Source: Desulfobacterales bacterium
GTDB taxonomy: Bacteria; Desulfobacterota; Desulfobacteria; Desulfobacterales; 4572-123
Direction: 5' to 3'
Length of the DNA stretch: 40,000 nucleotides
Assembly: GCA_963667755.2 (NCBI GenBank)
Contig: CAXXLK010000002.1
Span: forward strand, 928,118 to 968,117
The notes beneath the pieces were generated by a model. That model saw nothing but the letters and a program-made list of their open reading frames with translations, did not search any database and had not been told where the DNA came from. Positions 1 to 40,000 of the stretch are shown piece after piece (within the stretch, counting starts at the first letter, position 1; the number at the start of each line of letters is the position of its first letter). The position numbers and the translations under genes are program-made.

Positions 1-1081
1 GTCCGATCGTAAGACCGCGGGTTCTTTGGAGCTCTGCCTGAAACTGGGAGAGCACGACGCGAAGATTGGCCTTTAGTAAATAGTCTTCGCTCAGGCCGGT
101 AAATCCGGCGAGTTTCTGCGCAATGTCCGCTGCCTCGGTGCTGCTGAGCTTCGAGCCTTTCATGAGGGCGGCGGCGTACTCTGCGGATGCAAACCGCCGT
201 GCGTCATCCAGAAATGCGTTCAAATCGTCGGGGCGGTCTTTGAGGATGGTGTAATACCACGCCGCAGCCGCATATGTCGGAATGTAAAAAATGTAGGATC
301 TGTCATCGCCGGGACTAAAAGAAAGCGTTCCCATATCGAGGACGCTGGAGATCAGGACCATGCCGTTGATAGATATTCCGTCGTTGGATTGCAGATATTT
401 GGCGAGGGCCACGGAGCGAAACGTTCCGTAACTTTCACCGATAAGGAATTTCGGCGAATTCCAGCGGTTGTTGCGGCTTATATAACTATTGATGAACTGG
501 GCCAGCGACTTGACGTCCTGATCGACGCCCCAGAAATCCTTCCCCTCAGCGTTTCCGACCGCACGGCTGAATCCCGTGCCAATGGGATCGATGAAGACAA
601 GATCGGCCTTATCGAGCAGTGTACCCTCGTTGTCCACGATTCTGTATGGAGCAGGCGGTGTTGCCGCCGCATCGTCTGTCGCAACACGCATAGGTCCGAA
701 AGCGCCCATGTGCAGCCATATTGAAGACGACCCGGGACCCCCATTATATATGAACGCAATGGGTCGCCGGGAGAGATCTTTCACATCGCTGCGTGTGTAC
801 GCAGTCGAATAAATCAACGCGGTCGGCAGGTCTTTGTCGTCTTTGAGCAAAATGGTAGAGGCAGTGGCTTTGTACGGAATCGATTTTCCGTCGATGCGAA
901 TTTTGTGATCGGTGATAGATGACTCCTCTTTTGGCGCCGGAGCTTCTGCCTTGGCCTTGCTGCCAGAGGTTTTTGACCCGGCAGAAGCGGTCTCTTCCGG
1001 TATCTCCTGAGCCGTATTCTGGGCGATCCACGCAAAAATAAGAAGTAAAGCAATCATGCAACACGATAAGGAACGTTTCAT
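1..1081 (-). CDS. Secreted S10-family serine carboxypeptidase-like hydrolase (3' end runs off the window)
   Basis: Absent from the ORF track because it leaves the window. My minus-strand translation from the ATG at 1081-1079 gives MKRSLSCCMIALLLIFAWIA (signal-peptide-like), then FIYNGGPGSSSIWLHMGAFGP and FLIGESYGT. These are the NGGPG(S/C)SS and GESYxG motifs of peptidase family S10. The frame stays open to position 1. Confidence 0.75.
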   Translation of the reverse strand, partial: MKRSLSCCMIALLLIFAWIAQNTAQEIPEETASAGSKTSGSKAKAEAPAPKEESSITDHKIRIDGKSIPYKATASTILLKDDKDLPTALIYSTAYTRSDVKDLSRRPIAFIYNGGPGSSSIWLHMGAFGPMRVATDDAAATPPAPYRIVDNEGTLLDKADLVFIDPIGTGFSRAVGNAEGKDFWGVDQDVKSLAQFINSYISRNNRWNSPKFLIGESYGTFRSVALAKYLQSNDGISINGMVLISSVLDMGTLSFSPGDDRSYIFYIPTYAAAAWYYTILKDRPDDLNAFLDDARRFASAEYAAALMKGSKLSSTEAADIAQKLAGFTGLSEDYLLKANLRVVLSQFQAELQRTRGLTIG

Positions 1082-1189
1082 CCTCAGACTCCTTTGTCAT
1101 TAATGGGCCTTTAAAGCAAAGGCCTTCCGGTTCATGGGGAATTAGATTCAGGCAACCCCTTTCTTAAATATTAACGCAATATTTCTACC

Positions 1190-1649
1190 TTATTCCCCTT
1201 GAATCAGATTGGCCTCTATGGCAACTTCAATATCTGCACAAGCCGAGACAGTATACTGCGATTTATAACCAACAAACCCCTCGGTTAGCGCAATTTGCCT
1301 TTTATTAATAGGTGAATCATGCGCCATCCATATTGTTGCCGGTTTCTTGAATATTGTCAGTTGGTCGATTTTTCGAAGTGTTCCCTCGAAACCTTAACCG
1401 CCAGGCTCAACGAATTAGCCAATTTCCTGAAAACCCGAAATATCCGAGTTGTTAAAAAAATCCGCTATCGACATCTGATTGATTATGCTGCGGACTAGAA
1501 CGACCCCTCCATTCATGTCGCAAAATCCAGGGTCTGGGCTCTCAGGCAATTTTACCATTTTCTGACACTTTACCGGATCGTCTCTGAAAATATCGCTTCA
1601 GCGGGTTCTTCGTCAGATGCTTTCTTGCATTGTAAGAGAGGTGGTTCAT
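1190..1649 (-). pseudogene. Decayed gene of unknown family (two in-frame TAA codons plus one frameshift)
   Basis: The minus-strand frame reads ...DDPVKCQKMVKLPESPDPGFCDMNGGVVLVRSIINQMSIADFFNNSDISGFQEIG[TAA 1415-1417]FVEPGG[TAA 1394-1396]GFEGTLRKIDQLTIFKKPATIWMAHDSPINKRQIALTEGFVGYKSQYTVSACADIEVAIEANLIQGE, with the stop at 1190-1192. The N-terminal part (MNHLSYNARKHLTKNPLKRYFQR, ATG at 1649) is in another frame. No ORF of 60 aa or more is listed for 1100-1750. Confidence 0.4.
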
Positions 1650-1749
1650 GGTGTGGCTTCCAAACGCGCCGAACCAGATTATAGCTTTTAAGCTGATTAA
1701 TATAGGAAATATTCAGTTGCTTATCTTTGTCAAATCCCAAAGGTATGAA

Positions 1750-2289
1750 TTACCATTCATAATCATCAGGGATGGGAAACTCGGCATAGGGATCGTCAGG
1801 AGCCAGCACTTTAATTGCTGATGAATTAAGAAGGATCAGAGATTCGAATTTGCGATCCTGAATCTGACAGGCGGCTTTTGCCGGGACAACGGAATATCGC
1901 TCATCCTGCTTGACAAGGGCCATTTTACCGTTACTAAGACCTTCACGAATTTTTTTATCGACATAGAGCTTTTTGATCTTGTTGTTGTCGACAAAATGAA
2001 AAGAAATATCACCCTCGACTTCAATCCGGTTTTGTTTGATTATCTGTCTTATCTGGCTCTGAACTTCTTTTTCCTTAGCCGCCTCCTTGTGTTGACAATT
2101 CAACTCTTTTTCACGGACCGACTTCTCATGGCGAGCCTGTTGCCTTTTTTTTTTAATTTCATCAGCTTCCTGCGTTTTTCTAATTCTTTTTTTCGCGCGG
2201 GAAATATTCGGCTCATGGCTTGCTTTATTGACCTGCTTTTTGGTCACCAAACCTTTTTTAAGAAATTGCTCCTTAAATGGATTGTTCAT
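1750..2289 (-). CDS. DUF2058 (YaiL-like) protein
   Basis: 179-aa ORF. It has the pattern I recall for E. coli YaiL: N-terminal FLKKGLVTKKQ, a Lys/Glu-rich middle, IEVEGDISFHFVDNNKIKKLYVDK, and a C-terminal DDPYAEFPIPDDYEW. Confidence 0.7.
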   Translation of the reverse strand: MNNPFKEQFLKKGLVTKKQVNKASHEPNISRAKKRIRKTQEADEIKKKRQQARHEKSVREKELNCQHKEAAKEKEVQSQIRQIIKQNRIEVEGDISFHFVDNNKIKKLYVDKKIREGLSNGKMALVKQDERYSVVPAKAACQIQDRKFESLILLNSSAIKVLAPDDPYAEFPIPDDYEW

Positions 2290-2683
2290 GAATGTTCACC
2301 TCTGTCAATTCACAGGTATTCAGTTTTGTCCGACCGGCTTGCCCATGCACCCGGATATTCGATGCGAAGCGGACGTGATATACGTTCTGTTTATTACAAA
2401 GATTGAATCGAGTAAAGGGCCAAAAGCGGCATTGGCCCCCTTTCTGACCCAACAAACATATGCGTCTTAGTCGGCATCAGCCAGGGACGGGAATGCCATG
2501 GGCACGCGGTGCCAAATCCCCGTCGCCCCGAGTCCAGGTTGGCGCGATTTTTGAAACATACCCTATTATGCATTATTATGCATTCGATCAAAGATATGCG
2601 CTGCAGACGCTAAAGGATGATGATCCGGCCGGCTCCGGCTTGTCCGGCCCGGGTGTCGGCCGTTGATTTTTCCAACCCGCGGT

Positions 2684-3958
2684 CTACTCTTTTTTACCGC
2701 TGTCATGTAACGCCCACATATCTTCGTCGGTGAAACAGCGTTCACTTTCATCCGGGTTCATGGCGTCTTTTTCCATTTTGCGGCGGTCATAGGCCGGGTC
2801 CAGCACTTCATTATAGTATTCATGCTGTATTAAAAGATTCATGATCTGGCTGGTTCCGGTCCATATCATGGCCAGCCGGATGTCCCGCAAGGCTCTTTCG
2901 ACGGGGTAAACATCGGTATATCCGATACCCCCCATGATTTGCATGGCGTTGTTGACCACCGCCCAGGCGGATTCAGTGGCAAACCGCTTGGCCTCACTGA
3001 CCAGGCGGCGGGCATTGGATGCGTTTTCATCCACGGCCCGGGCCGCCATGTAGGTAAGGCTCCGGGCGGCATCGAGCTGGGTAATGGAATCGGCCACCAT
3101 GAAGTTGATGGCCTGAAATTTTTTAATGGGGCGGCCAAAGGCCCTGCGGCGGTTGGAATATCGCACGGCCAGGTCCAGGGCACCCCAGACCCCGAGGCAT
3201 CCGGCGGCAGAGGTCAGCCGCTCGGGAATCATCATCTGGTTAAAGCAAAAGGCCCCGCCGTGAAGCTCACCCACCAGGTTTTTTTTAGGAACGATGACAT
3301 CCCGGAACACCAGCCGGCCGGTACCGCCGCCCCGGCAACCCATGAGGCCGTATAGATAGTCGACTTCCACCCCCGGTCCTTTTTCGATGATCAGGAGACT
3401 GAGGCGGCCGTATTTATGGGCGTTTTCATCAAAGTTGGTGCGGCAGTACACCAGAAAAAAATCCGATCCTTCAGCCCCCACCACAAACCGTTTCTGGCCG
3501 TTGACCACAAAGTGATCCCCTTTAAGATCGGCCCGGGTAACAGCCCCGAAAAAATCCGATCCGCCTCTGGGTTCGGTGAGGGCCTCGGCGGCCACGAGTT
3601 TTCCTTCCAGGTAGGGCTTCAGGTATTTTTCTTTCTGTCTCTCGGTGCCGAACACGTTAATGGCTTCACCGACGATGGACGGCATGACAAACGCGCAGCC
3701 CAGGGCCATGCCGAGGCAGCCGATCTCTTCGGTGGCGGCCACATCGGCCACCCAGTTCATGCCCCGCCCCCCCCATTTTTCCGGAAAGCGGATACCGCGC
3801 AGGTTTTTAGCCGCCAGTTTTTCCACAAACTCCCGGGGATAGGCGATTTCGTCCTTATCCATCTGACGCAGGAAATCGCTGCTGATTTCGTTTTGGGTAA
3901 ATTCTCTGGCCTCTTTTTTGATGGCCTGTTCATCGGGTGTTAAAAGAAAATCGTACAT
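2684..3958 (-). CDS. Acyl-CoA dehydrogenase family flavoprotein
   Basis: 424-aa ORF with ACAD-typical segments: GCLGMALGCAFVMPSIVG, ALTEPRGGSDF, and IMGGIGYTDVYPVERALRDIRLAMIWTGTSQI. It terminates in TAG (2684-2686). Confidence 0.85.
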   Translation of the reverse strand: MYDFLLTPDEQAIKKEAREFTQNEISSDFLRQMDKDEIAYPREFVEKLAAKNLRGIRFPEKWGGRGMNWVADVAATEEIGCLGMALGCAFVMPSIVGEAINVFGTERQKEKYLKPYLEGKLVAAEALTEPRGGSDFFGAVTRADLKGDHFVVNGQKRFVVGAEGSDFFLVYCRTNFDENAHKYGRLSLLIIEKGPGVEVDYLYGLMGCRGGGTGRLVFRDVIVPKKNLVGELHGGAFCFNQMMIPERLTSAAGCLGVWGALDLAVRYSNRRRAFGRPIKKFQAINFMVADSITQLDAARSLTYMAARAVDENASNARRLVSEAKRFATESAWAVVNNAMQIMGGIGYTDVYPVERALRDIRLAMIWTGTSQIMNLLIQHEYYNEVLDPAYDRRKMEKDAMNPDESERCFTDEDMWALHDSGKKE

Positions 3959-3982
3959 ATCCTCCTCCTTTGAATGCGTTAT

Positions 3983-5653
3983 TTAATCTTTATTTAATCC
4001 TTTCAGCCCGGCCCGGCAGGCAGCGGCAAAGTCTTCCGGATAATGACCGTTGATCCATCGGAGCTGAGCTTCGCTGAAGGCACCGGGAGATTGGGGAAGA
4101 CGGGGCAGAAATGAATATAAAAGCCGTTGGCCCTTTTCAGGATCATCGATTCTTTTGGAATACTCGATGACGGTGATCATCTGTGCCCCCAAGGCGTTCA
4201 GGGCTTTCATGGCCGTCCACAATCCAGTATCAAGGGAATCTCTCACCTGGGCATCGGCCTCGACGATATTGCCCACCGGGCCAAGGGTCATGAGCTGAAG
4301 TTCCCACTGGGAGGTCTGGGCTTTGGGTACAAACAGGATGATGTTTTTATCTTGATACACGATAAGTTCCGATGGCCTGCCGGTGTTTCCATCCATACGG
4401 CGGTTGGTGAAAATGGCATGGGTATAGGCCTTGAAAAAGTCGGCGCCTGTTTCCTTGTGATATTCACGGATAAATTGACGGACAAGGTCTCCGCATGCAT
4501 AGGCGGGAAGAAGGGGCCCGGTTTTCTCGTCACCGGGGCTGTCGGGGACCGCGGCCGGAACCAGGGCATACTGCTGGTGGACCTGCTGGTGGGATGCATG
4601 CAGGCGGTACTTACTGGGTGAATAGTCAAACCCGAAATTCCAACCCCATAGGGTGGCGTTGAAGTTGAGCCCGGTTTCCGGGCACCGGGCCAGTTTATGG
4701 ACAATGGCCGTTCGCAGCGTTTCCAGTTCGTCTGCCGTGAGCATTTTTGGCATCGCAGGAAGCGCCAACGCCAGTTCACCGGCCAGTTGGACAACGGTTC
4801 TCTGATAATATAAATGGCGCATGGATTTCATATCGGCAAGGGTCAGGTCCGCTATTCGATAGCGCACGGCATCATGGGCCATGTTGGCAGCATAATGTCC
4901 CCAGGGGATATAGGAGTTGGCGCGGAGATATTCAAATACATGGCTGTCTGTATCCGGGGCGTTTATTTCGCCGACGATTTCGCTGGTCCCCTGAACCCCT
5001 GGTTTCAAAACCATAACGGTTTTATAATCATCGGGAATGAAAAAATTATTGGCAAGGGTTTCAAAGAGCCGCCTGTTTTTAATCACGGGCCGGGGGCTGC
5101 CGTTTTCCCATGGCTGATAGGGCATCCCAACGGGCCTTCCGGTTTGCTCATCGCGGATAAAATCGCAACAGGCATCAGCCATTATTTCAAGATCTTCAGG
5201 GTCGGTGGAGCTGGTTGCCAGGGCCAGCAGCAGGGGAGGGGGCAGGCTTAAAATAAGTTTGGCGACATCTTTTGAACGGATATAACCGGATTCGGCCCAA
5301 CCCGTCATGATATTTGACAGGGAGATCGCAGGTTTTTTGGGCAGCCGGATACCCGATATGGCTTTAGCGTTTTTATCGGCCCAGGCCTTGCCGATATAGG
5401 TGGTGCCTCGGAACGGGAACGGATTGGGAATTTCATATATGGGCATCGCTGAACTTGCCTGAACCGGTCCATGGGGAAAATTGGCGGTATTGAGCAGGGG
5501 CGTGCCGTCGGCCAGGGTGCCCAGGGGGGCCGCCACGTGGCCTTCACGCAGATTCTCTACCTGGTATTCGGGTTGGTGTAAGCCAAACACAAAAGCGCCC
5601 CGGGGGGTTACGCAGGTTCTGATACGCATGATCCTTTCCTTTTCTCCCGCCAT
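3983..5653 (-). CDS. Uncharacterised 556-aa protein with a distant GalT/HIT-like C-terminal half-domain
   Basis: Long ORF sitting 24 nt upstream of the ACAD gene. LFVPKAQTSQWELQLMTL...IVEADAQVRDSLDTGL resembles the VVPYWAAWPFETLLLPK...ITDLTDAQRSDLA segment of galactose-1-P uridylyltransferase. LHASHQQ is a possible degenerate HxHxQ motif. The true start may be the second ATG at 5629 (MRIRT...), which follows GGAAAGG. Confidence 0.6.
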   Translation of the reverse strand: MAGEKERIMRIRTCVTPRGAFVFGLHQPEYQVENLREGHVAAPLGTLADGTPLLNTANFPHGPVQASSAMPIYEIPNPFPFRGTTYIGKAWADKNAKAISGIRLPKKPAISLSNIMTGWAESGYIRSKDVAKLILSLPPPLLLALATSSTDPEDLEIMADACCDFIRDEQTGRPVGMPYQPWENGSPRPVIKNRRLFETLANNFFIPDDYKTVMVLKPGVQGTSEIVGEINAPDTDSHVFEYLRANSYIPWGHYAANMAHDAVRYRIADLTLADMKSMRHLYYQRTVVQLAGELALALPAMPKMLTADELETLRTAIVHKLARCPETGLNFNATLWGWNFGFDYSPSKYRLHASHQQVHQQYALVPAAVPDSPGDEKTGPLLPAYACGDLVRQFIREYHKETGADFFKAYTHAIFTNRRMDGNTGRPSELIVYQDKNIILFVPKAQTSQWELQLMTLGPVGNIVEADAQVRDSLDTGLWTAMKALNALGAQMITVIEYSKRIDDPEKGQRLLYSFLPRLPQSPGAFSEAQLRWINGHYPEDFAAACRAGLKGLNKD

Positions 5654-5788
5654 GGGTAATTCTCAAAAAGATAAATCCGATCGACTAATAGCCGCGTACT
5701 TTTTTCAGGTATGCCTTGAGATCTCTGTCTATATCCCTATAAAGCATCATATGGGTTGCCAATTCCAAACAGCGAGGCATCAGCCAGT

Positions 5789-7240
5789 CTAATCCACGAG
5801 CAGACTCAGTTTCTTCAGGATCGGATCAAAGTGCTGGTTGACGTGTTTATAGACGGTATCATTGATCCGGTTATAAAATGCCGTGTTTTCAAGGTTCGGG
5901 ATGAATTCATCATCTTTTCGAACCATCCTTTCGATGGCTTCAGAATAGGAATCAAACGCCCCGACAGCCATGCCCGCATTGATGACAGAGCCGATGGCGG
6001 CGGACCCTTTGACCTGATTTCGACTGGTCGGGATACCGAATATGTCGGCGAAAATCTGCATGAACAGTTTACTGTTGGCCCCGCCGCCCGAAATGACAAG
6101 GCGTCGGACAGGCTCATCCAGGGCCCGACTCATTTTATCCATGTGGTTTTTTACGGTAAACGCGATGCCTTCCAGAATGGACCGATAGATGTGGGCCCGG
6201 GTATGGCGCCCGTCAAATCCAAATATCACGCCTTTGCGGTACACCGCTTCTACAGGGGGGGCCCAGTCATGAACCGTCAACAGGCCTTCGCATCCGGCCG
6301 GGACTTTTTCCGCCTCCCGTTCGAACAATTCTTCAATGGTGATGCCCTGTTTCCCGGCTTCATCAACGATTTTTTCGCCGAATTGATCACAAAACCAGCT
6401 GATGGTCCACATGCCGCGTCGAACGCCGACGCATTCATACAGGTACTGCCCGGGAACAGAGGCCTGAAACGACCAGAAGCCTTTTGGGTCTTTGATATGC
6501 TCTCGGCCGTTCATCAGCGCGCCGATATAGGTCCCCAGGGAAACAAGTCCGGTGTCCGGCTCAAGGGCTCCGGCGCCTAAAGCTTCCACAGCCTTGTCAT
6601 GGGCCGTGGCCACAACCGGCAACCCTGGCGGAATGCCGATCATCTTTGCCGCTTCAGTGGTCAGGTACCCGAGTATCTCCCCGGGTTTCACACAATCGAA
6701 CAGCATTTTTCGAGGCACATTGCACTGTTTGAACAGGACGTCGTTATCCGTCCAGGTCAACGTGCAGTCATCCATGGGCCACCATCCGATATAATTGGCA
6801 CAGGTATCTTTGAATTCGCCTGTCAGACGGTGGGTGATATATCCCGACGTTGTTGTCACGTACCGGACATCGCCATAGGCGGGATGGTATTCGTAGGGCG
6901 TATTGAGACGTTTGTCCATCCAGTCGATCACCGGATAGGCCAGTTTCCCGTTTTCCTTGAGCAATACCCGGCAGCAGCGGATGACGCATACCCCCATGGC
7001 CAGAATATCATTTACCTTTCCGCCGACATCCCCGTTGAACTTGGCCATCACCCGATGAAAGGCGATTGTAAGCGAATCCCAGAGATCGTCGTCCGGATGT
7101 TCTGCCAGCTGGGGTGCCGGTATATTCATTTTGCGTAATGCCTGCCTGCCTTCGCAGACAATATTGCCATACAGGTCGGTTATGATCACCTTGGCGCTCT
7201 GGGTGCCGACATCCACCCCCATCAGATATTTACTGGTCAT
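5789..7240 (-). CDS. FGGY-family carbohydrate kinase (xylulokinase/glycerol-kinase-like)
   Basis: 483-aa ORF. The N-terminal YLMGVDVGTQSAKVIITD phosphate-1 motif and the C-terminal LVISGGGANSKLFMQIFADIFGIP motif are typical of FGGY kinases. It terminates in TAG (5789-5791), with a TGA two codons downstream. Confidence 0.85.
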   Translation of the reverse strand: MTSKYLMGVDVGTQSAKVIITDLYGNIVCEGRQALRKMNIPAPQLAEHPDDDLWDSLTIAFHRVMAKFNGDVGGKVNDILAMGVCVIRCCRVLLKENGKLAYPVIDWMDKRLNTPYEYHPAYGDVRYVTTTSGYITHRLTGEFKDTCANYIGWWPMDDCTLTWTDNDVLFKQCNVPRKMLFDCVKPGEILGYLTTEAAKMIGIPPGLPVVATAHDKAVEALGAGALEPDTGLVSLGTYIGALMNGREHIKDPKGFWSFQASVPGQYLYECVGVRRGMWTISWFCDQFGEKIVDEAGKQGITIEELFEREAEKVPAGCEGLLTVHDWAPPVEAVYRKGVIFGFDGRHTRAHIYRSILEGIAFTVKNHMDKMSRALDEPVRRLVISGGGANSKLFMQIFADIFGIPTSRNQVKGSAAIGSVINAGMAVGAFDSYSEAIERMVRKDDEFIPNLENTAFYNRINDTVYKHVNQHFDPILKKLSLLVD

Positions 7241-8844
7241 GCTCGGTTTCCGGTGTCAGGGTTTTTGTTTATTTCCAAGGAATCCGGCATATTCCCCGGA
7301 TTCCATAATTCCTGAGGATCAAGCTGCCGCTTCAGGCAGCGGATAAGTTTCAAACGGTTGGGCAACGGCATGGATCGAAACAGGCCTTTCCTGATTTTGC
7401 CGGCCCCGTGTTCTGTAACGACACTGCCTCCCAGGGCATCGATCCGTCTGGCCCAGTTTTCAATAAGTCGTTGTCCCCGATCAAATTCCCGGTAATCCCG
7501 GGGCAGTATATTGACATGCAGGTGTCCATCGGCCGCATGGCCGAAAATGGCGGCCTTGAGTCCGGATGCCGCTAAATCGGTTTGATACAGGGCTATCAGT
7601 TCAGACAGGGAGGTGCCTGTAAGGCGCATGTCCGTCCCGAGTTTGGTTATTCGGGAATCGGTCTGTCTTGCCATGTCGATGAGTCGATTGACCGCTTCCG
7701 GAGCGCCACGGCGGAACAGTCGCAGCCGCTCGGTTTCCATCTTACCGCAAGCGGCCCAGGTTGCGGCGGGATCGCAGCCGGATTCGGCGGCCGTTTCCAT
7801 CAGCCATTCACACAAAGGGTCGATTTCTTCAGCGCTGTTGCCGTGGATTTCCATATACACGGCAGTGGTAACGCTGTGCTGCCAATCCGGCAGGTCTTTC
7901 AAACGGGTGTTTACCTGCTTGAATTCCCGGATACTCTCAAGTGTGGTGTGATCCATTAACTCAATGGCCACGATGCGGGTGGCGGATTGGGCTTTCGACC
8001 GTTGATTGACGGATTCAACAAACGTTACGGCCCCGGACTGATCGTTGAAAAAAAAGACGATGCCCCACAGCTCGCTGGGAAGTGGCTTCAGGGCTAACGT
8101 CAGCTCGGTGATAACGCCAAGCATGCCCTGACTTCCCAGATACAGATCTAATAGATCCACAGTCGAACCGGGATCAAGGTCTGTCGGATCCAGAGGCAGT
8201 GTGCCGTTCCCCGGCAACGGGCACAGGCCGTTTGAAACAACATACTCACCCCTTGCAATCGAATGGCCGTGTCCTTTGCCATCAACAACCCGTATGCTTT
8301 TTATATGGTCACCGGCCGGTCCGTAATGGTGTGCGCAGATGCCCCTGCTGTTGCTGGCGGCAATGCCGCCGACAGATGCCGACGATTCGGATGGATCGGG
8401 AGGCCAGAACAGCCGGCCCGCCTCCTTAAAGGCCCTAAACGCGGTGAGTGCCTGTATGTCCCAGTCCGCCGTATCAAACCGGCGGTTTTCAAGCCGGCAA
8501 TCAAGTTCCGAAAGAAGGATTCCCGGCTCAACCCGTATGGAAACGTTGCCGTCCTGATCCTGTTCCAGGCCCGTTACCCGGGCCATTTTAGACAGATTCA
8601 GGATATGGCCCCCGGCAGGTACGGCGCCACCCGTGATCCCGGTTCGGCTGCCCTGGACAGTGATCGGGATTTGCCGCTCGAACAGGGCGCTGACAATCTC
8701 CCGGACCTGGGCTTCGCTCCGGGGAAAGGAGATGCTTTCAGCGTTGCCGGAGGTTCTGGACTCATCTGTCAAATACTCATTGTAAAGGGCCTCCAACGGT
8801 AGGATTAACTTGTCAGATTGGTCTGTCGGCATTGTCTCTTTCAT
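7237..8844 (-). CDS. FAD-binding PCMH-type oxidase/dehydrogenase (GlcD-like)
   Basis: 535-aa ORF with VQGSRTGITGGAVP...ILNLSKM...VEPGILLSEL and SVGGIAASNSRG motifs of FAD-linked oxidases. Its stop overlaps the FGGY start as ATGA (7237-7240). Confidence 0.8.
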   Translation of the reverse strand: MKETMPTDQSDKLILPLEALYNEYLTDESRTSGNAESISFPRSEAQVREIVSALFERQIPITVQGSRTGITGGAVPAGGHILNLSKMARVTGLEQDQDGNVSIRVEPGILLSELDCRLENRRFDTADWDIQALTAFRAFKEAGRLFWPPDPSESSASVGGIAASNSRGICAHHYGPAGDHIKSIRVVDGKGHGHSIARGEYVVSNGLCPLPGNGTLPLDPTDLDPGSTVDLLDLYLGSQGMLGVITELTLALKPLPSELWGIVFFFNDQSGAVTFVESVNQRSKAQSATRIVAIELMDHTTLESIREFKQVNTRLKDLPDWQHSVTTAVYMEIHGNSAEEIDPLCEWLMETAAESGCDPAATWAACGKMETERLRLFRRGAPEAVNRLIDMARQTDSRITKLGTDMRLTGTSLSELIALYQTDLAASGLKAAIFGHAADGHLHVNILPRDYREFDRGQRLIENWARRIDALGGSVVTEHGAGKIRKGLFRSMPLPNRLKLIRCLKRQLDPQELWNPGNMPDSLEINKNPDTGNRA

Positions 8845-9848
8845 CCATCCGTTCCGGATCCAGGGTGGGTGGGAAGGGTCTTGTCGGTTTTTTCCGTCAG
8901 GATGACCTTTTCCAGTTCCATGAGGATCGGCAGCATCTCCCCGACAAGGCCGACATGGGCAATCTGAAAGATCGGGGCTTTGGGGTCTGTATTGATGGCC
9001 ACGATAAAATCACTGGCTCTGATTCCGGCAGTGAAAACAGCGCTGCCGGAAACACCGGCTATAATACAGAGCCTTGGTGACAGGATCAAGCCGGAAGCAC
9101 CGATCAGGCGGTTCATGTCGGTCCAGGCGTTCATCACCACCGGACGGCTGGCGCCCAACCCAGCTCCGATACGGGCGGCAATCCCTTTTATGCGATCCAC
9201 GGTTGCTTTATCGCTTGCCCCCTGACCCACGACAATCACCAGATCCGCATCTGCCAGACCGGTATTGGATTGGTCCGGAATGGTCACGGTTGCCTTCACC
9301 CAATCGCATTGCGCCTCGTTCAGTGTGATGATTTCCGTGTTGTGCCCTTGCAGCGGGACCATTTGCATCGGCCGGCACGGTTGTTTTGCCATTGCCAGGC
9401 AATAGGGGGGCTGGGTCAGTATAAATGTTGCCTTTAAATTGTTTCCATACACCGGTTTTGTGACCTTGACCGTGTCACCGGCCGGACAATAGGATAGGGT
9501 CTGAAGACAGGCGTTTCCGTTGAGCCGATGGGCCAGACGCGTGGCCAGTTCCTGGCCCAGTCCGCCACTGGGAAACAGGATCAGATCCATGGGAAGACGG
9601 TCTGTTAATTGTAACAGTAATTGCAGATACGATTCGGGTAAAGGGGCATCATGCTTGACGGCCACCAGCTTGACGGCTGACAGTGAACAGTCTAACCCGG
9701 GAAGAGATGCGGGCGGTGCCCCCTTGTAAAAGAGCCACAGGGCCACACTGTGAAAACGGGGGGCACTGTCCTTGAGGCGTGCATTGATATCACCGGTCTG
9801 CTGCTGTATGGAGGCACTGTCCAGGAACATCACAATGGCGGCTTTCAT
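8841..9848 (-). CDS. etfA: Electron transfer flavoprotein alpha subunit (FixB/EtfA-like)
   Basis: 335-aa ORF. The C-terminal FAD domain reads GASRPVV...IGASGLILSPRLCIIAGVSGSAVFTAGIRASDFIVAINTDPKAPIF. ATGA overlaps at both ends. Confidence 0.85.
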   Translation of the reverse strand: MKAAIVMFLDSASIQQQTGDINARLKDSAPRFHSVALWLFYKGAPPASLPGLDCSLSAVKLVAVKHDAPLPESYLQLLLQLTDRLPMDLILFPSGGLGQELATRLAHRLNGNACLQTLSYCPAGDTVKVTKPVYGNNLKATFILTQPPYCLAMAKQPCRPMQMVPLQGHNTEIITLNEAQCDWVKATVTIPDQSNTGLADADLVIVVGQGASDKATVDRIKGIAARIGAGLGASRPVVMNAWTDMNRLIGASGLILSPRLCIIAGVSGSAVFTAGIRASDFIVAINTDPKAPIFQIAHVGLVGEMLPILMELEKVILTEKTDKTLPTHPGSGTDG

Positions 9849-10669
9849 CGGTTCAACCTGTTTTTAAGGTAGTGATCATAGAGGTGCCGGACCATCTGAT
9901 GGGGGTTCTGGCCGTCGATAAAAACACAGGCCTGTTTTGTCTTGGGGCGCTCGAGATCCACAAGGGTTTTTCCTTTTGGGCGTATGCTGTTGTCGGCGAC
10001 GGTCAGGTCCCTGCCTGGCACGATGGTTACCTGCCTTTTTTTCGCAGCCAGTTTCTGTTTCAGTGTGGGAAGGCGCAGACAGGGTGCGTCCAGGGACTGG
10101 CCGATGGTCAGCACCAGCGGCAGCCTGACGGTCTGCACCAGAATCGCGCCGTCAGTCCGGCTCTCTACTGTCAACCGGTCCGGTTCGTCTGTCCTGATCA
10201 CCCGGGTCACTTCGCGAATACAGGGCCACCCAAGCCGTTCTGCAATCAACAGCCCGGTCTGCCAGTTGTCGCCATCCCCGCCCTGGATACCTGAAAAAAC
10301 AAGCTCGTGGCCGTTTCGCCGGATATATTCGGCTATCAGAAAGGAGATACCGGATGGATTGAACCTCAGGTCCAGGTCCGCGCTGCACTGGATTCTTACG
10401 GCATGGTCATACCCGATGGCCATCAGGTGCCTGAGGAACAGGTCTCCCTGCGGGTCATCCACGGTCAGGGCGGTAAGGTCTGCCGTGTCCGGCAGGTGTC
10501 CTGATGGGTGTGAGAGGGTGAGCGCCATTTCCAATGCACTTTCGTCAAAGCAGTTGAATATCCGCCTGACAAAACCGGTATCGACACAATGACGCTCATC
10601 CCAGGTCCAGTCCTTTTCGGACAACCTTGCGTAATCGGCTATGATCTTGAAACAAACGATGATTTTCAT
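9845..10669 (-). CDS. etfB: Electron transfer flavoprotein beta subunit (FixA/YdiQ-like)
   Basis: 274-aa ORF. It starts MKIIVCFKII..., contains FDESALEMAL, and pairs directly with etfA. ATGA overlaps at both ends. Confidence 0.8.
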   Translation of the reverse strand: MKIIVCFKIIADYARLSEKDWTWDERHCVDTGFVRRIFNCFDESALEMALTLSHPSGHLPDTADLTALTVDDPQGDLFLRHLMAIGYDHAVRIQCSADLDLRFNPSGISFLIAEYIRRNGHELVFSGIQGGDGDNWQTGLLIAERLGWPCIREVTRVIRTDEPDRLTVESRTDGAILVQTVRLPLVLTIGQSLDAPCLRLPTLKQKLAAKKRQVTIVPGRDLTVADNSIRPKGKTLVDLERPKTKQACVFIDGQNPHQMVRHLYDHYLKNRLNR

Positions 10670-12123
10670 TTGTCCATGGGATAGATGGTGCCTGCGTTCA
10701 TGATGCCGTTGGGATCAAATTGATCCTTTAACCCTTTCAAAATATAATAGGCTGATCCGTGCTCAATTTTAGTCCAGGGGGTCCGGTATTTGCCAATGCC
10801 ATGGTGGTGCACCATCGAGCCCCCGACCTTCAGGGTTTCCTCCACAATCAACGCATTTAACGGAATGTGGTACTTGGTGATCTCTTCCTCCGGTTTGCAG
10901 TCTTTGACATCGTAGTCATAGACAAAGTACAGATTGGTACCGGTCTGGTAGCTGTGGGAAGAATGTCCGCCCAGCATGGTCAGATCGTCCGCATGGGGGA
11001 AATCCGACCGGATCCGTTGGATGGCGTTTTCATAGATGGTGTTGATCGTATCCCAGTTGCCCGAGACTTCCGTGGTGAACCCGATGTGATGGTTTTTGCG
11101 GATGAGTTCACGTTCCTCGGTAATTTTATCCGGTCCCCAGCACAGATGGTTGAACCAGTTCTCGACAATTCGACTGTCAATGCGCCGGCATTCCGTGTAG
11201 TTGTCGACAATCTCTTCGATTCCCCGGGCCGTGGCCTCGGCCAGGTGTTTATTGCCCTCTGCCAGGAACATCAGAACGCACTGGTCGGGCGCAAACTGAT
11301 CGAAACTGTGCTGGGTGCCGTCTTCCGCATCGTAAAGGCGCGCCATCGAAGGGCGATACCCATGGACCATGACTTCCCGCAGGATCTCAAACCCTTTTTC
11401 CATGGAATCCAGCCGCCAGGCCAGGAACTGGTTGTTTTTCGGGAAATATTTGAAAATTTTAACGGTGACTTCGGTAATAAAGCACAGTGCCCCTTCATTG
11501 CCGATGATCACGTGGCGGATATCCGGGCCGCATGAACGGCGGGGAACGTTTTTAATCCGGGTGATTTCACCGTTGGGGAACACGGCTTCCAGTCCGACGA
11601 CCATATCTTCGATGGCGCCGTAGAGGGTGGAAAACTGGCCGATGCTGCGGGTGGCCACCAGGCCGCCCATATGGGCCAACGGTTTTGACTGGGGAGAATG
11701 GCCGGTGGTATACCCCTGCTCCCGGAGCCGGTCTTCCAGATCACCTAACACCACACCGCACTGGGTTGTTGCCAGCATATTGGTGGGATCGATCTTGATG
11801 ATCTGATTCATCTGTGACCCGTCAAGCACCACGGAATTTTCAACGATGGTTTCCAGCCCCCCCTCCGTGGCGGTGCCCCCGGTTCGGGCCACGGAATTGA
11901 TTTGATTCTGGTTCAGGAAGGTCAATACATCTGCGACCTGCTTCGCGTCTGCCAGCTTGACCACGGCCGCAGGGATCGGGGTGGTATAAACACCGAATAT
12001 TGTTTCGTATTTTTTATACCGATCATGGCTGTTTTCCTGTAGCACCCTGGCATCGGTGATCACGCGCTGCTCACCGACAATGGTTTTGAGCTGATCGACA
12101 ATCGCTTCACGGGTCAATGTCAT
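10666..12123 (-). CDS. FAD-linked oxidase (GlcD / alkyl-DHAP-synthase-like)
   Basis: 485-aa ORF with VARTGGTATEGGLE, DPTNMLATTQCGVVLGDLE and GPDIRHVIIGNEGALCFITEVTVKI, the pattern typical of the PCMH FAD-binding domain. Confidence 0.8.
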   Translation of the reverse strand: MTLTREAIVDQLKTIVGEQRVITDARVLQENSHDRYKKYETIFGVYTTPIPAAVVKLADAKQVADVLTFLNQNQINSVARTGGTATEGGLETIVENSVVLDGSQMNQIIKIDPTNMLATTQCGVVLGDLEDRLREQGYTTGHSPQSKPLAHMGGLVATRSIGQFSTLYGAIEDMVVGLEAVFPNGEITRIKNVPRRSCGPDIRHVIIGNEGALCFITEVTVKIFKYFPKNNQFLAWRLDSMEKGFEILREVMVHGYRPSMARLYDAEDGTQHSFDQFAPDQCVLMFLAEGNKHLAEATARGIEEIVDNYTECRRIDSRIVENWFNHLCWGPDKITEERELIRKNHHIGFTTEVSGNWDTINTIYENAIQRIRSDFPHADDLTMLGGHSSHSYQTGTNLYFVYDYDVKDCKPEEEITKYHIPLNALIVEETLKVGGSMVHHHGIGKYRTPWTKIEHGSAYYILKGLKDQFDPNGIMNAGTIYPMDK

Positions 12124-12182
12124 GATAAATCCTTTTTTACGTATGATTGGTAAATAAACCTGTTTTTATCCGTTCATTCTTT

Positions 12183-12959
12183 TTATCGTACCATATAGCC
12201 TCCGTCAACAATGAGCACCTGGCCATTCAAATAGTCGGAGGCCCGGCTGGCCAGAAACACGACCGTTCCCATCAGGTCCTGGCGGTTACCCCAGCGATTG
12301 GCGGGGATACGATCGAGGACCCGTTGATTGGTTACCGGATTGCTCCTGGTCCGGGTTGTCATGTCGGTGGCATAATAGCCCGGTGCAATACCGTTTACCT
12401 GGATATCGTATTGTGCCAGTTCATCGCCGTAGGACTTGGTCAGCCCTGCGAGGCCATGTTTTGTCGCCGCATAGGCCGGACCGTCCCGTCCTCCCAGGTA
12501 AGAATAGAGGCTGCAGATATTGATTATCTTACCGCTTTTCTGGGGGATCATTATCTTGGCCGCTTCATGACTCATCTCAAATGCGGCTGTAAGGTTGACG
12601 GCCACCATGGGATCCCAGTCAGCTCGGCCAAATTCCAAGACAGGCTTCAACCGGCTGATACCGGCATTGTTGACCAGAATGTCCAGGCTGCCGAATTTTT
12701 TCAGGCAGGTTTCAATGATCTGCTTCGGTGCGCCGTTCCCCGTGATGTCAATTTCCATCAATTCAAGGGCCACACCCTGCTTTTCAATTAATTGCCGGGC
12801 TTCGCCATTATCCGTGACATAACTGGGAATGAAAAGATTGGCGCCGGCTTTTGCCAGGGCAGCTGAAAACGCAAGCCCCAATCCTCTGTTGCCGCCCGTC
12901 ACAATGGCTGTTTTCCCTTTCAGGGAAAAAAAATTTAATGAAAAATCATCTATTTTCAA
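12183..12959 (-). CDS. Short-chain dehydrogenase/reductase, KduD-like
   Basis: 258-aa ORF with TGGNRGLG (TGxxxGxG), NNAG and YAATKHGLAGLT (YxxxK). The overall pattern resembles 2-deoxy-D-gluconate 3-dehydrogenase. Confidence 0.85.
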   Translation of the reverse strand: MKIDDFSLNFFSLKGKTAIVTGGNRGLGLAFSAALAKAGANLFIPSYVTDNGEARQLIEKQGVALELMEIDITGNGAPKQIIETCLKKFGSLDILVNNAGISRLKPVLEFGRADWDPMVAVNLTAAFEMSHEAAKIMIPQKSGKIINICSLYSYLGGRDGPAYAATKHGLAGLTKSYGDELAQYDIQVNGIAPGYYATDMTTRTRSNPVTNQRVLDRIPANRWGNRQDLMGTVVFLASRASDYLNGQVLIVDGGYMVR

Positions 12960-13047
12960 AGGGTTAAACTCCTCTTAAATGGTTTTTAATGGTAATAGAC
13001 ACTATCATGTCCTTTGTTTATATAACGAATCCTTTTCCCAGATAGTG

Positions 13048-14523
13048 TTACGAAGATAAGTCAGATCGATTATCTGCCGCGCACCTTTGTAGGTATGCCT
13101 TGAGATCTCTGTCCAGGTCCCTGGAAATCATCATGTCCGGTCGATTTGCAAGGATCTCTTTATAGCGTCGGTTGGCGCGGGTCATGATGCTCTCTTTACC
13201 GTTGGACGCCCAGTTGTCATAGGACTGCCAGCATGAGACCGTGGGAAGCCACTGGCTTCTGAACCGTGCAAAGGTATCTTCATGGGGGAGATAACTGCCG
13301 CCGGGTCCCACTTCTTTTATGACATCCAGGGACAATTCACCATCGGAGGTGTCGACCCCTTCGCAGATACGGATCACCCGGCTCATCATCTCCTCGTCAA
13401 TGATGAATTTTTCATAGGAAATGGTCAAAATGGCATCCAGTACACCAAATACCTGCTCGATCATGTGGCCGCCGGACATCATTCCCATCATCATGTTCTG
13501 CATGGTGTCATACCCGGCCTGGATATCCACCTCCTTGGCGTCAGTCATACCGGCCATAATGCGGGTGGGCACTTTGTAAAAATCAATGGCCATCTGGAGA
13601 CAGGTCGAGTTGATCAAAAATTGTTCCGGGGGGGCATATATGCAAATGGCGGTTCTCATATCGGCAACCGTGGATGCCGGGCAATATACCATGGGCCCGC
13701 CGGGATTGATCAATTGCACCAGGGCATTTCCGGCCAGTACCTCAGCATTTTGCTGAACAATACTGCCAAAAAGGCTCATGGGCGCTGTGATGCCTGCCAG
13801 GGCACATGGCAGAATATAAACCGGCTGATTTCTGCCGGCATATGCAATGATGGTGTCAAGGGTTTCCGTGGCATATTTCAATGGGCTCAAGGGGTTGGTG
13901 CTGACCCCGATACAATAGTTTGTTTCAAGAAATTTTTCACCGAACACCATTTCCACCATATCAAGGGATTCTTTTGCTTTTTGGGCAACGGTACAGCTTC
14001 CGATGATGGGTTTGTCTGTATGTTTGATGGTTTCGTAAATCATGTACAAGGCCCGCTCGGTGTCCGCTACATCATCCGGCGCCACGGGGGTGGCGCCGGT
14101 GAGTTTTACAATGTCGCTGGCCTGGGAGAGTTTCTGAAAATTAGCGTAGTCCTCAAGAAGTCCCCGGCGTTTTCCGCTGTCCATATCTTCACAGAACACG
14201 CATCCCACATTGGGGTGGGGGGCAAAACCATCGCCAATGGTCACCGATTGTGCGTCATTTCTTGCCACGTGGCGATATGTCGTTGGGGCCTGTTCCATGG
14301 CGGCTTCCGCCATGGGGCCTGGAATGAATACGGTTTTCCCGTCCACCCTGGCCCCATGGCGTTTAAAGATTTCAAGGGCCTTTTCATGTTCGAAGATGAT
14401 GCCGCACTGTTCCAAAATTTCGATACTGGCGTCGTGTATCCTGGGCAGGTCGGTATTTTTCACTATTTTGACACGAGGCAGTTTTCTTGTTGCGGAATTA
14501 CAGAAGGTATTGGGTGTAATCAT
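13048..14523 (-). CDS. MttB-superfamily methyltransferase, non-pyrrolysine type (candidate quaternary-amine:corrinoid methyltransferase)
   Basis: Uninterrupted 491-aa ORF, colinear with the two TAG-containing mttB genes in this window. VPTRIMAGMTDAKEVDIQAGYD aligns with LPSFAAGG[TAG]GDSKVVDYQSGHE, placing a Met codon where the paralogs have TAG. An AGGAG RBS lies 8 nt upstream. Confidence 0.85.
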   Translation of the reverse strand: MITPNTFCNSATRKLPRVKIVKNTDLPRIHDASIEILEQCGIIFEHEKALEIFKRHGARVDGKTVFIPGPMAEAAMEQAPTTYRHVARNDAQSVTIGDGFAPHPNVGCVFCEDMDSGKRRGLLEDYANFQKLSQASDIVKLTGATPVAPDDVADTERALYMIYETIKHTDKPIIGSCTVAQKAKESLDMVEMVFGEKFLETNYCIGVSTNPLSPLKYATETLDTIIAYAGRNQPVYILPCALAGITAPMSLFGSIVQQNAEVLAGNALVQLINPGGPMVYCPASTVADMRTAICIYAPPEQFLINSTCLQMAIDFYKVPTRIMAGMTDAKEVDIQAGYDTMQNMMMGMMSGGHMIEQVFGVLDAILTISYEKFIIDEEMMSRVIRICEGVDTSDGELSLDVIKEVGPGGSYLPHEDTFARFRSQWLPTVSCWQSYDNWASNGKESIMTRANRRYKEILANRPDMMISRDLDRDLKAYLQRCAADNRSDLSS

Positions 14524-14538
14524 ACGTCATCTCCTAAG

Positions 14539-15057
14539 TTACCCTCTTGCCAGGGCCAGCAGGTTAACACCCAGCTGGTGGCGTTTTTCAGCCGGACAGC
14601 CGTTTTCGATGCGCTGTTTCATCTGCAGCCCGTTGAGCTTGCGCATCTGCTTGTCACCCTCGACAAAGACGATGGCCTCGGGTTCGCATTCCTTGACGCA
14701 GGCCGGGTCTCCGCCGCAGTAATCGCATTTGAAGGCGATATGGTCGCTGCCCATCTCGATCATGCCGTAAGTACAGGCGTCCACGCAGTCGCCGCAGCCG
14801 TTGCATTTTTCGGCATTGACCAGCACAACCCCGTCGGCATCTTTGGTGATGGCCCCCTCCGGGCAGGCCTTCATGCAGTCGGGCTTGGGGCAGTGAAAGC
14901 AGATGCTGGGTACCGAATATCCCCTGAGGGGGAAATTGTTGATATGAATTCTGGCCTTGGTGGGCTGGAACAGGCCTTGTTTAACCGCGGAGCAGACATA
15001 GACGCAACGGTTGCATCCGGTGCAGAGTTCAGGATTGGCAAATATATGTTTTTCCAT
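14539..15057 (-). CDS. 4Fe-4S dicluster (poly)ferredoxin
   Basis: 172-aa ORF with several Cys clusters (CTGCNRCVYVC, CFHCPKPDCMKACP, CNGCGDCVDAC, CDYCGGDPACVKEC). It starts 23 nt after the AOR stop. Confidence 0.85.
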   Translation of the reverse strand: MEKHIFANPELCTGCNRCVYVCSAVKQGLFQPTKARIHINNFPLRGYSVPSICFHCPKPDCMKACPEGAITKDADGVVLVNAEKCNGCGDCVDACTYGMIEMGSDHIAFKCDYCGGDPACVKECEPEAIVFVEGDKQMRKLNGLQMKQRIENGCPAEKRHQLGVNLLALARG

Positions 15058-15080
15058 GAGTTGTATTCCTCCTGGGGCTT

Positions 15081-16844
15081 TTAGAATTGGTCAAGACCTA
15101 GCTGGGCCAGCTTTTCCGGGGTGGGAACGCCATTTTTATCCCATCCGCGCTTTTCGTAGTACAAGGCCAGGCAGTGGTCGAAATCTTCCGGCGCAAACAC
15201 CCGTCCGGTGTGTTCGCCCTTTTGGAGCTGCTGTGTCATCTGCTTGACCGGCAGATAATCGTCTGCACGGGTGAGACCGGCCCTGAGGTTGAACAGGCGC
15301 AGAATATTCCAGATCTTCTCCCCGGCATGTTCCAGCTGCCCGGCCGTGACCGTTTCCCCCGTGGCCACGGAGAGAATGTCGGCAATGATGGGCGCTGTGA
15401 TCGAACCCCAGAAGTCGCAAAAGCCCATGGACCATTTGATGGTCGCAAAGTTTTGACCGTCAACCACGTCCCGGGCCATGGCCGCCAGGTCAAAGGGGGT
15501 TTCACTGAACATGGGAAAGGCGCGCATGTGGCAGCCCCCGCGTTCGCTGGTGGCATACGCCAGTCCCATGCCGTAATTGGAGCGGGGGTCATAGGCCGGG
15601 AATTCAAGGCCCTTGGCTTCGGAGGTTAAATCCTGGCTGTCATACTTGGCAGCCAGCTTTTTGGCCCCCAGGGCCAGGTCTTTGCCGCGCCGGGTGGAAA
15701 GGGTGGCGATTTCAGTGACCGCCTTGAGGTATTCGACGGGTTCGCCGAATTTCAGATTGAAGTCGTGGCGGCCTTTTTCGGTCATGTCCATGGCCAGGCC
15801 GATGATGTTGCCGCAACTGATGGTATCCAGGCCCAGATCATCGCACAACCGGTTGAAGCGGATGACCTGCTCCAGGTCGTTGATTTCGCAGTTGCTGCCC
15901 GCCAGGCAGAGGGTCTCGTATTCCGGTCCTTCCATCTCGGCACCATTGATGTGGGTGAATTTGCCGCAGGCCAGGGGGCAGGTGGAACAGGCCCGGTTTC
16001 CCAGCTTGGCGGCCTTGATGGCCTCGGTGTTGATGCCTTCCTTGGCGTCGTTAACGCCATAGCTGAAATTGCGGGTGGGATGGCCCCCCATATCGCTGAT
16101 GACATCCACCAGCATCGCAGTACCGTCGGTTTTGGCCCACAGGTTGGCCTCGGTCAACAGGTCGGTTTTTTTGTACGCGTTGACCTTTTCGATGAAGGCG
16201 GGCACGTCCGCCACTTTGATACCGCCGGTACCGCGCACCACAATGGCTTTTAACTTTTTGCTGCCCAGGATGGCGCCACCGCCGCTGCGGCCCATCTGGC
16301 GGTAGGCCTCGGTGCCGAGGCAGGCATGGGATACCATATTCTCACCGGCCGGCCCGATGGCCAGCACTTTGGCTTCGGGGGTTCCCACAGCCGCCTGCAG
16401 TCGTTCTTCGGTTTCGAAAAGGCCCTTACCGGCCAGGAATTGGGCACTCTCCAGACTCACCTGGTCATCCATGATCTTAAGATAGGTCGGCTTTTTGGCC
16501 GCGCCTTTGATGATGATGCCGTCATAGCCGGCAAATTTGAGTTCAGGTCCGAAGGCGCCGCCGGTATTGGAAGAAAAAATAGTGCCGCTATGGGGCGACT
16601 TGGACACCAGATTGAACCGGGCGGTCATGGGGGCTGACGTGCCGCCCAGGGGCCCGGTCATGATGATCACCGGATTTTCAGGGGAAAGGGGGTCGACTTT
16701 GGGGTCAACCAGATCCCAGTAGTAACGGACCGCCAGCCCCCAGCAGCCCCAGTATTCCTTGATCCAATCTTTCCGCAGCGGTTCTTCTGAAATTTGCCCG
16801 GTGCTGAGATCAACAACGAGTAATTTACCTGCATAAAGATTCAT
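15081..16844 (-). CDS. aor: Tungsten-type aldehyde:ferredoxin oxidoreductase
   Basis: 587-aa ORF. The N-terminus reads GKLLVVDLSTGQ...GGTSAPMTARFNLVSKSP...GYDGIIIKG, and the C-terminus reads YYEKRGWDKNGVPTPEKLAQLGL, both typical of the AOR family. A GGAGG RBS is present. Confidence 0.9.
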   Translation of the reverse strand: MNLYAGKLLVVDLSTGQISEEPLRKDWIKEYWGCWGLAVRYYWDLVDPKVDPLSPENPVIIMTGPLGGTSAPMTARFNLVSKSPHSGTIFSSNTGGAFGPELKFAGYDGIIIKGAAKKPTYLKIMDDQVSLESAQFLAGKGLFETEERLQAAVGTPEAKVLAIGPAGENMVSHACLGTEAYRQMGRSGGGAILGSKKLKAIVVRGTGGIKVADVPAFIEKVNAYKKTDLLTEANLWAKTDGTAMLVDVISDMGGHPTRNFSYGVNDAKEGINTEAIKAAKLGNRACSTCPLACGKFTHINGAEMEGPEYETLCLAGSNCEINDLEQVIRFNRLCDDLGLDTISCGNIIGLAMDMTEKGRHDFNLKFGEPVEYLKAVTEIATLSTRRGKDLALGAKKLAAKYDSQDLTSEAKGLEFPAYDPRSNYGMGLAYATSERGGCHMRAFPMFSETPFDLAAMARDVVDGQNFATIKWSMGFCDFWGSITAPIIADILSVATGETVTAGQLEHAGEKIWNILRLFNLRAGLTRADDYLPVKQMTQQLQKGEHTGRVFAPEDFDHCLALYYEKRGWDKNGVPTPEKLAQLGLDQF

Positions 16845-17036
16845 GTCCCCTCCAATTATCCATGTTTGTTAATGAAAACTATCCACAGGCCCCTGGGGGC
16901 CGGTAAAACCAAACGTTCAGGCAGACGGTTGTTTAGACTGAAGGTTAAATGCATTCTACCTGTTTAATGGCTATCTTCAGCCTTCAACTTTTTACCTGTA
17001 TATACGTAGCCATCTGAAAGAACGTTTACGAGAGCA

Positions 17037-17981
17037 TCATCCCTGGCATGGATGAATACCGTCAGATTGTTCGGCGACCAGTGTTTCCGGAAATCCCGGT
17101 GCCCGCAAAGGCTGCCGGCAGGCATCTTCCAGCATTTTAACCACTTTTGGCGACCACGCATCACCGCCGAATAAATTGCGGGCCCTTTCAAAAATCTGGC
17201 GCGTCATACCGCCCAGTTCCAGGGGAACATTGAGTTTTTCCGCAATTCTACCTGCAAATCGCAGATCCTTGCAGGCCAGGTCCATGGTGAAATTTACGTT
17301 ATAGCTGCCGCTGAGAATAAGTTGAGATTCGGTTTCATGGACAAAGCTGTTACCCGAACTTGCCCGAATCGCTTTGTATGCAGCCCCCAGGTCCACCCCC
17401 TGTCTGGCTGCCAGCATCATGCCTTCCCCGGCGGCCACCAGATGAATAAACGCCAGCATGTTGGTGACCACTTTGACAACGCTGGCATTGCCGACGACAC
17501 CCAGGTGAATCACCTCCTTGCCCATTACTTTGAGGATGGGTTTAAAACGCTCATACACAGCGATATCGCCGCCGACGAGCACGGTGATCTCACCGGTATG
17601 GGCCAGGTGCACGCCGCCTGTCACCGGGCACTCCAGCACGTCAAACCCTTTTTCCCGGGCAATCAGCGCCAGGCGCTGGATATCTTCAAAATCGGTGGTG
17701 CTCATTTCGATCCAGCAGCTGCCCTGCATCAGGTGGTCGAAAACACCCCCCGCCTGCTCCACCACGGCCCGGGAAGCCTCGGGTGAAGGCAACGCCGTTA
17801 TCACCACCGTTGCTGCATGGCATACCCCGGCGATATCATCAGACCATCTGGCGCCGGCTTCGATCAGACCGACACCGACTTCAGGGTGAAGGTCGCTGAC
17901 GGTCACATCGTGGCCGGCCCTGACCAGGTTCAAGGCCAGGGGATACCCCAGATTGCCTAATCCGATAAATCCGATGTTCAT
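17037..17981 (-). CDS. NAD(P)-dependent beta-hydroxyacid dehydrogenase (3-hydroxyisobutyrate dehydrogenase family)
   Basis: I moved the start to the ATG at 17981 (MNIGFIGLGNLGYPLALNL, a Rossmann GxGxxG) because GGAG lies 6 nt upstream. The track start at 18044 adds 21 unsupported residues. Confidence 0.85.
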   Translation of the reverse strand: MNIGFIGLGNLGYPLALNLVRAGHDVTVSDLHPEVGVGLIEAGARWSDDIAGVCHAATVVITALPSPEASRAVVEQAGGVFDHLMQGSCWIEMSTTDFEDIQRLALIAREKGFDVLECPVTGGVHLAHTGEITVLVGGDIAVYERFKPILKVMGKEVIHLGVVGNASVVKVVTNMLAFIHLVAAGEGMMLAARQGVDLGAAYKAIRASSGNSFVHETESQLILSGSYNVNFTMDLACKDLRFAGRIAEKLNVPLELGGMTRQIFERARNLFGGDAWSPKVVKMLEDACRQPLRAPGFPETLVAEQSDGIHPCQG

Positions 17982-18348
17982 ATTTTCTCCCTTTTTATTA
18001 TTGTTCCAGTGGTCATAATCTAATCCCAACCCCACTAAAAGCATGAATACTACTGTCTTTAAGGGGATTCAAGAAAAAATCGATCAAATTTTTATAAACA
18101 TCCGTATTTCTCAAATCATATTTTTTTAAATATCTGTACGGGATAAAACAATCACCGTCAGGCCACCGGACTTGATACCCACAGATACTTCAGGGCTCGT
18201 TAAAGGTTGACGTTTCCGGGTAACCATGCTAATCCGTTTGGACTATAATTGGGAAAATTGCTGTATATCCATATGGTAAAACTTGTACATGCCTTGATTT
18301 TGAACGAAAACCGTTTTTTCTGGACACACGCAAGTTAAGGGGACAGAT

Positions 18349-18744
18349 ATGAAATTTATGGTATGTTATGACGGTTCGAAGAGAGCGAAAAAGGCCCTTG
18401 AGCTTGCCAGGGAGCACGCAAAAGTCTGGGGTGCTTCATTAGAGGTGGTCAGCTCGATTGAGCGGGAACTGTCGCTGAAACGGTCGTTTATTGAAAAAAA
18501 AGAACAGGATTTAGAAAATGAGGTCAAAGCGGTTTTAAGCGGAAGCGGCATTTCCTATGAAATTGATCTGCTCATCGATACGCTGAGTCCGGAAGAACAA
18601 ATGGTTCGGTTTGCTGAAAAAGAAGCGATCGATCAGATATTTATCGGGATTCAAAAACAATCCAAGGTTGGAAAACTGGTTTTTGGGTCCACCGCCCAGT
18701 ATATGTTATTAAGAGCCCCGTGTCCGGTGGTCACGGTAAAATAA
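18349..18744 (+). CDS. Universal stress protein (UspA family)
   Basis: 131-aa ORF. KFMVCYDGSKRAKKAL and the C-terminal GSTAQYMLLRAPCPVVTV are UspA-domain hallmarks. An AAGGGG RBS is present. Confidence 0.85.
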   Translation: MKFMVCYDGSKRAKKALELAREHAKVWGASLEVVSSIERELSLKRSFIEKKEQDLENEVKAVLSGSGISYEIDLLIDTLSPEEQMVRFAEKEAIDQIFIGIQKQSKVGKLVFGSTAQYMLLRAPCPVVTVK

Positions 18745-18797
18745 TGCAGTGGCAATCCACCGCTCTATTGCCCACAGAATTCTCACAGATTGATCCT

Positions 18798-18822
18798 CTC
18801 GTAAAACGTCGGATTTTTACGA
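18798..18822. terminator. Hairpin between the convergent usp and ABC ATPase genes (possible bidirectional terminator)
   Basis: CTCGTAAAA-cgtcgga-TTTTACGAG forms a perfect 9-bp stem. The stem is A/U-rich and there is no clear trailing U-run on either strand. Confidence 0.3.
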
Positions 18823-18834
18823 GATCGTTACAGA

Positions 18835-20499
18835 TTAAACCACTGACGCCTCTTTGATCTCCTTGAGTCCAATCCCTTTTTCTTTTCTCATTTTCAATAC
18901 ATTATCAAGCCAATCCGGATCCATTTCAGGAACCGAAGAGAGCAACAGTTCCGTGTATTCATGGTATGGCGGATCAAGGACTTTCTTTTTGATGCCCTGT
19001 TCGATAATTCTGCCCTGCAGCATGACCACGATCTCATCGGATATGGCCTTTACCGTTGCCAGGTCGTGGGTAATAAAGAGATAGGATACCTGTAATTCGT
19101 TTTGCAGATCCTGTAGCAATTTCAGAACCCCTTCGGCCACCAACTGGTCCAGGGCCGACGTTACTTCATCACAGATAATCAGATCCGGTTTTGCCGCCAG
19201 GGCCCGGGCGATACAGATCCGCTGCTTTTCACCCCCTGACATTTCACCGGGGAAGCGATCGATATATTTTTTAGGCTTCAGTTCAATCATTTCCAAAAGC
19301 TCTCGGATTCTATCTTCCTTTTCCTTGCCATGAAGATTAAAATAAAATGTCAGGGGACGTCCGATGACATCCCTCACTTTTTGCCGGGGGTTAAGGGCCG
19401 TGTCCGGCATTTGATAAATCATCTGCATGATCCTCAGTGTTTCCCGGGCCCGTGCCTTTAAGGCTGGCGGCAACACCTTGCCGCCGTATGTAATTTCTCC
19501 CTCCAGGGGCGGCAGCAGACCGGTGATAACCCGCGCCAGGGTGCTTTTGCCGCTGCCCGATTCACCCACCAAGGCAACGGTCCTGGCGCGTCTGACGACA
19601 AGGTTGATGTCTTCAAGCACCTTTTCACTGGCCTTGCCCGTGTAGCTGGCCGATATATTGTCAACTTTCAGAACAATATCGTGTTCAGTGGCGGAAAGAT
19701 CCCTCTCTTCCCTGAGAGATCGGACTGACAGCAGGGCCCGGGTATAGTCCTCTTTGGGATTGGCCATCAATTCCCTGGCATTATTTTCTTCGATGAGATC
19801 ACCGTATTTGAGGACCATGATGCGATCAGCCAATTGAGCCACTACGGCCAGGTCGTGGGTGATGTAAATCGCTGCCGTTTTAAATTCCCGGGTTATTTTC
19901 TTGATGGCGGCAAGGACCTCGATCTGCGTTGTCACGTCCAATGCGGTTGTGGGCTCATCAAAAATGATGAGATCCGGTGTGCAGGCCATGGCCATGGCCA
20001 CCATGGCCCGCTGGAGCTGCCCTCCCGAAACCTGATGGGGGTAGCGGTAACCGATCCCTTCAGGATCCGGCAACAGAAGGCGCCGATATATGTCCACGGC
20101 TTTTTCTTCCGCTTTTTGGAAATTCATCAGGCCGTGCTGAATCGGCGCTTCCGCATATTGTTTGATGAGCCGGTGCGCCGGATTAAACGAGGCGGCTGCG
20201 CTTTGTGCGACATAGGAGATACGAACGCCTCTGATTTTTTTTAACTCATTTCTCGGTGCGCCCACCAGTTCCATGCCGTCAAAGACAATCGATCCGGAGG
20301 AGATACGACAGCCCCCCCGGGTGTAGGCCATGGAGGCTAGCCCGAAGGTGGATTTCCCCGCCCCGGATTCTCCAATCAGACCAAGAACTTCACCTCTGTC
20401 CAGCGTGAGGTCAAGGCCCTTTATGATCGGCATCCATTTCTCTTCATCCGAACTGTAACCGTCTATCACTATTTTTTTCATTTCAAGCAGATGGGTCAT
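18835..20499 (-). CDS. ABC transporter ATP-binding protein with duplicated ATPase domains (DppD/DppF-type fusion)
   Basis: 554-aa ORF with two Walker A motifs (GESGAGKST, GESGSGKST), two signatures (VSGGQLQR, MSGGEKQR) and two Walker B motifs (IIFDEPTTALD, LICDEVTSALD). Confidence 0.9.
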   Translation of the reverse strand: MTHLLEMKKIVIDGYSSDEEKWMPIIKGLDLTLDRGEVLGLIGESGAGKSTFGLASMAYTRGGCRISSGSIVFDGMELVGAPRNELKKIRGVRISYVAQSAAASFNPAHRLIKQYAEAPIQHGLMNFQKAEEKAVDIYRRLLLPDPEGIGYRYPHQVSGGQLQRAMVAMAMACTPDLIIFDEPTTALDVTTQIEVLAAIKKITREFKTAAIYITHDLAVVAQLADRIMVLKYGDLIEENNARELMANPKEDYTRALLSVRSLREERDLSATEHDIVLKVDNISASYTGKASEKVLEDINLVVRRARTVALVGESGSGKSTLARVITGLLPPLEGEITYGGKVLPPALKARARETLRIMQMIYQMPDTALNPRQKVRDVIGRPLTFYFNLHGKEKEDRIRELLEMIELKPKKYIDRFPGEMSGGEKQRICIARALAAKPDLIICDEVTSALDQLVAEGVLKLLQDLQNELQVSYLFITHDLATVKAISDEIVVMLQGRIIEQGIKKKVLDPPYHEYTELLLSSVPEMDPDWLDNVLKMRKEKGIGLKEIKEASVV

Positions 20500-20528
20500 C
20501 GTTAAGTTACCTCACAGAAGCATTGCTG

Positions 20529-21353
20529 TTAATCTTTCAATCCGCTGGCGATCTTTAAAAACCAGTCGACAATCAGATTGACACCCACCGTCAAAAATGC
20601 AATGGCGCCGGCGGGCCATAACGGTGTCAGAATGCCGAAGGTGATGGCCCCGGCATTCTCCCGAACCATGCCGCCCCAATCCGCTGTGGGCGGCTGGATG
20701 CCAAGCCCCAGAAAACTGAGGGCCGCGATGAATAAAAATACGAAACAGAACCGCAGGCCGAATTCCGCAACCAGCGGCGGCATGGCATTGGGCAGAATTT
20801 CTTTGCGCATGACCCAGATGATGCCCTCTCCGCGAAGCCTCGCCGCTTCAACGAACTCCATGACATTAATATCCATGGCAACGGCCCTTGAGAGACGAAA
20901 CACCCGGGTGGAATCAAGCACCGCGATGACCAATATTAATGCGGGCACGGATGTCCCCACCACGGACAGGGCCATCAAGGCAAAAATAAGCGTTGGAAAC
21001 GCCATCAGGATGTCGACAATACGGCTGATAAACAATTCGGGCCAGCCTCCGATGACCGCCGCGAAAAAGCCTATCAGCGCACCGAAAAAAAACGAAAGAA
21101 GTGTGGTGACAAATGCGATGACAATGGTGTTCCGGGCACCGTACAACAACCGTGTGAACATATCACGCCCCAGGTGGTCCGTACCGAGCAGGTGGTCCGA
21201 ACTCGAAGGCAGCCAGACGTCCCCCACCATTTCCGTTTCAGAATAGGGGGCGATCACCGGAACAAAAATAGCTGCAAAGATATTGATCAGTATCATTGCA
21301 AGACCAATGCGGGCGCTCAGGGGTGATTGTCTCAGCAATTTTAAAAAGCCCAT
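20529..21353 (-). CDS. ABC transporter permease (DppC/OppC-like)
   Basis: 274-aa hydrophobic ORF with LGTDHLGRDMFTRLLYGARN and the EAARLRGEG EAA-loop region. Confidence 0.85.
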   Translation of the reverse strand: MGFLKLLRQSPLSARIGLAMILINIFAAIFVPVIAPYSETEMVGDVWLPSSSDHLLGTDHLGRDMFTRLLYGARNTIVIAFVTTLLSFFFGALIGFFAAVIGGWPELFISRIVDILMAFPTLIFALMALSVVGTSVPALILVIAVLDSTRVFRLSRAVAMDINVMEFVEAARLRGEGIIWVMRKEILPNAMPPLVAEFGLRFCFVFLFIAALSFLGLGIQPPTADWGGMVRENAGAITFGILTPLWPAGAIAFLTVGVNLIVDWFLKIASGLKD

Positions 21354-21366
21354 CGAAGCCTTCTCC

Positions 21367-22329
21367 TTATTTTGATCTTGGATGCAGCAACCTGGGGTTG
21401 CTGAGAATTGACAGTATGTCAGCCAGAAGATTCAGTGAAATATAAACGACGGCAAAAATAAGGCCGCTGGCCTGAACAACGGGGATGTCCCGCTTGGCTA
21501 CCGAGTCCACCAGAAGCTGGCCCAGCCCCGGATAAACAAATACCACCTCAACAATCACGACACCCACCACCAGATAGGCCAGATTAAGGGCAACAACGTT
21601 AATCACCGGTGAAAGGGCGTTTGGAAATGCGTGCACAACAATAACCCGCATCCGTTTCAGCCCCTTTAATCTGGCCATCTCCACATAGGAACTGGCAAGG
21701 ACATTGATGACGGCCGCACGGGTCTGGCGCATCATGTGGGCGGTAACAATAAATGTAAGGGTCAGGCTGGGAAGAATAATGGCATCGATTTTCTGCCAGA
21801 ACGACATCTGCTCGTTGATATTGGAAATACTGGGGAAAATAACCAGTTTCACAGACAGCAGTGCAATGAGAATATAGGCGACGAAGAATTCGGGAAAAGA
21901 GATGGCGCTGAGGGTGGCTGTGGAAATCGCTTTATCAAAGAGGGTGTCGCGATAAAGCGCGGCCAGGAGCCCGAGAATGATGGCAATGGGTATGGATATT
22001 ACCGCCGCCGAGCTGGCTAGAAATATGGTGTTCTCAAATCGCCAGCCGATAAGTTGGGTAATCGGCCGGCCGTTGGCAAGGGAGTTCCCAAAATCTCCCC
22101 TGGCAAAGCTGCCCAGCCAGCTGAAATAACGGACATGGGGGGGAAGGTCTAATTTGAGTTCCTTTCTAAACGCCGCAACGGTTTCAGGCGTTGCCTCCTG
22201 TCCCAGGATCGCTTCCGCCAGATCACCGGGAAGCGCCTCCACGCCAACGAAAATGAGAAGAGAGATGACGATGATCGTCATTAGCCCCAGGGCCATTCGC
22301 TTTGCCACCATTATGATGATGTCATTCAT
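21367..22329 (-). CDS. ABC transporter permease (DppB/OppB-like)
   Basis: I moved the start to the ATG at 22329 (MNDIIIMVAKRMALGLMTIIV...), just downstream of the preceding gene's stop at 22343. It contains the SSYVEMARLKGLK EAA-loop region. Confidence 0.85.
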   Translation of the reverse strand: MNDIIIMVAKRMALGLMTIIVISLLIFVGVEALPGDLAEAILGQEATPETVAAFRKELKLDLPPHVRYFSWLGSFARGDFGNSLANGRPITQLIGWRFENTIFLASSAAVISIPIAIILGLLAALYRDTLFDKAISTATLSAISFPEFFVAYILIALLSVKLVIFPSISNINEQMSFWQKIDAIILPSLTLTFIVTAHMMRQTRAAVINVLASSYVEMARLKGLKRMRVIVVHAFPNALSPVINVVALNLAYLVVGVVIVEVVFVYPGLGQLLVDSVAKRDIPVVQASGLIFAVVYISLNLLADILSILSNPRLLHPRSK

Positions 22330-22342
22330 TTTTTCACCGTTT

Positions 22343-24256
22343 TTAAGATGTTTGTAACACAGATTTCGGTTGATATTTTTTCGGGAGCGGTGTGTTTTCC
22401 TCAAAAGGTATGGCCAGCTTGAAAACACCCTCATCAAGCCGTGAGAAGACCTTTAATTCGCCTTTTTCAAAAATTCGCAACATGGCTTTATTGTGCTCCA
22501 GAATTTCAGCAACAAGCCCCTTCAGACCTCTTTTTTTAGCCAGTTTTATCAACATGCGGTACATGTAGGAGGCAATGCCGAGGCCATTATAGGCCTCATC
22601 GATGAAAAACGCCAGATCGCCGAATTCCGCTTCGTCTATTTTTGCAAAGCGAGCCTCGGCGATGATGGTTTCCTCTTTAGCATCTCCAAGAATGGCAACG
22701 ATAGAGACATCGGTGCTGTAATCAATGTTGACATATGCCTGCATGTCCTGGTGCTTCATGATTGAAATGGGAAAGAAAAACCGGCTTTGGATACCTTTTT
22801 TTGAAAACCGATAAAACAGGTGCCGCATGGCTGCTTCATCCGAAGGTTTGGTAGGCCTGAAACGGACTTTTACCCCCCCCTTAAAGAGATGTTCCCCCAT
22901 GATGTCCAATGGGTAAAATCGGCCTATATTTATGGGATAAGCCTGATCCTTGAAAAGAATTCGTTTCTCTTTTGCGACCCGGATCAATGCCTCTCTGTCA
23001 TCTGGATGGGCGATGTCGATAAGGGATAGTGCCCGTTCTTTGAGGGTGCGCCACTTCAGGTTTGCGATGCCATATTCTGTGACAACCGCATCGATGGATT
23101 CTCTCATATGAAATTGATTGCGCAGGTCTCGAAGCATAGCGACAATATTGGGGGTGCCCCTGTTGTTTCTGCTGGGCAGCCCGACAATTGTCCGCCCCCC
23201 CGCAGAAAGTTCGGCGCCGGTAAAAAGGTCGGCAGACTGCCCCGGGCCTGTTACGAGATTACCCTTGCCCATGGAAAAAGAAATACGCCCCAGCAAATCG
23301 ACTTTGTTGGCCTCCTGTATGACAACAAAGTTGGAATTCCGCCCGATCTGTATCGGGTTTAAGACCTGTTCGATGCTCTGGAATTCCACAACCGGATTAC
23401 GATCCAGCCATTGCAGCAAACGAGGCGTACCCAGCGCATAAGAGGTCACTGATTTTCCCCGGAACACCTCTTTGCGATAATTGGAAACGGCGCCGCTTTT
23501 TACCAGATCCATGAGTGCATCCGTAAAATAGGCTGTATGAATACCCAGATGCTTTTTGGACATCAGGGTCTGGCTCAACGCATCGAACAAGGGGCCTGTA
23601 TGAAAATTGATACAATCGCCGTCCTGTATTATCTGCGCGATATTTGCGGCCACTTTATTGATGACAGGTTTGACGGGATACCGTTTAAAATAAAGTGGCG
23701 GCACCGTGGCTTCAACAAGGAGGTCAAAATCAGAAATAGAAACAATCGTATCACCCAAGGTAAAGGGGATCTGGGTATTGATTTCCCCGACAACCAGGGA
23801 CGCCCGATGCATGGCCTCCCTCGCAATATCGATGGCAACCCCCATAGAGCAGTATCCCGCACTGTCCGGCGGCGTAATCTGAACGAATGACACATCGATG
23901 GGAATCCGGTTGGACTTGATCAGTTCCTGTATCTGGGAAATGCGTCCGGGGATTAAATCAACATTGCCCGCAATAACCGCTTCACTGGAAATCCATGTGG
24001 AAAAGAATGTTTTAAGCCGATATTTCTGGTAATCCAGTTTTTTTAATGAAAAAAAATCACTATGGCTGGACAGCTGAATCAATTCCAGATCATGAAGATT
24101 GGGATAATCAGAGGCAAACAGCTGTTGCGTGAGTGTTCGGGGCTCTGCAACGCCACTTCCCACAAAAATACTCATCCCGGGTTTGATATACGTTAATATT
24201 TCCTCGGGAGGTACCACCCGTTGTCGCCATTGCATGTGATTCTCGTGATCTCCCAT
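22343..24256 (-). CDS. Fusion protein: acetyl-CoA hydrolase/transferase-family domain plus C-terminal GNAT acetyltransferase domain
   Basis: 637-aa ORF. The N-terminal ~430 aa resemble 4-hydroxybutyrate/acetyl-CoA transferases (GMSIFVGSGVAEP...ELIQL...VSFVQITPPDSAGYCSMGV). The C-terminal ~170 aa carry a GNAT core (AFFIDEAYNGLGIASYMYRMLIKLAKKRGLKGL, matching the Q/RxxGxG/A motif). Confidence 0.8.
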   Translation of the reverse strand: MGDHENHMQWRQRVVPPEEILTYIKPGMSIFVGSGVAEPRTLTQQLFASDYPNLHDLELIQLSSHSDFFSLKKLDYQKYRLKTFFSTWISSEAVIAGNVDLIPGRISQIQELIKSNRIPIDVSFVQITPPDSAGYCSMGVAIDIAREAMHRASLVVGEINTQIPFTLGDTIVSISDFDLLVEATVPPLYFKRYPVKPVINKVAANIAQIIQDGDCINFHTGPLFDALSQTLMSKKHLGIHTAYFTDALMDLVKSGAVSNYRKEVFRGKSVTSYALGTPRLLQWLDRNPVVEFQSIEQVLNPIQIGRNSNFVVIQEANKVDLLGRISFSMGKGNLVTGPGQSADLFTGAELSAGGRTIVGLPSRNNRGTPNIVAMLRDLRNQFHMRESIDAVVTEYGIANLKWRTLKERALSLIDIAHPDDREALIRVAKEKRILFKDQAYPINIGRFYPLDIMGEHLFKGGVKVRFRPTKPSDEAAMRHLFYRFSKKGIQSRFFFPISIMKHQDMQAYVNIDYSTDVSIVAILGDAKEETIIAEARFAKIDEAEFGDLAFFIDEAYNGLGIASYMYRMLIKLAKKRGLKGLVAEILEHNKAMLRIFEKGELKVFSRLDEGVFKLAIPFEENTPLPKKYQPKSVLQTS

Positions 24257-24499
24257 GGGGCCTTCATCCGGATTTAGTATGGGTCTAAACAGTTATTTGC
24301 TTGCTGCTGCGCAAAACTCAGCATACACCACTTTCATGTAAAAAAAAGGATAGGGCCTTGACCATCGCTTGGGCCACATTCGCAAAAAGGCTGACGCCTG
24401 AACGCCTACGAAATGAAGGTCTTCGGTCGAAACGATGATCAAAGCCCGGAATCAACAACGTATCAGCACCTTTTGATTTGTCATGAAGAACGCCGAGGT

Positions 24500-26089
24500 T
24501 TATTTGAACCACCATCTTTCAGCGTTGTGTTGCCCATCCGCTTCCATGTGGCCTGAAATGGTGTCGTGGCCGACCTTGTCGGACAGTGCCTCGACGATCT
24601 GGGCGAACATGGGAATGATGGTCCCGCCTTCATCTTTGCAGATCTCCTGCATATCCGCATACATCTGTGCCCGTTTTTTTTCGTCGAGTTCCGCCTTGGC
24701 TTCTACGAGCAGTTTGGTGAATTTTTCATTATCCCAGTGCGCATCGTTCCAGGGTGCGCCGGAGGCATAGGCCACGGAAAACATCATGTCTTCGGTGGGG
24801 CGTCCACTCCAGTAGCACATACAGAACTCTTTCTTTGTCCAGACGTTGCTCCAGTAGCCGTCGGCCGGTTCCCGCACCACATTGACGTTGATGCCTGCTT
24901 TTTTAGCATGCTCCTGAAACAGGATGGCGGCATCGTCGGCACCCGAAAAAGCAGCCTCGGAACTGTGCAGGTTAAATGTGTGGTTTTCCATGCCGGCCTT
25001 TTTCATGTAGAAGCGGGCCTTGTCCGGATCGTAGTGTCGTTGCTTGAGGTTTTTGGCATGATAGCGGTTGATCGGTGCAATGGGGTGATCGTTTCCAACC
25101 TCGCCGTAGCCATTCAGGATTCGTTTCACCATATCATCGCGATTTACGGCATACTTGAGACCCAGACGGACATTATTATCGTCATACGGTTTCATCTTGG
25201 TGTGCATGGGCATGGTGTAGTGGAAGGTAGCGGTCACTGCGCTGATTTCAATGCCCTTTGACCGTTTCAGGAGATGGATGGTTTTCCGTTCACAGCGGTC
25301 CATGAAGTGAATCTGCCCTGTCTTGACGGCGCTGGTTCTGGCATTGACATCGTTGATGGCAAGGGTTTCCACCTTGTCGAAATGAGCCCGACCCGCTTTC
25401 CAGTAGTTTGGGTTTCTTCTGGTGATGGCGGTGACACCCGGTTCCCATTTCTCAAGGATATACCCCCCCGTACCGATCCCTTTTTCAAAGTCCATTCCCT
25501 TTGTGCCGGCCTTGAACACGGATAGATGGTAATCACCCATGATGAACGGAAAATCGGCAAAGCCGGCGTCAAGTTCAAAAATCACGCGATGTTTGCCATC
25601 GGCCTTGATGTTTGTGACCGGTTTCAGATATTCTTTGGCAGCAGACTTAGAGTCTTCTCCCCGATGGTGGTTCATGGTATAGATCACATCTTCTGCATCC
25701 AGAGACTTTCCGTCGTGAAACTCCACGCCCTTGCGCAGGTTGAAGATCCATTTTTTGGCATCCGGCGATGATTCCCAGCTTTCGGCCAGCTCCGGAATGG
25801 GCTGAAGGTTGTGGTCGATCTCCGTCAGGCAGTTTCTCAGTTGCCATTCCACATTGATGTTCCAGCTGGATGTGTGGGTGGCCGGATCCAGTGTGTCGCT
25901 TGTGGATCCGCCGGTCTGCGCCTGTATAAAATGCCCCCCTTTTTTGGGTACTGCCGCCGCTGCCCTGCGCGGCAGTAAGGCCGGGGATATCGCCACTGTC
26001 AACCCTAGGGCCGCCGCCTGGGACAAGAATTGCCTCCTGCTGATTTTGCCTTCCACAAGCAGTTTTTCCAGAAAATTCAATGCGCTCAT
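24500..26089 (-). CDS. ABC transporter substrate-binding protein, family 5 (DppA/OppA-like), Tat signal
   Basis: 529-aa ORF with a twin-arginine leader (SRRQFLSQAAALGLTVAI...AAAA). A family-5 SBP is expected next to Dpp-type permeases. A GAGGAGG RBS is present. Confidence 0.85.
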   Translation of the reverse strand: MSALNFLEKLLVEGKISRRQFLSQAAALGLTVAISPALLPRRAAAAVPKKGGHFIQAQTGGSTSDTLDPATHTSSWNINVEWQLRNCLTEIDHNLQPIPELAESWESSPDAKKWIFNLRKGVEFHDGKSLDAEDVIYTMNHHRGEDSKSAAKEYLKPVTNIKADGKHRVIFELDAGFADFPFIMGDYHLSVFKAGTKGMDFEKGIGTGGYILEKWEPGVTAITRRNPNYWKAGRAHFDKVETLAINDVNARTSAVKTGQIHFMDRCERKTIHLLKRSKGIEISAVTATFHYTMPMHTKMKPYDDNNVRLGLKYAVNRDDMVKRILNGYGEVGNDHPIAPINRYHAKNLKQRHYDPDKARFYMKKAGMENHTFNLHSSEAAFSGADDAAILFQEHAKKAGINVNVVREPADGYWSNVWTKKEFCMCYWSGRPTEDMMFSVAYASGAPWNDAHWDNEKFTKLLVEAKAELDEKKRAQMYADMQEICKDEGGTIIPMFAQIVEALSDKVGHDTISGHMEADGQHNAERWWFK

Positions 26090-26369
26090 TGGTTCCTCCT
26101 CTACTTTTTAGGGGTTACGTTCAATGTGAAATCAACTTGCCGGTTTTTAAAAAAAGCAATTTTGAGTTGTTGATTACTTTTAGCAACATCTGGTTTAAAT
26201 TTATGATTATGGCTCAATTTGTATGCCGCTATAATATTTTGAATTAAGCTAATACTATACAATAATATTGATGGAAAGTATAGGTGTTTTTATTTTATAT
26301 AAAATCAATAGCTTATAGTTGAAGTTGGCTCGCCTGATATCTTCCGGAAGCCCCTGGCCCGCCGGCGCA

Positions 26370-26954
26370 TCATAGGCGACTGTGCAGTCTGGCCAATAGA
26401 TCGGGCAACCATCCTAATGCCAGCTGTTCGAGGGCTTCCCGGGCGGGCCGTCCGGTAGTGGCCTCCCAGCTCCGCTGGCGGTAGAATTCTGCCGCTGCGG
26501 TATCGACTTCCGAGCGGTTCATACGTTTGCCATGGGTGGGTCTACCTTTGAGCGGTGTCGTAAAAATTTTTCTGCAAGTTTGTCCCTATCCCGGCTAAAG
26601 CCTTCCCGATAATTAAAGGCCCGCATCACATTCACCCGGCGGGCACCGACGGTAAGCAGTTCTTCCAGGGTTACGTTCCACCCGGTCACGGACTGAACGA
26701 GCGTGACATAATCGTCAGGCCCGTACAGCTGCCATGAAGCGCCCCAACAAAACGGGCAGACACAGAGGCTGTCGGCCCGGTTGAATATATCCTGGATCTG
26801 AATTGTATGTCCCGGCTTTAGCGACGCCTGCATCACTGATCAGGAAGACGTTCCTGGATTCCGTTAATGCAGAAATTTCATCTCCTATCTGTTCGACGCG
26901 ATCAACCCCGAAGGAGATGTTGCCAACCCCTGGAAAGGTAATTGGAATCATCAC
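26370..26954 (-). pseudogene. Chimeric relic: N-terminus of an iron-type alcohol dehydrogenase joined to the frameshifted C-terminus of an aldehyde:ferredoxin oxidoreductase
   Basis: 26954-26811 encodes MMIPITFPGVGNISFGVDRVEQIGDEISALTESRNVFLISDAGVAKAG, an Fe-ADH N-terminal pattern. From about 26803 a different frame reads IQIQDIFNRADSLCVCPF...VTGWNVTLEELLTVGARRVNVMRAFNYREGFSRDRDKLAEKFL. After a frameshift near 26556-26570, beside an A5T5 run, it reads TPLKGRPTHGKRMNRSEVDTAAAEFYRQRSWEATTGRPAREALEQLAL, with the stop at 26370-26372. This parallels the C-terminus of the intact AOR at 15081-16844. Confidence 0.65.
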
Positions 26955-27230
26955 AATCCTTTCAAAATAAGCAGGCCGGCCTTTGGCGATTATCCATCCA
27001 GAAACGAGAACTTTTGTTCAAAATCAGGGTATGCACAAGTTTTATCAGAAACAAATGATTGATATTCTACAGCTATTCTTTGATGAACGTGCAAAAAGTA
27101 TTTGGGATGGTTAAGTAGAAATCGTCTATATAAGGCATAGGGATTTACCAGGGGCGAAGGCAACCATATGGTATATCGAGTCTCTGGAAAGTCCCTATAA
27201 CGCAGTAGATGGCGACTTTTTACGACGCCA

Positions 27231-28703
27231 TCATTCTTTGATCCCCAGCTCTTTTTCGGCGCCGTCAACAATGTCACGCAGCTGTTTGAGGACAGCCCCT
27301 GAAAGTTTCGGTGGTTCATATGTTTCAAGAATGTGTCGAACCGCTTCGCCGGCCCGCTCGTATGCATCCTTTGAACCGTTTTCTTCCCAGCGGAATCTCA
27401 TCTGCCGGTTCAGCAGCTTCGGGCTTGTGGTCAGCCGCATGTGCTTGAAGGTGGATTCGTGAGCCAGATAATCCTTGAAAGGGCCGACCTCCTTGATGGT
27501 ATCGATGGACAGGGTTTCGTCATTGACCTCAATGCCGTTTACCGTCCGTTTGATCATACCGGCCACTTCGTTATCCAATACCAGTTGTGCCAGATCAAAG
27601 GTGATACCCATTTCCAGCATTCCCAAGCCGTAAATTACGTTGCACCCTGACAACGCAGGCAAGATACCGGTGATGGTTTTTTCATGGCCGGACTGGTAGT
27701 CAACCACTTTGCTGTCGCCCTATCCACCGGCGGCGAAACTGGGCAACCCATAGTAGCGGGCAAGCCGGGCCACCGCCGCATTGATCATGGCCGTCTCAGG
27801 GGCACCCACCGTTGCCGTGGCATACTTCAGGTCCAGAGGGCAGGTGGAACTGGCATAAATGAACGGCGTCCCTTTTTTAACCAGTTGGCCCAGAACAAGA
27901 CTTGCCAGATTTTCGCTGTTTTGCTGTACCAATGTTCCGGCAATGTGGATGGGGGAAGAGCCGCCGGTCATGGCCATGCCGATACAGTTTAACCCAATGC
28001 CGTTTCGGGCCGCTTCGATAATGATGTCACAATGGTGGGACGACAGCTTCAAGGGGCTGATGGGACAGGTCACAAAGGTCAGAAACGGTCTTTCCCTGAA
28101 TTTATCCATATCCCCGGCGATGGCAGCGCACATTTCAAGAATTTTTCCGCACTGATACCGGTCCACCGGACCCAGCCAGTGATGCTTGGTCGTATTGGTG
28201 AGTGATGCCTCGGCATTGTGCAGTGCCTGCACCCTGGGGTCTTTATCATGGGAAAGCATGCAGCGTTCATAGGTTTCCACATGTTCCAGAGAATCGATGA
28301 GCCTGGCGGCCATCTCGATATCGGCCTTGGTGGTTTTACGATGTTCTCCCGTATAAGGATCGACAAACATGATGCCTTCACCAAAATTGGTGAACGTCAC
28401 CCGGTTGGCTTCCAGAACCACATCGCTCTCCGGTATGCGGCCGTAGGCATGAAACGTAGCCGGCGCCGTCCGGATCGACGCTTCCACCAGATAGGGTGGG
28501 AGGGTAACGACTTTTGTTTTTTCATTCACACTGGCGCCGGCAGCACCGAAGATCTGCCTTGCCTCTTCACTTTCCACAAAAACACCGGTGCATTTCAGGA
28601 TTTCAAGGGAACCCAGGTGTATTTCATGCACTTCGTCGTCGGTGAGTGTGTTTAGACTGAAGCCGCCGCTGGATAATTTCCCGGATTTGGTTGGTCGCTT
28701 CAT
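27231..28703 (-). CDS. mttB: Trimethylamine:corrinoid methyltransferase MttB with in-frame UAG (predicted pyrrolysine), copy 1
   Basis: Track ORFs 27720..28703 and 27231..27707 share one frame and are separated only by TAG at 27720-27722. The read-through sequence is ...YYGLPSFAAGG[TAG]GDSKVVDYQSGHEKT... The total of 490 codons is a typical MttB length. An AGGAGG RBS lies 5 nt upstream of the ATG at 28703. Confidence 0.85.
27720..27722 (-). other. In-frame UAG, candidate pyrrolysine codon (mttB copy 1)
   Basis: The plus strand reads cta and the minus strand reads GGT GGA TAG GGC GAC AGC AAA. The position aligns with the TAG of copy 2 and with a Met codon in the non-Pyl paralog at 13048-14523. 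Confidence 0.85.
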
Positions 28704-28725
28704 TTTTTCCTCCTGTAGAAGTCAT

Positions 28726-30120
28726 TTAACTATTTTTTTCGATGGCGTTCTTGACGGCGGTTAGTATTTGGTCCATCTGTTCTTTAGTGGCGACAAGGGC
28801 CGGCGCAAAGAGCATCATGGTGTTCATACCCGGCAGGCTGGAGTTGGTTCTGCCCACCAGCACGCCCTGGGCGGCCACATCCGCCACCAGTTTACCCATA
28901 AACGCTTCGGAAACAGGCGTTCTGGATGCCTTGTCCGTCACGAACTCCACTCCACAGAAAAGACCTTTGCCGCGTACGTCTCCAACAATGGGAAAATCCA
29001 AAAACGCTTTCAGGCCATTGAGCAGATATTCGCCTACCACCCTGCTGTTTTCCACAAGGTTTTCATCATCAATGATACGGGCCGTCTCAAGACCCGCGGC
29101 CATGGCGCCGGTACACCCGCCATAGGTACTGATATCCCGGAAATAATTCAATCGCTTTTCCGGTGTCCCGGTATCGAGGAACAGGTTAAAAATGTCATCG
29201 CTTATGGCGGTAACCGATAACGGTTCATAGCAACTGGCAACGCCCTTGGCCATAGTCACCATGTCCGGCGTTACATCATAATGTTCATGGCCCCAGAATT
29301 TTCCGGTGCGGCCGAACCCGCAGACCACCTCGTCAAAGATCAGGTAGGCCCCGTATTTTTTGCAGATTTGCTGGAGTATGGGATAGTATTCCTGGACGGG
29401 TACCAGGATGCCGCCGCCGGCAACAATGGGTTCCACGATCACCCCCCCCACGGTGTCCGGCCCCTCTTTTAGAATGACATCTTCCAGGGCGCGGGCGCAT
29501 TCGATGTTACAATCCGGATAGGTCTTGCCAAAGGCGCACCGGTAGCAAAGCGGGTGGGGAAACTCGGCAAACCCTTCAGCCATGGGTCCGAAATGCGCTT
29601 TTCGTTCACTCTGTCCCCCGGCACTCAATGCCCCGATGGTGGTACCGTGATAGTCCCGGTCCCGGTAGATCACTTTGAATTTACCTTTACGGTCATCGTT
29701 GATTTTCGCAAGCTGCCGGATGATCTTAAAGGCCTTCTCATTGGCTTCGGAACCGGAATTTGAAAAAAATATTTTCTTTTGATGGGGAAGCTTCTCTGCG
29801 AGTTTTTTAGCAAATTTAATGGCGGGGACTGTGCCGACCGCACCGGCGTAGTAGCACAGTTTTGTCAACTGTTCAGCCACCGCCTCGGCAATACTTCTGC
29901 GACCGTAACCCACCACCACGCCCCACACACCACCGGAGACTGCATCAAGATATTCCCGGCCCCGGATATCTTTTACCACAAGGCCGTTGCCTTCCACGAT
30001 AACCATCTGTTCCTTGTCTGCAAAGACACTATGGTCCTTGAGATGATGCCATAAAAAATCTTTGTCCGCTGCAACCATTTCTTCCACATCGTAATCAAGC
30101 CAGTTTGTTTTCGGATCCAT
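28726..30120 (-). CDS. Class-III (omega) aminotransferase, PLP-dependent
   Basis: 464-aa ORF with FFSNSGSEANEKAFK, LIFDEVVCGFGRTGK and DMVTMAKGV (PLP-lysine region). Its stop lies 22 nt upstream of the mttB copy 1 start. An AAGGAG RBS is present. Confidence 0.85.
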   Translation of the reverse strand: MDPKTNWLDYDVEEMVAADKDFLWHHLKDHSVFADKEQMVIVEGNGLVVKDIRGREYLDAVSGGVWGVVVGYGRRSIAEAVAEQLTKLCYYAGAVGTVPAIKFAKKLAEKLPHQKKIFFSNSGSEANEKAFKIIRQLAKINDDRKGKFKVIYRDRDYHGTTIGALSAGGQSERKAHFGPMAEGFAEFPHPLCYRCAFGKTYPDCNIECARALEDVILKEGPDTVGGVIVEPIVAGGGILVPVQEYYPILQQICKKYGAYLIFDEVVCGFGRTGKFWGHEHYDVTPDMVTMAKGVASCYEPLSVTAISDDIFNLFLDTGTPEKRLNYFRDISTYGGCTGAMAAGLETARIIDDENLVENSRVVGEYLLNGLKAFLDFPIVGDVRGKGLFCGVEFVTDKASRTPVSEAFMGKLVADVAAQGVLVGRTNSSLPGMNTMMLFAPALVATKEQMDQILTAVKNAIEKNS

Positions 30121-30240
30121 ATTTCAATCTCCTTTTCTAATACAAAAATTAGCAGGCAATACGAGAAAAACAGTAGCGCCCATAACTCTTTTTGTTCAGA
30201 CACAGGCGCATATCGCTTACCCCATGCTTACCTGTTGTGA

Positions 30241-31815
30241 TTATTTCGCATCCGGCATGGAAGAGATGGTCCCATCCCAGGTGTCCACGAGGCCGCAGGC
30301 TTCCTGGTCTTCGGGAAACCAGGTGGCGGTGACGCATTTGGATTCGGTAAAGAAACTGATACCATCTTTGCCCATCACATGCAGATCTCCAAAAAAGGAT
30401 TGTTTGTGACCTGTAAAACCGAAAATACCCAGTGGTACCGGGATGCCGACATTGACACCCACCATGCCGGCATCGGTCCGTTTGGAAAATTCCCGCGCGT
30501 AATGGCCGTTCTGGGTATAAATGACCGAACCGTTGGCAAAACGGCTGCTGTTCATCAAGGCCAGTCCTTCCTCAAAATTTTGGACCCGTTTGACGCAGAG
30601 TACCGGGCCAAAGACTTCCTCCCAGCCGATGGTCATTTCCGGTGTCACATGGTCAAAGATGCAGGGCGCCAGATAAAAACCGCCCTCATGACCCGCTACC
30701 TTGGGATTACGGCCGTCCACGATCAGTTCGGCGCCCTCTTCGATTCCTTTTTCGATCCAGTCGGTGATAAACTTCAGATGGCCCGCGTTCAAGATGGGCC
30801 CCATGCCGGTGTCCGGGTCATAGGCAGGGCCAAGGTTCATTTCGGCTACAAATTTTTTCAGCAGCGCAATCAGTTCATCCGCAATGCACGCTTCCACAAC
30901 GATCACCGGGCAGGCCATACACCGGGCACCGGCACAGCCGCAATAGGCATTGATAATACCCCTGGCGGTTCGCTCCAGTTTTGCATCCCGCATGACCAGC
31001 GCATGGTTTTTGGCTTCGGTGAGGGCCTGCACGCGCTTACCGTTGGCAGCGGCGGTGGCATAGATGTGTTTGCCGGTTTTGGTGGATCCCACAAAAGACA
31101 CCCCTGCAATATCGGGATGGCTAAGGAGAATCTCGGCCTCATTACGGCCTGCGGTGACCAGATTGAGGACCCCCTCGGGCAGTCCGGCCTCATGCCAGAG
31201 TTCCAGGAGCCGCATGGACGTCTGGGGCACAAAACTGGCGGCTTTCAGCACCATGGTATTGCCCGTGGCGATACACAGCGGTGCCATCCAGCCATGGGGA
31301 ATCATGGCGGGGAAATTCCAGGGTGCAATACCGGCGAAAACACCGACGGGGTGTCTGTAGAGAACCGTGTCATATCCGGCGGAAGCGTTCATCAGGGATT
31401 CTCCCTTCATCAAATGGGGGGTCCCGCAGGCAAATTCGACCACTTCGTTGACTTTCAGTACATCGCCCATGCTTTCCCGCCAGTTTTTACCTTCTTCCTG
31501 GCACAACAGGTGGGTCAGTTCTTCCAGGTGTTCATCCACCAGCGCTTTCATACGATACAAAACCTGAACCCGTTTACTGACCGGGGTGTCGGCCCAGGCC
31601 GGAAACGCCGCTTTAGCGGAATGAATGGCCGATTCGACCTCTTCGGATGTGCACTGGGGCGCCATGGCGATCACTTCGCCGGTGGACGGATTATAGCAAT
31701 CCATGTATTTTGTTGCTTTTGATTCAAGCCACTGCCCGTTGACGCAGTATTTCAGTTTTTTGACCGAATTTTTTGAAGACGACCCACTCTCCATAAAATA
31801 TCGTGATTTTTGCAA
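30241..31815 (-). CDS. mmsA: CoA-acylating methylmalonate/malonate-semialdehyde dehydrogenase family aldehyde dehydrogenase
   Basis: 524-aa ORF with [32 protein letters not shown], and EAKNH in place of the ELGGK general-base segment, as in MmsA/IolA-type enzymes. The [10 protein letters not shown] catalytic-Cys region is present. The track start at 31815 is a TTG lying 10 nt after AGGAG; the alternative ATG is at 31794. Confidence 0.8.
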   Translation of the reverse strand: [524 protein letters not shown]

Positions 31816-31904
31816 AATGTTATATCTCCTTTATTTTTACGGTTTTTGTTAAATTATTAGTTGATCTATACGGAAGAATGTAAAAAATATTTTTGAATTT
31901 TTTT

Positions 31905-31986
31905 AAGGCTCCTCGCTGTTACATATGGGTAAATTTGACCGACTGCAGTCCCGGGCACCCACACGAAACAGCGAGGAACCTTTTTT
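31905..31986 (+). terminator. Long-stem hairpin followed by T6 (terminator-like structured element in the divergent intergenic region)
   Basis: Arms GGCTCCTCGCTGTT (31907-31920) and AACAGCGAGGAACC (31967-31980) pair at 13 of 14 positions, plus flanking A-T pairs. The 46-nt loop holds GGGT/ACCC and the palindromes GACTGCAGTC and CCCGGG. TTTTTT follows at 31981-31986. Confidence 0.45.
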
Positions 31987-32244
31987 AAAGATACTGTTTT
32001 AGTCATATAGCCTTGATAACTACGATGTCAAGTAAAAATAACCGTCCTTTTTACTTTTTCAGTTTATTATTATTTTATTTTCTACGTTTTAGCTTTTTTT
32101 TGTTTGAATTTTTATAATAATAGTGATAATTGAATTCTATTCTACTCCATAATAGGCATTTCAAACTAAACTGCGCGTCAACTTGAAACATTTCCATGAT
32201 GGGAGAATATCTCCATCTAAGTGTTAAAAAAAAGAGGCATTTTA

Positions 32245-32739
32245 ATGGAAAATCGAAAATTAAAGAAAAAAAACAAAACGCTGGACTTGGTCGATTGTGA
32301 AATTATTAATCTGCTGCAAAAGGACGGTAGGATCTCAAATACCGATATTGCAAAAAAAATGAGTATTTCTGAAGGAACCGTTCGCACCCGCCTGAATCGG
32401 TTGATTAAAAGCGAAATCATTCAGATTGTCGCTGTCAGCAACCCCATCAAACTCGGCTTTAAAATCGTGGGGCAAATCAGGATTCAGATAGATGTCGGCA
32501 AGATGGAGAATATTATAACAAAACTGAAAAAATTAAAAGCCCTATGGTTTATCGTCCAGACCACCGGGGGAACCACCGGTCTTGAAGCCGAATTTAACGT
32601 CAAGTCTCTGGATGAACTCAATACGTTGATTTTTGAAAACATCAACAAGATAGACGGCGTCATCAAAACCGATGTCTCCCTGATAATGGATTTTATCAAG
32701 CGACGATATGACTGGGGTACGGTGATGGATGAAAAATAA
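32245..32739 (+). CDS. Lrp/AsnC-family transcriptional regulator
   Basis: HTH segment DCEIINLLQKDGRISNTDIAKKMSISEGTVRTRLNRL plus a C-terminal RAM-like domain. I prefer the ATG at 32245 (AGAGG 7 nt upstream) over the GTG at 32221 used by the track. Confidence 0.85.
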   Translation: MENRKLKKKNKTLDLVDCEIINLLQKDGRISNTDIAKKMSISEGTVRTRLNRLIKSEIIQIVAVSNPIKLGFKIVGQIRIQIDVGKMENIITKLKKLKALWFIVQTTGGTTGLEAEFNVKSLDELNTLIFENINKIDGVIKTDVSLIMDFIKRRYDWGTVMDEK

Positions 32740-32765
32740 AAAACGCTCTTAAAAAGGAGGAAAGC

Positions 32766-34157
32766 ATGGGAAAAATTAAAACCCGAATGGGCGATGGCTT
32801 CAAGGTCGAGATGACCGAAAGCGAAGTCCGAAAAGCCCTGGAGGAAGGGACTCAGGATGCGGCAGAGCGTGCCCGGGTCGAGCCATTGTCGCCGGATGAT
32901 CTCCAACGGATTTTTGAGATTTTTACCTGTCCTTATCGAATCGTTGGCGTTGATGAGGGCAATGAGGTGGTTCTTACCTACGACAGTCTTAACACCAAAA
33001 TCAAACGGGCACAGATTTCAGCCAGCAAGATCCAGTCCCTTCAGATTTGTGAAAGGGCCCTGGGGGCAGACACCCTGGAGCTTGCCCATATCGACTACAG
33101 TTATAAACCGGTAAAACCGATCATTCCCTTTGAAAAACCGATAATGGAGCAGGCCGTCCTGATCACAATCCCGGCATTGCTCTATGGCGCCATGCCTAAC
33201 CTGGGGCTCTACAGCCAGCCGGACGGCCCATGTCCTAATCCGGCGGATCTTCTTCCCAATGGAAAAATCGCTGAAGCCAGGGCATCCTATGAAGAGGCTG
33301 CCGAATACGCCATAGCGGATATGGTTTACGTGGGTAGCGAGATGTATGAATCCGGCGCCGACGGCATCAATTTTGATACCACGGCTGCAGCCGGGGATGC
33401 GGAATTTTATGCAACTCTCAAAGCGGTGGAGATTCTCAGAAAAAAATATCCCGCCATGGGCATCCAGATGGGTATGGCCGCGGAATTCGTATTGGGAATG
33501 CACGGAGAGATTGAATATAACGGTGTCCGTCTGGCCGGGCTCTACCCTCACCAGCAAGTCAAACTCGCCGAAGAAGCCGGGGTAAACATTTTTGGACCGG
33601 CCGTCAATATCGTCACCAATGAATCGTTGCCCTGGAACATTGCCCGTTCCGTTACCTGGACCAAAGCCTGCACGGATGTTGCAAAGATTCCGGTACACGC
33701 ATGCCTGGGAATGGGTGTCGGCGGTGTCCCCCTGGCGCTTACACCGCCCATAGATGCCCTTTCACGGGCATCAAAGGCCCATGTAGAGATCTGCAGGCTG
33801 GACGGGTTGTAGGTGGGTGTCGGAGACCCGTGCGGGATGCACGCTGCACATGCAATAGTATCGGGACTGGGTGGCATACGCACTGCCGGAGATCTGGTAG
33901 CACGAATGCAACTAAATGGCTCGATGAAAATTGATGCAGCAAAAAAACATGTCGCGGATAAGTTGAAAATTTCTGTCGCGGATATTGCGGACCCGGTGGT
34001 GATGAACGAACTCCGGGAAGATCTGGATATCGGCCGCGTCAATGAGGCCCCCGGTGTGGCCAAGGGTATTGATGCGAAGTTTAGGATTGCCAGGCTTCTG
34101 GACATTAACATCAACTCGGTGAACATATTCAAGGAGAAAATAGAACGCGACATATGA
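32766..34157 (+). CDS. mtbB: Dimethylamine:corrinoid methyltransferase MtbB with in-frame UAG (predicted pyrrolysine)
   Basis: Track ORFs 32766..33812 and 33813..34157 are contiguous in one frame and separated only by TAG at 33810-33812: ...SKAHVEICRLDGL[TAG]VGVGDPCGMHAAHAIVSGLGGIRTAGDLVARMQ... It is colinear, as far as I recall, with Methanosarcina MtbB (HIDYSxKPVKP, LxYGAMPNxGLY, ASGADGxNFDTTxAAGD, LAGLxPHQQ, DGx-Pyl-xGVGDPxGM, GDLVARM). The TAG is codon 349 of 463. An AAGGAGG RBS is present. Confidence 0.85.
33810..33812 (+). other. In-frame UAG, candidate pyrrolysine codon (mtbB)
   Basis: GAC GGG TTG TAG GTG GGT GTC GGA. Conserved MtbB sequence runs on both sides in the same frame. Confidence 0.85.
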
Positions 34158-34302
34158 TTTTACATCACGGGGCGTTCCTGTATTGGACCTGAAAATTGTT
34201 TAAATGCCCCCGGCTTCTCGAAGACCGGAAGCCGCGGAAAAAATGTCCGGCGGTTACCCCAAACCAAAGATCGGAGAGTTGTCTTTTAAAAGGAGATGGA
34301 CG

Positions 34303-34955
34303 ATGACGATAATTGAAGTACGCTTTGAAGAAGCCAAAAAGCCATGGTAGCGTGTGACGCTGAAAATGCCTCGCTGGTGGCGACACAGGGTTTAGCAGAT
34401 GGGATTGACCCTGTTGAATTTTTGAACAAGGGATTCATTCCCGGAATAAATGAGGTCGGAGGGCTTTTCGGTAAAGGCCGGTTGTTTCTTCCCGAATTGA
34501 GTATCGCCGCAGAAGCCATGCGACAGGTAACCGATATTATTAATGGTGCACTTGGAGCCGCCGGAACGATTTCAAAAAAGGCAGGGAAAATTCTCATGGC
34601 CACTGTTCAGGGTGATGTTCATGATATCGGTAAAACCATTGTGGTGTCACTTTTCAAAGCCAACGGATTTGAGGTGCTGGATTTGGGGCGAGATATTTCC
34701 AACGAAAAAATTATTGAAGAAGCTGTGCGGTTTGAAGCCGATATTATCGGTACCAGGGCGCTTCTCACCACTACTATGCCCGCCCAATAAAAACTTGAAA
34801 AAGAACTGAAGAAAGCCGGCCTGAAGGGAAAAATCAAGACAATTGTTGGTGGGGCGCCCGTAACACAGAGATGGGCCCAGCGCATCGGCGCAGATGCTTA
34901 CGCCCGGGGCGCATCTGATGGTGTTCAGAAAGCAAAGCTGATGATAGGGCTATGA
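34303..34955 (+). pseudogene. Corrinoid (B12-binding) protein gene downstream of mtbB, apparently inactivated (MtbC-like)
   Basis: Cap and B12 domains are recognisable (GDVHDIGKT = DxHxxG; ALLTTT; IVGGAPV). There are three lesions. (1) The RBS-proximal start, ATG at 34303 (MTIIEVRFEEAKK), is out of frame with the body starting at 34344, consistent with loss of one A in the A5 run at 34336-34340. (2) An in-frame TAA at 34788-34790 aligns with a Lys of the paralog at 35143-35772. (3) The SxL Ser is replaced by Arg (GTRALL). The conserved C-terminus KLEKELKKAGLKGKIKTIVGGAPVTQRWAQRIGADAYA continues in frame to the TGA at 34953-34955. Confidence 0.7.
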
Positions 34956-34998
34956 ATTAGAATGGTCTGGCTCCTGCCCTGGTTGAATTATGGTTTAA

Positions 34999-35043
34999 CC
35001 CTGCAACGTAATCTTGTTATATCCGCAAGGTAATGTTGCAGGG
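34999..35043 (+). other. Extended hairpin downstream of the plus-strand mtbB/corrinoid unit
   Basis: CCCTGCAAC (34999-35007) pairs with GTTGCAGGG (35035-35043), with an inner CTTG/CAAG helix and symmetric GTAAT internal loops. There is no U-run, so a terminator role is uncertain. Confidence 0.3.
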
Positions 35044-35051
35044 GTGATGCC

Positions 35052-35112
35052 GGAAAAAAATAGCCCGGTTCCTCAGGGACTGCATGAATGCAGTATACTT
35101 TGGGACCGGGCT
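35052..35112 (-). terminator. Rho-independent terminator candidate for the mttB-mttC unit
   Basis: On the minus strand, AGCCCGGTCC (35112-35103) pairs with GGAACCGGGCT (35072-35062): a 10-bp stem with one bulge and an inner ACTGCAT/ATGCAGT helix. It is followed by ATTTTTTTCC (35061-35052) and starts 31 nt after the mttC stop. Confidence 0.6.
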
Positions 35113-35142
35113 AAAAATCAAACTTTTAAAACAGGCTGAATA

Positions 35143-35772
35143 CTATACCAGAGATTTGGCCAGCTTGGTGGCTGAACCGGCATCTGCGGCATATCCGTCG
35201 GCACCGATTTCATCGGCATATTTCTGGTTTACCGGGGCACCGCCGATGATGACCTTGACCTTGTCGCGGTATCCGGCTTCAACCAGAGCGTCGATGGTTG
35301 TTTTCATCATACCCATGGTAGTGGTGAGCAGGGCAGAGATGGCAACTATGGTGGCGCCCTGGTCTTTTACGGCGGCCACAAAAGTTTCCGGGGCTACGTC
35401 AACACCCAGGTTGATCACCTCAAAACCGGCGCTTTCCAGCATCATGGCCACCAGGTTTTTACCGATGTCATGCAGGTCGCCCTTGGCCGTACCCATGGCA
35501 ACTTTGCCGGCGGCTTTGGCATCTTCTACGGACAGCAGGGGTTTAAGTATTTCCACTGCTGCGGCCATGGCCTTGGCGGCCATGAGCACTTCGGGGATAA
35601 ACATATCGCCGTTCTGCATTTTTTCGCCGACAATATCCATGCCTTTGATCAATCCGTCATTGAGAATATCTTTTGCTTCCATTCCCTCGTTCACGGCGGC
35701 TTGCACAAGCGTTTTCAATGTTGCTGCATCGCCGGCTATCAGTGTGTTCGAAAGTGCGTTTAAATCTGCCAT
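35143..35772 (-). CDS. mttC: Methylamine-type corrinoid protein (MttC-like, B12-binding)
   Basis: 209-aa ORF with a helical cap domain plus GDLHDIGKN (DxHxxG), SALLTTT (SxL) and IIGGAPV (GG). It lies 48 nt downstream of mttB copy 2 and has an AAGGAG RBS. It terminates in TAG (35143-35145). The symbol is assigned by context only. Confidence 0.8.
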   Translation of the reverse strand: MADLNALSNTLIAGDAATLKTLVQAAVNEGMEAKDILNDGLIKGMDIVGEKMQNGDMFIPEVLMAAKAMAAAVEILKPLLSVEDAKAAGKVAMGTAKGDLHDIGKNLVAMMLESAGFEVINLGVDVAPETFVAAVKDQGATIVAISALLTTTMGMMKTTIDALVEAGYRDKVKVIIGGAPVNQKYADEIGADGYAADAGSATKLAKSLV

Positions 35773-35820
35773 TGTCTTTGTCTCCTTTGTTTCTAGTTGA
35801 TAAAAAGTTCTGTTACCGGG

Positions 35821-37314
35821 TTATTTCTGGGAAACCGTGGCCCGTTTTTCTTTTGCTTGGGCCTCGGCATTTTCAAATATTGTGTTTAACTGGGCCTGAA
35901 TGTTTTCAGGCAATGCTTCTACCTTGTGGCTGGCGATGATGTGGGCTGCCCTGGCATAGGCTTTTTCCACAACATCCTTTGATCCATCTGCAATCCAGCC
36001 GTCACGGCTTTTTCTGTCAAAAAGGTCTCCCTGGGACTGCCGCCGCATATTTTTAAAGGTATGCGGATGGGTGATGAATTCACCGCCGTGGCCCACCTCT
36101 TTGATGACGTCAAAAGCAATGGCTTCATCGGTAATGGTAAATCCTTCGACTGCCTTCATGATCATTCTCAGCATTTCATTGTGTAAAACCGCCTGGGCGT
36201 AATCCCAGGTCAAACCGCTGTCAAGCATCCCGAGGCCGTAAATCAGGTTGGCACCTGCCAACGCCGTTAAAGTGGCCGTTAAGGTATATTCATGGGCTGC
36301 CTGCGCATCGGGCATTTTGCTGTCCACCTATCCACCGGCGACCCAGGAGGGGAGCCGGTAAAACTTGGCCAATTTGGCGATGGCAGCGCTGAACATCCCC
36401 ATTTCCGGAGTCCCCATGGCCGCCAGTCCGGTTTTAAGGTCCATGATGCTGGTGGAACTGCCGTATACCATGTGATGGCCCTTGCGGACAGCCTGTCCCA
36501 GGACAATCATGCTTAAATTTTCAGCATTATGGGTGACAAGACTGCTGGCCAGGTTGATGCAGGTGGTGCCACCCGCCAGTCCAAGGGGGTTGATTTTCAG
36601 GGGGACGCCCAGTCGACAGGCTTCAATCAGAACGTCGCAGGCATCTTTTGAATGCAGCAACGGGCTGATGGGATCACAGGTTGTGGAGAAAATCGGTCTT
36701 TCACGGAATTTGTCATCACCGCCGGCCACAACGGAGGCCATCTTAAAACAGGTCCTCAGATTTTCAACCGAGTTGATGCCGATATAGCCATGTTTGGTGC
36801 AGGAATTCAAAAAACTTTTAATGTTGTAAAGACAGCAGATATCCTGGTCCATATCGCAGGGGGTTAACGGTCTTTCAAACACAACGACCTGGTCCAGTGC
36901 ATCCAGAAATAACGTGGCGTCATCAACGTCAGCTTTTGTGGGGGTTCTTAATTTTCTGGTTTTGGGGTCGATCATCATGGGGGCTTCGCCAAAATTGACA
37001 AATCCCGACCGACCGTTTTCACAGACATAATCCTTTTCAGGATCACGGGCGCAAGCCTTAAAAGTGGAAGGGCAGGACCTGATGGCATCTTCAACCAGAT
37101 GGGCTGGAATTTTGACTATTTTGGTTCTATTATTGACAATACAACCAATTCCGTCAAAAATTTCAAGGGCCTGGGAGCTTTCCACTTTGACTCCCATTTC
37201 CCAGAGAATTTCCAGAGTAGCCAGATGAATTTTTTCCAATTCGTCATCGGAAAACATGTTCAGACCGATACCACTGGTCAGAACGGTTCCCGGCTGCAAA
37301 TTTCTTACCGCCAT
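35821..37314 (-). CDS. mttB: Trimethylamine:corrinoid methyltransferase MttB with in-frame UAG (predicted pyrrolysine), copy 2
   Basis: Track ORFs 36328..37314 and 35821..36327 are contiguous in one frame and separated only by TAG at 36328-36330: ...FYRLPSWVAGG[TAG]VDSKMPDAQAAHEYT... The gene is 497 codons and colinear with copy 1 throughout. Confidence 0.85.
36328..36330 (-). other. In-frame UAG, candidate pyrrolysine codon (mttB copy 2)
   Basis: The minus strand reads GGT GGA TAG GTG GAC AGC AAA. This is the same GG-TAG-xDSK context as copy 1. Confidence 0.85.
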
Positions 37315-37714
37315 AATTGGTTTCCTTCATTTTCATAGAAAGACGATAAAATTTCGGTTTTTTACCGGAGGCTGCCTATATATGGTATGTTTTTTCCGGT
37401 AATGAAAGACTCTCCTTGTGCGTTGCAACAGCTTTTAATTATAGATATTTTTTTGTTGAATCCCTCCTTAATTTATTAAATAAAAATTCAAAATAATGTA
37501 CCATTTGATCGCCTATAAACCCTTAAGGGCGCGGTATAATGACTCTGGGTCAAAAAGTCAATCATAATCATCACAAAAGGGTGTATTTTTATGATTCAGT
37601 GTACAAAAATACCCCCTTGATGGCATCGGCCGCCTGCATCAGTTCAGGTAAAAAGAGCTGGCTCCTGCCAAAAAGATCGCTTATTTAGTGTCCCTATCGG
37701 GGATGGTTGAAACC

Positions 37715-37732
37715 CTTCGCCTTTAGGCGAAG
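37715..37732 (+). repeat. Hairpin upstream of the IS200-like tnpA start (candidate left-end subterminal hairpin)
   Basis: CTTCGCC-ttta-GGCGAAG forms a perfect 7-bp stem 21 nt upstream of the ATG at 37753. Confidence 0.4.
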
Positions 37733-37752
37733 AAAAATATATAATTGTCGCT

Positions 37753-37878
37753 ATGCAACTTTACAAACTTGGAGCCCATACAAAAACTGATCTCAAAGCA
37801 CATGTGATTTGGATACCCAAATACCGTAAAAAAGTATTGACGGGAGAGGTAGCCATCCGAACCAGAGACATATTGCGG
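37753..37878 (+). pseudogene. IS200/IS605-family Y1 transposase (TnpA), N-terminal fragment
   Basis: MQLYKLGAHTKTDLKAHVIWIPKYRKKVLTGEVAIRTRDILR matches the HxxxxLxxHIVxxPKYRRKVLxGEV pattern. The HUH (DHVHLL) segment that should follow is missing. Confidence 0.65.
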
Positions 37879-38582
37879 TATGTACTCATGGATAGCTGGT
37901 TTACCAAGCCAGCGAACATTTGCGCACTGAGAGAACACCTGGACGTGATTGGCATGCTCAGCAAGACGCCCAAGGTTTTTGCTATGAGCACGACGGAAGA
38001 AAACGGAACTTGATGGAGATCTACCAAAATCTTACCAAGCGCCGAGGGCGAGCCAAAATACTGGCATCTACCACCGTAACACTTAGCGACGGTAAAATGG
38101 CCAAAATCGTTTTTGTCCGGGATCGCCGCAAAAAGGACTGGTTGGCGTTATTGTCCACCGATACCGGCCTGGCCGATGCCGAGGTGGTTCGTATTTACGG
38201 AAAGCGCTGGGACATTGAGGTCTTGTTCAAAATGACCAAACAGCATCTGAAACTCGTCAAGGAGATCCAATGCCGGGATTTCGATATGCTGATAGCACAC
38301 ACGACCATTGTATTTATGCGATACATGTTCATCGCCTACAGGGTGCGCGTGGAGTCGGATCACCGTATCTTTGGTGATTTGTTTTATGCATGTTGCCAAG
38401 AACTTGATGATATCGGTTTTGTTGAAGCTTTTGACAGAATAATGACTTTGGCCGTTGAACAATTACGGCAGATGGGAACGTTCTGTGAAAGAACAGCTAT
38501 GGCCTTTTTCGATAATGTGATGGCCACAGCTTTGAAGTACGTCATTTTGTCAAAGAACAGAGTGATCACTGTCAATTGTTAA
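37879..38582 (+). pseudogene. IS4-family DDE transposase, 3' fragment with a frameshift
   Basis: It begins at YVLMDSWF (second catalytic-D region) with no upstream N-terminal domain. There is a frameshift in the T5 run at 37976-37980; adding one T joins KVF to CYEHDGRK. The YREK signature YGKRWDIEVLFKMTK is present, and the stop is at 38580-38582. Confidence 0.6.
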
Positions 38583-38595
38583 AGTCGAAAGTTGA

Positions 38596-38862
38596 GTTTA
38601 TATCATATCGACCGACCCAAAATATAATCAAGATTATATGCAGTGGCTAAAAGGGATAAGCTCCCGAATATTATTATCGGAATTTGCCCACTTACGAAAA
38701 CAATTTTGGGGTCGACATTTAGGGTCTCGCAGTTATCTTGCCGTAAACTCAGATAATATTACTGATGATGCCGTTCAAAAGTATATTGAAGCGCAAGAGG
38801 GTGAACCCGTTGTCGATAACAATCGATTTAAATCGACACCTCTTAAACCCCTCGTCTTGTAG
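38596..38862 (+). pseudogene. IS200/IS605-family TnpA, C-terminal fragment
   Basis: VYIISTDPKYNQDYMQWLKGISSRILLSEFAHLRKQFWGRHLGSRSYLAVNSDNITDDAVQKYIEAQ matches the PPKxSxSxxxxxLKGxSS...FWxxxY pattern of IS200 TnpA. Confidence 0.65.
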
Positions 38863-38870
38863 ACGAGGGG
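38848..38870 (+). repeat. Hairpin spanning the tnpA stop codon (candidate right-end hairpin)
   Basis: CCCCTCGTCT-tgt-AGACGAGGGG forms a perfect 10-bp stem. Confidence 0.5.
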
Positions 38871-38942
38871 TATTTAGTTAATTCGGGCTTCGGCTTTTGT
38901 GAACCCACCGATTTTACCTAGCCCCAACGTTGAATTAAATAT

Positions 38943-40000
38943 TTATATCTTTTTCAATCCAGCTTCCATAATCTCAAAGGCCCGGCCCAGCTGTTCATCG
39001 GTGATGACAAAAGGCGCCAATACCCGGATCACATTGCCATAAATGCCGCAGGAGAGAATCACCAGACCCAAATCCAGACAATGGGCACAGAGCGCTTTAG
39101 CCTTGTCCGGTGCTGGAGATCCATCCGGGTTAACAAGGGTGATACCGGCCATGGCACCCACTCCGCGAACCTCTCCCACTTTATCAAACTGATCCTTCCA
39201 CCTCCCGAATCGGGTCTGGAGTTTCTGGCCCAGAACCACCGATTTTTCTAATATATTTTCTTGTTCAAAGATATCAAGAACGGCCAGAGCTGCGGCACAG
39301 GCTAGGGGATTACCACTGTACGTCCCCCCAAGTCCTGCCGGATGCACACTGTCCATGATCTCTTTTCTGCCCACCACGGCACTTAAGGGCATGCCGGCGG
39401 CAAGACTTTTAGCGACCGTCACCAGATCCGGTTCCACACCCCAGTGTTCCATGGCAAACATTCTCCCTGTGCGGCCCATGCCGCTCTGGATCTCATCGGC
39501 CACAAACAAAATGCCATGTTGTTTGCAAAGGGCTGACACCTTTTTAAAATAGCCGTCAGGGGGCGCAATGAAACCGCCTTCTCCCTGGACCGGTTCCGCC
39601 ACGATTGCAGCCACCTCAGAAGGATCCACGCCGGTAATCAAGAGCTTTTTCAGCGCTTCAATGTCTCCAAAGGGTGCCCGGTAAATCTCGGGGGCAAAGG
39701 GGCCAAATCCCTTTTTATAAGGCAGTACCTTGGCGGTCATGGTCATGGTGAGAAGGGTTCGGCCATGGTAGGCGTTGTCAAATACAATAATACCCGGTCG
39801 TTTCGTGTAATAGCGTGCCACCTTTACCGCATTTTCAACGGCCTCTGCACCACTGTTGAGAAACAACACCTTTTTATCAAAATTTCCCGGGGTGAGTTTG
39901 GATAATCTATAGGCCAGAGTTACAGCGGACGCATAGGGGTGCACCATAAAGCAGGTGTGGGTGAACGCCGCTGCCTGATCTTGAATGGCCTTGACTACTT
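38943..40000 (-). CDS. Class-III aminotransferase, 4-aminobutyrate aminotransferase-like (5' end outside the window)
   Basis: The frame stays open upstream of the track's ATG at 39947 (VVKAIQDQAAAFTHTCFMVHPY...), so the gene extends past 40000. Motifs seen: NSGAEAVENAVKVAR, FVADEIQSGMGRTG and DLVTVAKSLAAGMPLSA (PLP-Lys). Confidence 0.8.
   Translation of the reverse strand, partial: VVKAIQDQAAAFTHTCFMVHPYASAVTLAYRLSKLTPGNFDKKVLFLNSGAEAVENAVKVARYYTKRPGIIVFDNAYHGRTLLTMTMTAKVLPYKKGFGPFAPEIYRAPFGDIEALKKLLITGVDPSEVAAIVAEPVQGEGGFIAPPDGYFKKVSALCKQHGILFVADEIQSGMGRTGRMFAMEHWGVEPDLVTVAKSLAAGMPLSAVVGRKEIMDSVHPAGLGGTYSGNPLACAAALAVLDIFEQENILEKSVVLGQKLQTRFGRWKDQFDKVGEVRGVGAMAGITLVNPDGSPAPDKAKALCAHCLDLGLVILSCGIYGNVIRVLAPFVITDEQLGRAFEIMEAGLKKI

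Follow-up and report, generated by a model that had tools for sequence, protein, structure and literature searches.

The locus lies within a window of 40,000 nt, by which term we mean the whole stretch of DNA that was analysed, from a host summarized as a marine sulfate reducer. Between positions 13048 and 16844 three genes follow one another on the minus strand, separated by 23 nt (between the AOR and the Fd gene) and 15 nt (between Fd and mttB), as the preliminary description had claimed:

15081..16844, minus strand: AOR, catalytic subunit of an AOR-family aldehyde oxidoreductase, 587 aa (AFOR_N 249 bits, AFOR_C 356 bits)
14539..15057, minus strand: Fd, four-[4Fe-4S] protein, 172 aa, 16 Cys, four CxxCxxCxxxC-type motifs (Fer4_11 and other Fer4 families)
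13048..14523, minus strand: MttBnp, non-Pyl methyltransferase of the MttB superfamily, 491 aa (PF06253 MTTB, 400 bits, E 1e-119)

Each of the three genes has a ribosome-binding site (AGGAGG before the Fd start, AGGAG before that of mttB), and the two gaps leave no space for a terminator. The AOR, the four-cluster Fe-S protein, and the non-Pyl mttB, as judged from the sequence, probably share one transcript; moreover, the 15-nt spacing between Fd and mttB is retained, together with the ribosome-binding site, in 95%-identical relatives, which retention indicates a real co-expression and counts against a mere juxtaposition.

The catalytic subunit matched 9mqx_D (466 bits), 1aor (403 bits), and 8c0z_A (363 bits) in the PDB and belongs to an orthologue group (56-94% identity) that is widespread across the Desulfobacterota. 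The Fe-S protein, for its part, had as its top PDB matches 9mqx_E, 8c0z_C (the Fe-S subunit of the A. aromaticum AOR), and 6x6u_B (the WOR5 Fe-S subunit), the two products thereby matching paired chains of the same complexes (9mqx D/E, 8c0z A/C, 6x6u A/B), and in relatives its gene invariably follows that of the AOR by ~23 nt. What had been described as the ferredoxin of the AOR is indeed an Fe-S protein with four clusters, but the product of 14539-15057 is most likely an AorA/WOR5-beta-like small electron-transfer subunit of the oxidoreductase rather than a free ferredoxin. In the explanation that we favour as a whole, though by a modest degree, the pair would form a single tungsten-type aldehyde oxidoreductase of the AorAB/WOR5 kind, with AOR as its large and Fd as its small subunit. 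The AorAB(C) of Aromatoleum aromaticum, the WOR5/ASOR of Pyrococcus furiosus, and 9mqx likewise combine an AOR subunit with a four-cluster polyferredoxin of ~18 kDa (PMC12096430); unlike AorAB(C), the present locus has the large-subunit gene preceding the small, and no gene for an AorC-like FAD subunit is adjacent in the window.

MttBnp scored 308 bits against the TMA-methyltransferase equivalog TIGR02369, whose cut-off is 525 bits, and its best PDB match was the MtgB of D. hafniense (2qne/9yce, 323 bits). The sense codon reported earlier at the Pyl column was confirmed as Met326 by two alignments that agree: the TAG-containing MttBs of the window read AAGG*GDSK and VAGG*VDSK, whereas MttBnp reads IMAGMTDAK and MtgB GGGLNDSK. 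MtgB resembles MttBnp in belonging to the PF06253 TIM-barrel superfamily, in having a sense codon at that column, and in a conserved Arg, the carboxylate-binding Arg312, whose aligned counterpart is Arg321. The two proteins are, however, only 37% identical, and the Y/R/H/F pocket of MtgB becomes V/R/Q/I in the MttBnp subfamily (Y97 to V, H348 to Q, F356 to I), whose signature is V106/R321/M326/Q357/I365; furthermore, the MtgB gene is accompanied by those of MtgC and MtgA, while the MttBnp gene stands behind an AOR (PMC13080624). With three of four betaine-binding residues differing, MttBnp does not cluster tightly with MtgB, the sole characterised member compared, which result agrees with the earlier interpretation. 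In MtgB the substitutions Y97A and F356L raise the Km several hundred-fold (PMC13080624), and the replacement of three of the four betaine-binding residues renders glycine betaine insecure as the substrate of MttBnp.

Among the best 120 matches of MttBnp (all at least 49% identical), every orthologue at 70-95% identity is from the Desulfobacterales, and no E. limosum protein was seen among the named entries, which are a minority. The dN/dS of MttBnp against a 95%-identical relative was 0.14, and values of 0.10-0.14 across AOR, Fd, and mttB denote purifying selection. The same explanation, whose probability we place slightly above even, takes MttBnp to be a working corrinoid-dependent methyltransferase, part of a Desulfobacterales-wide orthologue group.

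Both a corrinoid protein and a pterin-binding methyltransferase are absent from the operon, as had been claimed, and the ORFs scanned across the 40,000-nt window included no Pterin_bind protein. Two corrinoid genes occur farther off:

35143..35772, minus strand: corrinoid protein (B12-binding_2 and B12-binding, GDLHDIG motif)
34344..34946: second corrinoid gene, stop-interrupted

The former, in which the preliminary description had correctly recorded a DxHxxG motif, is a candidate methyl acceptor for MttBnp. That the missing corrinoid partner was an anomaly, as then supposed, does not hold: in E. limosum the non-Pyl MtpB, MtcB, and MtyB are, like MttBnp, encoded apart from the corrinoid protein and the THF methyltransferase, all three sharing MtqC/MtqA/RamQ, with MtqC/MtqA encoded in other clusters, and usually have beside them just the genes of a transporter and a regulator (PMC8604678); in Ruegeria MtgB, MtgC, and MtgD are mutually unlinked (PMC12478193), and the absence is therefore normal for the MttB family. 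We propose that MttBnp would most likely remove one methyl from a substrate held by Arg321, either glycine betaine or a carboxylated onium compound closely resembling it, that the methyl would pass to a Co(I) corrinoid protein encoded elsewhere (that at 35143-35772 being the candidate), and that a methylcorrinoid:tetrahydrofolate methyltransferase, whose gene would lie beyond the window, would deliver it to C1 oxidation.

The oxidoreductase might, alternatively, act as an electron supply, the low-potential electrons of AOR-Fd holding the corrinoid partner at Co(I) and so replacing or feeding a RamA-type activase. The aldehyde/acid couple has a very low potential, and AOR genes are recurrent near those of corrinoid methyltransferases, both of which points speak for such a role, as does the requirement of corrinoid proteins for reductive reactivation by RamA/RamQ (PMC8604678). 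Nevertheless, no activase gene stands beside the operon, the link to an AOR is not conserved among the MttBnp orthologues, and the AOR clade associates with aminotransferases, with nothing specific to corrinoid chemistry; we thus consider this role highly improbable.

Regarding the conservation of the arrangement, a sample of 18 loci with MttBnp orthologues (L008-L025; 73-85% identity; at least six Desulfobacterales genera) contained neither AOR nor Fd in any instance, and the triple is confined to ~95%-identical relatives. The adjacency that had been expected to recur thus largely fails to do so, and what survives of the earlier interpretation is the probable co-transcription of a non-Pyl MttB with the AOR and its Fe-S protein, but neither the conserved adjacency nor the missing corrinoid protein as an oddity. 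The typical partners at the 18 loci are a glycine-betaine-type BCCT (top model: glycine betaine uptake transporter), which adjoins the orthologue in 6; EtfAB, with EtfA directly upstream in 6; a DMGDH-like flavoprotein (7 loci); a Pyl-MttB orthologue (9 loci); and a sigma-54 activator. At L011 a corrinoid gene, whose product is 54% identical to that of 35143-35772, adjoins both the orthologue and the BCCT, and 51%-identical homologues in Acididesulfobacillus belong to the canonical set of BCCT, OpuAC-type ABC transporter, corrinoid protein, Pterin_bind methyltransferase, and MttB. According to a passage of PMC6716910 that cites Heijthuijsen and Hansen (1989), strains of Desulfobacterium remove one methyl group from glycine betaine, yielding dimethylglycine. 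On the explanation toward which the balance leans, the ancestral home of MttBnp would be a betaine-catabolic cluster (BCCT, DMGDH-like, EtfAB, Pyl-MttB), and the window's Pyl-MttB1 and MttBnp retain the ancestral order and strand.

Around the trio the window contains the following:

5638..13069: segment of 7.43 kb without counterpart in ~95% relatives (KduD-like SDR, two GlcD-like FAD oxidases flanking EtfB/EtfA, FGGY kinase)
17037..18044, minus strand: HIBADH-family beta-hydroxyacid dehydrogenase (NAD_binding_2 and NAD_binding_11; every NCBIfam hit under its cut-off), 192 nt upstream of AOR
18835..26089, minus strand: Opp/Dpp-type ABC transporter (SBP_bac_5 24500-26089, permeases 20529-22437, fused ATPase 18835-20499) and CoA-transferase-GNAT fusion (minus strand, 22343-24256), from Pfam and synteny
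26519..26836, minus strand: remains of a second AOR gene, divergent and cut down to the last ~100 residues of the C-terminus, immediately 3' of the Pyl-MttB
27231..28703, minus strand: PylMttB1, Pyl-type MttB with in-frame TAG, orthologue of the betaine-cluster Pyl-MttB (79-84% identity), separated by 22 nt from the omega-aminotransferase upstream of it (28726-30120)
30241..31815: CoA-acylating (methyl)malonate-semialdehyde dehydrogenase (MMSDH 536 bits, cut-off 448.5)

Two Pyl-MttB, a Pyl-MtbB, and a fragment of a GABA-aminotransferase are also present. A block of ~12.7 kb (ABC transporter, CoA-transferase, HIBADH-like, AOR-Fd) sits between the Pyl-MttB and MttBnp, in this lineage only, at the position of EtfBA-BCCT in relatives, which placement would have created the AOR-Fd-MttB transcription unit. 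By blastn the ~95% relatives are colinear with the window from 24422 to 13070 and then from 5637 to 2532; the 7.43-kb segment begins 22 nt before the mttB stop, and in the relatives L005 and L006 mttB and the next gene overlap by 4 nt. Besides this indel at the mttB stop, the signs of rearrangement comprise the AOR remnant (AFOR_C profile positions 256-345, 72 bits; tblastn identity up to 40% with other AOR clades), a transposase fragment, the stop-interrupted corrinoid gene, and a dS discontinuity. The AOR-Fd-MttB pairing would accordingly be, within the reading we narrowly prefer, a recent rearrangement restricted to this lineage.

The AOR-Fd pair is itself a discrete, mobile cassette (14539..16871, minus strand), the DNA similarity to other contigs extending from 27 nt upstream of the AOR start to the Fd stop codon (blastn: 91% with L027 over 16871-14539, 85% with L028 over 16878-14562). 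The gene 3' of it varies between MttBnp, a Pyl-MttB from a different subfamily, and a gene resembling those of restriction endonucleases, and differs even among relatives whose AORs are 85-93% identical. Of the 23 loci in the clade to which this AOR belongs, 13 have a class-III aminotransferase gene immediately upstream, that of L037 exceeding the putrescine-aminotransferase equivalog cut-off, and a PotD-like ABC transporter often accompanies it. The logic recalls the PatA-PatD putrescine route, amine to amino-aldehyde to amino acid, except that AOR and polyferredoxin take the place of the NAD-dependent aldehyde dehydrogenase and that the aminotransferase of the window is not adjacent.

We find it somewhat more probable than not, then, that rearrangement within an island of methylamine and omega-amine catabolism brought an amino-aldehyde oxidoreductase next to a betaine-type methyltransferase. 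The cassette, with its conserved partner, the putrescine-type class-III aminotransferase, would convert amine to amino-aldehyde and acid; and, because a block limited to this lineage would have made the AOR-Fd-MttB unit, its coupling to MttBnp would reflect a shared regulation within the island, not a dedicated enzyme partnership, with no direct substrate-product link.

Such a link would exist if a quaternary omega-amino compound (e.g., beta-alanine betaine or gamma-butyrobetaine) were stripped of its N-methyls stepwise, by MttBnp on the quaternary, Pyl-MttB on the tertiary, and Pyl-MtbB on the secondary amine, the primary amine then being transaminated to a semialdehyde that AOR-Fd (or an aldehyde dehydrogenase) would oxidize to the acid. 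All the parts are in the window (MttBnp, two Pyl-MttB, Pyl-MtbB, corrinoid proteins, aminotransferase, HIBADH-like, AOR-Fd); the omega-aminotransferase and the semialdehyde dehydrogenase share an operon with Pyl-MttB1; the AOR clade has aminotransferase-AOR-Fd as its conserved core; and aminotransferase, MtbB, AOR, and Fd are combined in one neighbourhood at L083 (MtbB, corrinoid, AOR, Fd, aminotransferase) and at L028/L029 (aminotransferase, Pyl-MtbB, PotD-like ABC, cupin, AOR, Fd, Pyl-MttB), where the Pyl-MttB directly follows an AOR-Fd 89% identical to that of the window. This sequence of steps is nonetheless unlikely, in that MttBnp orthologues elsewhere are paired with a DMGDH-like enzyme, not with aminotransferases or AOR, the gene arrangement differs in every lineage, and Pyl-MttB and Pyl-MtbB have known activity only on free trimethylamine and dimethylamine.

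The reverse order, wherein the dehydrogenase and AOR-Fd would turn an imported quaternary-amine alcohol or aldehyde into the carboxylate before MttBnp demethylates the betaine, would take a choline-like substrate through betaine aldehyde, with ABC uptake and oxidation substituting for betaine uptake by the BCCT. HIBADH enzymes use hydroxy acids rather than choline as substrates, and SBP_bac_5 proteins are not known to bind choline, both of which facts weigh against this route. The characterised non-Pyl MttB members, in its favour, all act on acidic quaternary amines via the conserved Arg, requiring the carboxylate that AOR-Fd would supply, and the MthB of E. limosum can use choline only once it has been phosphorylated (PMC12155760, PMC13080624); the block replacing EtfBA-BCCT, moreover, consists of transporter, dehydrogenase, and AOR-Fd. 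The HIBADH-like gene, however, carries a frameshift or is vestigial in close relatives, being split in L005 and only a remnant in L027, and the cassette usually accompanies a putrescine-type aminotransferase rather than a betaine gene.

A convergent cluster on high-GC contigs (L069, L070, L074, L075, L077, L091) also speaks for that oxidative route, in combining an MtgB-like gene, AOR, an MDR oxidoreductase, an SBP_bac_5 ABC transporter, and a divergent TetR with a BetI-type C-domain. This cluster recalls the BetI-BetA-BetB operon by analogy only, through weak domain matches (the C-domain at 29-34 bits, cut-off 27) in organisms unrelated to the window's host; the MDR protein standing for the alcohol dehydrogenase has no clear function, no homologues of BetA, BetB, or BetI occur in the window, and we regard the route as improbable. 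Juxtaposition of AOR with such genes nevertheless recurs: among 84 unrelated AOR loci, 13 have MttB, MtbB, or corrinoid genes next to the AOR, and such adjacency is seen in 8 of 13 contigs of a high-GC AOR clade, an independent recurrence that is unexpected under pure coincidence and that, with the unconserved MtgB pocket, leaves room for a real AOR-MttB pathway link. These pairings may point to an undescribed pathway; the MtgB-like gene of the high-GC cluster, for its part, retains R/H/F.

The three genes that the preliminary description had presented as a tight arrangement are given here together with the intact corrinoid-protein gene of the window:

15081-16844, reverse strand: aldehyde:ferredoxin oxidoreductase (AOR)-family gene, 587 aa; AFOR_N 249 bits, AFOR_C 356 bits
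14539-15057, reverse strand: four-cluster Fe-S protein (Fd), 172 aa; four Cys motifs for [4Fe-4S]
13048-14523, reverse strand: MttB-family protein, hereafter MttBnp for its non-pyrrolysine type, 491 aa; PF06253 400 bits
35143-35772: corrinoid protein, intact, with a DxHxxG motif

That arrangement was borne out: the intergenic gaps are 23 nt (AOR/Fd) and 15 nt (Fd/mttB), within which lengths a terminator cannot fit; the ribosome-binding sequences AGGAGG and AGGAG precede the Fd and mttB genes, respectively; and all three products match their families. The triple is real, and probably co-transcribed. Scans for sigma-54 and sigma-70 promoters and for terminators gave counts no higher than those of shuffled sequence.

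MttBnp matched PF06253 over its full length (E 1e-119), with residues 9-481 aligned to positions 22-495 of the 500-position profile; it carried no in-frame UAG and, at 308 bits, fell below the TIGR02369 cut-off of 525, and is thus not a pyrrolysine-type trimethylamine methyltransferase. Each of three other genes contains one in-frame TAG at the pyrrolysine (Pyl) position, which makes the source, one of the Desulfobacterales, a Pyl decoder:

27231-28703, reverse strand: mttB (product hereafter Pyl-MttB1)
35821-37314, reverse strand: mttB
32766-34157, forward strand: mtbB

The residues around the Pyl column are IMAGMTDAK in MttBnp, AAGG*GDSK and VAGG*VDSK in the two Pyl-MttBs of the window, and GGGLNDSK in the MtgB of D. 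hafniense, with the codon of Met326 being ATG in MttBnp and TAG at the matching column of both Pyl-MttBs. Met326 therefore occupies the Pyl column, in agreement with the sense (Met) codon that had been noted at that position.

MttBnp is 37% identical to MtgB, the sole characterized non-Pyl member in this comparison. The glycine betaine ligands of MtgB are Y97, R312, H348, and F356; the Arg is conserved in all members whose function is known, and the known substrates are all acidic quaternary amines (PMC13080624). MttBnp shares R312 as Arg321—a residue that does not vary among 33 orthologues or the 50-57% relatives—but has V106, Q357, and I365 in place of Y97, H348, and F356, so that the aromatic pair Y97/F356 and the H348 of the MtgB pocket are absent at the aligned columns. 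Throughout the subfamily the signature is V106/R321/Q357/I365, and the Pyl column holds M or I. From the conserved Arg and the acidic nature of the known substrates, we would expect that the substrate of MttBnp should also carry an acidic group; other residues could stand in for those missing from the pocket.

The orthologues at 70-95% identity were found in Desulfobacterales alone—one of them in a cultured strain, Desulfocicer vacuolatum DSM 3385—while the 50-57% tier comprises Desulfobacterota and Bacillota; and the dN/dS of mttB against the 95% relative (0.14) denotes purifying selection. MttBnp represents an uncharacterized subfamily, spread over marine sulfate reducers and some Bacillota. 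To our knowledge, few substrates are known for the very large non-Pyl MttB family, whose enzymes steer glycine betaine-like osmolytes toward demethylation versus trimethylamine, which latter compound feeds methane production in sediments. Dimethylsulfoniopropionate (DMSP), whose candidacy stems from older physiology papers that reportedly dealt with Desulfobacterium strains, was considered as a substrate of MttBnp and discarded, the literature searches having given no link of MttB-family enzymes to anaerobic DMSP demethylation.

The apparent lack of a corrinoid partner was a further claim that had been made, of which one part holds: the AOR-Fd-MttB unit encodes neither the corrinoid protein nor the methylcorrinoid:THF methyltransferase of an MtgBCA-type operon, and the ORFs scanned across the window gave no Pterin_bind match. 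That linkage does occur in a 51%-identical relative (P0105). The absence, however, is not anomalous, since unlinked partners are ordinary in the family: MtpB, MtcB, and MtyB of E. limosum use a common MtqC, MtqA, and RamQ from other clusters (PMC8604678), and the genes for MtgB, MtgC, and MtgD of Ruegeria are likewise unlinked (PMC12478193). Adjacent corrinoid and THF-methyltransferase genes are thus not obligatory for MttB-family enzymes (PMC8604678). The corrinoid protein at 35143-35772 is a candidate methyl acceptor of MttBnp, and a corrinoid gene 54% identical to it adjoins the MttBnp orthologue at one locus (L011). A second corrinoid gene (34344-34946, forward strand), located 3' of mtbB, has the motif GDVHDIG but is interrupted by an in-frame TAA (34788-34790), and is probably a pseudogene unless the TAA is a sequencing error.

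The neighborhoods of the MttBnp orthologues were scanned at 20 loci, with one genome per species and the neighbors identified by tblastn, along with gene calls and Pfam for four loci. The triple occurred only in the ~95%-identical lineage (L005 and L006/L007, the latter two being the same record). At the 18 loci outside that lineage—from Desulfocicer, Desulforhopalus, Desulfamplus, Desulfobacula, Desulfotignum, Desulfobacter, and unclassified Desulfobacterales—neither AOR nor Fd was found in flanks of up to 10 kb (0/18), which result largely refutes the specific AOR-Fd-MttB triple by the condition that the preliminary description had itself set. The common order at those loci was a DMGDH-like flavoprotein, Pyl-MttB, EtfB, EtfA, in some instances an FeS-CCG oxidoreductase, BCCT, MttB, and a sigma-54 activator; with BCCT being adjacent in six, EtfA directly upstream in six, Pyl-MttB present in nine, and the DMGDH-like gene in seven. 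The top NCBIfam model of the BCCT protein was the glycine betaine uptake transporter (558 bits, under the cut-off of 650), and in the 51% relative, from Acididesulfobacillus, BCCT, an OpuAC-type ABC transporter, a corrinoid protein, a pterin-binding methyltransferase, and MttB occur together. These gene contexts point to a betaine-type function for MttBnp.

How, then, did AOR-Fd come to lie beside this gene? Pyl-MttB1 is the orthologue (79-84%) of the betaine-cluster Pyl-MttB and is located upstream of MttBnp on the same strand, in the ancestral order; and the ~12.7 kb between the two stands where the relatives carry EtfBA-BCCT. That stretch contains an AOR remnant, an SBP_bac_5 gene, a CoA-transferase-GNAT fusion, permeases, an ATPase, Usp, a HIBADH-like gene, and AOR-Fd. 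The DNA homology of AOR-Fd to other loci (91% to L027, 85% to L028) begins 27-34 nt 5' of the AOR start, and ends exactly at the Fd stop codon in L027 and 23 nt short of that stop in L028; the gene after Fd is MttBnp in the window, another Pyl-MttB only 27% identical to MttBnp in L028/L029, and a restriction-endonuclease-like gene in L027. In view of these homology limits and the differing downstream genes, AOR-Fd therefore behaves as a cassette.

Further discontinuities surround the triple. The window and L007 are colinear from 24422 to 13070, whereupon the alignment resumes at 5637, with 7.43 kb missing from L007; the junction is located 22 nt before the mttB stop, thus altering the final residues of MttBnp, while in the ~95% relatives mttB and the following gene share 4 nt. 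The 7.43-kb stretch (5638-13069), which the ~95% relatives lack, encodes a KduD-like SDR (329 bits, cut-off 369), an EtfB/EtfA pair flanked by two GlcD-like FAD oxidases, and an FGGY kinase; and resembles a module for oxidizing sugar acids or hydroxy acids. The dS values against L007 were 0.15-0.17 for AOR, Fd, MttB, a 556-aa protein, and an acyl-CoA dehydrogenase, and about twofold lower, 0.07-0.09, for the CoA-transferase/permease/ATPase block (18811-24422, compared with 2532-16871), which discontinuity suggests recombination between lineages. A DDE transposase fragment (37920-38582, forward strand) adjoins a GABA-aminotransferase gene (38943-39947, reverse strand) that is 5'-truncated, lacking its first ~70 codons, both of which features point to rearrangement of the island by insertion sequences. 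These two features, the TAA-broken corrinoid gene, and the dS step mark the region as actively rearranging. The AOR remnant (26519-26836, reverse strand), between Pyl-MttB1 and SBP_bac_5, comprises the C-terminal ~100 aa of a second, divergent AOR (AFOR_C profile positions 256-345; at most 40% identity to other AOR clades).

We lean, with moderate confidence, toward reading the triple as peculiar to this lineage, in which a mobile AorAB-type cassette came to lie next to the Desulfobacterales betaine-cluster methyltransferase. The AOR-MttB pairing in the window is probably a by-product of rearrangement, and the specific anomaly that had been pointed out is largely explained.

With respect to the cassette itself, the AOR contains both AFOR_N and AFOR_C, and the cysteines of its [4Fe-4S] motif (C286, C289, C293, and C476) do not vary among 35 orthologues; the best solved relatives are 9mqx_D (466 bits), 1aor, which is the P. 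furiosus AOR (403 bits), and 8c0z_A. The best PDB matches of the 172-aa Fe-S protein are 9mqx_E, 8c0z_C, and 6x6u_B. As the two proteins match partner chains of the same AOR complexes, the initial assignment of an AOR with its ferredoxin is upheld for the genes and amended for the second product, which would probably be a small AOR subunit of the AorA/WOR5-beta type. AorAB of A. aromaticum and WOR5 of P. furiosus consist of a catalytic subunit plus a four-cluster polyferredoxin (PMC12096430); an adjoining ~18-kDa four-[4Fe-4S] subunit is likewise encoded in the window, and that adjacency is kept in relatives. An AorABC-type AOR has a third subunit, AorC, whereas no gene for an AorC-like FAD/NAD-binding subunit was found beside AOR-Fd in the window, L005-L007, or L027-L030.

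In a survey of 84 AOR loci, grouped by average-linkage clustering on identities, the clade of the window AOR comprised 23 loci (50-93% identity), in 13 of which a class-III aminotransferase is directly upstream of AOR, often with a PotD-like ABC transporter close by; and the aminotransferase of L037 exceeds the NCBIfam cut-off for putrescine aminotransferase (643 versus 612 bits). The ancestral role of the cassette is therefore most likely the ferredoxin-linked oxidation of a transamination-derived amino-aldehyde. Desulfobacterota metagenome contigs (L032, L033, L037-L047) carry a putrescine-type aminotransferase, AOR, the polyferredoxin subunit, and often the PotD-like transporter, a module suggesting that anaerobic polyamine breakdown involves a ferredoxin-linked step that oxidizes 4-aminobutanal.

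Nearby corrinoid-methyltransferase-type genes were nonetheless present at 13 of the 84 AOR loci, a proportion that, by our estimate, would be well above the expectation from the rarity of these families. In L028/L029, Pyl-MtbB is upstream of AOR and Pyl-MttB follows 21 nt after Fd; Pyl-MtbB is near AOR in L034, as is a corrinoid protein in L050; and the order in L083 is MtbB, corrinoid, AOR, Fd, aminotransferase. In a separate high-GC AOR clade (41-45% identity), an MttB-family gene is located beside AOR in 8/13 contigs; the non-Pyl MttB there retains three of the MtgB pocket residues (R, H, and F), and the divergent gene between MttB and AOR encodes a TetR regulator whose C-terminal domain is of the BetI type (29-34 bits, cut-off 27). 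Among the titles, abstracts, and term counts consulted in the literature, none linked AOR to MttB-family enzymes, although both terms occur in one paper (PMC11291895). In the window, furthermore, an operon-like stretch (28726-31815, reverse strand) encodes an omega-aminotransferase and a CoA-acylating (methyl)malonate-semialdehyde dehydrogenase (536 bits, cut-off 448.5) 22 nt before Pyl-MttB1, which linkage raises the question of whether Pyl-MttB1 acts solely on free trimethylamine. The counterparts of Pyl-MttB1 in other genera have a DMGDH-like flavoprotein as their partner.

From the recurrent adjacency and this aminotransferase operon, two pathway-level links are therefore possible. AOR may act downstream, after demethylation and transamination, with which version the position of Pyl-MttB1 22 nt after the aminotransferase and dehydrogenase genes is consistent; or AOR may act upstream, making an acidic betaine from an onium aldehyde before demethylation, as the oxidative counterpart of the choline-kinase step of E. 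limosum, in which organism choline must be phosphorylated before MthB can use it (PMC12155760). We consider direct AOR-MttB coupling in either version, taken jointly, to be possible though rather unlikely. A broader proposition, which we regard as speculative and improbable, would have AOR-family enzymes as recurrent functional partners of corrinoid-dependent N-demethylation, with a role varying by lineage: either the conversion of an onium aldehyde to an acidic betaine for a non-Pyl MttB, or semialdehyde oxidation after stepwise demethylation and transamination. In the latter case, the Pyl-MttB/MtbB paralogues would act on tertiary and secondary omega-amino acids and not just on free trimethylamine and dimethylamine; and the operon in the window would, under the broader proposition, be one of several independent assemblies of the pathway. 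Were the wider association functional, a ferredoxin-linked route would join aldehyde oxidation to anaerobic quaternary-amine catabolism; this association and the divergent MttBnp pocket are the points of lasting interest.

The high-GC loci include metagenome contigs of 64-74% GC (L069, L070, L074, L075, L077, L091; also L068 and L078) with one common cluster. Its MttB gene is either of the MtgB-like non-Pyl kind or of the Pyl type, a corrinoid-protein gene is present in some instances, and the set is completed by the divergent TetR, an AOR of the other clade that has no Fe-S subunit next to it, an MDR oxidoreductase, and an SBP_bac_5 ABC transporter; no description of this cluster was found in the literature searched. 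The assignment of its "Zn-ADH" as a choline dehydrogenase was weakened, the nearest NCBIfam models being quinone-oxidoreductase and enoyl-reductase MDRs, far under their cut-offs; and among annotated plasmids, no match to this AOR clade exceeded 41% identity. The AOR remnant of the window may be the scar of an earlier MttB-AOR-ABC arrangement such as that in these contigs.

The 556-aa protein (3983-5653, reverse strand) had no Pfam, NCBIfam, or PDB sequence match and belongs to a family that is very large in Desulfobacterota (>2,700 homologues). We considered and rejected this protein as a missing partner, such as an activase, in that its AlphaFold model shows a GalT/HIT-like nucleotidyltransferase fold and its gene elsewhere occurs among acyl-CoA genes. 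This model (pLDDT 84, pTM 0.86) returned galactose-1-phosphate uridylyltransferase, ADP-glucose phosphorylase, and HIT folds in Foldseek (E 1e-9 to 1e-7). The protein has a conserved SHQQxHQQ stretch, and in close relatives the start of its gene overlaps the mttB stop by 4 nt.

Follow-up and report, generated by a model that had tools for sequence, protein, structure and literature searches.

Bacterial mttB genes that encode pyrrolysine (Pyl) have long been known. In the 40 kb (40,000 nucleotides) of Desulfobacterales DNA analysed here, called the window, the list of open reading frames gives two adjoining MttB-like ORFs on the minus strand, 27720..28703 (327 aa) and 27231..27707 (158 aa), and the question is whether these constitute one gene, mttB copy 1, in which a UAG codon is read as pyrrolysine, or whether translation ends at this codon.

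The reading frame of mttB copy 1 and its orthologs

According to the original prediction the two ORFs are in the same frame with a lone TAG at 27720-27722 between them, and translation of 28703..27231 bears this out. The gene (27231..28703, minus strand) is a frame of 490 codons including one UAG, and the single internal stop is the TAG at 27722..27720, which is codon 328 and the presumptive pyrrolysine codon from the reading of the sequence and from the alignments. The codon context is ggt gga TAG ggc gac and the flanking peptide LPSFAAGG*GDSKVVDYQSGHE, where the asterisk is the stop; on re-reading, the coordinates and peptide strings predicted for this gene, for a second copy and for an uninterrupted paralog were all correct. 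The two halves match positions 31-337 and 345-499 of the 500 positions in Pfam MTTB, and are thus adjacent parts of one domain. With an X in place of the stop the frame scores 669.3 bits over model positions 1-469 of NCBIfam TIGR02369 (cutoff 525; Pfam PF06253), an equivalog model for the Pyl-containing trimethylamine:corrinoid methyltransferase, and the read-through form of copy 2 also passes this model, in agreement with the claim that conserved MttB sequence runs through the TAG.

The best PDB match of copy 1 is MttB of Methanosarcina barkeri (7xcl, 7xcm), with a phmmer score of 367.9 bits over residues 11-485. A comparison of the TAG column with the Pyl column of this protein had been proposed as a check, and in the phmmer alignment the X of copy 1 is placed opposite the X (Pyl334) of 7xcl, with a MAFFT alignment of 18 sequences in agreement. 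Identity to M. barkeri MttB is 41% for copy 1 and 37% for copy 2; the two copies are 43% identical to each other, and copy 1 has 26% identity with the non-Pyl paralog. Gly110 and Tyr364, which are reported to be 100% conserved in Pyl-MttBs (PMC9842639), are kept in copies 1 and 2 and in all 14 complete orthologs of the MAFFT alignment, and copy 1 also keeps Met249 and Gly372. Tyr364 is located downstream of the TAG and is present in every ortholog; the exchange Y364F lowers the Vmax of MttB from 48 to 1.7 turnovers per minute, about 28-fold (PMC9842639). The region 27231..28703 is by these comparisons confirmed as a real mttB gene with its sole in-frame TAG at the pyrrolysine position.

A scan of a genome collection gave 15 related loci, all from Desulfobacterales or delta-proteobacterial MAGs, and 14 of them contain the full gene. 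In each of these 14 orthologs (66-99% identity) the first stop is a TAG at codon 328, followed by 160-168 open codons. The species representative HOU_bin.0076 has 99% identity, and after it comes a MAG with the label Desulfobacula sp. at 84%. The window itself matches the 6,107,701-base contig ena:ERZ21831104:ctg97548c, hereafter the conspecific 6.1 Mb genome, with 99.7% identity along 19,880 bases. The column holds TAG in 16 of 16 aligned Pyl-type sequences, never TAA or TGA; as predicted, copy 2 has its TAG (36328-36330) at the same position and the uninterrupted paralog (13048-14523) has a methionine there in the MAFFT alignment. Among the 26 genes of the window whose terminators were counted, TAA ends 16, TGA 7 and TAG 3, and the column keeps TAG specifically although this is the rarest terminator. 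The same codon in the same column throughout is more than chance, which agrees with the earlier argument that a random nonsense mutation would not recur in this way. Extra tandem paralogs in loci L008 and L015 carry TAG at the same column as well.

Tandem arrays in which Pyl-type genes with a TAG are mixed with uninterrupted mttB paralogs are found in L008 (3955-9400), L013 (1432-4400) and L015 (8141-11500). The TAG-ended genes of the window are mttC (35143-35772), 2684-3958 and 5789-7240, all on the minus strand, where pyrrolysine read-through would lengthen the products by 41, 31 and 2 residues respectively, up to the following stop.

Other methyltransferase genes and the surroundings of copy 1

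The second Pyl-type trimethylamine methyltransferase gene, mttB copy 2, is located at 35821..37314 on the minus strand, and scores 620.4 bits against TIGR02369; its TAG (36330..36328) is flanked as VAGG*VDSK. Directly downstream is mttC (35143..35772, minus strand), which ends with a TAG and encodes the cognate corrinoid protein of 209 aa with B12-binding and B12-binding_2 domains; it is about 7.4 kb from copy 1, and is called as a gene also in L001/L017. A third Pyl-type gene, which is missing from the original prediction, is mtbB for a dimethylamine methyltransferase (32766..34157, plus strand) with an in-frame TAG at 33810-33812. Its ORF 32766..33812 covers positions 3-353 of the 463 in Pfam Dimeth_Pyl (PF09505) and ends at the TAG, after which the frame goes on to 34157, and when read through the stop it matches TIGR02368 in one stretch over residues 6-458 with 512.4 bits (cutoff 369.1). 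A gene for an AsnC/Lrp-type regulator (32221..32739, plus strand; Pfam HTH_24, HTH_AsnC-type and AsnC_trans_reg) is located directly upstream of mtbB, and an mtbC-like corrinoid gene (34344..34955, plus strand) follows, so that asnC-mtbB-mtbC converges on mttB2-mttC of the opposite strand, with copy 1 about 4 kb from mtbB. The mtbC-like gene is broken by an in-frame nonsense codon, TAA at 34788-34790, in the window, in L017 and in the conspecific 6.1 Mb genome, and L018, from a related strain, has CAA (Gln) at this position and an intact gene of 217 aa. The dimethylamine branch may consequently be disabled in this strain by the broken mtbC-like gene.

The uninterrupted MttB-superfamily paralog (13048..14523, minus strand) has Met at the position of Pyl334 and Glu at that of Tyr364, and its score against TIGR02369, 308 bits, is below the cutoff of 525. 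It adjoins genes for a 4Fe-4S protein and a full-length aldehyde:ferredoxin oxidoreductase (AFOR; 15081-16844), with no corrinoid gene nearby. In L014 the mttB1 ortholog is followed downstream, after about 1.9 kb, by an ortholog of this paralog (13351-14790; 76% identity).

Copy 1 is preceded by genes for an aldehyde dehydrogenase (30241-31815, minus strand; Pfam Aldedh) and a class-III aminotransferase (28726-30120, minus strand; Pfam Aminotran_3). These two (28726..31815) are co-oriented with copy 1 and directly upstream of it, with a gap of 22 nt, and no corrinoid gene adjoins copy 1. The neighbours differ widely among the orthologs, and a conserved neighbourhood of copy 1 is therefore rejected. 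A scan for promoters and terminators gave nothing above chance. Exact-protein look-ups of the aminotransferase, the AFOR and a DUF2058 protein gave no match, which is explained by the window being a few residues off the stored assemblies. Just downstream of copy 1 there is a fragment of an AFOR C-terminal domain (26519-26954, minus strand), a pseudogene remnant.

With this setting it might be asked if the clade of copy 1 is a Pyl-dependent methyltransferase for another tertiary amine, tied to amine and aldehyde catabolism. The clade keeps its TAG in 14 Desulfobacterales MAGs and without exception carries Glu at the position of Thr111, and copy 1 is located behind the aldehyde dehydrogenase and the omega-type aminotransferase genes and lacks a corrinoid gene of its own. 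The score against the equivalog model and the retained Gly110 and Tyr364 argue for trimethylamine over another amine as the substrate, and another substrate appears unlikely.

Some further features of the window were noted. At 37597-38900 a gene for an IS200-type Y1 transposase (37711-38010 and 38596-38859) is split by the remnant of a DDE transposase (37896-38579). The match between the window and the conspecific 6.1 Mb genome ends at 37597, and a HAD hydrolase gene is found there instead. In L002, the species-representative MAG, positions 11943-19187 correspond to 5765-13008 of the window and follow directly after a block equal to 26816-31904 of the window, and the region 13008-24600 has no match within L002; this layout points to a rearrangement or deletion at the strain level or to a misassembled MAG. 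A 556-aa ORF at 3983-5653 (minus strand), between genes for an acyl-CoA dehydrogenase and an FGGY kinase, has no match in Pfam or NCBIfam. Downstream of copy 1, within a cluster for an ABC peptide-type transporter, a gene (22343-24256, minus strand) encodes a 637-aa acetyl-CoA hydrolase/transferase fused to a C-terminal GNAT acetyltransferase domain.

Pyrrolysine machinery and probable decoding of the UAG codon

There is no tRNA gene and no pyl gene in the 40 kb window, and of the 15 related mttB loci 14 have neither pyl genes nor the tRNA within 10 kb. The exception is L005 (71% MttB identity), where pylB, pylC, pylD and pylSn are located about 6 kb from the mttB-mttC pair. On the 6.1 Mb contig about 8.6 kb beyond mttB copy 2, on the upstream side, likewise contain no pyl genes. 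When a protein collection was searched with PylD of L005 the 6.1 Mb contig was not among the 120 representatives listed, and the cluster members gave the PylD protein P0126. The pyl locus found, L020 (ena:ERZ21831104:ctg97548c 888,583-909,416), is on the same conspecific contig as the mttB match, with about 4.6 Mb between the pyl cluster and the mttB locus. The gene order is pylT(CUA)-pylSc-pylB-pylC-pylD-pylSn, and the products score above the model cutoffs: 336 bits for PylSc (cutoff 178), 474 for PylB (348), 392 for PylC (248), 251 for PylD (150) and 132 for PylSn (51). After pylSn there is a gene for a methyltetrahydrofolate:corrinoid methyltransferase (346 bits, cutoff 259), an arrangement that is the same in L005. 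A tRNA-Pyl with the anticodon CUA was detected by ARAGORN and its minimum-energy fold is a cloverleaf; Rfam, including its generic tRNA model, gave no match to this region at E <= 0.01. In the tRNA (L020 6252-6325) the acceptor and D stems are separated by a single base only, and the variable region is 2 nt long. A gene for an acyl-CoA thioesterase (4HBT) is inserted between pylSc and pylB (L020 7302-7748). A second assembly, L019, has the same pyl cluster.

The species therefore carries the complete pyl machinery, as shown from conspecific assemblies rather than from the window's own genome. The original prediction had named the absence of pylT and pylS from the genome as evidence against it; both are present in the conspecific 6.1 Mb genome, so at the species level this does not refute the reading. 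The UAG of mttB copy 1 is in our judgement very probably decoded as pyrrolysine, to judge from the alignments, the retained TAG and the selection on the sequence after it, the other Pyl-type genes of the window and the pyl cluster. What counts against this is that neither the window nor the surroundings of most related loci have a pyl gene, that the pyl cluster comes from conspecific assemblies, that copy 1 has no adjacent corrinoid gene and is flanked by the aldehyde dehydrogenase and aminotransferase genes and the decayed AFOR fragment, that there are signs of local decay (the nonsense TAA in mtbC and the IS remnants) and that TAG ends 3 of 26 genes.

The same signs of decay, together with the AFOR fragment just downstream, and the window without pyl genes would fit a relic or pseudogene, in which an ancestral Pyl TAG now only terminates translation, so that a shortened product of 327 aa is made and the rest stays untranslated. 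Against this, the 162 codons after the TAG contain neither stop nor frameshift, and selection on this part matches that on the N-terminal part: relative to copy 1, dN/dS (Nei-Gojobori) ranges from 0.05 to 0.14 upstream of the TAG and from 0.05 to 0.18 downstream, with synonymous sites saturated in most pairs and usable values after the TAG of 0.054 (L002) and 0.11 (L014). Such low values are those of purifying selection, indicating that the part of mttB after the TAG is translated. The catalytic Tyr364 beyond the TAG is also retained in every ortholog, and the species has a complete pyl cluster, so that a relic is very improbable.

Even less probable is a split gene, where polypeptides of 327 aa and 158 aa, the latter started at the GTG at 27707, would form an active enzyme without pyrrolysine. 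The GTG is four codons past the TAG and gene callers do give two ORFs, but the stop is invariably TAG in the 16 sequences aligned, with no TAA or TGA among them. The residues G/V-D-S-K right after the TAG, ahead of the GTG, are conserved, the species has the Pyl machinery, and in the solved MttB catalysis requires Pyl at exactly this position (PMC9842639). That a sequencing or assembly error made a false stop has next to no likelihood: related long-read assemblies do have indel artefacts (mtbB of L018, for example, is fragmented), but the identical TAG recurs in L001/L017, L002 and L018, three further assemblies from the species or a near relative, and in 12 more distant complete orthologs, which excludes such an error.

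Rfam models of the PYLIS RNA match at all three Pyl-type TAG codons of the window, and every match begins at the T of the TAG. PYLIS_3 (RF02510, gathering threshold 38) matches at copy 1 (27623..27722, minus strand) with 60.4 bits and at copy 2 (36231-36330, minus strand) with 80.1 bits, and PYLIS_2 (RF02509, gathering threshold 36) at mtbB (33810-33909, plus strand) with 68.3 bits. Compared with shuffled sequences the 100 nt after the TAGs have fold z-scores of +0.94 for copy 1 and -0.01 and +0.25 for the other two, which is no signal of stability, and the alifold consensus has a covariation term as small as -0.64 kcal/mol. A GC/AU swap is seen in one short hairpin, in L006, L007, L010, L011 and L012 alone, and may go back to a single event shared by these five. 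The folding statistics thus give no support to PYLIS as a functional RNA structure, and since the sequences fold no better than shuffled ones the matches are treated as coding conservation, which they probably reflect.

Proposed pathway and comparison with known systems

Insertion of pyrrolysine, the substrate used and the further route of the methyl group are inferred from the sequence. The product of copy 1 should be a trimethylamine:corrinoid methyltransferase of full length (about 54 kDa), and a dedicated amber-suppressor tRNA-Pyl would insert pyrrolysine at the UAG, codon 328. This tRNA would be charged by the split PylSc/PylSn synthetase, and the pyrrolysine made by PylBCD. In MttB of M. 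barkeri the Pyl imine binds and activates trimethylamine, and the methyl group is passed to the Co(I) of the corrinoid protein (PMC9842639). Here MttB would transfer a methyl group from trimethylamine to the MttC encoded beside copy 2, the pterin-binding methyltransferase encoded beside pylSn would pass it on from MttC to tetrahydrofolate, and the methyl group would then be oxidized. Some termination at the UAG is expected beside read-through, giving a 327-aa fragment as in other Pyl organisms. For marine Desulfobacterales this scheme from trimethylamine to tetrahydrofolate is already in the literature as a proposal (PMC8318568).

For annotation, the ORF pairs of 327+158, 328+168 and 348+114 aa should be corrected to three single Pyl-containing methylamine methyltransferases. 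The organism, a marine bacterium of the sulfate-reducer type, is likely a bacterial consumer of trimethylamine in sediment, in competition with methylotrophic methanogens, a role already proposed for marine Desulfobacterales. With it a further uncultured species, whose 6.1 Mb genome is closed, joins the bacterial users of the 22nd amino acid.

The substrates of MttB-superfamily members without Pyl are quaternary amines, and Tyr364 is absent from these proteins. The paralog 13048-14523 groups with these proteins (MtgB of Desulfitobacterium hafniense, PDB 2QNE/9YCE, and MtpB, MtcB and MtyB), in contrast to copy 1, whose UAG stands in the Pyl column and whose score is above the Pyl-MttB cutoff. 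With M. barkeri MttB (PDB 7XCL/7XCM/7XCN) copy 1 shares the fold family, a full-length match and the UAG/Pyl in the same column. The two systems differ in that Thr111 is replaced by Glu in copies 1 and 2 and in all Desulfobacterales orthologs, that copy 2 has Leu for Met249, and Lys or Leu stands for Glu225, and that the host is bacterial, with tetrahydrofolate rather than coenzyme M as the presumable methyl acceptor.

The closest published systems belong to marine Desulfobacterales, whose genomes each contain several copies of Pyl-mttB together with a Pyl-mtbB, a corrinoid gene nearby and, in the same region, non-Pyl MttB paralogs (PMC8318568, PMC1976440). In the 'Deltaproteobacteria-bbl' genomes of Kivenson et al. 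2021 a MetH-family methyltransferase was proposed for the second step (PMC8318568). The present organism belongs to the same order as Deltaproteobacteria-bbl (PMC8318568) and the delta-1 symbiont of Olavius algarvensis (PMC1976440), and all the listed features are found here too. It is a different uncultured species (GTDB representative HOU_bin.0076), with a genome of about 6.1 Mb and a window GC content of 51%; the published genomes are smaller, at about 2.5-2.8 Mb, and have 41% GC (PMC8318568). Unlike in these, the pyl cluster is megabases away from the mttB locus and mtbC carries a nonsense mutation. The locus thus adds to a kind already described in marine Desulfobacterales and does not change the understanding of the system, from which it differs in local details: the distant pyl cluster, the amine/aldehyde context without a corrinoid gene, Glu in place of Thr111, and the knocked-out mtbC.

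Follow-up and report, generated by a model that had tools for sequence, protein, structure and literature searches.

The closest described systems are those of marine Desulfobacterales that use pyrrolysine (Pyl), namely the 'Deltaproteobacteria-bbl' genomes and their relatives (Kivenson, Paul & Valentine 2021, PMC8318568) and the delta-1 symbiont of Olavius algarvensis (PMC1976440). Up to five mttB copies and a Pyl-type mtbB have been described in marine Desulfobacterales with Pyl, for which methyl transfer to tetrahydrofolate (THF) and the Wood-Ljungdahl pathway has been proposed (PMC8318568). Compact pyl-methylamine modules occur in the Desulfobacterota loci L011, L013, L015, L023, and L043 and in the Firmicutes Desulfitobacterium hafniense and Acetohalobium arabaticum. 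They interleave pylSc, pylBCD, pylT, and pylSn with mtbB and mtbC, and often include URO-D/RamA genes too. In Methanosarcina, dispersed methyltransferase-corrinoid pairs (mttCB and mtbCB) need one pylTSBCD cluster, RamA, and a shared second methyltransferase in trans. Non-Pyl quaternary-amine systems of the MttB superfamily are MtgB/MtgC/MtgA of D. hafniense and MtpB, MtcB, and MtyB of Eubacterium limosum.

The window analysed here is a stretch of 40,000 nucleotides from an uncultured, sulfate-reducer-type bacterium of the same order as the bbl genomes and the delta-1 symbiont. Like them, it has several Pyl-type mttB genes plus a Pyl-type mtbB, with a cognate corrinoid protein nearby; the GC content of the block is about 50%, against 41% in the bbl genomes. 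The features of the block, which runs exactly from the 3' end of mttB1 (27231) to the start of mttB2 (37314), are:

27231..28703, minus strand: mttB1, Pyl-type trimethylamine:corrinoid methyltransferase, 490 codons (TIGR02369, 669 bits, cut-off 525)
27623..27722, minus strand: Rfam PYLIS_3 match at mttB1 (60.4 bits, gathering score 38, model positions 1-100)
27720-27722, minus strand: in-frame TAG of mttB1, codon 328
28726..30120, minus strand: class-III (omega-type) aminotransferase, 464 aa (Pfam Aminotran_3, 1e-87)
30241..31815, minus strand: aldehyde dehydrogenase of the CoA-acylating methylmalonate/malonate-semialdehyde dehydrogenase (MMSDH) family (TIGR01722, 536.5 bits, cut-off 448.5; Pfam Aldedh, 2e-139)
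31816..32220, no strand given: divergent intergenic region of 405 bp separating the MMSDH-aminotransferase-mttB1 and asnC-mtbB units (from gene geometry)
32221..32739, plus strand: AsnC/Lrp-family transcriptional regulator (Pfam HTH_24, HTH_AsnC-type, AsnC_trans_reg)
32766..34157, plus strand: mtbB, Pyl-type dimethylamine:corrinoid methyltransferase, 463 codons (TIGR02368, 512 bits, cut-off 369)
33810-33812, plus strand: in-frame TAG of mtbB, codon 349
33810..33909, plus strand: Rfam PYLIS_2 match at mtbB (68.3 bits, gathering score 36, full model)
34303..34955, plus strand: mtbC pseudogene, corrinoid protein (from sequence and alignment with intact 217-aa relatives)
35143..35772, minus strand: intact mttC-like corrinoid protein, 209 aa (Pfam B12-binding_2, B12-binding)
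35821..37314, minus strand: mttB2, Pyl-type trimethylamine methyltransferase, 497 codons (TIGR02369, 620 bits, cut-off 525)
36231..36330, minus strand: Rfam PYLIS_3 match at mttB2 (80.1 bits, gathering score 38)
36328-36330, minus strand: in-frame TAG of mttB2, codon 329

Our analysis agreed with the sequence-only reading that this is a Pyl-dependent module with three UAG-containing methyltransferase genes and a regulator. The two mttB genes and one mtbB each have one in-frame TAG at the pyrrolysine position. When translated with X at the TAG, all three proteins matched NCBIfam equivalogs over their full length, two the trimethylamine (TIGR02369) and one the dimethylamine Pyl type (TIGR02368). 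In this they differ from the non-Pyl systems, although both follow the same three-component logic, in which a substrate methyltransferase, a corrinoid protein, and a corrinoid:THF methyltransferase act together. The MttB1 TAG aligns with Pyl334 of Methanosarcina barkeri MttB (PDB 7XCL/7XCM), with Gly110, Met249, and Tyr364 kept; that of MttB2 does likewise, with Gly110 and Tyr364 kept and Met249 replaced by Leu. The catalytic Gly110, Pyl334, and Tyr364 are thus conserved as in the Methanosarcina MttB/MttC pair (PMC9842639). The MttB and corrinoid proteins are also homologous to those of the compact modules, with TAG at the same codon, and MtbB is 73–77% identical to its homologues in L011, L013, and L015 and 60–62% to those in L023 and L043. 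Each PYLIS match covers the whole Rfam model with its first base exactly at the TAG. Together, the TAGs, the family scores, and the PYLIS matches go far beyond chance, though the PYLIS_3 match at mttB1 may stem from conserved coding sequence instead of a need for RNA structure. In the same species TAG also acts as a normal stop in 7 of 52 genes, and the mttC-like gene (35143-35772) ends in TAG as its own stop.

Two corrinoid-protein genes had been claimed for the block. Both are present, but only the one at 35143-35772 is intact, while mtbC is a pseudogene: the A-run at 34336-34340 has lost 1 nt, which shifts the frame, and the CAA codon at 34788-34790 has become a nonsense TAA. Its repaired translation matches Pfam B12-binding and B12-binding_2, and in the alignment L002, L003, and L004 each have an intact gene of 217 aa. 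The sister genome L001 has the same defects as the window. The mttC-like protein, encoded downstream of mttB2, scored 199 bits against TIGR02370, slightly below the cut-off of 215, and its DxHxxG motif is GDLHDIGK. This locus differs from the bbl and delta-1 systems in that one corrinoid gene is dead and mttB1 shares its operon with genes for an aminotransferase and an MMSDH-type dehydrogenase.

The claimed absence of partner genes from the window also held. ARAGORN found no tRNA of any kind in the window, while tRNA-Pyl was found in 12 related loci as a positive control. A tRNA-Pyl covariance model built from 10 sequences scored two held-out pylT genes at 87–95 bits, and with filters off its best score in the window was 9 bits. 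When 31 ORFs tiling most of the window were scanned against Pfam and NCBIfam, no domain of PylS/B/C/D, MtmB, RACo/RamA, URO-D, MtrH, pterin-binding, or S-methyl_trans type was found. Upon tblastn search with PylSc/Sn/B/C/D of two types, RamA, three URO-D proteins, and MtmB, no match at E≤1e-4 was found in the window or the same-species loci, and the control loci were matched. Every negative search had a positive control.

We also examined the collinear sister genome L001 (6.1 Mb, 99.7% nucleotide identity), where a canonical gene set might have lain immediately outside the window. No such genes were found up to 6 kb beyond the window start or up to 8 kb past the synteny end (37597). Unlike in the bbl and delta-1 systems, at least 52 kb of this genome lacks pylT, pylS, pylBCD, the RamA-type activase, and any candidate second methyltransferase. 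The same stretch has no mtmB either. As in those systems, where a THF/Wood-Ljungdahl route is proposed, the second methyltransferase was not identified. PylSc and PylB searches, far from exhaustive, covered the best 120 cluster representatives each and the members of 20 clusters, but not type-2 PylSc; they gave no hit on either the sister contig (6,107,701 bp) or the source contig (2,577,672 bp).

These results could mean that the pyrrolysine machinery has been lost, that only truncated proteins come from the three UAG genes, and that the block is decaying. The mtbC pseudogene common to two strains, the IS elements and gene fragments flanking the block, and the failure of these partial searches to find pyl genes would fit this. 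So would pyl decay in relatives: L010 retains a remnant of pylB, and in L036 pylB is fragmented and mtbC is 79 aa long. However, dN/dS downstream of the TAG was 0.05–0.16 against L004, L005, and L002 (0.05–0.15 for mttB1 against L004 and L002; 0.06–0.12 for mtbB), close to the upstream segments, and no extra stops or frameshifts were found there in any orthologue compared. The Pyl-codon TAG was kept in 12 of 12 orthologue comparisons, and that of mtbB lies at the same codon in all seven orthologues compared. Between the window and the sister strain, the four intact methylamine genes have 12 synonymous and no non-synonymous codon differences, whereas all five differences in the dead mtbC are amino-acid-changing. 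The three methyltransferase genes are not relics, and their post-TAG parts are under purifying selection. This selection and the conserved TAG indicate that read-through operates in the lineage. With the synonymous-only strain differences, it also means that any loss of the machinery would have been extremely recent, and we regard such a loss as improbable.

Read-through might instead be independent of Pyl, with UAG decoded by another suppressor or by near-cognate reading to give full-length proteins without pyrrolysine. Only the post-TAG selection and the lack of pyl hits for this species speak for this, and we give it almost no credence. The window has no tRNA at all, pyrrolysine is the catalytic residue of MttB (PMC9842639), and pyl genes were present in every related lineage examined that has these methyltransferase genes and enough flanking DNA.

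The relatives show where such genes can lie. The module of L011 has the order mtbB-pylSc-mtbC-pylB-pylC-pylD-pylT-pylSn, with all genes exceeding NCBIfam cut-offs. URO-D genes adjoin pyl genes in L014, L041, L043, and L039; RamA-type genes with Fer2 and RACo domains were found in L036 and L044, the latter adjoining CODH/ACS genes. These pyl, URO-D, and RamA modules accompany a paralogous mtbB. The Desulfobacterales chromosome CP070746.1 is complete (6.97 Mb). Its orthologue of the window mtbB (L012) lies at 1.87–1.89 Mb with no pyl genes within 10 kb, and a second mtbB with pylT-pylSc-B-C-D-Sn-URO-D lies at 4.33–4.35 Mb, about 2.4 Mb away. The split arrangement is thereby demonstrated in one complete relative. 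The same rule holds in Methanosarcina, where dispersed methylamine methyltransferase copies depend on one pyl cluster.

The sequence-only reading had left open whether the missing genes lie elsewhere or the methyl groups are routed in an undescribed way. The post-TAG selection, the modules of relatives, and the split in CP070746.1 favour the former. We consider, with a probability of roughly 0.8, that the block serves anaerobic trimethylamine/dimethylamine demethylation as a client (satellite) locus, supplied in trans by a pyl island elsewhere; that this species has such an island, and where it lies, we strongly infer. The best reading is an ordinary split arrangement of a known kind of system, and not evidence of a new pathway. 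In contrast to the compact modules, the window would then hold methyltransferase genes without the pyl genes. MttB1, MttB2, and MtbB would be made at full length by reading the single UAG as pyrrolysine, and each would methylate a Co(I) corrinoid protein, of which MttC is the sole intact one in the block. A second methyltransferase, probably a URO-D-family protein in relatives, would then hand the methyl group to THF for the Wood-Ljungdahl pathway. Because the host is a bacterium, THF presumably takes up the methyl group, in place of the coenzyme M of Methanosarcina. The second methyltransferase, the RamA-type reductive activase, pylT, pylSc/Sn, and pylBCD would be supplied in trans from elsewhere on the chromosome, most likely from a pyl island that, like those of related genomes, adjoins a paralogous mtbB. 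Counted against the satellite reading were the outcome of the PylSc and PylB searches, the lack of mtmB in any Desulfobacterota locus examined, the use of TAG as a normal stop, and the decay and rearrangement of the locus (mtbC pseudogene, edge IS elements, an aldehyde:ferredoxin oxidoreductase (AOR) fragment, and a 13.8-kb indel relative to L004).

The 10 kb had also been described as packed with three methyltransferase genes, two corrinoid-protein genes, and a regulator. About 3 kb of it is the aminotransferase and aldehyde dehydrogenase, in an operon with mttB1. Gene layout gives three transcription units: MMSDH-aminotransferase-mttB1 (minus strand), with MMSDH first and gaps of 120 and 22 bp; asnC-mtbB-(mtbC pseudogene) (plus strand); and mttB2-mttC (minus strand). 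Gene asnC lies 27 bp upstream of mtbB, a neighbourhood kept in L001-L005. The region 31816-32220 is presumably the shared control region of both divergent units, and AsnC probably controls the block; a consensus promoter scan of this region was uninformative. The aminotransferase scored 479.7 against NCBIfam PRK07678, slightly below the cut-off of 488, and its nearest PDB entries are omega/GABA/beta-alanine-pyruvate-type transaminases.

Unlike in Methanosarcina, amine-catabolic genes and an AsnC regulator are embedded here and no mtmB was seen. In fact no mtmB was found within 10 kb of mtbB in any Desulfobacterota locus examined, the only one found being that of Sporomusa ovata. The absence thus appears lineage-wide among the loci examined and not specific to the window, and it leaves the fate of monomethylamine unexplained. 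One answer would be that the Pyl methyltransferases serve an amine-catabolic operon. They would convert a tertiary or secondary N-methyl compound to a primary amine, a beta-alanine-type product or monomethylamine, for the aminotransferase and dehydrogenase; MtmB would be unneeded, with the Pyl machinery still in trans. This would accord with the lack of mtmB, with the tight same-strand operon and its control region in common with asnC-mtbB, and with class-III aminotransferases adjoining mttB/mtbB in several lineages (L019, at 68% identity, L024, L027, L031, L039, and L020). MttB1 and MttB2 share only 43% identity, a divergence that would be compatible with different substrates, and the window also has a non-Pyl MttB and a partial GABA-type aminotransferase. 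However, in both MttBs the catalytic residues are kept and the score for the trimethylamine equivalog is above its trusted cut-off, and MttB1, which adjoins the aminotransferase, is the more canonical copy (368 bits to the M. barkeri enzyme, against 322 for MttB2). Moreover, the aminotransferase and MMSDH are a common self-sufficient beta-alanine catabolic pair, and adjacency means little in a rearrangement-prone island, where mttB1 lies elsewhere in L002 and L005 has another aminotransferase without mttB1. We therefore think such routing unlikely.

Two further features were identified in the window outside the block:

37598..38900, no strand given: block edge, IS200-type tnpA split by an IS4-like DDE transposase fragment (from synteny end and Pfam)
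13048..14523, minus strand: fourth MttB-superfamily gene, without TAG, non-Pyl (Pfam MTTB, 1e-119; TIGR02369, 308 bits, below 525)

The blastn alignment with L001 ends at 37597. The N-terminal part of Y1_Tnp lies at 37753-38013 and the C-terminal part at 38638-38862, with DDE_Tnp_1 at 37920-38582. The gene at 13048-14523, whose product is presumably a quaternary-amine methyltransferase, adjoins genes for ferredoxin and AOR.

Our ORF listing and translation resolved positions 27231-37314 of the window into eight genes arranged in three units.

Genes of the methylamine block (window coordinates, strand, gene)
27231-28703, minus, mttB1, trimethylamine methyltransferase, 22 bp from the aminotransferase gene
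28726-30120, minus, class-III aminotransferase
30241-31815, minus, CoA-acylating aldehyde dehydrogenase of the methylmalonate/malonate-semialdehyde dehydrogenase (MMSDH) family
32221-32739, plus, AsnC/Lrp regulator
32766-34157, plus, mtbB, dimethylamine methyltransferase
34303-34955, plus, mtbC, corrinoid gene (pseudogene)
35143-35772, minus, mttC, corrinoid gene
35821-37314, minus, mttB2, trimethylamine methyltransferase

A divergent gap of 405 bp separates the minus-strand MMSDH-aminotransferase-mttB1 genes from the plus-strand asnC-mtbB genes. The sequence-only reading had treated these 10 kb as a methylamine block, and the pyrrolysine (Pyl) methyltransferases are indeed there, but about 3 kb is taken up by the aminotransferase and the dehydrogenase. 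A scan of the block for consensus promoters and terminators gave counts no better than those in shuffled sequence.

The three methyltransferase genes proposed earlier each carry one in-frame TAG, at 27720-27722 (mttB1), 33810-33812 (mtbB) and 36328-36330 (mttB2), and their products match Pyl-specific NCBIfam equivalogs above the cut-off. With X at the TAG, MttB1 and MttB2 scored 669.3 and 620.4 bits against TIGR02369 (cut-off 525), covering profile positions 1-469, and MtbB matched TIGR02368 end to end with 512.4 bits (cut-off 369.1). By the membership criteria of these families, MttB1 and MttB2 are predicted to be Pyl-dependent trimethylamine:corrinoid methyltransferases and MtbB a Pyl-dependent dimethylamine:corrinoid methyltransferase. 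Alignment to PDB 7XCM places the TAG of both mttB genes opposite Pyl334 of M. barkeri MttB. Gly110 (the G in FGxG) and Tyr364 (the Y in IYG), which are reported to be invariant (PMC9842639), are present in both proteins; at position 249, MttB1 retains Met and MttB2 has Leu. The TAG of mtbB is codon 349, and the aligned codon is also TAG in all seven orthologues compared. MttB1 and MttB2 are old paralogues with 43% identity. Full-length matches to the Rfam PYLIS models begin exactly at each of the three TAGs, which may reflect mere coding conservation. A fourth MttB-superfamily gene, with no TAG, lies at 13048-14523 beside ferredoxin and aldehyde:ferredoxin oxidoreductase genes.

Two corrinoid-protein genes had also been proposed. 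Both loci are present, but mtbC is a pseudogene, carrying a one-base deletion in the A-run at 34336-34340, which shifts the frame, and a CAA>TAA stop at 34788-34790. Both lesions are shared by the window and a sister genome (contig ENA ERZ21831104:ctg97548c, 6,107,701 bp), which is 99.7% identical to and collinear with window 1-37597. The gene is intact, with 217 aa, in the orthologous loci L002, L003 and L004 of relatives. MtbB is thus left without a dedicated corrinoid partner in the window's strain. The mttC product has both Pfam B12-binding domains (cap and Rossmann) and a DxHxxG motif (GDLHDIGK); against TIGR02370 (MttC/MtbC) it scored 199.2 bits, under the cut-off of 215.3. The stop codon of mttC is itself a TAG (35143-35145), whose read-through would append 41 residues. 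A second corrinoid gene, >90% identical to mttC, was seen in the sister genome (2,247,527-2,268,156), where its neighbours are an octopine-dehydrogenase-like gene, a non-Pyl MttB (487 aa), a GntR regulator and a TRAP transporter. This paralogue (P0010, at about 2.25 Mb) was dropped as a lead to pyl genes, since it belongs to a non-Pyl MttB locus and no pyl genes are found there.

Downstream of the TAG, dN/dS was 0.05-0.16 against the orthologues in L004, L005 and L002, which are likewise without nearby pyl genes, and these values are similar to those of the upstream segments. In every orthologue compared the Pyl codon is still TAG, and no other lesion is present. Across mttB1, mtbB, mttC and mttB2, the window and the sister strain have 12 codons that differ, all of them synonymously; in the dead mtbC, five of five differences change the amino acid. 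The substitution spectrum between the window and the sister genome is that of ordinary, transition-rich strain divergence and shows no sign of artefact. Because downstream dN/dS is low, the TAG is conserved and the strain differences are only synonymous, the UAG genes appear to be alive, with read-through under selection in the lineage, and this requires a decoding system. For MttB, this indirect evidence predicts that the UAG is translated and the part after it expressed as protein. The possibility that the locus is a relic left after loss of Pyl is highly unlikely, as the selection data on the post-TAG parts speak against it. Avoidance of TAG was considered as a proxy for Pyl decoding and found uninformative, TAG ending 7 of the 52 genes counted in the species. 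The species thus does not shun TAG as a stop; further TAG stops were noted at window 2684 and 5789.

The absence of a pylT-like sequence, noted earlier from the sequence alone, was borne out. ARAGORN found no tRNA in the window, and in twelve related loci it detected tRNA-Pyl. A covariance model built from ten tRNA-Pyl genes gave 87 and 95 bits to two held-out pylT genes; with filters off, its maximum in the window was 9 bits. No tRNA-Pyl was found in the sister-genome loci L001 and L040, in L042 or in L004. Pfam and NCBIfam scans of 31 ORFs, tiling most of the window, agreed with the earlier statement that pylSBCD, mtmB, RamA (the corrinoid reductive activase) and a second methyltransferase are missing there: these ORFs contain no PylS, PylB, PylC, PylD, MtmB, RamA (RACo), URO-D, MtrH, pterin-binding or S-methyl_trans domain. 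The RamA architecture (Fer2 or 4Fe-4S with RACo_linker, Raco_middle and RACo_C_ter) was without any such domain in the window by Pfam.

The tblastn queries (Pyl proteins, one RamA, three URO-D, MtmB) all matched control loci. With a threshold of E<=1e-4, neither of two divergent Pyl protein sets matched the window or any same-species locus. The RamA of locus L036 matched L017, L033 and L044, and the three URO-D proteins matched L010, L017 and L033; neither query type matched the window or same-species loci. MtmB (PF05369), searched with an M. barkeri query, had no match in the window or any Desulfobacterota locus by tblastn; the same query matched Sporomusa ovata locus L033 with 57% identity over 457 aa (E 1e-175). 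A PylSn-like tblastn match at 26805-26936 (E 0.001) was rejected, having 30% identity over 44 residues and no PylSn motif. By eye this segment resembles the N-terminus of an iron-type alcohol dehydrogenase, with no Pfam match there. The local absences are real.

They also extend past the window. A complete canonical set immediately outside it would have made this a standard split arrangement, as the sequence-only reading pointed out, and none of the missing partner genes is present across 51.8 kb of the sister genome (5,469,322-5,521,111), a span that takes in the region matching the window together with 6 kb of flank on the side of the window start and 8 kb past mttB2. The window belongs to the MAG of an uncultured member of the Desulfobacterales, and the named genomes nearest to it are also Desulfobacterales MAGs. 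The 240 cluster representatives inspected from protein searches with a Desulfobacterota PylSc query and a type-2 PylB profile, together with the proteins belonging to 20 clusters (a minority), included no pylS or pylB from the sister contig or the source contig (2,577,672 bp); as a cluster-level sample, this is not evidence of absence. A PylS profile (D. hafniense and M. mazei) retrieved only Firmicutes and archaea among its best 120 matches. Four promising matches (P0219, P0169, P0429 and P0286) were discarded as this species' pyl genes, since they belong to other organisms.

Our scan of species-representative genomes for MtbB returned 32 loci. Modules of the order mtbB-pylSc-mtbC-pylB-pylC-pylD-pylT-pylSn occur in L011, L013, L015 and L023; all module genes of L011 are above the NCBIfam cut-offs, no pylB could be detected in L013 or L015, and the L015 locus is truncated at pylD. 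Other arrangements are RamA-mtbB-pylSc in L036, mttB-mttC-mtbB-mtbC-URO-D-pylSc-B-C-D in L043, and, in L044, a pyl/mttB cluster that has CODH/ACS, RamA-like and S-methyl_trans genes next to it.

Candidate second-methyltransferase genes in relatives (locus coordinates, gene, neighbours)
L014 15293-16297, URO-D family, beside pyl cluster
L039 240-1325, URO-D family, beside pyl cluster
L041 13593-14672, URO-D family, beside pyl cluster
L043 4680-5681, URO-D family, beside pyl cluster
L044 5902-6789, S-methyl_trans (PF02574), beside RamA-like gene and CODH/ACS

Desulfobacterales contain two pyl lineages with about 50% identity between them. On the complete 6.97 Mb chromosome CP070746.1, the gene orthologous to the window's mtbB (1.87-1.89 Mb, L012) has no pyl neighbours, and a second mtbB (4.33-4.35 Mb) is accompanied by pylT, pylSc, pylB, pylC, pylD, pylSn and a URO-D gene. 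A split arrangement is thereby demonstrated in a relative. In L010, a C-terminal pylB remnant (3815-4045) was seen beside a second mtbB, and L036 has a fragmented pylB (10879-11634) and an mtbC of 79 aa; these decayed genes show that loss or relocation of the pyl module happens in the group.

We consider it probable, at about 80%, that the block is a satellite locus dependent in trans on a pyl island elsewhere in the genome. Such an island would supply the needs of the block in trans, and would also encode the activase and the second methyltransferase. Transfer of the methyl groups to THF and into the Wood-Ljungdahl pathway would follow, a route that has been proposed in marine Desulfobacterales (PMC8318568). 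Pyl-dependent mttB and mtbB have been known from Deltaproteobacteria since 2007 and 2021, and several copies per genome as well as a second methyltransferase lacking identification have already been reported (PMC1976440, PMC8318568). The local incompleteness of the block is ordinary.

A non-canonical route by way of the aminotransferase and dehydrogenase of the mttB1 operon is unlikely. Class-III aminotransferase genes are indeed found repeatedly next to mttB or mtbB across several bacterial lineages (L019, L024, L027, L031, L039, L020), and no mtmB is found in any Desulfobacterota locus examined. However, the two MttBs appear canonical, and the combination of an aminotransferase and an MMSDH is a common stand-alone beta-alanine pair. 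The recurrent aminotransferases are of different subfamilies, 23-68% identical to that of the window. In the window, the aminotransferase and dehydrogenase genes form an operon with mttB1 and presumably have a control region in common with mtbB. It is very doubtful that the lineage lacks MtmB altogether and uses this pair to remove the primary amine left by Pyl-dependent demethylations. In that case monomethylamine would be transaminated, or else diverged MttB/MtbB paralogues would act on N-methylated omega-amino compounds whose carbon skeleton would then be burnt. If true, this would be an undescribed route joining pyrrolysine enzymes to amino-group catabolism, and the recurring aminotransferase linkage is a testable lead.

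For a satellite locus served in trans, a methylamine block can be far from the pyl genes, as seen in CP070746.1 and as we infer for the window species. Local absence gives annotators and binning surveys no ground to infer lost function or a new pathway. Sulfate reducers with Pyl enzymes that consume trimethylamine and dimethylamine rival methanogens for substrates once deemed non-competitive, so defining the gene set of a working system matters for interpreting sediment metagenomes.

The locus is a plastic catabolic island. The window is syntenic with the sister genome as far as 37597, and window 37598-38900 holds an IS200-type tnpA (Y1_Tnp) in two pieces (37753-38013 and 38638-38862), split by an IS4-like DDE transposase fragment at 37920-38582. 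The close relative L004 lacks a 13.8-kb segment of the window (13009-26815), whose cargo comprises the non-Pyl MttB, ferredoxin, AOR, an HIBADH-like dehydrogenase, Usp, a Dpp/Opp-type ABC transporter, an acetyl-CoA hydrolase-GNAT fusion and a family-5 solute-binding protein (SBP_bac_5). Gene debris marks the junction (26100-27230), including an AOR C-terminal fragment at 26519-26836. L004 (HOU_bin.0076, CALNYM010000011.1) in turn carries, at 12335-17657 between mtbC and mttC, a five-gene Liv-type ABC transporter (periplasmic binding protein, two ATPases, two permeases), which the window, L001 and L003 lack and which may be an amine uptake system.

Two further genes were noted. A GABA-type aminotransferase ORF at 38943-39947 falls short of family profiles by about 70-95 residues at the N-terminus and is apparently incomplete. 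At 3983-5653 on the minus strand, a gene encodes a 556-aa protein that has no Pfam or NCBIfam match and is conserved in an 8-member cluster; it lies between acyl-CoA dehydrogenase and FGGY kinase genes, in a run with ETF and FAD-linked oxidase genes.

Follow-up and report, generated by a model that had tools for sequence, protein, structure and literature searches.

Gene Content and Organization

The window, meaning the whole 40,000-nucleotide stretch of Desulfobacterales DNA that was analyzed, carries on its minus strand a gene for an mmsA-like CoA-acylating (methyl)malonate-semialdehyde dehydrogenase (ALDH; 30241-31815), followed after 120 nt by one for a class-III omega-aminotransferase (AT1; 28726-30120) and, after a further 22 nt, by the pyrrolysine (Pyl)-type methyltransferase gene mttB1 (27231-28703), precisely the order, strand, and spacing given in a preliminary description of this DNA. 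The ALDH gene, the first of the unit, starts with TTG where homologs have ATG. Its product matches PF00171 (465 bits), the MMSDH model TIGR01722 (536.5 bits; cutoff 448.5), and Bacillus subtilis MSDH 1T90 (475 bits), with which it shares the AKNH and R-C-M-A-C motifs (LTEAKNH and GARCMAC aligning with LTGAKNH and GERCMAC). Judged by these matches it is a true MMSDH-family CoA-acylating enzyme, as had been proposed, and the Arg ahead of the catalytic Cys, retained along with the entire MMSDH signature, fits a carboxylated semialdehyde as substrate. AT1 (PF00202, 295 bits) scores 479.7 bits against NF005812, below the cutoff of 488, and automatic JGI annotation calls its homologs taurine-pyruvate aminotransferase; sequence comparison makes it an omega-amine aminotransferase. 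Together, AT1 and the MMSDH are the classical pair that converts an omega-amine to an acyl-CoA, as stated earlier, and in Desulforamulus aeronauticus the same pair stands without a methyltransferase, beside an amino-acid permease and a sigma-54 activator.

The three genes are one tightly packed same-strand unit and look like an operon. A putative promoter, TTGACA-N16-TATATG (32004-32031, minus strand), points at the ALDH, and the TTGACATCGTA core occupies the equivalent position 5' of the operon in four relatives (L001/L002, L084, and L003), standing in L003 ahead of AT1-mttB1-mtbB-MMSDH. Between this site and the ALDH start, an imperfect palindrome of approximately 78 nt with 26-nt arms (31905-31982) has been inserted that is missing in L084 and L001. 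The ALDH-AT1 spacer (30121-30240, minus strand) forms a long imperfect hairpin (-35.5 kcal/mol, z = -2.85) that is not called a terminator by a simple terminator scan and could be an mRNA stabilizer or partial terminator. The same hairpin occurs in L084 (z = -3.0) and a hairpin of unrelated sequence in L170 (z = -2.75), while L001 has none in this spacer. The AT1-mttB1 spacer (28704-28725, minus strand) has an AGGAGG ribosome-binding site and no hairpin. Scanning of both gaps revealed neither promoter nor terminator, in line with the operon originally suggested. In L001, a close relative without mttB1, AT1 is followed directly by a strong hairpin and eight U (-31 kcal/mol, z = -3.5), and this terminator is not present in the window or in L084.

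The only in-frame stop in mttB1, which is otherwise intact over 490 codons, is a TAG (27720-27722) that aligns with Pyl334 of Methanosarcina barkeri MttB, directly followed 3' by a match to the Rfam element PYLIS_3 (27623-27722). The preliminary description had suggested that this enzyme may not act on free trimethylamine (TMA), a suggestion that its sequence does not bear out. With its two halves summed (425.2 + 216.3 bits), MttB1 passes the curated Pyl-MttB equivalog cutoff (TIGR02369, TMA methyltransferase). Identity to M. barkeri MttB is 40%; Gly110, Met249, Pyl, and Tyr364 are all retained, and a Phe, similar to M. barkeri Tyr329, occupies the column of the carboxylate-binding Arg312 of acid-betaine methyltransferases. 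The Thr111 position is Glu in all bacterial Pyl types, a negative charge that does not favor an anionic substrate. In sequence terms, MttB1 is a canonical Pyl-MttB. Marine Deltaproteobacteria Pyl-MttBs have been interpreted as TMA enzymes (PMC8318568), and the case for the Bilophila Pyl-MttB was based on genomics and transcripts (PMC7593587); our literature search found no biochemical assay for any Desulfobacterota Pyl-MttB.

Neighboring Methylamine-Related Genes

Divergently from the ALDH operon, the plus strand encodes an AsnC/Lrp-family regulator (32221-32739; Pfam HTH_24, HTH_AsnC-type, and AsnC_trans_reg), a gene kept beside AT1/ALDH in L001, L003, L084, L093, and L008. Its transcript also carries, 26 nt further 3', a Pyl-type dimethylamine (DMA) methyltransferase homolog, mtbB (32766-34157; TAG 33810-33812; PYLIS_2 match 33810-33909). 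MtbB reaches the DMA-methyltransferase equivalog cutoff with its halves summed (TIGR02368, 368.4 + 125.5 bits). MttB1 and MtbB alike have a pyrrolysine codon, and both keep the catalytic residues. Of the two methyltransferase partners at this locus, the divergent asnC-mtbB unit is the better conserved.

No corrinoid-protein gene adjoins mttB1. The one 3' of mtbB (34344-34955, plus strand) is interrupted by an in-frame TAA (34788-34790) and is probably a pseudogene, leaving an MttC/MtbC/MtgC-like protein (35143-35772, minus strand; B12-binding and B12-binding_2 domains; TIGR02370, 199 bits) as the window's sole intact candidate for accepting methyl groups. Adjacent to it on the minus strand is a second Pyl-MttB gene, mttB2 (35821-37314; TAG 36328-36330), whose product shares only 43% identity with MttB1 and carries Leu in place of M. 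barkeri Met249. Upstream of mttB2, across IS remnants (37753-38862), is a GABA-aminotransferase-type class-III aminotransferase gene, AT2 (38943-39947, minus strand; TIGR00700, 443 bits), the 5' end of which probably extends past the listed open reading frame; the window thus holds a second AT-mttB2-mttC set.

Further away, a non-Pyl, MtgB-like member of the MttB family (13048-14523, minus strand; PF06253, 400 bits; no in-frame stop) scores 323 bits against MtgB (2QNE/9YCE) and has the carboxylate-binding Arg at the R312-equivalent column, making it a candidate for a quaternary-amine step. Just 3' of mttB1 is an AOR fragment (26519-26836). The mttB1 strand also carries, downstream of that gene, a block (18835-26089) encoding an Opp/Dpp-type ABC transporter (SBP_bac_5, two permeases, and a double ATPase) and a CoA-transferase/GNAT fusion; homologs of the binding protein and of the fusion recur beside MttB1/MtbB genes in L125, L132, L137, L138, L146, L151, and L172.

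Recurrence Beside Pyl Methyltransferases

The linkage of aminotransferase and MMSDH genes to Pyl methyltransferases recurs but is not obligatory. An independent metagenome contig (L084) has the identical three-gene order at 91-93% protein identity, and at least six different layouts place MMSDH and class-III aminotransferase genes next to a Pyl-MttB or Pyl-MtbB gene; these layouts involve several aminotransferase subfamilies and include one Clostridia genome. In L001/L002, mtbB-asnC diverges from MMSDH-AT1, and L001, the nearest relative, keeps ALDH-AT-asnC-mtbB with mttB1 missing. In L003, asnC diverges from AT1-mttB1-mtbB-MMSDH (42% identical), with a corrinoid gene further on, and L166 reads AT1-MMSDH (37% identical)-ABC transporter-mtbB. 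In L093/L095, AT1-MMSDH-AsnC diverges from a dimethylglycine-dehydrogenase-like (DMGDH-like) flavoprotein, MttB1, and EtfBA; L095 continues with an Fe-S oxidoreductase, a BCCT transporter, and a non-Pyl MttB. L170, which came from context-blind sampling of MtbB homologs, has MMSDH (555 bits), a class-III aminotransferase of a different subfamily, an alanine-dehydrogenase remnant, MtbB, a corrinoid protein, and pylSBCD. The Clostridia locus (L013) reads non-Pyl MttB, AT1-like, alanine dehydrogenase (directly 3' of the AT1-like gene), Pyl-MttB, and non-Pyl MttB. In L107/L109, a Liv-type ABC transporter precedes MttB1 and, after 16 nt, an aminotransferase of a third subfamily, and in L130/L144 an AT2-like GABA-type aminotransferase lies within MttB-MttC-MtbB clusters, comparable to the AT2-mttB2-mttC set described above.

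Class-III aminotransferases near MttB1-type genes number 9 against 2.6 expected (P = 0.0015, falling to about 0.05 once near-duplicate contigs are collapsed). With the order shared by L084, this indicates that the three-gene linkage is more than chance. Most MttB1-type genes nevertheless have other neighbors: MtbB, non-Pyl MttB, or, most commonly, a DMGDH-like flavoprotein with ETF. Approximately 70 of 80 MttB1 loci are without an aminotransferase.

That a recent rearrangement in an island prone to recombination simply placed mttB1 behind AT1, without adaptive meaning, and that the gene may be little used or decaying, is improbable. The IS remnants, the AOR fragment, the broken corrinoid gene after mtbB, the palindrome inserted in the promoter region, the lack of a cognate corrinoid gene beside mttB1, and the presence of mttB1 in L084 yet not in L001 at equal divergence (about 92-94%) would fit such an event. 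However, the mttB1 reading frame is interrupted only at the Pyl codon and follows a good ribosome-binding site, the arrangement is retained in L084 despite a protein divergence of approximately 8%, L003 likewise has AT1 next to mttB1, and analogous pairings of independent origin exist elsewhere.

It is still less likely, indeed very doubtful, that AT1 converts monomethylamine, the end product of MttB and MtbB, to formaldehyde and that the CoA-acylating ALDH yields formyl-CoA, replacing a missing monomethylamine methyltransferase. No MtmB-like gene is annotated in the window, a CoA-transferase is present, and AT-MMSDH and DMGDH-like-ETF resemble alternative modules downstream of MtbB. However, no such methylamine transamination is known to occur, the active-site Arg and MMSDH signature are those expected for a carboxylated semialdehyde, and AT1-MMSDH also occurs with a permease and no methyltransferase.

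Possible Demethylation of Methylated Beta-Amino Acids

The best reading of the divergon, a tentative one, is a route in which an N-methylated beta-amino acid is first demethylated and the product then transaminated and oxidized, with the series of N,N-dimethyl- and N-methyl-beta-alanine as the best guess for the substrate. The tertiary amine would be added to the pyrrolysine imine by MttB1, with transfer of one methyl group to a Co(I) corrinoid protein, and the secondary amine would be handled likewise by MtbB. The freed beta-alanine would be transaminated with pyruvate by AT1, and malonate semialdehyde would be converted by the MMSDH to acetyl-CoA and CO2, while methyl groups would enter the tetrahydrofolate/Wood-Ljungdahl pool. 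Beta-alanine betaine, demethylated by a non-Pyl MttB, could supply the route. Such a route is favored because demethylation of free TMA or DMA gives no substrate for an aminotransferase. It is also favored by the 22-nt AT1-mttB1 gap with its ribosome-binding site, the signal-free gaps, the post-AT1 terminator of L001 that is missing in the window and in L084, the promoter-like core conserved in four relatives, the pairing in different layouts, and the aminotransferase enrichment. Further, the anaerobic demethylase for tertiary amines such as dimethylglycine is still to be identified (PMC9768040).

The main rival, also quite possible, casts MttB1 and MtbB as conventional methyltransferases for TMA and DMA. 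Their genes would share a transcript or a location with an independent AT/MMSDH module for beta-alanine (or taurine), all belonging to a mobile, co-regulated set that scavenges nitrogenous osmolytes co-released from decaying biomass, and no substrate would be handed over to the aminotransferase. Support for this rival comes from the PYLIS matches and the published reading of marine Pyl-MttBs. The canonical residues, including the Phe at the Arg312 column, and the curated models support it too and argue against the methylated-amino-acid route, and the restriction of known Pyl-enzyme substrates to free methylamines (PMC13080624) likewise weighs against that route. MttB1/MtbB pairs, 68-74% identical, that stand isolated among housekeeping genes (L113-L131 and L174) point the same way, and the very different gene surroundings of the same MttB1 type (83% identity) are what a general-purpose TMA module would show. 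AT1-MMSDH works alone in Firmicutes, and in L001, which manages without mttB1, it adjoins reductive pyrimidine-degradation genes, whose product is beta-alanine. AT1 homologs at 77-79% identity (L164 and L167) have no methyltransferase in their context, and among those 62-70% identical in Desulfobacterota genomes none has one within 10 kb. The scarcity of aminotransferases at MttB1 loci, the corrinoid genes (absent by mttB1, broken after mtbB), and the ongoing rearrangement of the region that IS remnants and pseudogene fragments reveal also disfavor the route. Ordinary TMA and DMA enzymes, however, leave unexplained the repeated recruitment directly beside Pyl methyltransferases, Clostridia included, of at least three aminotransferase subfamilies and of MMSDHs that share only 37-61% identity, as well as the disappearance of the terminator after AT1 from loci that have mttB1, and several operons (e.g., L086 and L095) would encode only pathway fragments.

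The sequence of N-demethylation, transamination, and oxidation first suggested for this locus is partly supported: the aminotransferase-MMSDH pair, the operon anatomy, and the recurrent synteny stand, and the proposed non-TMA substrate of MttB1 does not find the same support. The recurring pairings give a tentative hint that these Pyl methyltransferases may demethylate methylated amino acids and not just free trimethylamine.

Organization and predicted transcription of the unit

The gene order, strand and spacing that the preliminary description had assigned to the unit were matched exactly by the open reading frame map and its translations. On the minus strand, the aldehyde dehydrogenase gene (ALDH; 30241-31815, 524 codons) is followed after 120 nt by the class-III omega-aminotransferase gene AT1 (28726-30120, 464 codons) and, after a 22-nt spacer with an AGGAGG inside, by mttB1 (27231-28703), a 490-codon frame with a single internal stop, the TAG at 27720-27722. 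A gene for an AsnC/Lrp regulator (32221-32739) diverges from ALDH. The asnC-ALDH intergenic region is conserved among the window and two fetched homologous loci, L084 (gene layout identical to the window) and L001, and within it lies a TTGACA-N16/17-TAT(A/T)T(G/A) site oriented toward ALDH (window 32004-32031), the core of which also occurs upstream of AT1 in a further locus, L003.

A consensus scan of both gaps returned no promoter-like and no terminator-like sites. Because this simple terminator scan also overlooked a long-loop terminator in L001, RNA folding was adopted. At the sequence level, L001 offers the most telling comparison for a single transcription unit: its AT1 and ALDH are 94% and 92% identical to those of the window, mttB1 is absent, and 3' of AT1 there is a strong hairpin with an eight-U run (-31.3 kcal/mol, z = -3.5, reached by none of 200 shuffles). 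In both the window and L084, the AT1-mttB1 spacer is short and folds into no structure. A promoter or terminator between the aminotransferase and mttB, which the preliminary description had named as evidence against linkage, was not found, and co-transcription of ALDH, AT1 and mttB1, as we infer it, is well supported by sequence. The ALDH-AT1 spacer of the window folds as a long hairpin (z = -2.85) that is conserved in L084 and has a counterpart of unrelated sequence in L170, a locus fetched through its dimethylamine (DMA) methyltransferase gene; it could act as a stabilizer of the upstream mRNA or as a read-through attenuator.

An imperfect palindrome of about 78 nt (31905-31982; 26-nt arms, 85% complementary) has been inserted in front of the ALDH start, downstream of the conserved promoter-like site. 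The window has a single copy, and neither L084 nor L001 has one; a small mobile or REP-like element is a possible origin, with a potential effect on expression.

Identity of the dehydrogenase and the aminotransferase

The assignment of the ALDH to the CoA-acylating (methyl)malonate-semialdehyde dehydrogenases (MMSDH) was borne out by its score against TIGR01722 (536.5 bits, cutoff 448.5, runner-up family 326 bits) and by its conserved motifs. Among PDB entries it matched Bacillus subtilis MSDH (1T90) with 475 bits and MMSDH entries with 420-475 bits, the top non-MMSDH entry reaching 234, and its LTEAKNH and GARCMAC motifs align to LTGAKNH and GERCMAC of 1T90. We take AKNH and the Arg-Cys at the catalytic cysteine to be MSDH residues, with the roles presumed for them there.

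AT1 matched PF00202 over residues 38-460 (295 bits), and its best curated model was NF005812 (479.7 bits, cutoff 488). The nearest solved structure in a PDB search is an uncharacterized structural-genomics 'BioA', which is silent on substrate, and the relationship to the Pseudomonas beta-alanine-pyruvate transaminase type (4B98) is only distant (173 bits). Homologues number in the thousands, mainly in Desulfobacterota metagenome bins; the closest contigs are metagenomic, and the best match among GTDB representative genomes is 70% identical (Desulfosarcina). Like the classical pair for beta-alanine and beta-aminoisobutyrate degradation, in which MMSDH is represented by, for example, MmsA/IolA of B. 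subtilis (1T90), the window combines a clear MMSDH family member with an adjoining class-III omega-aminotransferase; unlike that pair, it appears to be co-operonic with a Pyl methyltransferase.

Neighborhoods of AT1 homologues

The closest AT1 homologues recur in variants of this arrangement. In L001 and L002 (AT1 94% identical), Pyl-type mtbB and asnC diverge from ALDH-AT1, without mttB1. In L003 (89%), asnC diverges from AT1, mttB1, mtbB, a different MMSDH gene (42% identical to the window ALDH; 487 bits against TIGR01722) and, further on, a corrinoid protein gene, and in L166 (78%) AT1 is followed by yet another MMSDH (37%, 452 bits), an ABC transporter and Pyl-type mtbB. At similar distances, no methyltransferase accompanies AT1 in L164 and L165 (77%), where TRAP transporters and a Zn-ADH are the neighbors, or in L167 (79%), where the neighbor genes are of polyamine type. 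Of 80 loci taken from GTDB representative genomes (48-70% identity), only two have an MttB-family gene close to the AT1 homologue. One of these, from a Clostridia MAG (L013), has the order non-Pyl MttB, aminotransferase, alanine dehydrogenase, Pyl-MttB (with an in-frame stop) and non-Pyl MttB. Methyltransferase-free aminotransferase-MMSDH pairs occur in a Peptococcaceae MAG and in Desulforamulus aeronauticus, in the latter with an amino-acid permease and a sigma-54 activator.

The ALDH-AT1/asnC-mtbB core of L001 (L001:13031-21395) adjoins a full reductive pyrimidine-degradation set (dihydropyrimidine dehydrogenase subunits, dihydropyrimidinase, CN-hydrolase and uracil permease), together with a second aminotransferase and a second ALDH. 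Reductive pyrimidine degradation is a source of beta-alanine.

Many AT1 homologues are named taurine-pyruvate aminotransferase by JGI, an automatic naming that raises the reading of taurine or N-methyltaurine as the substrate. The taurine:pyruvate aminotransferase and alanine dehydrogenase system of taurine-degrading Desulfobacterota (Bilophila, Desulforhopalus) is alike in this naming and in the alanine dehydrogenase gene that follows the AT1-like gene in L013 and persists as a putative remnant after the aminotransferase gene in L170; it differs in the partner of AT1, which here is an MMSDH in place of Xsc or a sulfoacetaldehyde reductase, and annotation of the window showed no gene for sulfonate cleavage. 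Because every AT1-partnered ALDH in the methyltransferase clusters is of MMSDH type, and no sulfoacetaldehyde-cleaving gene was seen, the taurine reading ranks below that of beta-alanine.

Active site of MttB1

The internal stop of mttB1 prevents full-length scoring; its two halves gave 425.2 and 216.3 bits, 641 in sum, against the Pyl-MttB equivalog TIGR02369 (cutoff 525), and an Rfam PYLIS_3 match lies directly after the TAG. Since the listed homologues of the N-terminal half all end at about 327 aa, mostly at exactly 327, the Pyl stop appears conserved across a large Desulfobacterota family. MttB1 belongs to the same family as M. barkeri MttB of the MttB/MttC system (7XCL/7XCN; PMC9842639), with fold-level homology (223 and 126 bits), and is only 40% identical to this assayed archaeal enzyme. 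In an alignment of 120 MttB-family sequences from the window and the fetched loci with M. barkeri MttB, the TAG falls on X334 (Pyl334). The active-site residues of the archaeal enzyme are Gly110-Thr111, Met249, Pyl334 and Tyr364 (PMC9842639), and the equivalents of Gly110, Met249 and Tyr364 are conserved in MttB1 as G108, M243 and Y358. All 71 MttB1-type sequences read G, E, M, Pyl and Y across these five positions; the Glu, where M. barkeri has Thr111, is shared by all bacterial Pyl types examined.

In MtgB the betaine carboxylate is contacted by a pair of residues, Arg312 and His348, the first of which all characterized acid-betaine members share (PMC13080624). A carboxylate-binding residue sought in MttB1 by analogy with this pair was not found: the Arg312 equivalent is Phe in 71 of 71 MttB1-type sequences and aromatic in the other bacterial Pyl types examined. 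Because the canonical residues are kept and Phe replaces this Arg, MttB1 looks like a trimethylamine (TMA)-type enzyme, and the known positions give no sign of carboxylate binding. Judged from sequence, this canonical site is the strongest evidence against the proposal that the unit demethylates an N-methylated omega-amino compound.

The setting of mttB1 differs from that of its archaeal counterpart: there is no adjacent mttC, mttP or ramA, and the gene is placed in an apparent aminotransferase/MMSDH operon instead. No corrinoid protein gene adjoins it, the nearest intact one (35143-35772) coming after mttB2, the second Pyl-mttB of the window, and a search for pylT in the window gave no tRNA gene. 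Because the host is bacterial, with Desulfobacterota-like homologues, the methyl group would be passed to tetrahydrofolate rather than coenzyme M. Two points count against the argument from the active site: the identity of only 40% to the assayed archaeal enzyme, and the outcome of a literature search, which turned up no Desulfobacterota Pyl-MttB that had been assayed biochemically; the cases of Bilophila and marine Deltaproteobacteria are based on genomics and transcripts (PMC7593587, PMC8318568).

Other methylamine-related genes of the window

In total, the window encodes three MttB-family proteins, one MtbB and two class-III aminotransferases. Beginning 26 nt after asnC is a Pyl-type mtbB (32766-34157; TAG at 33810-33812), the halves of which gave 368.4 and 125.5 bits against TIGR02368 (cutoff 369.1), with a PYLIS_2 match present. 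The corrinoid protein gene downstream of it (34344-34955, plus strand) seems short at the N-terminus, has an in-frame TAA, rather than TAG, at 34788-34790 and is likely a pseudogene, which leaves the gene at 35143-35772 as the sole intact corrinoid protein gene of the window. Next to it, mttB2 (35821-37314) encodes a protein only 43% identical to MttB1, with Leu at the M. barkeri Met249 position.

Upstream of mttB2-mttC, and separated from them by IS remnants (37753-38862), lies AT2, a GABA-AT-type aminotransferase gene (38943-39947), so that the minus-strand stretch 35821-39947 forms a second association of an aminotransferase with a Pyl-mttB. The two associations were considered as a duplicated pair, which was rejected given the 43% identity of the MttBs and the different subfamilies of the aminotransferases.

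The same strand carries, downstream of mttB1, a fragment of an aldehyde:ferredoxin oxidoreductase (AOR) gene (26519-26836; 105 aa, AFOR_C only) and an Opp-type ABC transporter with a CoA-transferase/GNAT fusion, and beyond these a HIBADH-like dehydrogenase, an intact AOR (15081-16844) and a non-Pyl MttB (13048-14523). The fragment, with an intact AOR elsewhere, suggests that genes directly downstream of mttB1 have decayed or been rearranged. The non-Pyl MttB belongs to the same superfamily as the quaternary-amine methyltransferases MtgB, MtpB, MtcB, MtyB and MthB and has the conserved carboxylate-binding Arg at the MtgB R312 equivalent. Non-Pyl quaternary-amine enzymes stop after one demethylation, releasing, for example, dimethylglycine or dimethylaminoethanol (PMC13080624, PMC12155760). 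These methyltransferases lack Pyl, whereas MttB1 has Pyl and lacks the Arg.

Farther along the minus strand (7237-12123), EtfB/EtfA genes lie between two FAD-linked oxidase (GlcD-like) genes, with an FGGY kinase and an SDR adjoining. The makeup resembles that of an ETF-coupled hydroxy-acid dehydrogenase cluster with no relation to the mttB1 unit.

Recurrence beside MttB1-type and MtbB genes

Eighty metagenome loci were fetched from MttB1 (65-93% identity). Neighbors of the MttB1-type gene in these loci include a dimethylglycine dehydrogenase (DMGDH)-like flavoprotein (30 of 80), MtbB (20), EtfB (20), a non-Pyl MttB of the window type (14), MttC (11), a class-III aminotransferase (9) and SBP_bac_5 (7). 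Over the 0.81 Mb examined, nine aminotransferases were counted where the flanks of the AT1-centered loci would predict 2.6 (P = 0.0015, or about 0.05 with near-duplicate contigs collapsed to six). Accidental adjacency of aminotransferase and methyltransferase genes is judged improbable. Conservation of the three-gene arrangement, proposed earlier as a check, was partial: the exact order recurs in L084 and variants recur elsewhere, while L001 is missing mttB1 and most MttB1 loci have no aminotransferase.

The aminotransferases concerned are diverse. In L093 and L095, asnC, an MMSDH (78%) and AT1 (66%) on one strand diverge from a DMGDH-like gene, MttB1, EtfB and EtfA, followed in L095 by an Fe-S oxidoreductase, a BCCT transporter and a non-Pyl MttB. 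In L107 and L109, a Liv-type ABC transporter precedes MttB1, and an aminotransferase of another subfamily (PRK07483 type) begins 16 nt later. Further aminotransferases occur within MttB/MttC/MtbB clusters in L129, L130 and L144, those of GABA-AT type in L130 and L144, where the clusters are intact, being 55-58% identical to AT2.

The commonest neighbor is an 815-aa DAO-FAO_M-GCV_T protein resembling dimethylglycine/sarcosine dehydrogenases, encoded immediately upstream (e.g., L086:7502-14790; loci L085-L097, L100-L103, L105, L110, L111, L116, L120, L126, L135, L153 and L154). EtfB-EtfA follow the MttB1-type gene immediately in these operons, with or without a CCG-domain Fe-S oxidoreductase, and a non-Pyl MttB and a BCCT transporter are often next. 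By its likeness to the dimethylglycine/sarcosine dehydrogenase and ETF system of oxidative, folate-dependent N-demethylation, this protein, mostly with EtfBA, places another N-demethylating module in the same neighborhoods; the module is absent from the window and occurs together with AT1-MMSDH in L093 and L095. A literature search for DMGDH with MttB and ETF found no paper on this operon.

In other loci (L106, L108, L112, L114, L119, L122, L124, L130, L137 and L139-L150), the gene directly upstream of the MttB1-type gene has no in-frame stop and belongs to a non-Pyl clade, so that a non-Pyl and a Pyl gene stand in tandem. Members of the clade (e.g., L142:3874-5352) are 36-42% identical to MttB1; Ala or Thr takes the place of Pyl in them, Tyr364 is replaced by Phe, and the position equivalent to MtgB R312 lacks Arg. 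A tblastn search of the loci with a presumed M. barkeri MtmB sequence gave no matches, but this sequence itself matched no NCBIfam model, and the result carries no weight.

Six MtbB homologues (74-82% identity) were sampled regardless of context. One of them, in L170, has the order MMSDH (61% identical to the window ALDH; 555 bits against TIGR01722), class-III aminotransferase (PRK08117 type, not AT1), a remnant of an alanine dehydrogenase C-terminus, MtbB, corrinoid protein, pylS and pylBCD. In L172, MtbB comes after an SBP_bac_5 ABC transporter among pyl genes, so that in both loci pylS-BCD adjoins mtbB. Three of the six have no amine-related neighbors, and in one of them MtbB is paired with MttB1 among housekeeping genes. 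The remnant in L170 is a 43-codon frame between the aminotransferase and MtbB (L170:6700-6940; sequence ...GVNVVKGKVTYRGVSEAFSLAYIPVEEMM), which by eye we take to be the C-terminal end of an alanine dehydrogenase. This suggests an ancestral order MMSDH-AT-Ald-MtbB, comparable to AT-Ald-MttB in L013.

In the remaining one of the six, in L168 and L169 (L168:1971-8392), the Pyl-MtbB is 80% identical to that of the window, and agmatinase-like, saccharopine-dehydrogenase-like, EamA and ornithine-cyclodeaminase-like genes lie upstream on the same strand, a further context in which a 'dimethylamine' methyltransferase stands with enzymes of substituted amines.

A proposed coupling of demethylation and deamination

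At least three aminotransferase subfamilies stand beside Pyl-MttB or Pyl-MtbB, often with MMSDH, alanine dehydrogenase or both. Demethylation of free TMA or DMA gives methylamine and ammonia, which an omega-aminotransferase does not accept, and a route through transamination of methylamine is very improbable. Because the placement of aminotransferases is repeated and architecturally independent, the simplest explanation is that the methyltransferases deliver a primary omega-amine. The demethylate-then-deaminate idea of the preliminary description fits this recurrence, while the TMA-type signature of MttB1 does not favor it; likewise, the suggestion that MttB1 may not act on free TMA gains from the recurrent synteny and loses from an active site without a carboxylate-binding residue. 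On balance, a coupled pathway of demethylation, deamination and oxidation is our favored reading, held tentatively and at somewhat below an even chance.

A strong competitor, itself quite possible, is that ordinary TMA and DMA methyltransferases are merely co-expressed, as general modules in amine-scavenging islands. It would account for the canonical MttB1 signature, for stand-alone MttB1-MtbB pairs at 68-74% identity, for the absence of mttB1 from L001, for AT1 homologues at 77-79% identity in methyltransferase-free contexts and for the mosaic, IS-scarred nature of the locus; the repeated presence of at least three aminotransferase subfamilies beside Pyl-MttB or Pyl-MtbB speaks against it.

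Under the coupled pathway, L095 could be read as one complete route: import by BCCT, demethylation of a quaternary amine by the non-Pyl MttB and of the tertiary amine by Pyl-MttB1, then methyl removal from the secondary amine by the DMGDH-like/ETF module or MtbB, followed by AT1 and MMSDH. MttB1 would take over the tertiary-amine product of the non-Pyl quaternary-amine enzyme. The literature leaves room for such a pathway, since an anaerobic dimethylglycine demethylase has not yet been identified and new roles for bacterial Pyl-MttBs have already been speculated upon (PMC9768040).

More broadly, it is conceivable, if still less than probable, that the activity of the Pyl MttB and MtbB in Desulfobacterota and in certain Clostridia is not, or not solely, directed at TMA and DMA, and that these enzymes represent the missing anaerobic demethylases of tertiary and secondary N-methyl amino acids. 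Beta-alanine, GABA and glycine with one or two N-methyl groups would be the proposed substrates, with betaines taken down to the primary amine and consumed by the adjacent aminotransferase and semialdehyde dehydrogenase or by the DMGDH-like/ETF module.

Implications

Each part of the unit belongs to a known family; the novelty lies in the placement of a Pyl methyltransferase within an aminotransferase/MMSDH operon, with recurring variants, and in the hypothesis that this arrangement makes testable. Full-text literature searches returned no description of either, and a search for MttB with beta-alanine betaine found nothing. To the best of our knowledge, Pyl occurs in only three enzyme families, all assigned to free methylamines, and in the anaerobes studied so far that we know of, corrinoid-dependent betaine demethylation halts at the tertiary amine or proceeds by an unknown enzyme. 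Should N-methylated amino acids prove to be substrates of Pyl methyltransferases, the 22nd amino acid would gain in chemical scope, and the enzymes that finish betaine mineralization in anoxic marine and saline sediments, where this process competes with methylotrophic methanogenesis for methyl groups, would be identified. Re-reading would then be needed for the many genes of sulfate reducers, symbionts and gut bacteria that are annotated as 'TMA methyltransferase'. Even if these are plain TMA and DMA enzymes, their recurrent joining with aminotransferase/MMSDH modules points to osmolyte-scavenging islands under common regulation, and the recurring units are concrete, clonable operons for testing.

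Follow-up and report, generated by a model that had tools for sequence, protein, structure and literature searches.

A bacterial mtbB gene interrupted by an in-frame TAG

Positions 32766–34157 of the window (the whole stretch of 40,000 nucleotides that was analyzed) very probably hold a genuine bacterial mtbB gene, coding for a dimethylamine:corrinoid methyltransferase, whose in-frame TAG encodes pyrrolysine; this is the best explanation of the evidence taken in full. The gene and its reading signals are as follows.

32754–32760, + strand: Shine-Dalgarno sequence AAGGAGG, 5 nt 5' of the mtbB ATG, read from the sequence
32766–34157, + strand: mtbB, dimethylamine:corrinoid methyltransferase, 463 codons including the pyrrolysine codon
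33810–33812, + strand: in-frame TAG, putative pyrrolysine codon 349, at the family column and at position 1 of the PYLIS_2 match

From the ATG at 32766 the frame runs through 348 sense codons to the TAG at 33810–33812 and continues for another 114 sense codons to a TGA at 34155–34157. A preliminary description of this DNA had read the open reading frames 32766..33812 and 33813..34157 as one gene split by nothing but the TAG. Rereading the sequence bears this out with all coordinates correct, and the flanks CRLDGL-TAG-...GDLVARMQ are as it gave them, the fuller context being ...EICRLDGL-TAG-VGVGDPCGMHAAH...TAGDLVARMQ. The same description had assigned the product to the MtbB family, to be checked by profile search, and the profile searches agree: the read-through protein matches Pfam PF09505 (Dimeth_Pyl) with 666.2 bits against a cut-off of 25, residues 4–457 aligning with positions 3–462 of the 463-position profile, and the NCBIfam equivalog TIGR02368 with 515.2 bits against a cut-off of 369.1. 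The protein is thus a member of the MtbB family. A PDB sequence search with the read-through protein gave no meaningful match (the best was CapW, E = 0.44), so there is no solved MtbB structure for comparison. Of the ordinary genes in the window, 3 of 26 are terminated by TAG.

Conservation of the TAG codon and selection on both sides of it

A protein database search with MtbB returned 3309 homologues, and almost every one of the best 120 has a length of exactly 348 aa, so gene callers have cut them at the same codon. Where codons were read directly, in 82 related loci, TAG stands at this column of the alignment in 89 of the 90 homologous genes read, the exception being TCG, and the frame remains open after the TAG for about 98–119 codons, nearly always where the contig extends to the next stop. 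By these counts, TAG with an open continuation at a shared column is far beyond chance. The codon of Leu348, immediately before the UAG, is likewise uniform (TTG in 78 of 81 mtbB genes). In an alignment of eight MtbB homologues of 41–95% identity all truncated sequences end at one column, ...DG[LV], and P0124, to which NCBI gives the name MtbB of Candidatus Methanomethylophilaceae (a lineage of archaeal methanogens), ends there as well. Identity of the window MtbB is 47% to this archaeal-named protein and 47–54% to the most diverged full-length cluster representatives. In P0129, a homologue without pyrrolysine, one uninterrupted chain of 463 aa has Trp in the TAG column. That the TAG stands at the pyrrolysine column of the MtbB family, as previously suggested, is established by its presence in 89 of the 90 genes, the end of the archaeal protein at the same position, and the start of the PYLIS_2 element described below.

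Purifying selection acts on both halves of the gene. The closest fetched relative beyond the same species, L083, is 95% identical in MtbB protein and 83% in DNA; dN/dS against it comes to 0.03 over the 348 codons preceding the TAG and to 0.10 over the 114 that follow, the latter segment retaining 91% amino acid identity at a dS of 0.56. An omega of about 0.10 indicates that the selection on the post-TAG segment operates at the protein level. At shorter range, the window is 99.7% identical over 14.8 kb to L001, which lies on a 6.1-Mb ENA contig, before the two diverge at an IS4 transposase fragment, and two strains can therefore be compared. Between them mtbB differs at 4 positions and the two TAG-containing trimethylamine methyltransferase genes described below at 3 (mttB1) and 2 (mttB2), and all of these changes are synonymous (9 in total against 0 nonsynonymous), including the single change in the post-TAG segment of mtbB. 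All 3 differences in an intact corrinoid gene at 35143..35772 are synonymous too, whereas all 5 differences in a broken mtbC-like gene are nonsynonymous. Such a pattern is the one expected if the three TAG-containing genes still yield functional full-length proteins.

The RNA element following the UAG

The sequence that begins with the UAG matches a catalogued RNA family.

33810–33909, + strand: PYLIS_2 (RF02509), mtbB pyrrolysine insertion sequence; cmscan 68.3 bits, gathering threshold 36, E=1.5e-14, model positions 1–100 of 100
33878–33905, + strand: 3' hairpin of PYLIS_2, an 11-bp stem with an AGAU loop, marked by synonymous suppression and covariation

Like the Rfam family, the window match is full-length, starts at the UAG and keeps the 3' hairpin; it differs in that the 5' hairpin is poorly formed in the window mtbB, with non-canonical pairs in the alignment to the model. 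The TAGs of mttB1 and mttB2 match the mttB counterpart, PYLIS_3 (RF02510). Across 81 bacterial mtbB genes codons 366–377 show a normalized codon entropy of 0.38, the mean over the whole gene being 0.87 (sd 0.10), and Gly375 is encoded by GGA in 81 of 81. In 80 bacterial mtbB genes, the sample used for covariation, hairpin positions are paired in 92% of cells; column shuffles give 85%, none of the 500 attaining the observed figure, and sliding the partners gives 30–44%. Covariation extends to fourfold-degenerate third positions (Arg372.3–Ala379.3: CG 22, GC 13, AU 10, GU 7, UA 7). This alignment supports the 3' hairpin of PYLIS_2 as a genuine RNA structure whose paired positions covary, and as a putative functional element. 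The hairpin and its synonymous suppression were considered as a new element and rejected as such: Rfam already holds PYLIS_2, and a consensus structure downstream of the UAG in mtbB was proposed in 2013 (PMC3639795), so the element is known in kind. The quantitative support for the 3' hairpin from 80 bacterial genes is nevertheless a by-product of some value.

The methylamine island and its broken corrinoid gene

The genes around mtbB that bear on methylamine metabolism and on its regulation are listed here.

13048–14523, − strand: non-Pyl member of the MttB superfamily, 491 aa, no internal stop; PF06253 400 bits, TIGR02369 308 bits (below the cut-off of 525)
27231–28703, − strand: mttB1, trimethylamine methyltransferase, TAG at 27720–27722; TIGR02369 669 bits (cut-off 525); PYLIS_3 at 27623–27722, 60.4 bits
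32245–32739, + strand: Lrp/AsnC-family transcriptional regulator, 164 aa; Pfam HTH_24, HTH_AsnC-type and AsnC_trans_reg
34303–34955, + strand: mtbC-like corrinoid pseudogene; the frame-corrected product matches the pyl_corrinoid and MtbC models
35143–35772, − strand: intact corrinoid protein, 209 aa; Pfam B12-binding_2 and B12-binding, pyl_corrinoid 199 bits
35821–37314, − strand: mttB2, trimethylamine methyltransferase, TAG at 36328–36330; TIGR02369 620 bits (cut-off 525); PYLIS_3 at 36231–36330, 80.1 bits

The intact corrinoid protein is probably the partner of mttB2. An intact cognate corrinoid gene does not adjoin mtbB in the window; L083 has an intact copy of 217 aa, and relative to it the mtbC-like gene of the window carries a 1-nt deletion after the A-run at 34336–34340 and a CAA to TAA change at 34788–34790, both lesions being common to the window and L001. 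The possibility of a second pyrrolysine site inside this corrinoid gene was rejected, since its in-frame stop is TAA. Archaeal MtbB is reported to be specific for MtbC (PMC9842639). Given this specificity and the broken mtbC, the strain would need either an mtbC elsewhere or the use of the intact corrinoid protein close by. Several mtbB and mtbC paralogues are usual in the genomes of this group, which makes an intact mtbC elsewhere likely. Among the window ORFs scanned with Pfam, no candidate for an MT2 methyltransferase or a reductive activase was found, that is, no URO-D-type, pterin-binding or RamA-type protein. In the related locus L013 an MT2-like gene, recognized by reading of the sequence, appears to adjoin its second mtbB copy. 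The island also contains an AFOR_C fragment and a fragment of an IS4 transposase.

The Lrp/AsnC gene ends 26 nt before the mtbB ATG. A consensus scan of 31800–35200 for promoters and terminators gave no excess over shuffled sequence and no site between lrp and mtbB, and the short spacing and absent terminator-like site are compatible with co-transcription of the two genes. Among 83 loci, however, a homologue of this regulator lies upstream of mtbB only in L001, which is the same species, and in L083, where the spacer is 406 nt; the adjacency is therefore a lineage-specific arrangement and not a conserved unit. Of the dedicated regulatory unit proposed earlier, the 26-nt gap is correct and the conservation that such a unit implies is lacking (2 of 83 loci).

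Search for the pyrrolysine machinery

The 40-kb window contains no tRNA detectable by ARAGORN and no pylS-like sequence detectable by tblastn with an M. mazei PylS query. For the 6.1-Mb source contig (ENA ERZ21831104, ctg97548c), clusters were looked up with the pylSc of L014 and the pylB of L013 as queries, the best 120 clusters being listed per search; neither pylSc nor pylB of this contig was found among the 30 clusters opened, which is not evidence of absence, and about 10 kb around mtbB was the part of the contig read directly.

In related loci, a tRNA-Pyl(CUA) lies beside mtbB in 20 cases and pylSc/pylSn in 17; 15 of these 17 give a strong match over the catalytic region of PylS (pylSc) and the other 2 match pylSn only. 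In L012 and L014 the genes mtbB, pylSc, mtbC, pylC and pylD appear to stand in a row, pylC and pylD being recognized from ORF translations. Locus L013, which has much gene content in common with the window, its ABC transporter genes among them at about 80% DNA identity, appears to have mttB, mtbB, an acetyl-CoA hydrolase gene, pylSn, pylB and pylT contiguously, pylB being identified from ORF reading and source names. The complete metagenome-assembled genome (MAG) CP070746.1, with three loci in the scan, is instructive: its closest copy (L009, 75%) has neither pylS nor tRNA-Pyl within the 21-kb locus, and its pyl genes adjoin a paralogue 2.4 Mb away (L052). Because pyl genes can lie so far from the closest mtbB, their absence from the 40-kb window means little. 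On the presence of the machinery in the genome, whose lack the preliminary description had named as a refutation, the selection data given above bear indirectly.

Distribution of mtbB among bacteria

The named MtbB relatives are Desulfobacterales or other bacteria, all bacterial, and include a protein from a Desulfobacterales MAG that is 77% identical. In species-representative genomes there are at least 525 MtbB-encoding stretches, of which the best 80 are all bacterial and come mostly from Desulfobacterales/Desulfobacteraceae MAGs. Cultured hosts among these 80 are Desulfospira joergensenii, Desulforhopalus singaporensis and Natroniella sulfidigena; further hosts are the Delta 1 symbiont of Olavius and MAGs labelled Dehalococcoidia, Spirochaetota, Aminicenantes and Bacillota. 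The ABC-transporter genes of the window are 77–81% identical in DNA to Desulfobacterales MAG contigs. The gene thus stands in a bacterial lineage, with a member of the Desulfobacterales as host, and the bacterial context put forward in the preliminary description holds, both in the named relatives and in the split pylSn/pylSc genes of the relatives.

The accompanying statement on the rarity of MtbB-type genes in bacteria, made relative to MttB-type genes, does not survive these counts, nor does it agree with the literature. The deltaproteobacterial delta1 symbiont of Olavius was reported to have six Pyl-MtbB and two Pyl-MttB genes together with pylT, pylSn, pylSc and pylBCD (Zhang & Gladyshev, 2007; PMC1976440), and Pyl-MtbB has been described in marine Desulfobacterales, where a corrinoid protein and a regulator lie close by, as do MttB homologues without pyrrolysine (Kivenson et al., 2021; PMC8318568). 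An older review placed mtbB 'almost exclusively' in the Methanosarcinales (PMC3941956), a remark that has been overtaken by MAG data; bacterial Pyl-mtbB is already documented and common in sulfate-reducing Desulfobacterales. The suggested bacterial module for trimethylamine plus dimethylamine demethylation accordingly stands in its composition, two Pyl-type mttB genes being present in the window, and falls in its claim to be notable in view of the 2007 and 2021 reports and the 39 of the loci examined in which mttB adjoins mtbB.

Proposed function and alternative explanations

For this strain we infer the following on the insertion of pyrrolysine, on dimethylamine as the substrate, on the corrinoid partner and on what becomes of the methyl group. 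The UAG at codon 349 would be decoded as pyrrolysine by a Pyl-tRNA(CUA) and PylRS encoded elsewhere in the genome, giving a 463-residue methyltransferase with the sequence ...LDGL-O-VGVGDPCGMHAAHAIVSGLGGIR across the UAG, and a truncated product of 348 residues would result where the UAG is not suppressed. On the model of the homologous archaeal enzyme, the side chain of pyrrolysine would bind and activate dimethylamine, one methyl group would move to Co(I) in a small corrinoid protein, and monomethylamine would be released. In sulfate reducers the methyl group would then be transferred to tetrahydrofolate and oxidized via the reverse Wood-Ljungdahl pathway. The gene lies in a methylamine island together with mttB1, mttB2, the gene of a corrinoid protein and that of the MttB homologue without pyrrolysine. 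Several observations count against this reading: neither pyl genes nor a tRNA were found in the window, the look-ups among 30 clusters traced no pylSc or pylB to the source contig, the cognate-type mtbC beside mtbB is inactivated, no MT2 or activase gene was recognized in the window, and TAG still terminates 3 of its 26 ordinary genes.

Three other explanations of the locus have to be weighed against a functional pyrrolysine-containing MtbB. The one with the best prospects, still an unlikely one, accepts a genuine pyrrolysine enzyme with the MtbB fold and gives it another methylated amine as substrate or a corrinoid partner other than MtbC. It would accommodate the breakage of the cognate mtbC while mtbB remains under selection with an intact corrinoid gene 1 kb away, and it gains room from the distance of the protein to its most diverged full-length relatives (47–54%) and to P0124 (47%) and from a literature search in which no biochemical characterization of a bacterial MtbB was found. 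On the other hand, the protein passes an MtbB model of equivalog level at NCBI, archaeal proteins have conserved the same pyrrolysine flanks and AGDLVARMQ motif, and the usual presence of several mtbB and mtbC paralogues in the group makes an intact mtbC elsewhere in the genome likely. Alternatively, the locus might be decaying, with the Pyl machinery lost or unexpressed, the TAG a true stop and mtbB a relic that gives an inactive 348-aa protein. The frameshift and the TAA in the neighboring mtbC, the AFOR_C and IS4 transposase fragments in the island, and the pyl genes, which are neither in the window nor traced to the source contig among the 30 clusters opened, would all fit such decay; yet three TAG genes keep intact frames on both sides, with 9 synonymous and 0 nonsynonymous differences where the mtbC pseudogene has 0 and 5, omega after the TAG is 0.10, and the PYLIS_2 and PYLIS_3 elements are intact, which leaves decay very improbable. 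Least credible of all, to the point of being nearly negligible, is that two separate genes are present, one for a 348-aa protein and one for a 114-aa protein starting at the GTG at 33813. A GTG does follow the TAG directly and gene callers list two ORFs, but 89 of 90 homologues stop with TAG and none with TAA or TGA, one profile covers both parts, no Shine-Dalgarno sequence precedes 33813, and the non-Pyl homologue P0129 spans both parts in one chain, with Trp in place of the TAG.

Within the preferred reading of a functional, pyrrolysine-containing MtbB, a more specific and rather doubtful proposal is that mtbB, kept under strict purifying selection after the loss of mtbC, works with a non-cognate corrinoid protein (for example the MttC-like product of 35143–35772) while fusion to Lrp gives it new transcriptional control; as part of this proposal, the spacer of roughly 400 nt found in the closest relative would have been lost in the window, bringing Lrp to mtbB. 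If it were true, the strict MtbB–MtbC specificity of Methanosarcina would be relaxed in a bacterial lineage. In any event the locus offers, as a second by-product of some value, a natural case in which mtbB has been retained and the neighboring gene for its corrinoid partner lost.

Judged by its genes, the organism would be another well-resolved sulfate reducer able to demethylate tri- and dimethylamine by means of the 22nd amino acid, a trait by which sulfate reducers can rival methanogens for the methylamines of anoxic sediments. Since the gene family, its bacterial distribution and the mRNA element are already catalogued, no new question is opened; a modest interest attaches to the loss of mtbC while mtbB was kept, to the Lrp fusion, and to the location of the pyl genes.

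Comparison with known systems

With archaeal MtbB (MtbB1–3 of Methanosarcina barkeri, and the Methanomassiliicoccales) the window protein shares the Pfam/TIGRFAM family, the UAG column, the PYLIS_2 element after the UAG and the conserved flanks DG[LVI]-O-[VI]GVGDP ... AGDLVARMQ. It differs in its bacterial host, in its 47% identity to P0124 and in the pyl genes, which are not adjacent to it in the window. The methyl group would presumably go to tetrahydrofolate in the bacterium, as opposed to coenzyme M in the archaea, and PylS, which is fused in archaea, is split into pylSn and pylSc in the relatives of the window.

The delta1 symbiont of Olavius algarvensis is a deltaproteobacterium with several TAG-containing mtbB and mttB genes in clusters (PMC1976440), and in its locus L077 there are two copies of mtbB, each carrying TAG at the column seen in the window. 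These are 59–61% identical to the window MtbB and thus belong to a different paralogue clade, and genes of the pyl operon are reported in the same organism (PMC1976440). A parallel in arrangement is that of Kivenson et al. (2021; PMC8318568), in which members of the same order have Pyl-MttB and Pyl-MtbB, with genes for a corrinoid protein and a transcriptional regulator close by and an MttB homologue without pyrrolysine; in the window, by contrast, the corrinoid gene 3' of mtbB is inactivated, the regulator is an Lrp/AsnC gene that ends 26 nt before mtbB, and no pyl genes lie close.

Trimethylamine methyltransferase genes and related clusters

Both trimethylamine methyltransferase (mttB) genes of the window score above the 525-bit cut-off of the NCBIfam equivalog model TIGR02369, and in each the match to PYLIS_3, the Rfam pyrrolysine insertion sequence of mttB, begins at the in-frame TAG. 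A further MttB-superfamily gene is of the non-pyrrolysine type.

27231-28703, minus strand: trimethylamine methyltransferase gene, in-frame TAG at 27720-27722
35821-37314, minus strand: trimethylamine methyltransferase gene, in-frame TAG at 36328-36330
13048-14523, minus strand: non-pyrrolysine MttB-superfamily gene, TIGR02369 308 bits, below the cut-off
15081-16844: AOR, intact

The neighbours of the third gene (2684-16844) encode AOR, a 4Fe-4S protein, an SDR, two FAD-linked oxidases, EtfAB, an FGGY kinase and an acyl-CoA dehydrogenase, and together with it they may form a quaternary-amine catabolic cluster. The 556-aa ORF at 3983-5653 (minus strand) has no match in Pfam or NCBIfam.

Gene remnants and a strain breakpoint

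26519-26836, minus strand: 105-aa ORF, AFOR_C domain match to positions 256-345 of 385 only
37920-38579: IS4-family transposase fragment, covering model positions 246-437 of 449

The 105-aa ORF looks like what is left of a gene for an aldehyde ferredoxin oxidoreductase. The match between the window and L001, the 6.1-Mb ENA contig of a 99.7%-identical strain, ends at window position 37597, and the transposase fragment is followed next by a class-III aminotransferase gene, which suggests, in region 37597-38582, an insertion or rearrangement differing between the two strains.

Genes downstream of mtbB

34303-34955: mtbC-like corrinoid pseudogene, downstream of mtbB

This corrinoid gene is a pseudogene, having lost 1 nt after the A-run at 34336-34340 and acquired a stop by a CAA to TAA change at 34788-34790; both lesions are common to the window and L001 (99.7% identity), and all five differences between the two within the gene are nonsynonymous. 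The counterpart in L083, a relative with a 95%-identical MtbB, is intact (217 aa). In three related loci from JGI metagenomes (L002-L004, 75% identity; stretch 10001-12587), the gene directly 3' of mtbB is AlaX-like, with tRNA_SAD and DHHA1 domains, in place of a corrinoid protein gene.

The pyrrolysine codon of mtbB and the hairpin that follows it

P0129, a full-length MtbB homologue from a JGI metagenome (463 aa, 38% identity), has Trp and no stop at the pyrrolysine column (VDML-W-ATTGDP) and thus belongs to the MtbB family as a protein of the non-pyrrolysine type. The sole sense codon at this column among 90 homologues is TCG (Ser) in L079:3204, from the Deltaproteobacteria MAG AB_69_Bin_102; the surrounding residues are altered too (LVGL-S-VGVGDLMGM), and a gene for tRNA-Pyl is located at a distance of 740 nt. 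This gene may be a decaying copy or reflect a sequencing error.

33878-33905: 11-bp hairpin, inside PYLIS_2 (33810-33909)

Of 81 mtbB genes, 78 use TTG for the Leu immediately 5' of the UAG. Across the hairpin, synonymous variation is strongly reduced, the core GGAGAUCU is invariant, and third codon positions covary among 80 bacterial mtbB genes. Its counterpart in Rfam PYLIS_2, the pyrrolysine insertion sequence of mtbB, is the 3' hairpin.

Follow-up and report, generated by a model that had tools for sequence, protein, structure and literature searches.

A gene for a trimethylamine (TMA) methyltransferase that is cut in two by an in-frame TAG raises the question of whether it is broken or whether its UAG is read as pyrrolysine (Pyl), and whether the corrinoid-protein gene behind it belongs to the same working unit. 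We addressed this question for the second Pyl-type mttB gene (mttB2) and its neighbour mttC2 in a stretch of 40,000 nucleotides from a Desulfobacterales bacterium, hereafter called the window. Judged from its sequence, the pair is an intact unit made up of a Pyl-type TMA methyltransferase and a corrinoid carrier. Units of this kind, in which a Pyl-MttB has a corrinoid protein nearby, are already known in marine Desulfobacterales and in the delta-1 symbiont of Olavius algarvensis. The genes and gene parts on which the argument draws are as follows.

37314 to 35821, minus strand: mttB2, whole gene including the in-frame TAG and the TAA stop
36331..37314, minus strand: part of mttB2 before the UAG, codons 1-328, an ORF of 328 aa ending ...SWVAGG
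36328..36330, minus strand: in-frame UAG, codon 329, the presumed pyrrolysine codon, from the alignment to Pyl334 and the TAG in relatives
35821..36327, minus strand: part of mttB2 after the UAG, an open frame of 168 codons (VDSKMPDAQ...) plus the TAA at 35821-35823
35773..35820, minus strand: intergenic spacer of 48 nt with an AAGGAG ribosome-binding site for mttC2, read from the sequence
35143..35772, minus strand: mttC2, corrinoid (B12-binding) protein of 209 aa, matching Pfam B12-binding and B12-binding_2
28703-27231: mttB copy 1 (Pyl-type), with the context FAAGG-TAG-GDSK
13048-14523: non-Pyl MttB homolog, matching Pfam MTTB
34303-34960: mtbC, the other corrinoid gene, carrying lesions

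Gene callers split mttB2 into pieces of 328 aa and about 165 aa, and its close protein-database matches are all annotated as 328-aa fragments that stop at the TAG. The sequence-only reading of this DNA had placed the TAG at 36328-36330 in the same GG-TAG-xDSK context as that of copy 1, and the two codons indeed occupy the same alignment column. It had also described an intact MttC-like protein 48 nt further on; the spacer is exactly 48 nt long and the corrinoid motifs are complete. A Pyl-type mtbB, for the TMA product dimethylamine, sits 1.7 kb from mttB2, and with the two diverged Pyl-mttB paralogs it makes three UAG-as-pyrrolysine genes in one 10-kb block. Since UAG is also a true stop in the window, where it ends the genes for an acyl-CoA dehydrogenase, an FGGY kinase and MttC2, read-through of mttB2 must compete with termination. 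The TAG stop of mttC2 (35143-35145, with the next in-frame stop 41 codons further) is a point that the earlier reading had missed.

The assignment of MttB2 to the Pyl-type enzymes draws on profile models and on a solved structure. MttB2 matches Pfam MTTB (PF06253) and scores 620.4 bits against the NCBIfam equivalog TIGR02369 (trimeth_pyl, cut-off 525); copy 1 reaches 669.3 bits, and the non-Pyl homolog at 13048-14523 fails this model with 308 bits. The Methanosarcina barkeri enzyme MttB (PDB 7xcl) aligns end to end with MttB2 from residue 2 (E = 5e-95), and the UAG falls on its Pyl334, written X in the structure (VAGGxVDSK in MttB2 vs VAGSxSDAK). The catalytic Tyr364 of the M. barkeri enzyme corresponds to Y359, which is Tyr in 87 of 87 genes, the corrinoid-contacting Gly372 to G367, kept in 79 of the 87, and Gly110 to G109. 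Roles of Gly110, Tyr364 (Pyl activation) and Gly372 (corrinoid contact) have been described for M. barkeri MttB (PMC9842639). At the position of Met249, the gate of the TMA pocket in the M. barkeri enzyme, MttB2 has Leu244, and Leu is found there in 19/87 relatives.

MttC2 combines a cap domain with a Rossmann B12-binding domain (PF02607 and PF02310 both match), and the motifs D99-x-H101-x-x-G104, S146-A-L148 and G177-G178 can be read from its sequence. It scores under the cut-off of TIGR02370 (pyl_corrinoid, 199.2 vs 215.3 bits) and below those of all specific corrinoid-protein models (MtbC, 183.6 vs 350; MtgC_2, 211 vs 370), so that the name 'MttC' rests on gene context and not on a model. 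Its best PDB match is 1y80 from Moorella, followed by MttC in 7xcn_M. At the same position after mttB, the protein is 99% identical in the related locus L001 and 82-86% identical in L002, L026 and L027, and an mttC adjoining mttB in the same orientation occurs in L001, L002, L020, L026 and L027. Methanosarcina places mttC before mttB, and the order is mttB-mttC here; we rejected this order as a distinctive trait, because both orders are common among the relatives. The suggestion that this pair forms the functional core of the block appears reasonable to us, since mtbC, the window's only other corrinoid gene, has suffered a 1-nt deletion and a nonsense mutation and its SxL motif is mutated, and no corrinoid gene adjoins mttB copy 1, whose operon partners are an aminotransferase and an aldehyde dehydrogenase.

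The pair is flanked by the following candidate signals, all on the minus strand.

35052..35113, minus strand: terminator-like hairpin (35061-35113) and U-run (35052-35060), from folding and ortholog comparison
37315..37594, minus strand: conserved upstream region of mttB2 (tentatively promoter/leader), with invariant blocks across 7 loci
37561-37556, minus strand: -35-like TTGACT inside the inverted repeat 37568-37533
37404-37348, minus strand: UUACCGG...CCGGUAA stem in the mttB2 leader
37328-37322, minus strand: ribosome-binding site GAAGGAA for mttB2

A convincing terminator after mttC had been claimed, and the folding bears this out. The interrupted hairpin is followed by U7 and has a free energy of about -30 kcal/mol (z = -3.5), a stability that none of 200 shuffled sequences reached, and its structure is kept via compensatory changes in four orthologous loci (L001, L002, L026 and L027). 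It has the form of a rho-independent (intrinsic) terminator, namely a GC-rich hairpin and then a U-run. A strict terminator scan (loop <=8) gave no match at the mttC2 3' end because the loop of this hairpin is long and interrupted. On the upstream side, homology to L001, L002, L019, L020, L026 and L027 ends at about 37594. The promoter assignment in this region is tentative: a strict promoter scan returned no minus-strand match there. When the 5' leader and the entire window were compared with Rfam, three PYLIS matches were the only result, and RNAalifold on seven close mttB2 leaders was uninformative.

If mttB2 were dead, the TAG would be a true stop, only a 328-residue fragment would be made and the downstream frame would be a fossil. 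The split gene calls, the use of TAG as a true stop by at least three other window genes and the decay of neighbouring genes all point in this direction. However, the TAG stands at the same codon, with an open frame beyond it, in 20/20 genome orthologs, all from Desulfobacterales-type MAGs, and at the same codon in 79/79 evaluable metagenome relatives, so that 99 of the 99 evaluable relatives (43-99% identity) carry it at the position of codon 329, which goes well beyond chance. Beyond the TAG, the ortholog comparison contains no indels and gives a dN/dS of 0.15-0.18, with 95% bootstrap upper bounds <=0.33; before it, dN/dS is 0.07-0.08. Orthologs were used for this purpose since the two copies in the window have diverged to a saturated dS (3.7 or undefined). 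The relaxed selection that the sequence-only reading had named as speaking against read-through, with dN/dS near 1 or indels after the TAG, is absent from these comparisons, and purifying selection is found downstream instead. In addition, the catalytic Tyr and the Gly 3' of the TAG are invariant or nearly so, and the TAG sits exactly on Pyl334 of the solved enzyme. We regard a dead mttB2 as effectively refuted. The same data agree with a long-term maintenance of UAG decoding, as had been proposed, and the description of the two mttB copies as clearly diverged paralogs holds as well: they share 42.7% identity (43.1% before the TAG and 41.4% after it) with no internal indels, and the divergence is old.

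It seems unlikely, too, that the unit is real and Pyl-dependent and acts on a substrate other than TMA, such as another methylated amine, or that MttC2 serves a different methyltransferase. This reading draws on MttC2, whose best curated model is the glycine-betaine corrinoid protein MtgC_2, although below its cut-off, and whose nearest solved relative is the uncharacterised Moorella protein; on the Leu in place of Met249; on homologs of 70-72% identity that adjoin a non-Pyl MttB, a dimethylglycine-oxidase-like gene or an alanine racemase without a corrinoid neighbour; and on the aminotransferase and aldehyde dehydrogenase in the operon of copy 1. Against it stand the TMA-specific equivalog model, whose cut-off MttB2 exceeds by about 95 bits, the conservation of the residues that surround Pyl, and the nearby Pyl-type gene for dimethylamine. 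No characterised Pyl-containing MttB is known to use a substrate other than TMA; non-Pyl members of the superfamily act on quaternary amines. About as unlikely, finally, is the view that the genes are intact but unused, left behind as recent orphans while the genome sheds its methylamine pathway. The neighbourhood is indeed decaying: three lesions have turned mtbC into an inactive pseudogene, the 5-gene ABC transporter operon of L001 is deleted in the window, insertion-sequence fragments lie 400 nt upstream, and the mttC stop is TAG here vs TAA in the 99%-identical L001 copy. Yet since the split from L001 (95.8% identical) mttB2 has remained lesion-free, with a dN/dS of 0.016 before the TAG and 0.16 after it (dS 0.10-0.17), MttC2 is lesion-free as well, and about 280 nt of upstream regulatory sequence have been retained together with the terminator. 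The window and the 96%-identical L001 form a natural before-and-after pair, in which mtbC and the transporter were lost in one and mttB2-mttC2 were kept in both, where the pair is strongly selected.

The mttB2-mttC2 pair is, very probably, a working two-gene operon for the first step of anaerobic TMA use in this Desulfobacterales bacterium. Transcription would start within the conserved sequence that precedes 37314 and end at the hairpin and U-run at 35052-35113. The UAG at codon 329 would be read as pyrrolysine, which would require genes for tRNA-Pyl, PylS and PylBCD in another part of the genome, and the read-through product would be a 497-residue TIM-barrel methyltransferase. TMA would be bound and activated by the pyrroline ring of Pyl329, aided by Tyr359 and the backbone of Gly109, and its methyl group would pass to the Co(I) corrinoid on MttC2, with His101 of the DxHxxG motif as the lower cobalt ligand, under release of dimethylamine. 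A second methyltransferase, missing from the window, would then move the methyl group to tetrahydrofolate for Wood-Ljungdahl oxidation coupled to sulfate reduction. The window holds no pylT, pylS or pylBCD and no RamA-type activase, corrinoid:THF (second) methyltransferase or transporter, and no tRNA, including tRNA-Pyl, was found in it or in any of 105 related loci. Since none of these genes lies in the window, we infer the actual insertion of Pyl at the mttB2 UAG rather than observe it, and we likewise infer that TMA is the substrate and what becomes of the methyl group afterwards.

Compared with known systems, the unit shares with the M. barkeri MttB/MttC pair (7xcl, 7xcm, 7xcn; Li et al. 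2023, PMC9842639) the Pyl site, the catalytic residues and the His-Asp corrinoid ligand motif. It differs in its bacterial host, in the methyl acceptor, which is presumably tetrahydrofolate and not coenzyme M, in the Leu that replaces Met249, and in MttC2 being nearer to Moorella 1y80 than to archaeal MttC. Closer parallels come from marine Desulfobacterales MAGs, for which a Pyl-MttB has been reported along with the Pyl machinery, a cognate corrinoid protein encoded nearby and the Wood-Ljungdahl route (Kivenson et al. 2021, PMC8318568). A TMA methyltransferase from such a MAG has its in-frame amber codon at about position 327 of 485, and the same genomes carry non-Pyl MttB paralogs; methyl transfer to THF and into the Wood-Ljungdahl pathway with sulfate reduction was proposed for them (PMC8318568). 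The bacterial order, the UAG site, a nearby corrinoid protein and a non-Pyl MttB paralog are common to those loci and ours, whereas in the window two Pyl-mttB genes and one Pyl-mtbB lie within 10 kb, and pyl genes, RamA and a metH-like methyltransferase are absent from it. In the O. algarvensis delta-1 symbiont, several mtbB and mttB genes contain in-frame UAG, some of them clustered, and UAG also serves as a stop (Zhang & Gladyshev 2007, PMC1976440). Multiple UAG-bearing mtbB/mttB genes and the double use of UAG are thus common to both, but that study of the pyrroproteome found no common RNA structure in Pyl genes (PMC1976440), in contrast to the conserved hairpin described below. The non-Pyl MttB superfamily, for example D. 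hafniense MtgB (PDB 2qne), shares the fold family (Pfam MTTB) with MttB2 and, unlike it, has a sense codon at the Pyl position. The locus is a well-supported case of genetic-code expansion in a sulfate-reducer lineage, within a genome that keeps UAG as a stop, and it strengthens the case for a use of sediment trimethylamine by Desulfobacterales, like that by methylotrophic methanogens.

How the ribosome tells the Pyl codon from the stop may involve the mRNA just after it, where two elements overlap.

36247..36262, minus strand: intragenic hairpin GUUGGC-AGGU-GCCAAC over codons 351-356 (ALAGAN), 66-84 nt 3' of the UAG
36231..36330, minus strand: match to Rfam PYLIS_3 (RF02510), 100 nt starting at the UAG, 80.1 bits vs a gathering score of 38

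The hairpin has the consensus R-U-U-R-G-C / AGGN / G-C-Y-A-A-Y with a 6-bp stem at a fixed 66 nt after the UAG, and its site is the minimum of synonymous variation of the whole mttB gene (permutation p = 5e-5). All six pairs form in 72/87 Pyl-mttB genes. The pairs that depend on codon choice form in 70 of 79 genes, where 3.6 would be expected from the genes' own codon usage. Two synonymous pairs, 69-84 and 72-81, covary with a score that 0/500 shuffles reach; switches from G-C to A-U occur at two paired synonymous sites, one of them at four or more positions in the tree, and A-U at 72-81 is the natural Firmicutes-type variant. The hairpin is retained over a GC3 (third-codon-position GC) from 0.25 to 0.95, and the occurrence of G-U pairs favours an RNA over a DNA palindrome. 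Of nine non-Pyl sister genes whose products share the ALAGAN motif, only one has it. A strict limitation to Pyl genes is weakened by the non-Pyl gene L112, which keeps the hairpin through a U-A to C-G change. Free energy over 33 nt discriminates poorly in this GC-rich Ala/Gly stretch (the window's mttB2 ranks in the top 0.5% of synonymous recodings, and the median percentile over 87 genes is 0.15), so that the case for the hairpin rests on the pair-specific counts. All-against-all mutual information was useless as a control, being dominated by clade-defining amino-acid changes.

We found no published description of a conserved hairpin just after the mttB UAG. We raise tentatively, as a possibility somewhat short of an even chance, that it is a selected cis-acting mRNA element specific to a large group of Pyl-type mttB genes that seems to be mostly bacterial; if so, it would be a true 'PYLIS' for mttB, a gene for which no such element has been accepted so far. 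Its possible roles include tuning Pyl insertion against termination, for example by ribosome pausing and queueing, and linking successful read-through with how stable the mRNA is or how strongly mttC is expressed downstream. The hairpin offers a concrete mutable target for the old question of whether an mRNA signal aids the bacterial reading of UAG as pyrrolysine.

As for PYLIS_3, copy 1 scores 60 bits against the same model. We rejected these matches as evidence for RNA structure, because the model holds about 8 scattered base pairs, none of which is the 69-84 hairpin, and the score reflects mostly coding-sequence similarity. The source paper of the model reported no common structure for mttB (Have et al. 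2013, PMC3639795), and the mttB2 hairpin is a different element from the one that Rfam annotates.

The gene pair examined here consists of the second pyrrolysine (Pyl)-type trimethylamine (TMA) methyltransferase gene, mttB2, and the corrinoid protein gene that follows it, mttC2, with these features:

start 37314, minus strand: mttB2, part before the TAG, a 328-codon ORF ending ...LPSWVAGG, with a GAAGGAA ribosome-binding site ahead
36328-36330, minus strand: in-frame TAG of mttB2, codon 329
to TAA 35821-35823, minus strand: mttB2, part after the TAG, 168 codons in the same frame, beginning VDSKMPDAQAAHEY
35772-35143, minus strand: mttC2, a 209-codon ORF 48 nt after mttB2, with an AAGGAG site ahead
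35061-35113, minus strand: terminator-like interrupted hairpin followed by U7, about 30 nt past the mttC2 stop

The sequence-only reading had described a TAG in the GG-TAG-xDSK context shared with the other Pyl-type copy, mttB1 (28703-27231, minus strand), then an intact MttC-like protein 48 nt on with complete DxHxxG, SxL and GG motifs, and then a terminator, and this description was correct in every particular. ORF reading found the TAG context in both copies, and the mttC2 product carries both B12-binding domains, cap and Rossmann, in the Pfam domain search, along with the motifs D99-x-H101-x-x-G104, S146-x-L148 and G177-G178. RNA folding gave the 3' hairpin about -30 kcal/mol (z = -3.5), a stability equalled in 0 of 200 shuffles; a strict terminator scan did not call it, since that scan accepts loops of at most 8 nt. 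The mttB2 leader (37315-37594, minus strand) is conserved block-wise across seven loci and contains a -35-like TTGACT within the inverted repeat ATTATGATTGACT...AGTCATTATA (37568-37533), an internal AAGGAGG, and a UUACCGG/CCGGUAA stem flanking a variable insert, with zero Rfam matches.

For model searches, mttB2 was translated with X at the TAG, resulting in a 497-residue product that matched Pfam MTTB and passed TIGR02369, the NCBI equivalog model of the Pyl-type TMA methyltransferase, scoring 620 bits where the cut-off is 525. On this model, copy 1 reached 669 bits and the non-Pyl MttB homolog of the window (13048-14523) only 308. Residues 2 to 484 align with the solved Methanosarcina barkeri MttB structure 7xcl (E = 5e-95), placing the TAG exactly on Pyl334. 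In the M. barkeri enzyme, activation of the pyrroline ring is ascribed to Gly110 and Tyr364, and contact with the corrinoid to Gly372 (PMC9842639); the equivalents G109, Y359 and G367 are all present in mttB2, and Y359 is invariant among 87 relatives. Met249, which shifts aside to admit TMA in M. barkeri, corresponds to Leu244, a residue also found in 19 of the 87 relatives. The best structural match of mttC2 is Moorella 1y80, with M. barkeri MttC second, and since its score on the curated pyl_corrinoid model falls just below the cut-off (199 against 215 bits), its assignment as MttC rests on position and not on the model. Taken as a whole, mttB2-mttC2 is most probably a working Pyl-dependent TMA:corrinoid methyltransferase pair.

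That the two mttB copies are diverged paralogs, as had been judged by eye, was borne out by an identity of 42.7% (43.1% upstream of the TAG and 41.4% downstream) in an alignment free of internal indels. The proposed dN/dS comparison between them was uninformative because dS was saturated, and selection was therefore read from orthologs. Orthologs 82-90% identical to mttB2 gave dN/dS values of 0.07-0.08 for the part before the TAG and 0.15-0.18 for the part after, the latter with bootstrap upper limits of at most 0.33; the nearest relative, L001 (HOU_bin.0076; 99% protein and 95.8% DNA identity), gave 0.016 and 0.16. Scanning genomes for relatives yielded 18 loci, every one in a Desulfobacterales-type MAG, and protein look-ups added two contigs; codon 329 is TAG in all 20, and the frame stays open beyond it. 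A metagenome scan with the family alignment returned 80 loci at 43-90% identity, and each of the 79 evaluable ones has TAG at the same codon, then 160-185 open codons. Among the best 120 matches listed from the protein database, every match of at least 59% identity is a 316-331-aa fragment ending at the TAG. Neither relaxed selection nor indels, which the sequence-only reading had named as refuting, showed up after the TAG, and the reading of mttB2 as a pseudogene was set aside. The claim of long-term UAG decoding thus stands, and the comparative record strongly implies Pyl insertion at the mttB2 UAG.

UAG also terminates at least three ordinary genes in the window, mttC2 included (TAG 35143-35145, minus strand). 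The next in-frame stop of mttC2 lies 41 codons on, past the terminator, so that ribosomes reading through would reach the end of the transcript without meeting a stop. The mttC2 TAG thus stands in a genome that apparently reads UAG as Pyl; among relatives the stop is TAG in L002 and TAA in L026, L027 and L001, whose mttC copy is 99% identical. Two further genes are:

2684-2686, minus strand: TAG stop of an acyl-CoA dehydrogenase gene; read-through adds 31 codons
5789-5791, minus strand: TAG stop of an FGGY kinase gene; read-through adds 2 codons

Because TAG is the true stop of these two genes, UAG is ambiguous in this organism and not reassigned.

A TAG at the Pyl position occurs in three genes of the window (mttB1, mtbB and mttB2), all matched by the Rfam PYLIS_3 and PYLIS_2 models, and the window has only two corrinoid genes, mtbC and mttC2:

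32766-34160: mtbB, 512 bits on NCBIfam dimeth_PyL against a cut-off of 369
34303-34960, plus strand: mtbC pseudogene (ATG 34303), the corrinoid gene downstream of the Pyl-type mtbB

mtbC is dead: set against the intact L001 copy, which encodes 217 aa, an A-run near 34335 is 1 nt shorter, the codon at 34788-34790 is TAA instead of CAA, and the SxL motif has Arg in place of Ser. In L001, mtbC and mttC are moreover separated by an operon that the window lacks, a five-gene Liv-type ABC transporter (L001 12270-17778, about 5.5 kb; binding protein, two permeases, two ATPases; window junction 34956-35046), which may be the methylamine uptake system. Upstream of mttB2, homology to relatives stops at about 37594, and some 160 nt further on a nested insertion begins (37753-38862, plus strand), in which a DDE-transposase fragment (37920-38582) splits an IS200-type (Y1) transposase gene into two pieces (37753-38013 and 38638-38862). 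mttB2-mttC2 is thus the sole intact methyltransferase and corrinoid pair of a locally decaying block, which supports its earlier designation as the functional core. A search of the window for tRNA, pyl genes, RamA or a second methyltransferase found none, nor did a tRNA search of 105 related loci.

The context of mttB1 is unusual for a Pyl-type mttB: it directly follows class-III aminotransferase and aldehyde dehydrogenase genes on the same strand (27231-31815, minus), with no corrinoid gene, and aldehyde:ferredoxin-oxidoreductase-like fragments lie past it (26090-27230). Elsewhere (13048-16844, minus), the gene of the 491-aa non-Pyl MttB homolog precedes a 4Fe-4S protein gene and an aldehyde:ferredoxin oxidoreductase gene on the same strand, with a block of FAD-linked oxidase and electron-transfer flavoprotein genes upstream; this may be a quaternary-amine catabolic cluster.

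Pairs of this kind have already been described in the order. Marine Desulfobacterales MAGs encode Pyl-MttB with a nearby corrinoid protein and non-Pyl paralogs, for which a route through THF, the Wood-Ljungdahl pathway and sulfate reduction was proposed (PMC8318568), and the Olavius delta-1 symbiont was reported in 2007 to have several Pyl genes of the mtbB and mttB types while continuing to use UAG as a stop (PMC1976440). The order mttB-mttC is common to the nearest relatives and scattered others, mttC comes first in many Firmicutes-like loci, and homologs at 70-72% identity have quite different neighbourhoods without a corrinoid gene. On many other Desulfobacterales-type contigs (L021 8538-13932, L023 8532-12591, L112, L113, L090, L092, L105), the Pyl-type mttB comes right after a full-length non-Pyl MttB homolog, and the next gene is dimethylglycine-oxidase-like or an alanine racemase, with no adjoining corrinoid gene. 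The pair is therefore of modest interest, and the single element that could repay experiment is a short intragenic hairpin:

36247-36262, minus strand: hairpin GUUGGC-AGGU-GCCAAC in mttB2, invariant bases, 66-84 nt after the UAG
27639-27654, minus strand: the hairpin in copy 1

Codons 351-358 (ALAGANLI) show the lowest synonymous variation of the whole mttB in 22 orthologs (mean codon entropy 0.27 bits, the gene as a whole averaging 1.18; permutation p = 5e-5), within a wider dip spanning codons 339-374. Of 87 distinct Pyl-mttB genes, whose GC content at third codon positions (GC3) spans 0.25 to 0.95, 72 form the complete six-pair stem. Of the 79 genes encoding A-L-x-x-A-N, 70 form every pair that hinges on codon choice, where only 3.6 were expected from the codon usage of each gene. 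Two third-codon-position pairs switch jointly from G-C to A-U: 72-81 (TTG...GCC to TTA...GCT) in one large Firmicutes-like clade, and 69-84 (GCG...AAC to GCA...AAT) at no fewer than four separate places in a neighbour-joining tree. Paired cells reached 94%, against 25-57% with slid partners, and 0 of 500 shuffles attained the observed covariation, in a control that keeps relatedness in and for a structure derived from the same sequences. The free-energy recoding test was weak (median percentile 0.15).

The G-U pairs seen occasionally (copy 1, L023) speak for RNA rather than a DNA palindrome. The stem is missing in eight sequences of the deepest group, and also in the Rfam PYLIS_3 (RF02510) consensus, so we rejected its identity with the structure drawn there; the literature searched does not describe it. 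At 66 nt away, the hairpin is too distant for contact with a ribosome positioned at the UAG; that it acts in ribosome queueing, on mRNA stability or in coupling to mttC is conjecture. Nine non-Pyl sister genes share the GGxSDSK...ALAGAN protein context but have N, V, H, A or T in place of Pyl, and of these L112 alone has the stem, preserved by a switch from U-A to C-G. The full-length MttB homologs of a sister clade (P0027, P0034, P0040, P0062, P0110; L106-L117) retain GGxSDSK...ALAGAN with Asn, Val, His, Ala or Thr at the Pyl position, and in L107, from a D. hafniense-labelled MAG, the gene immediately downstream of the Val version encodes a 278-aa protein resembling class-II aminoacyl-tRNA synthetases (Pfam tRNA-synt_2d) and may be pylSc.
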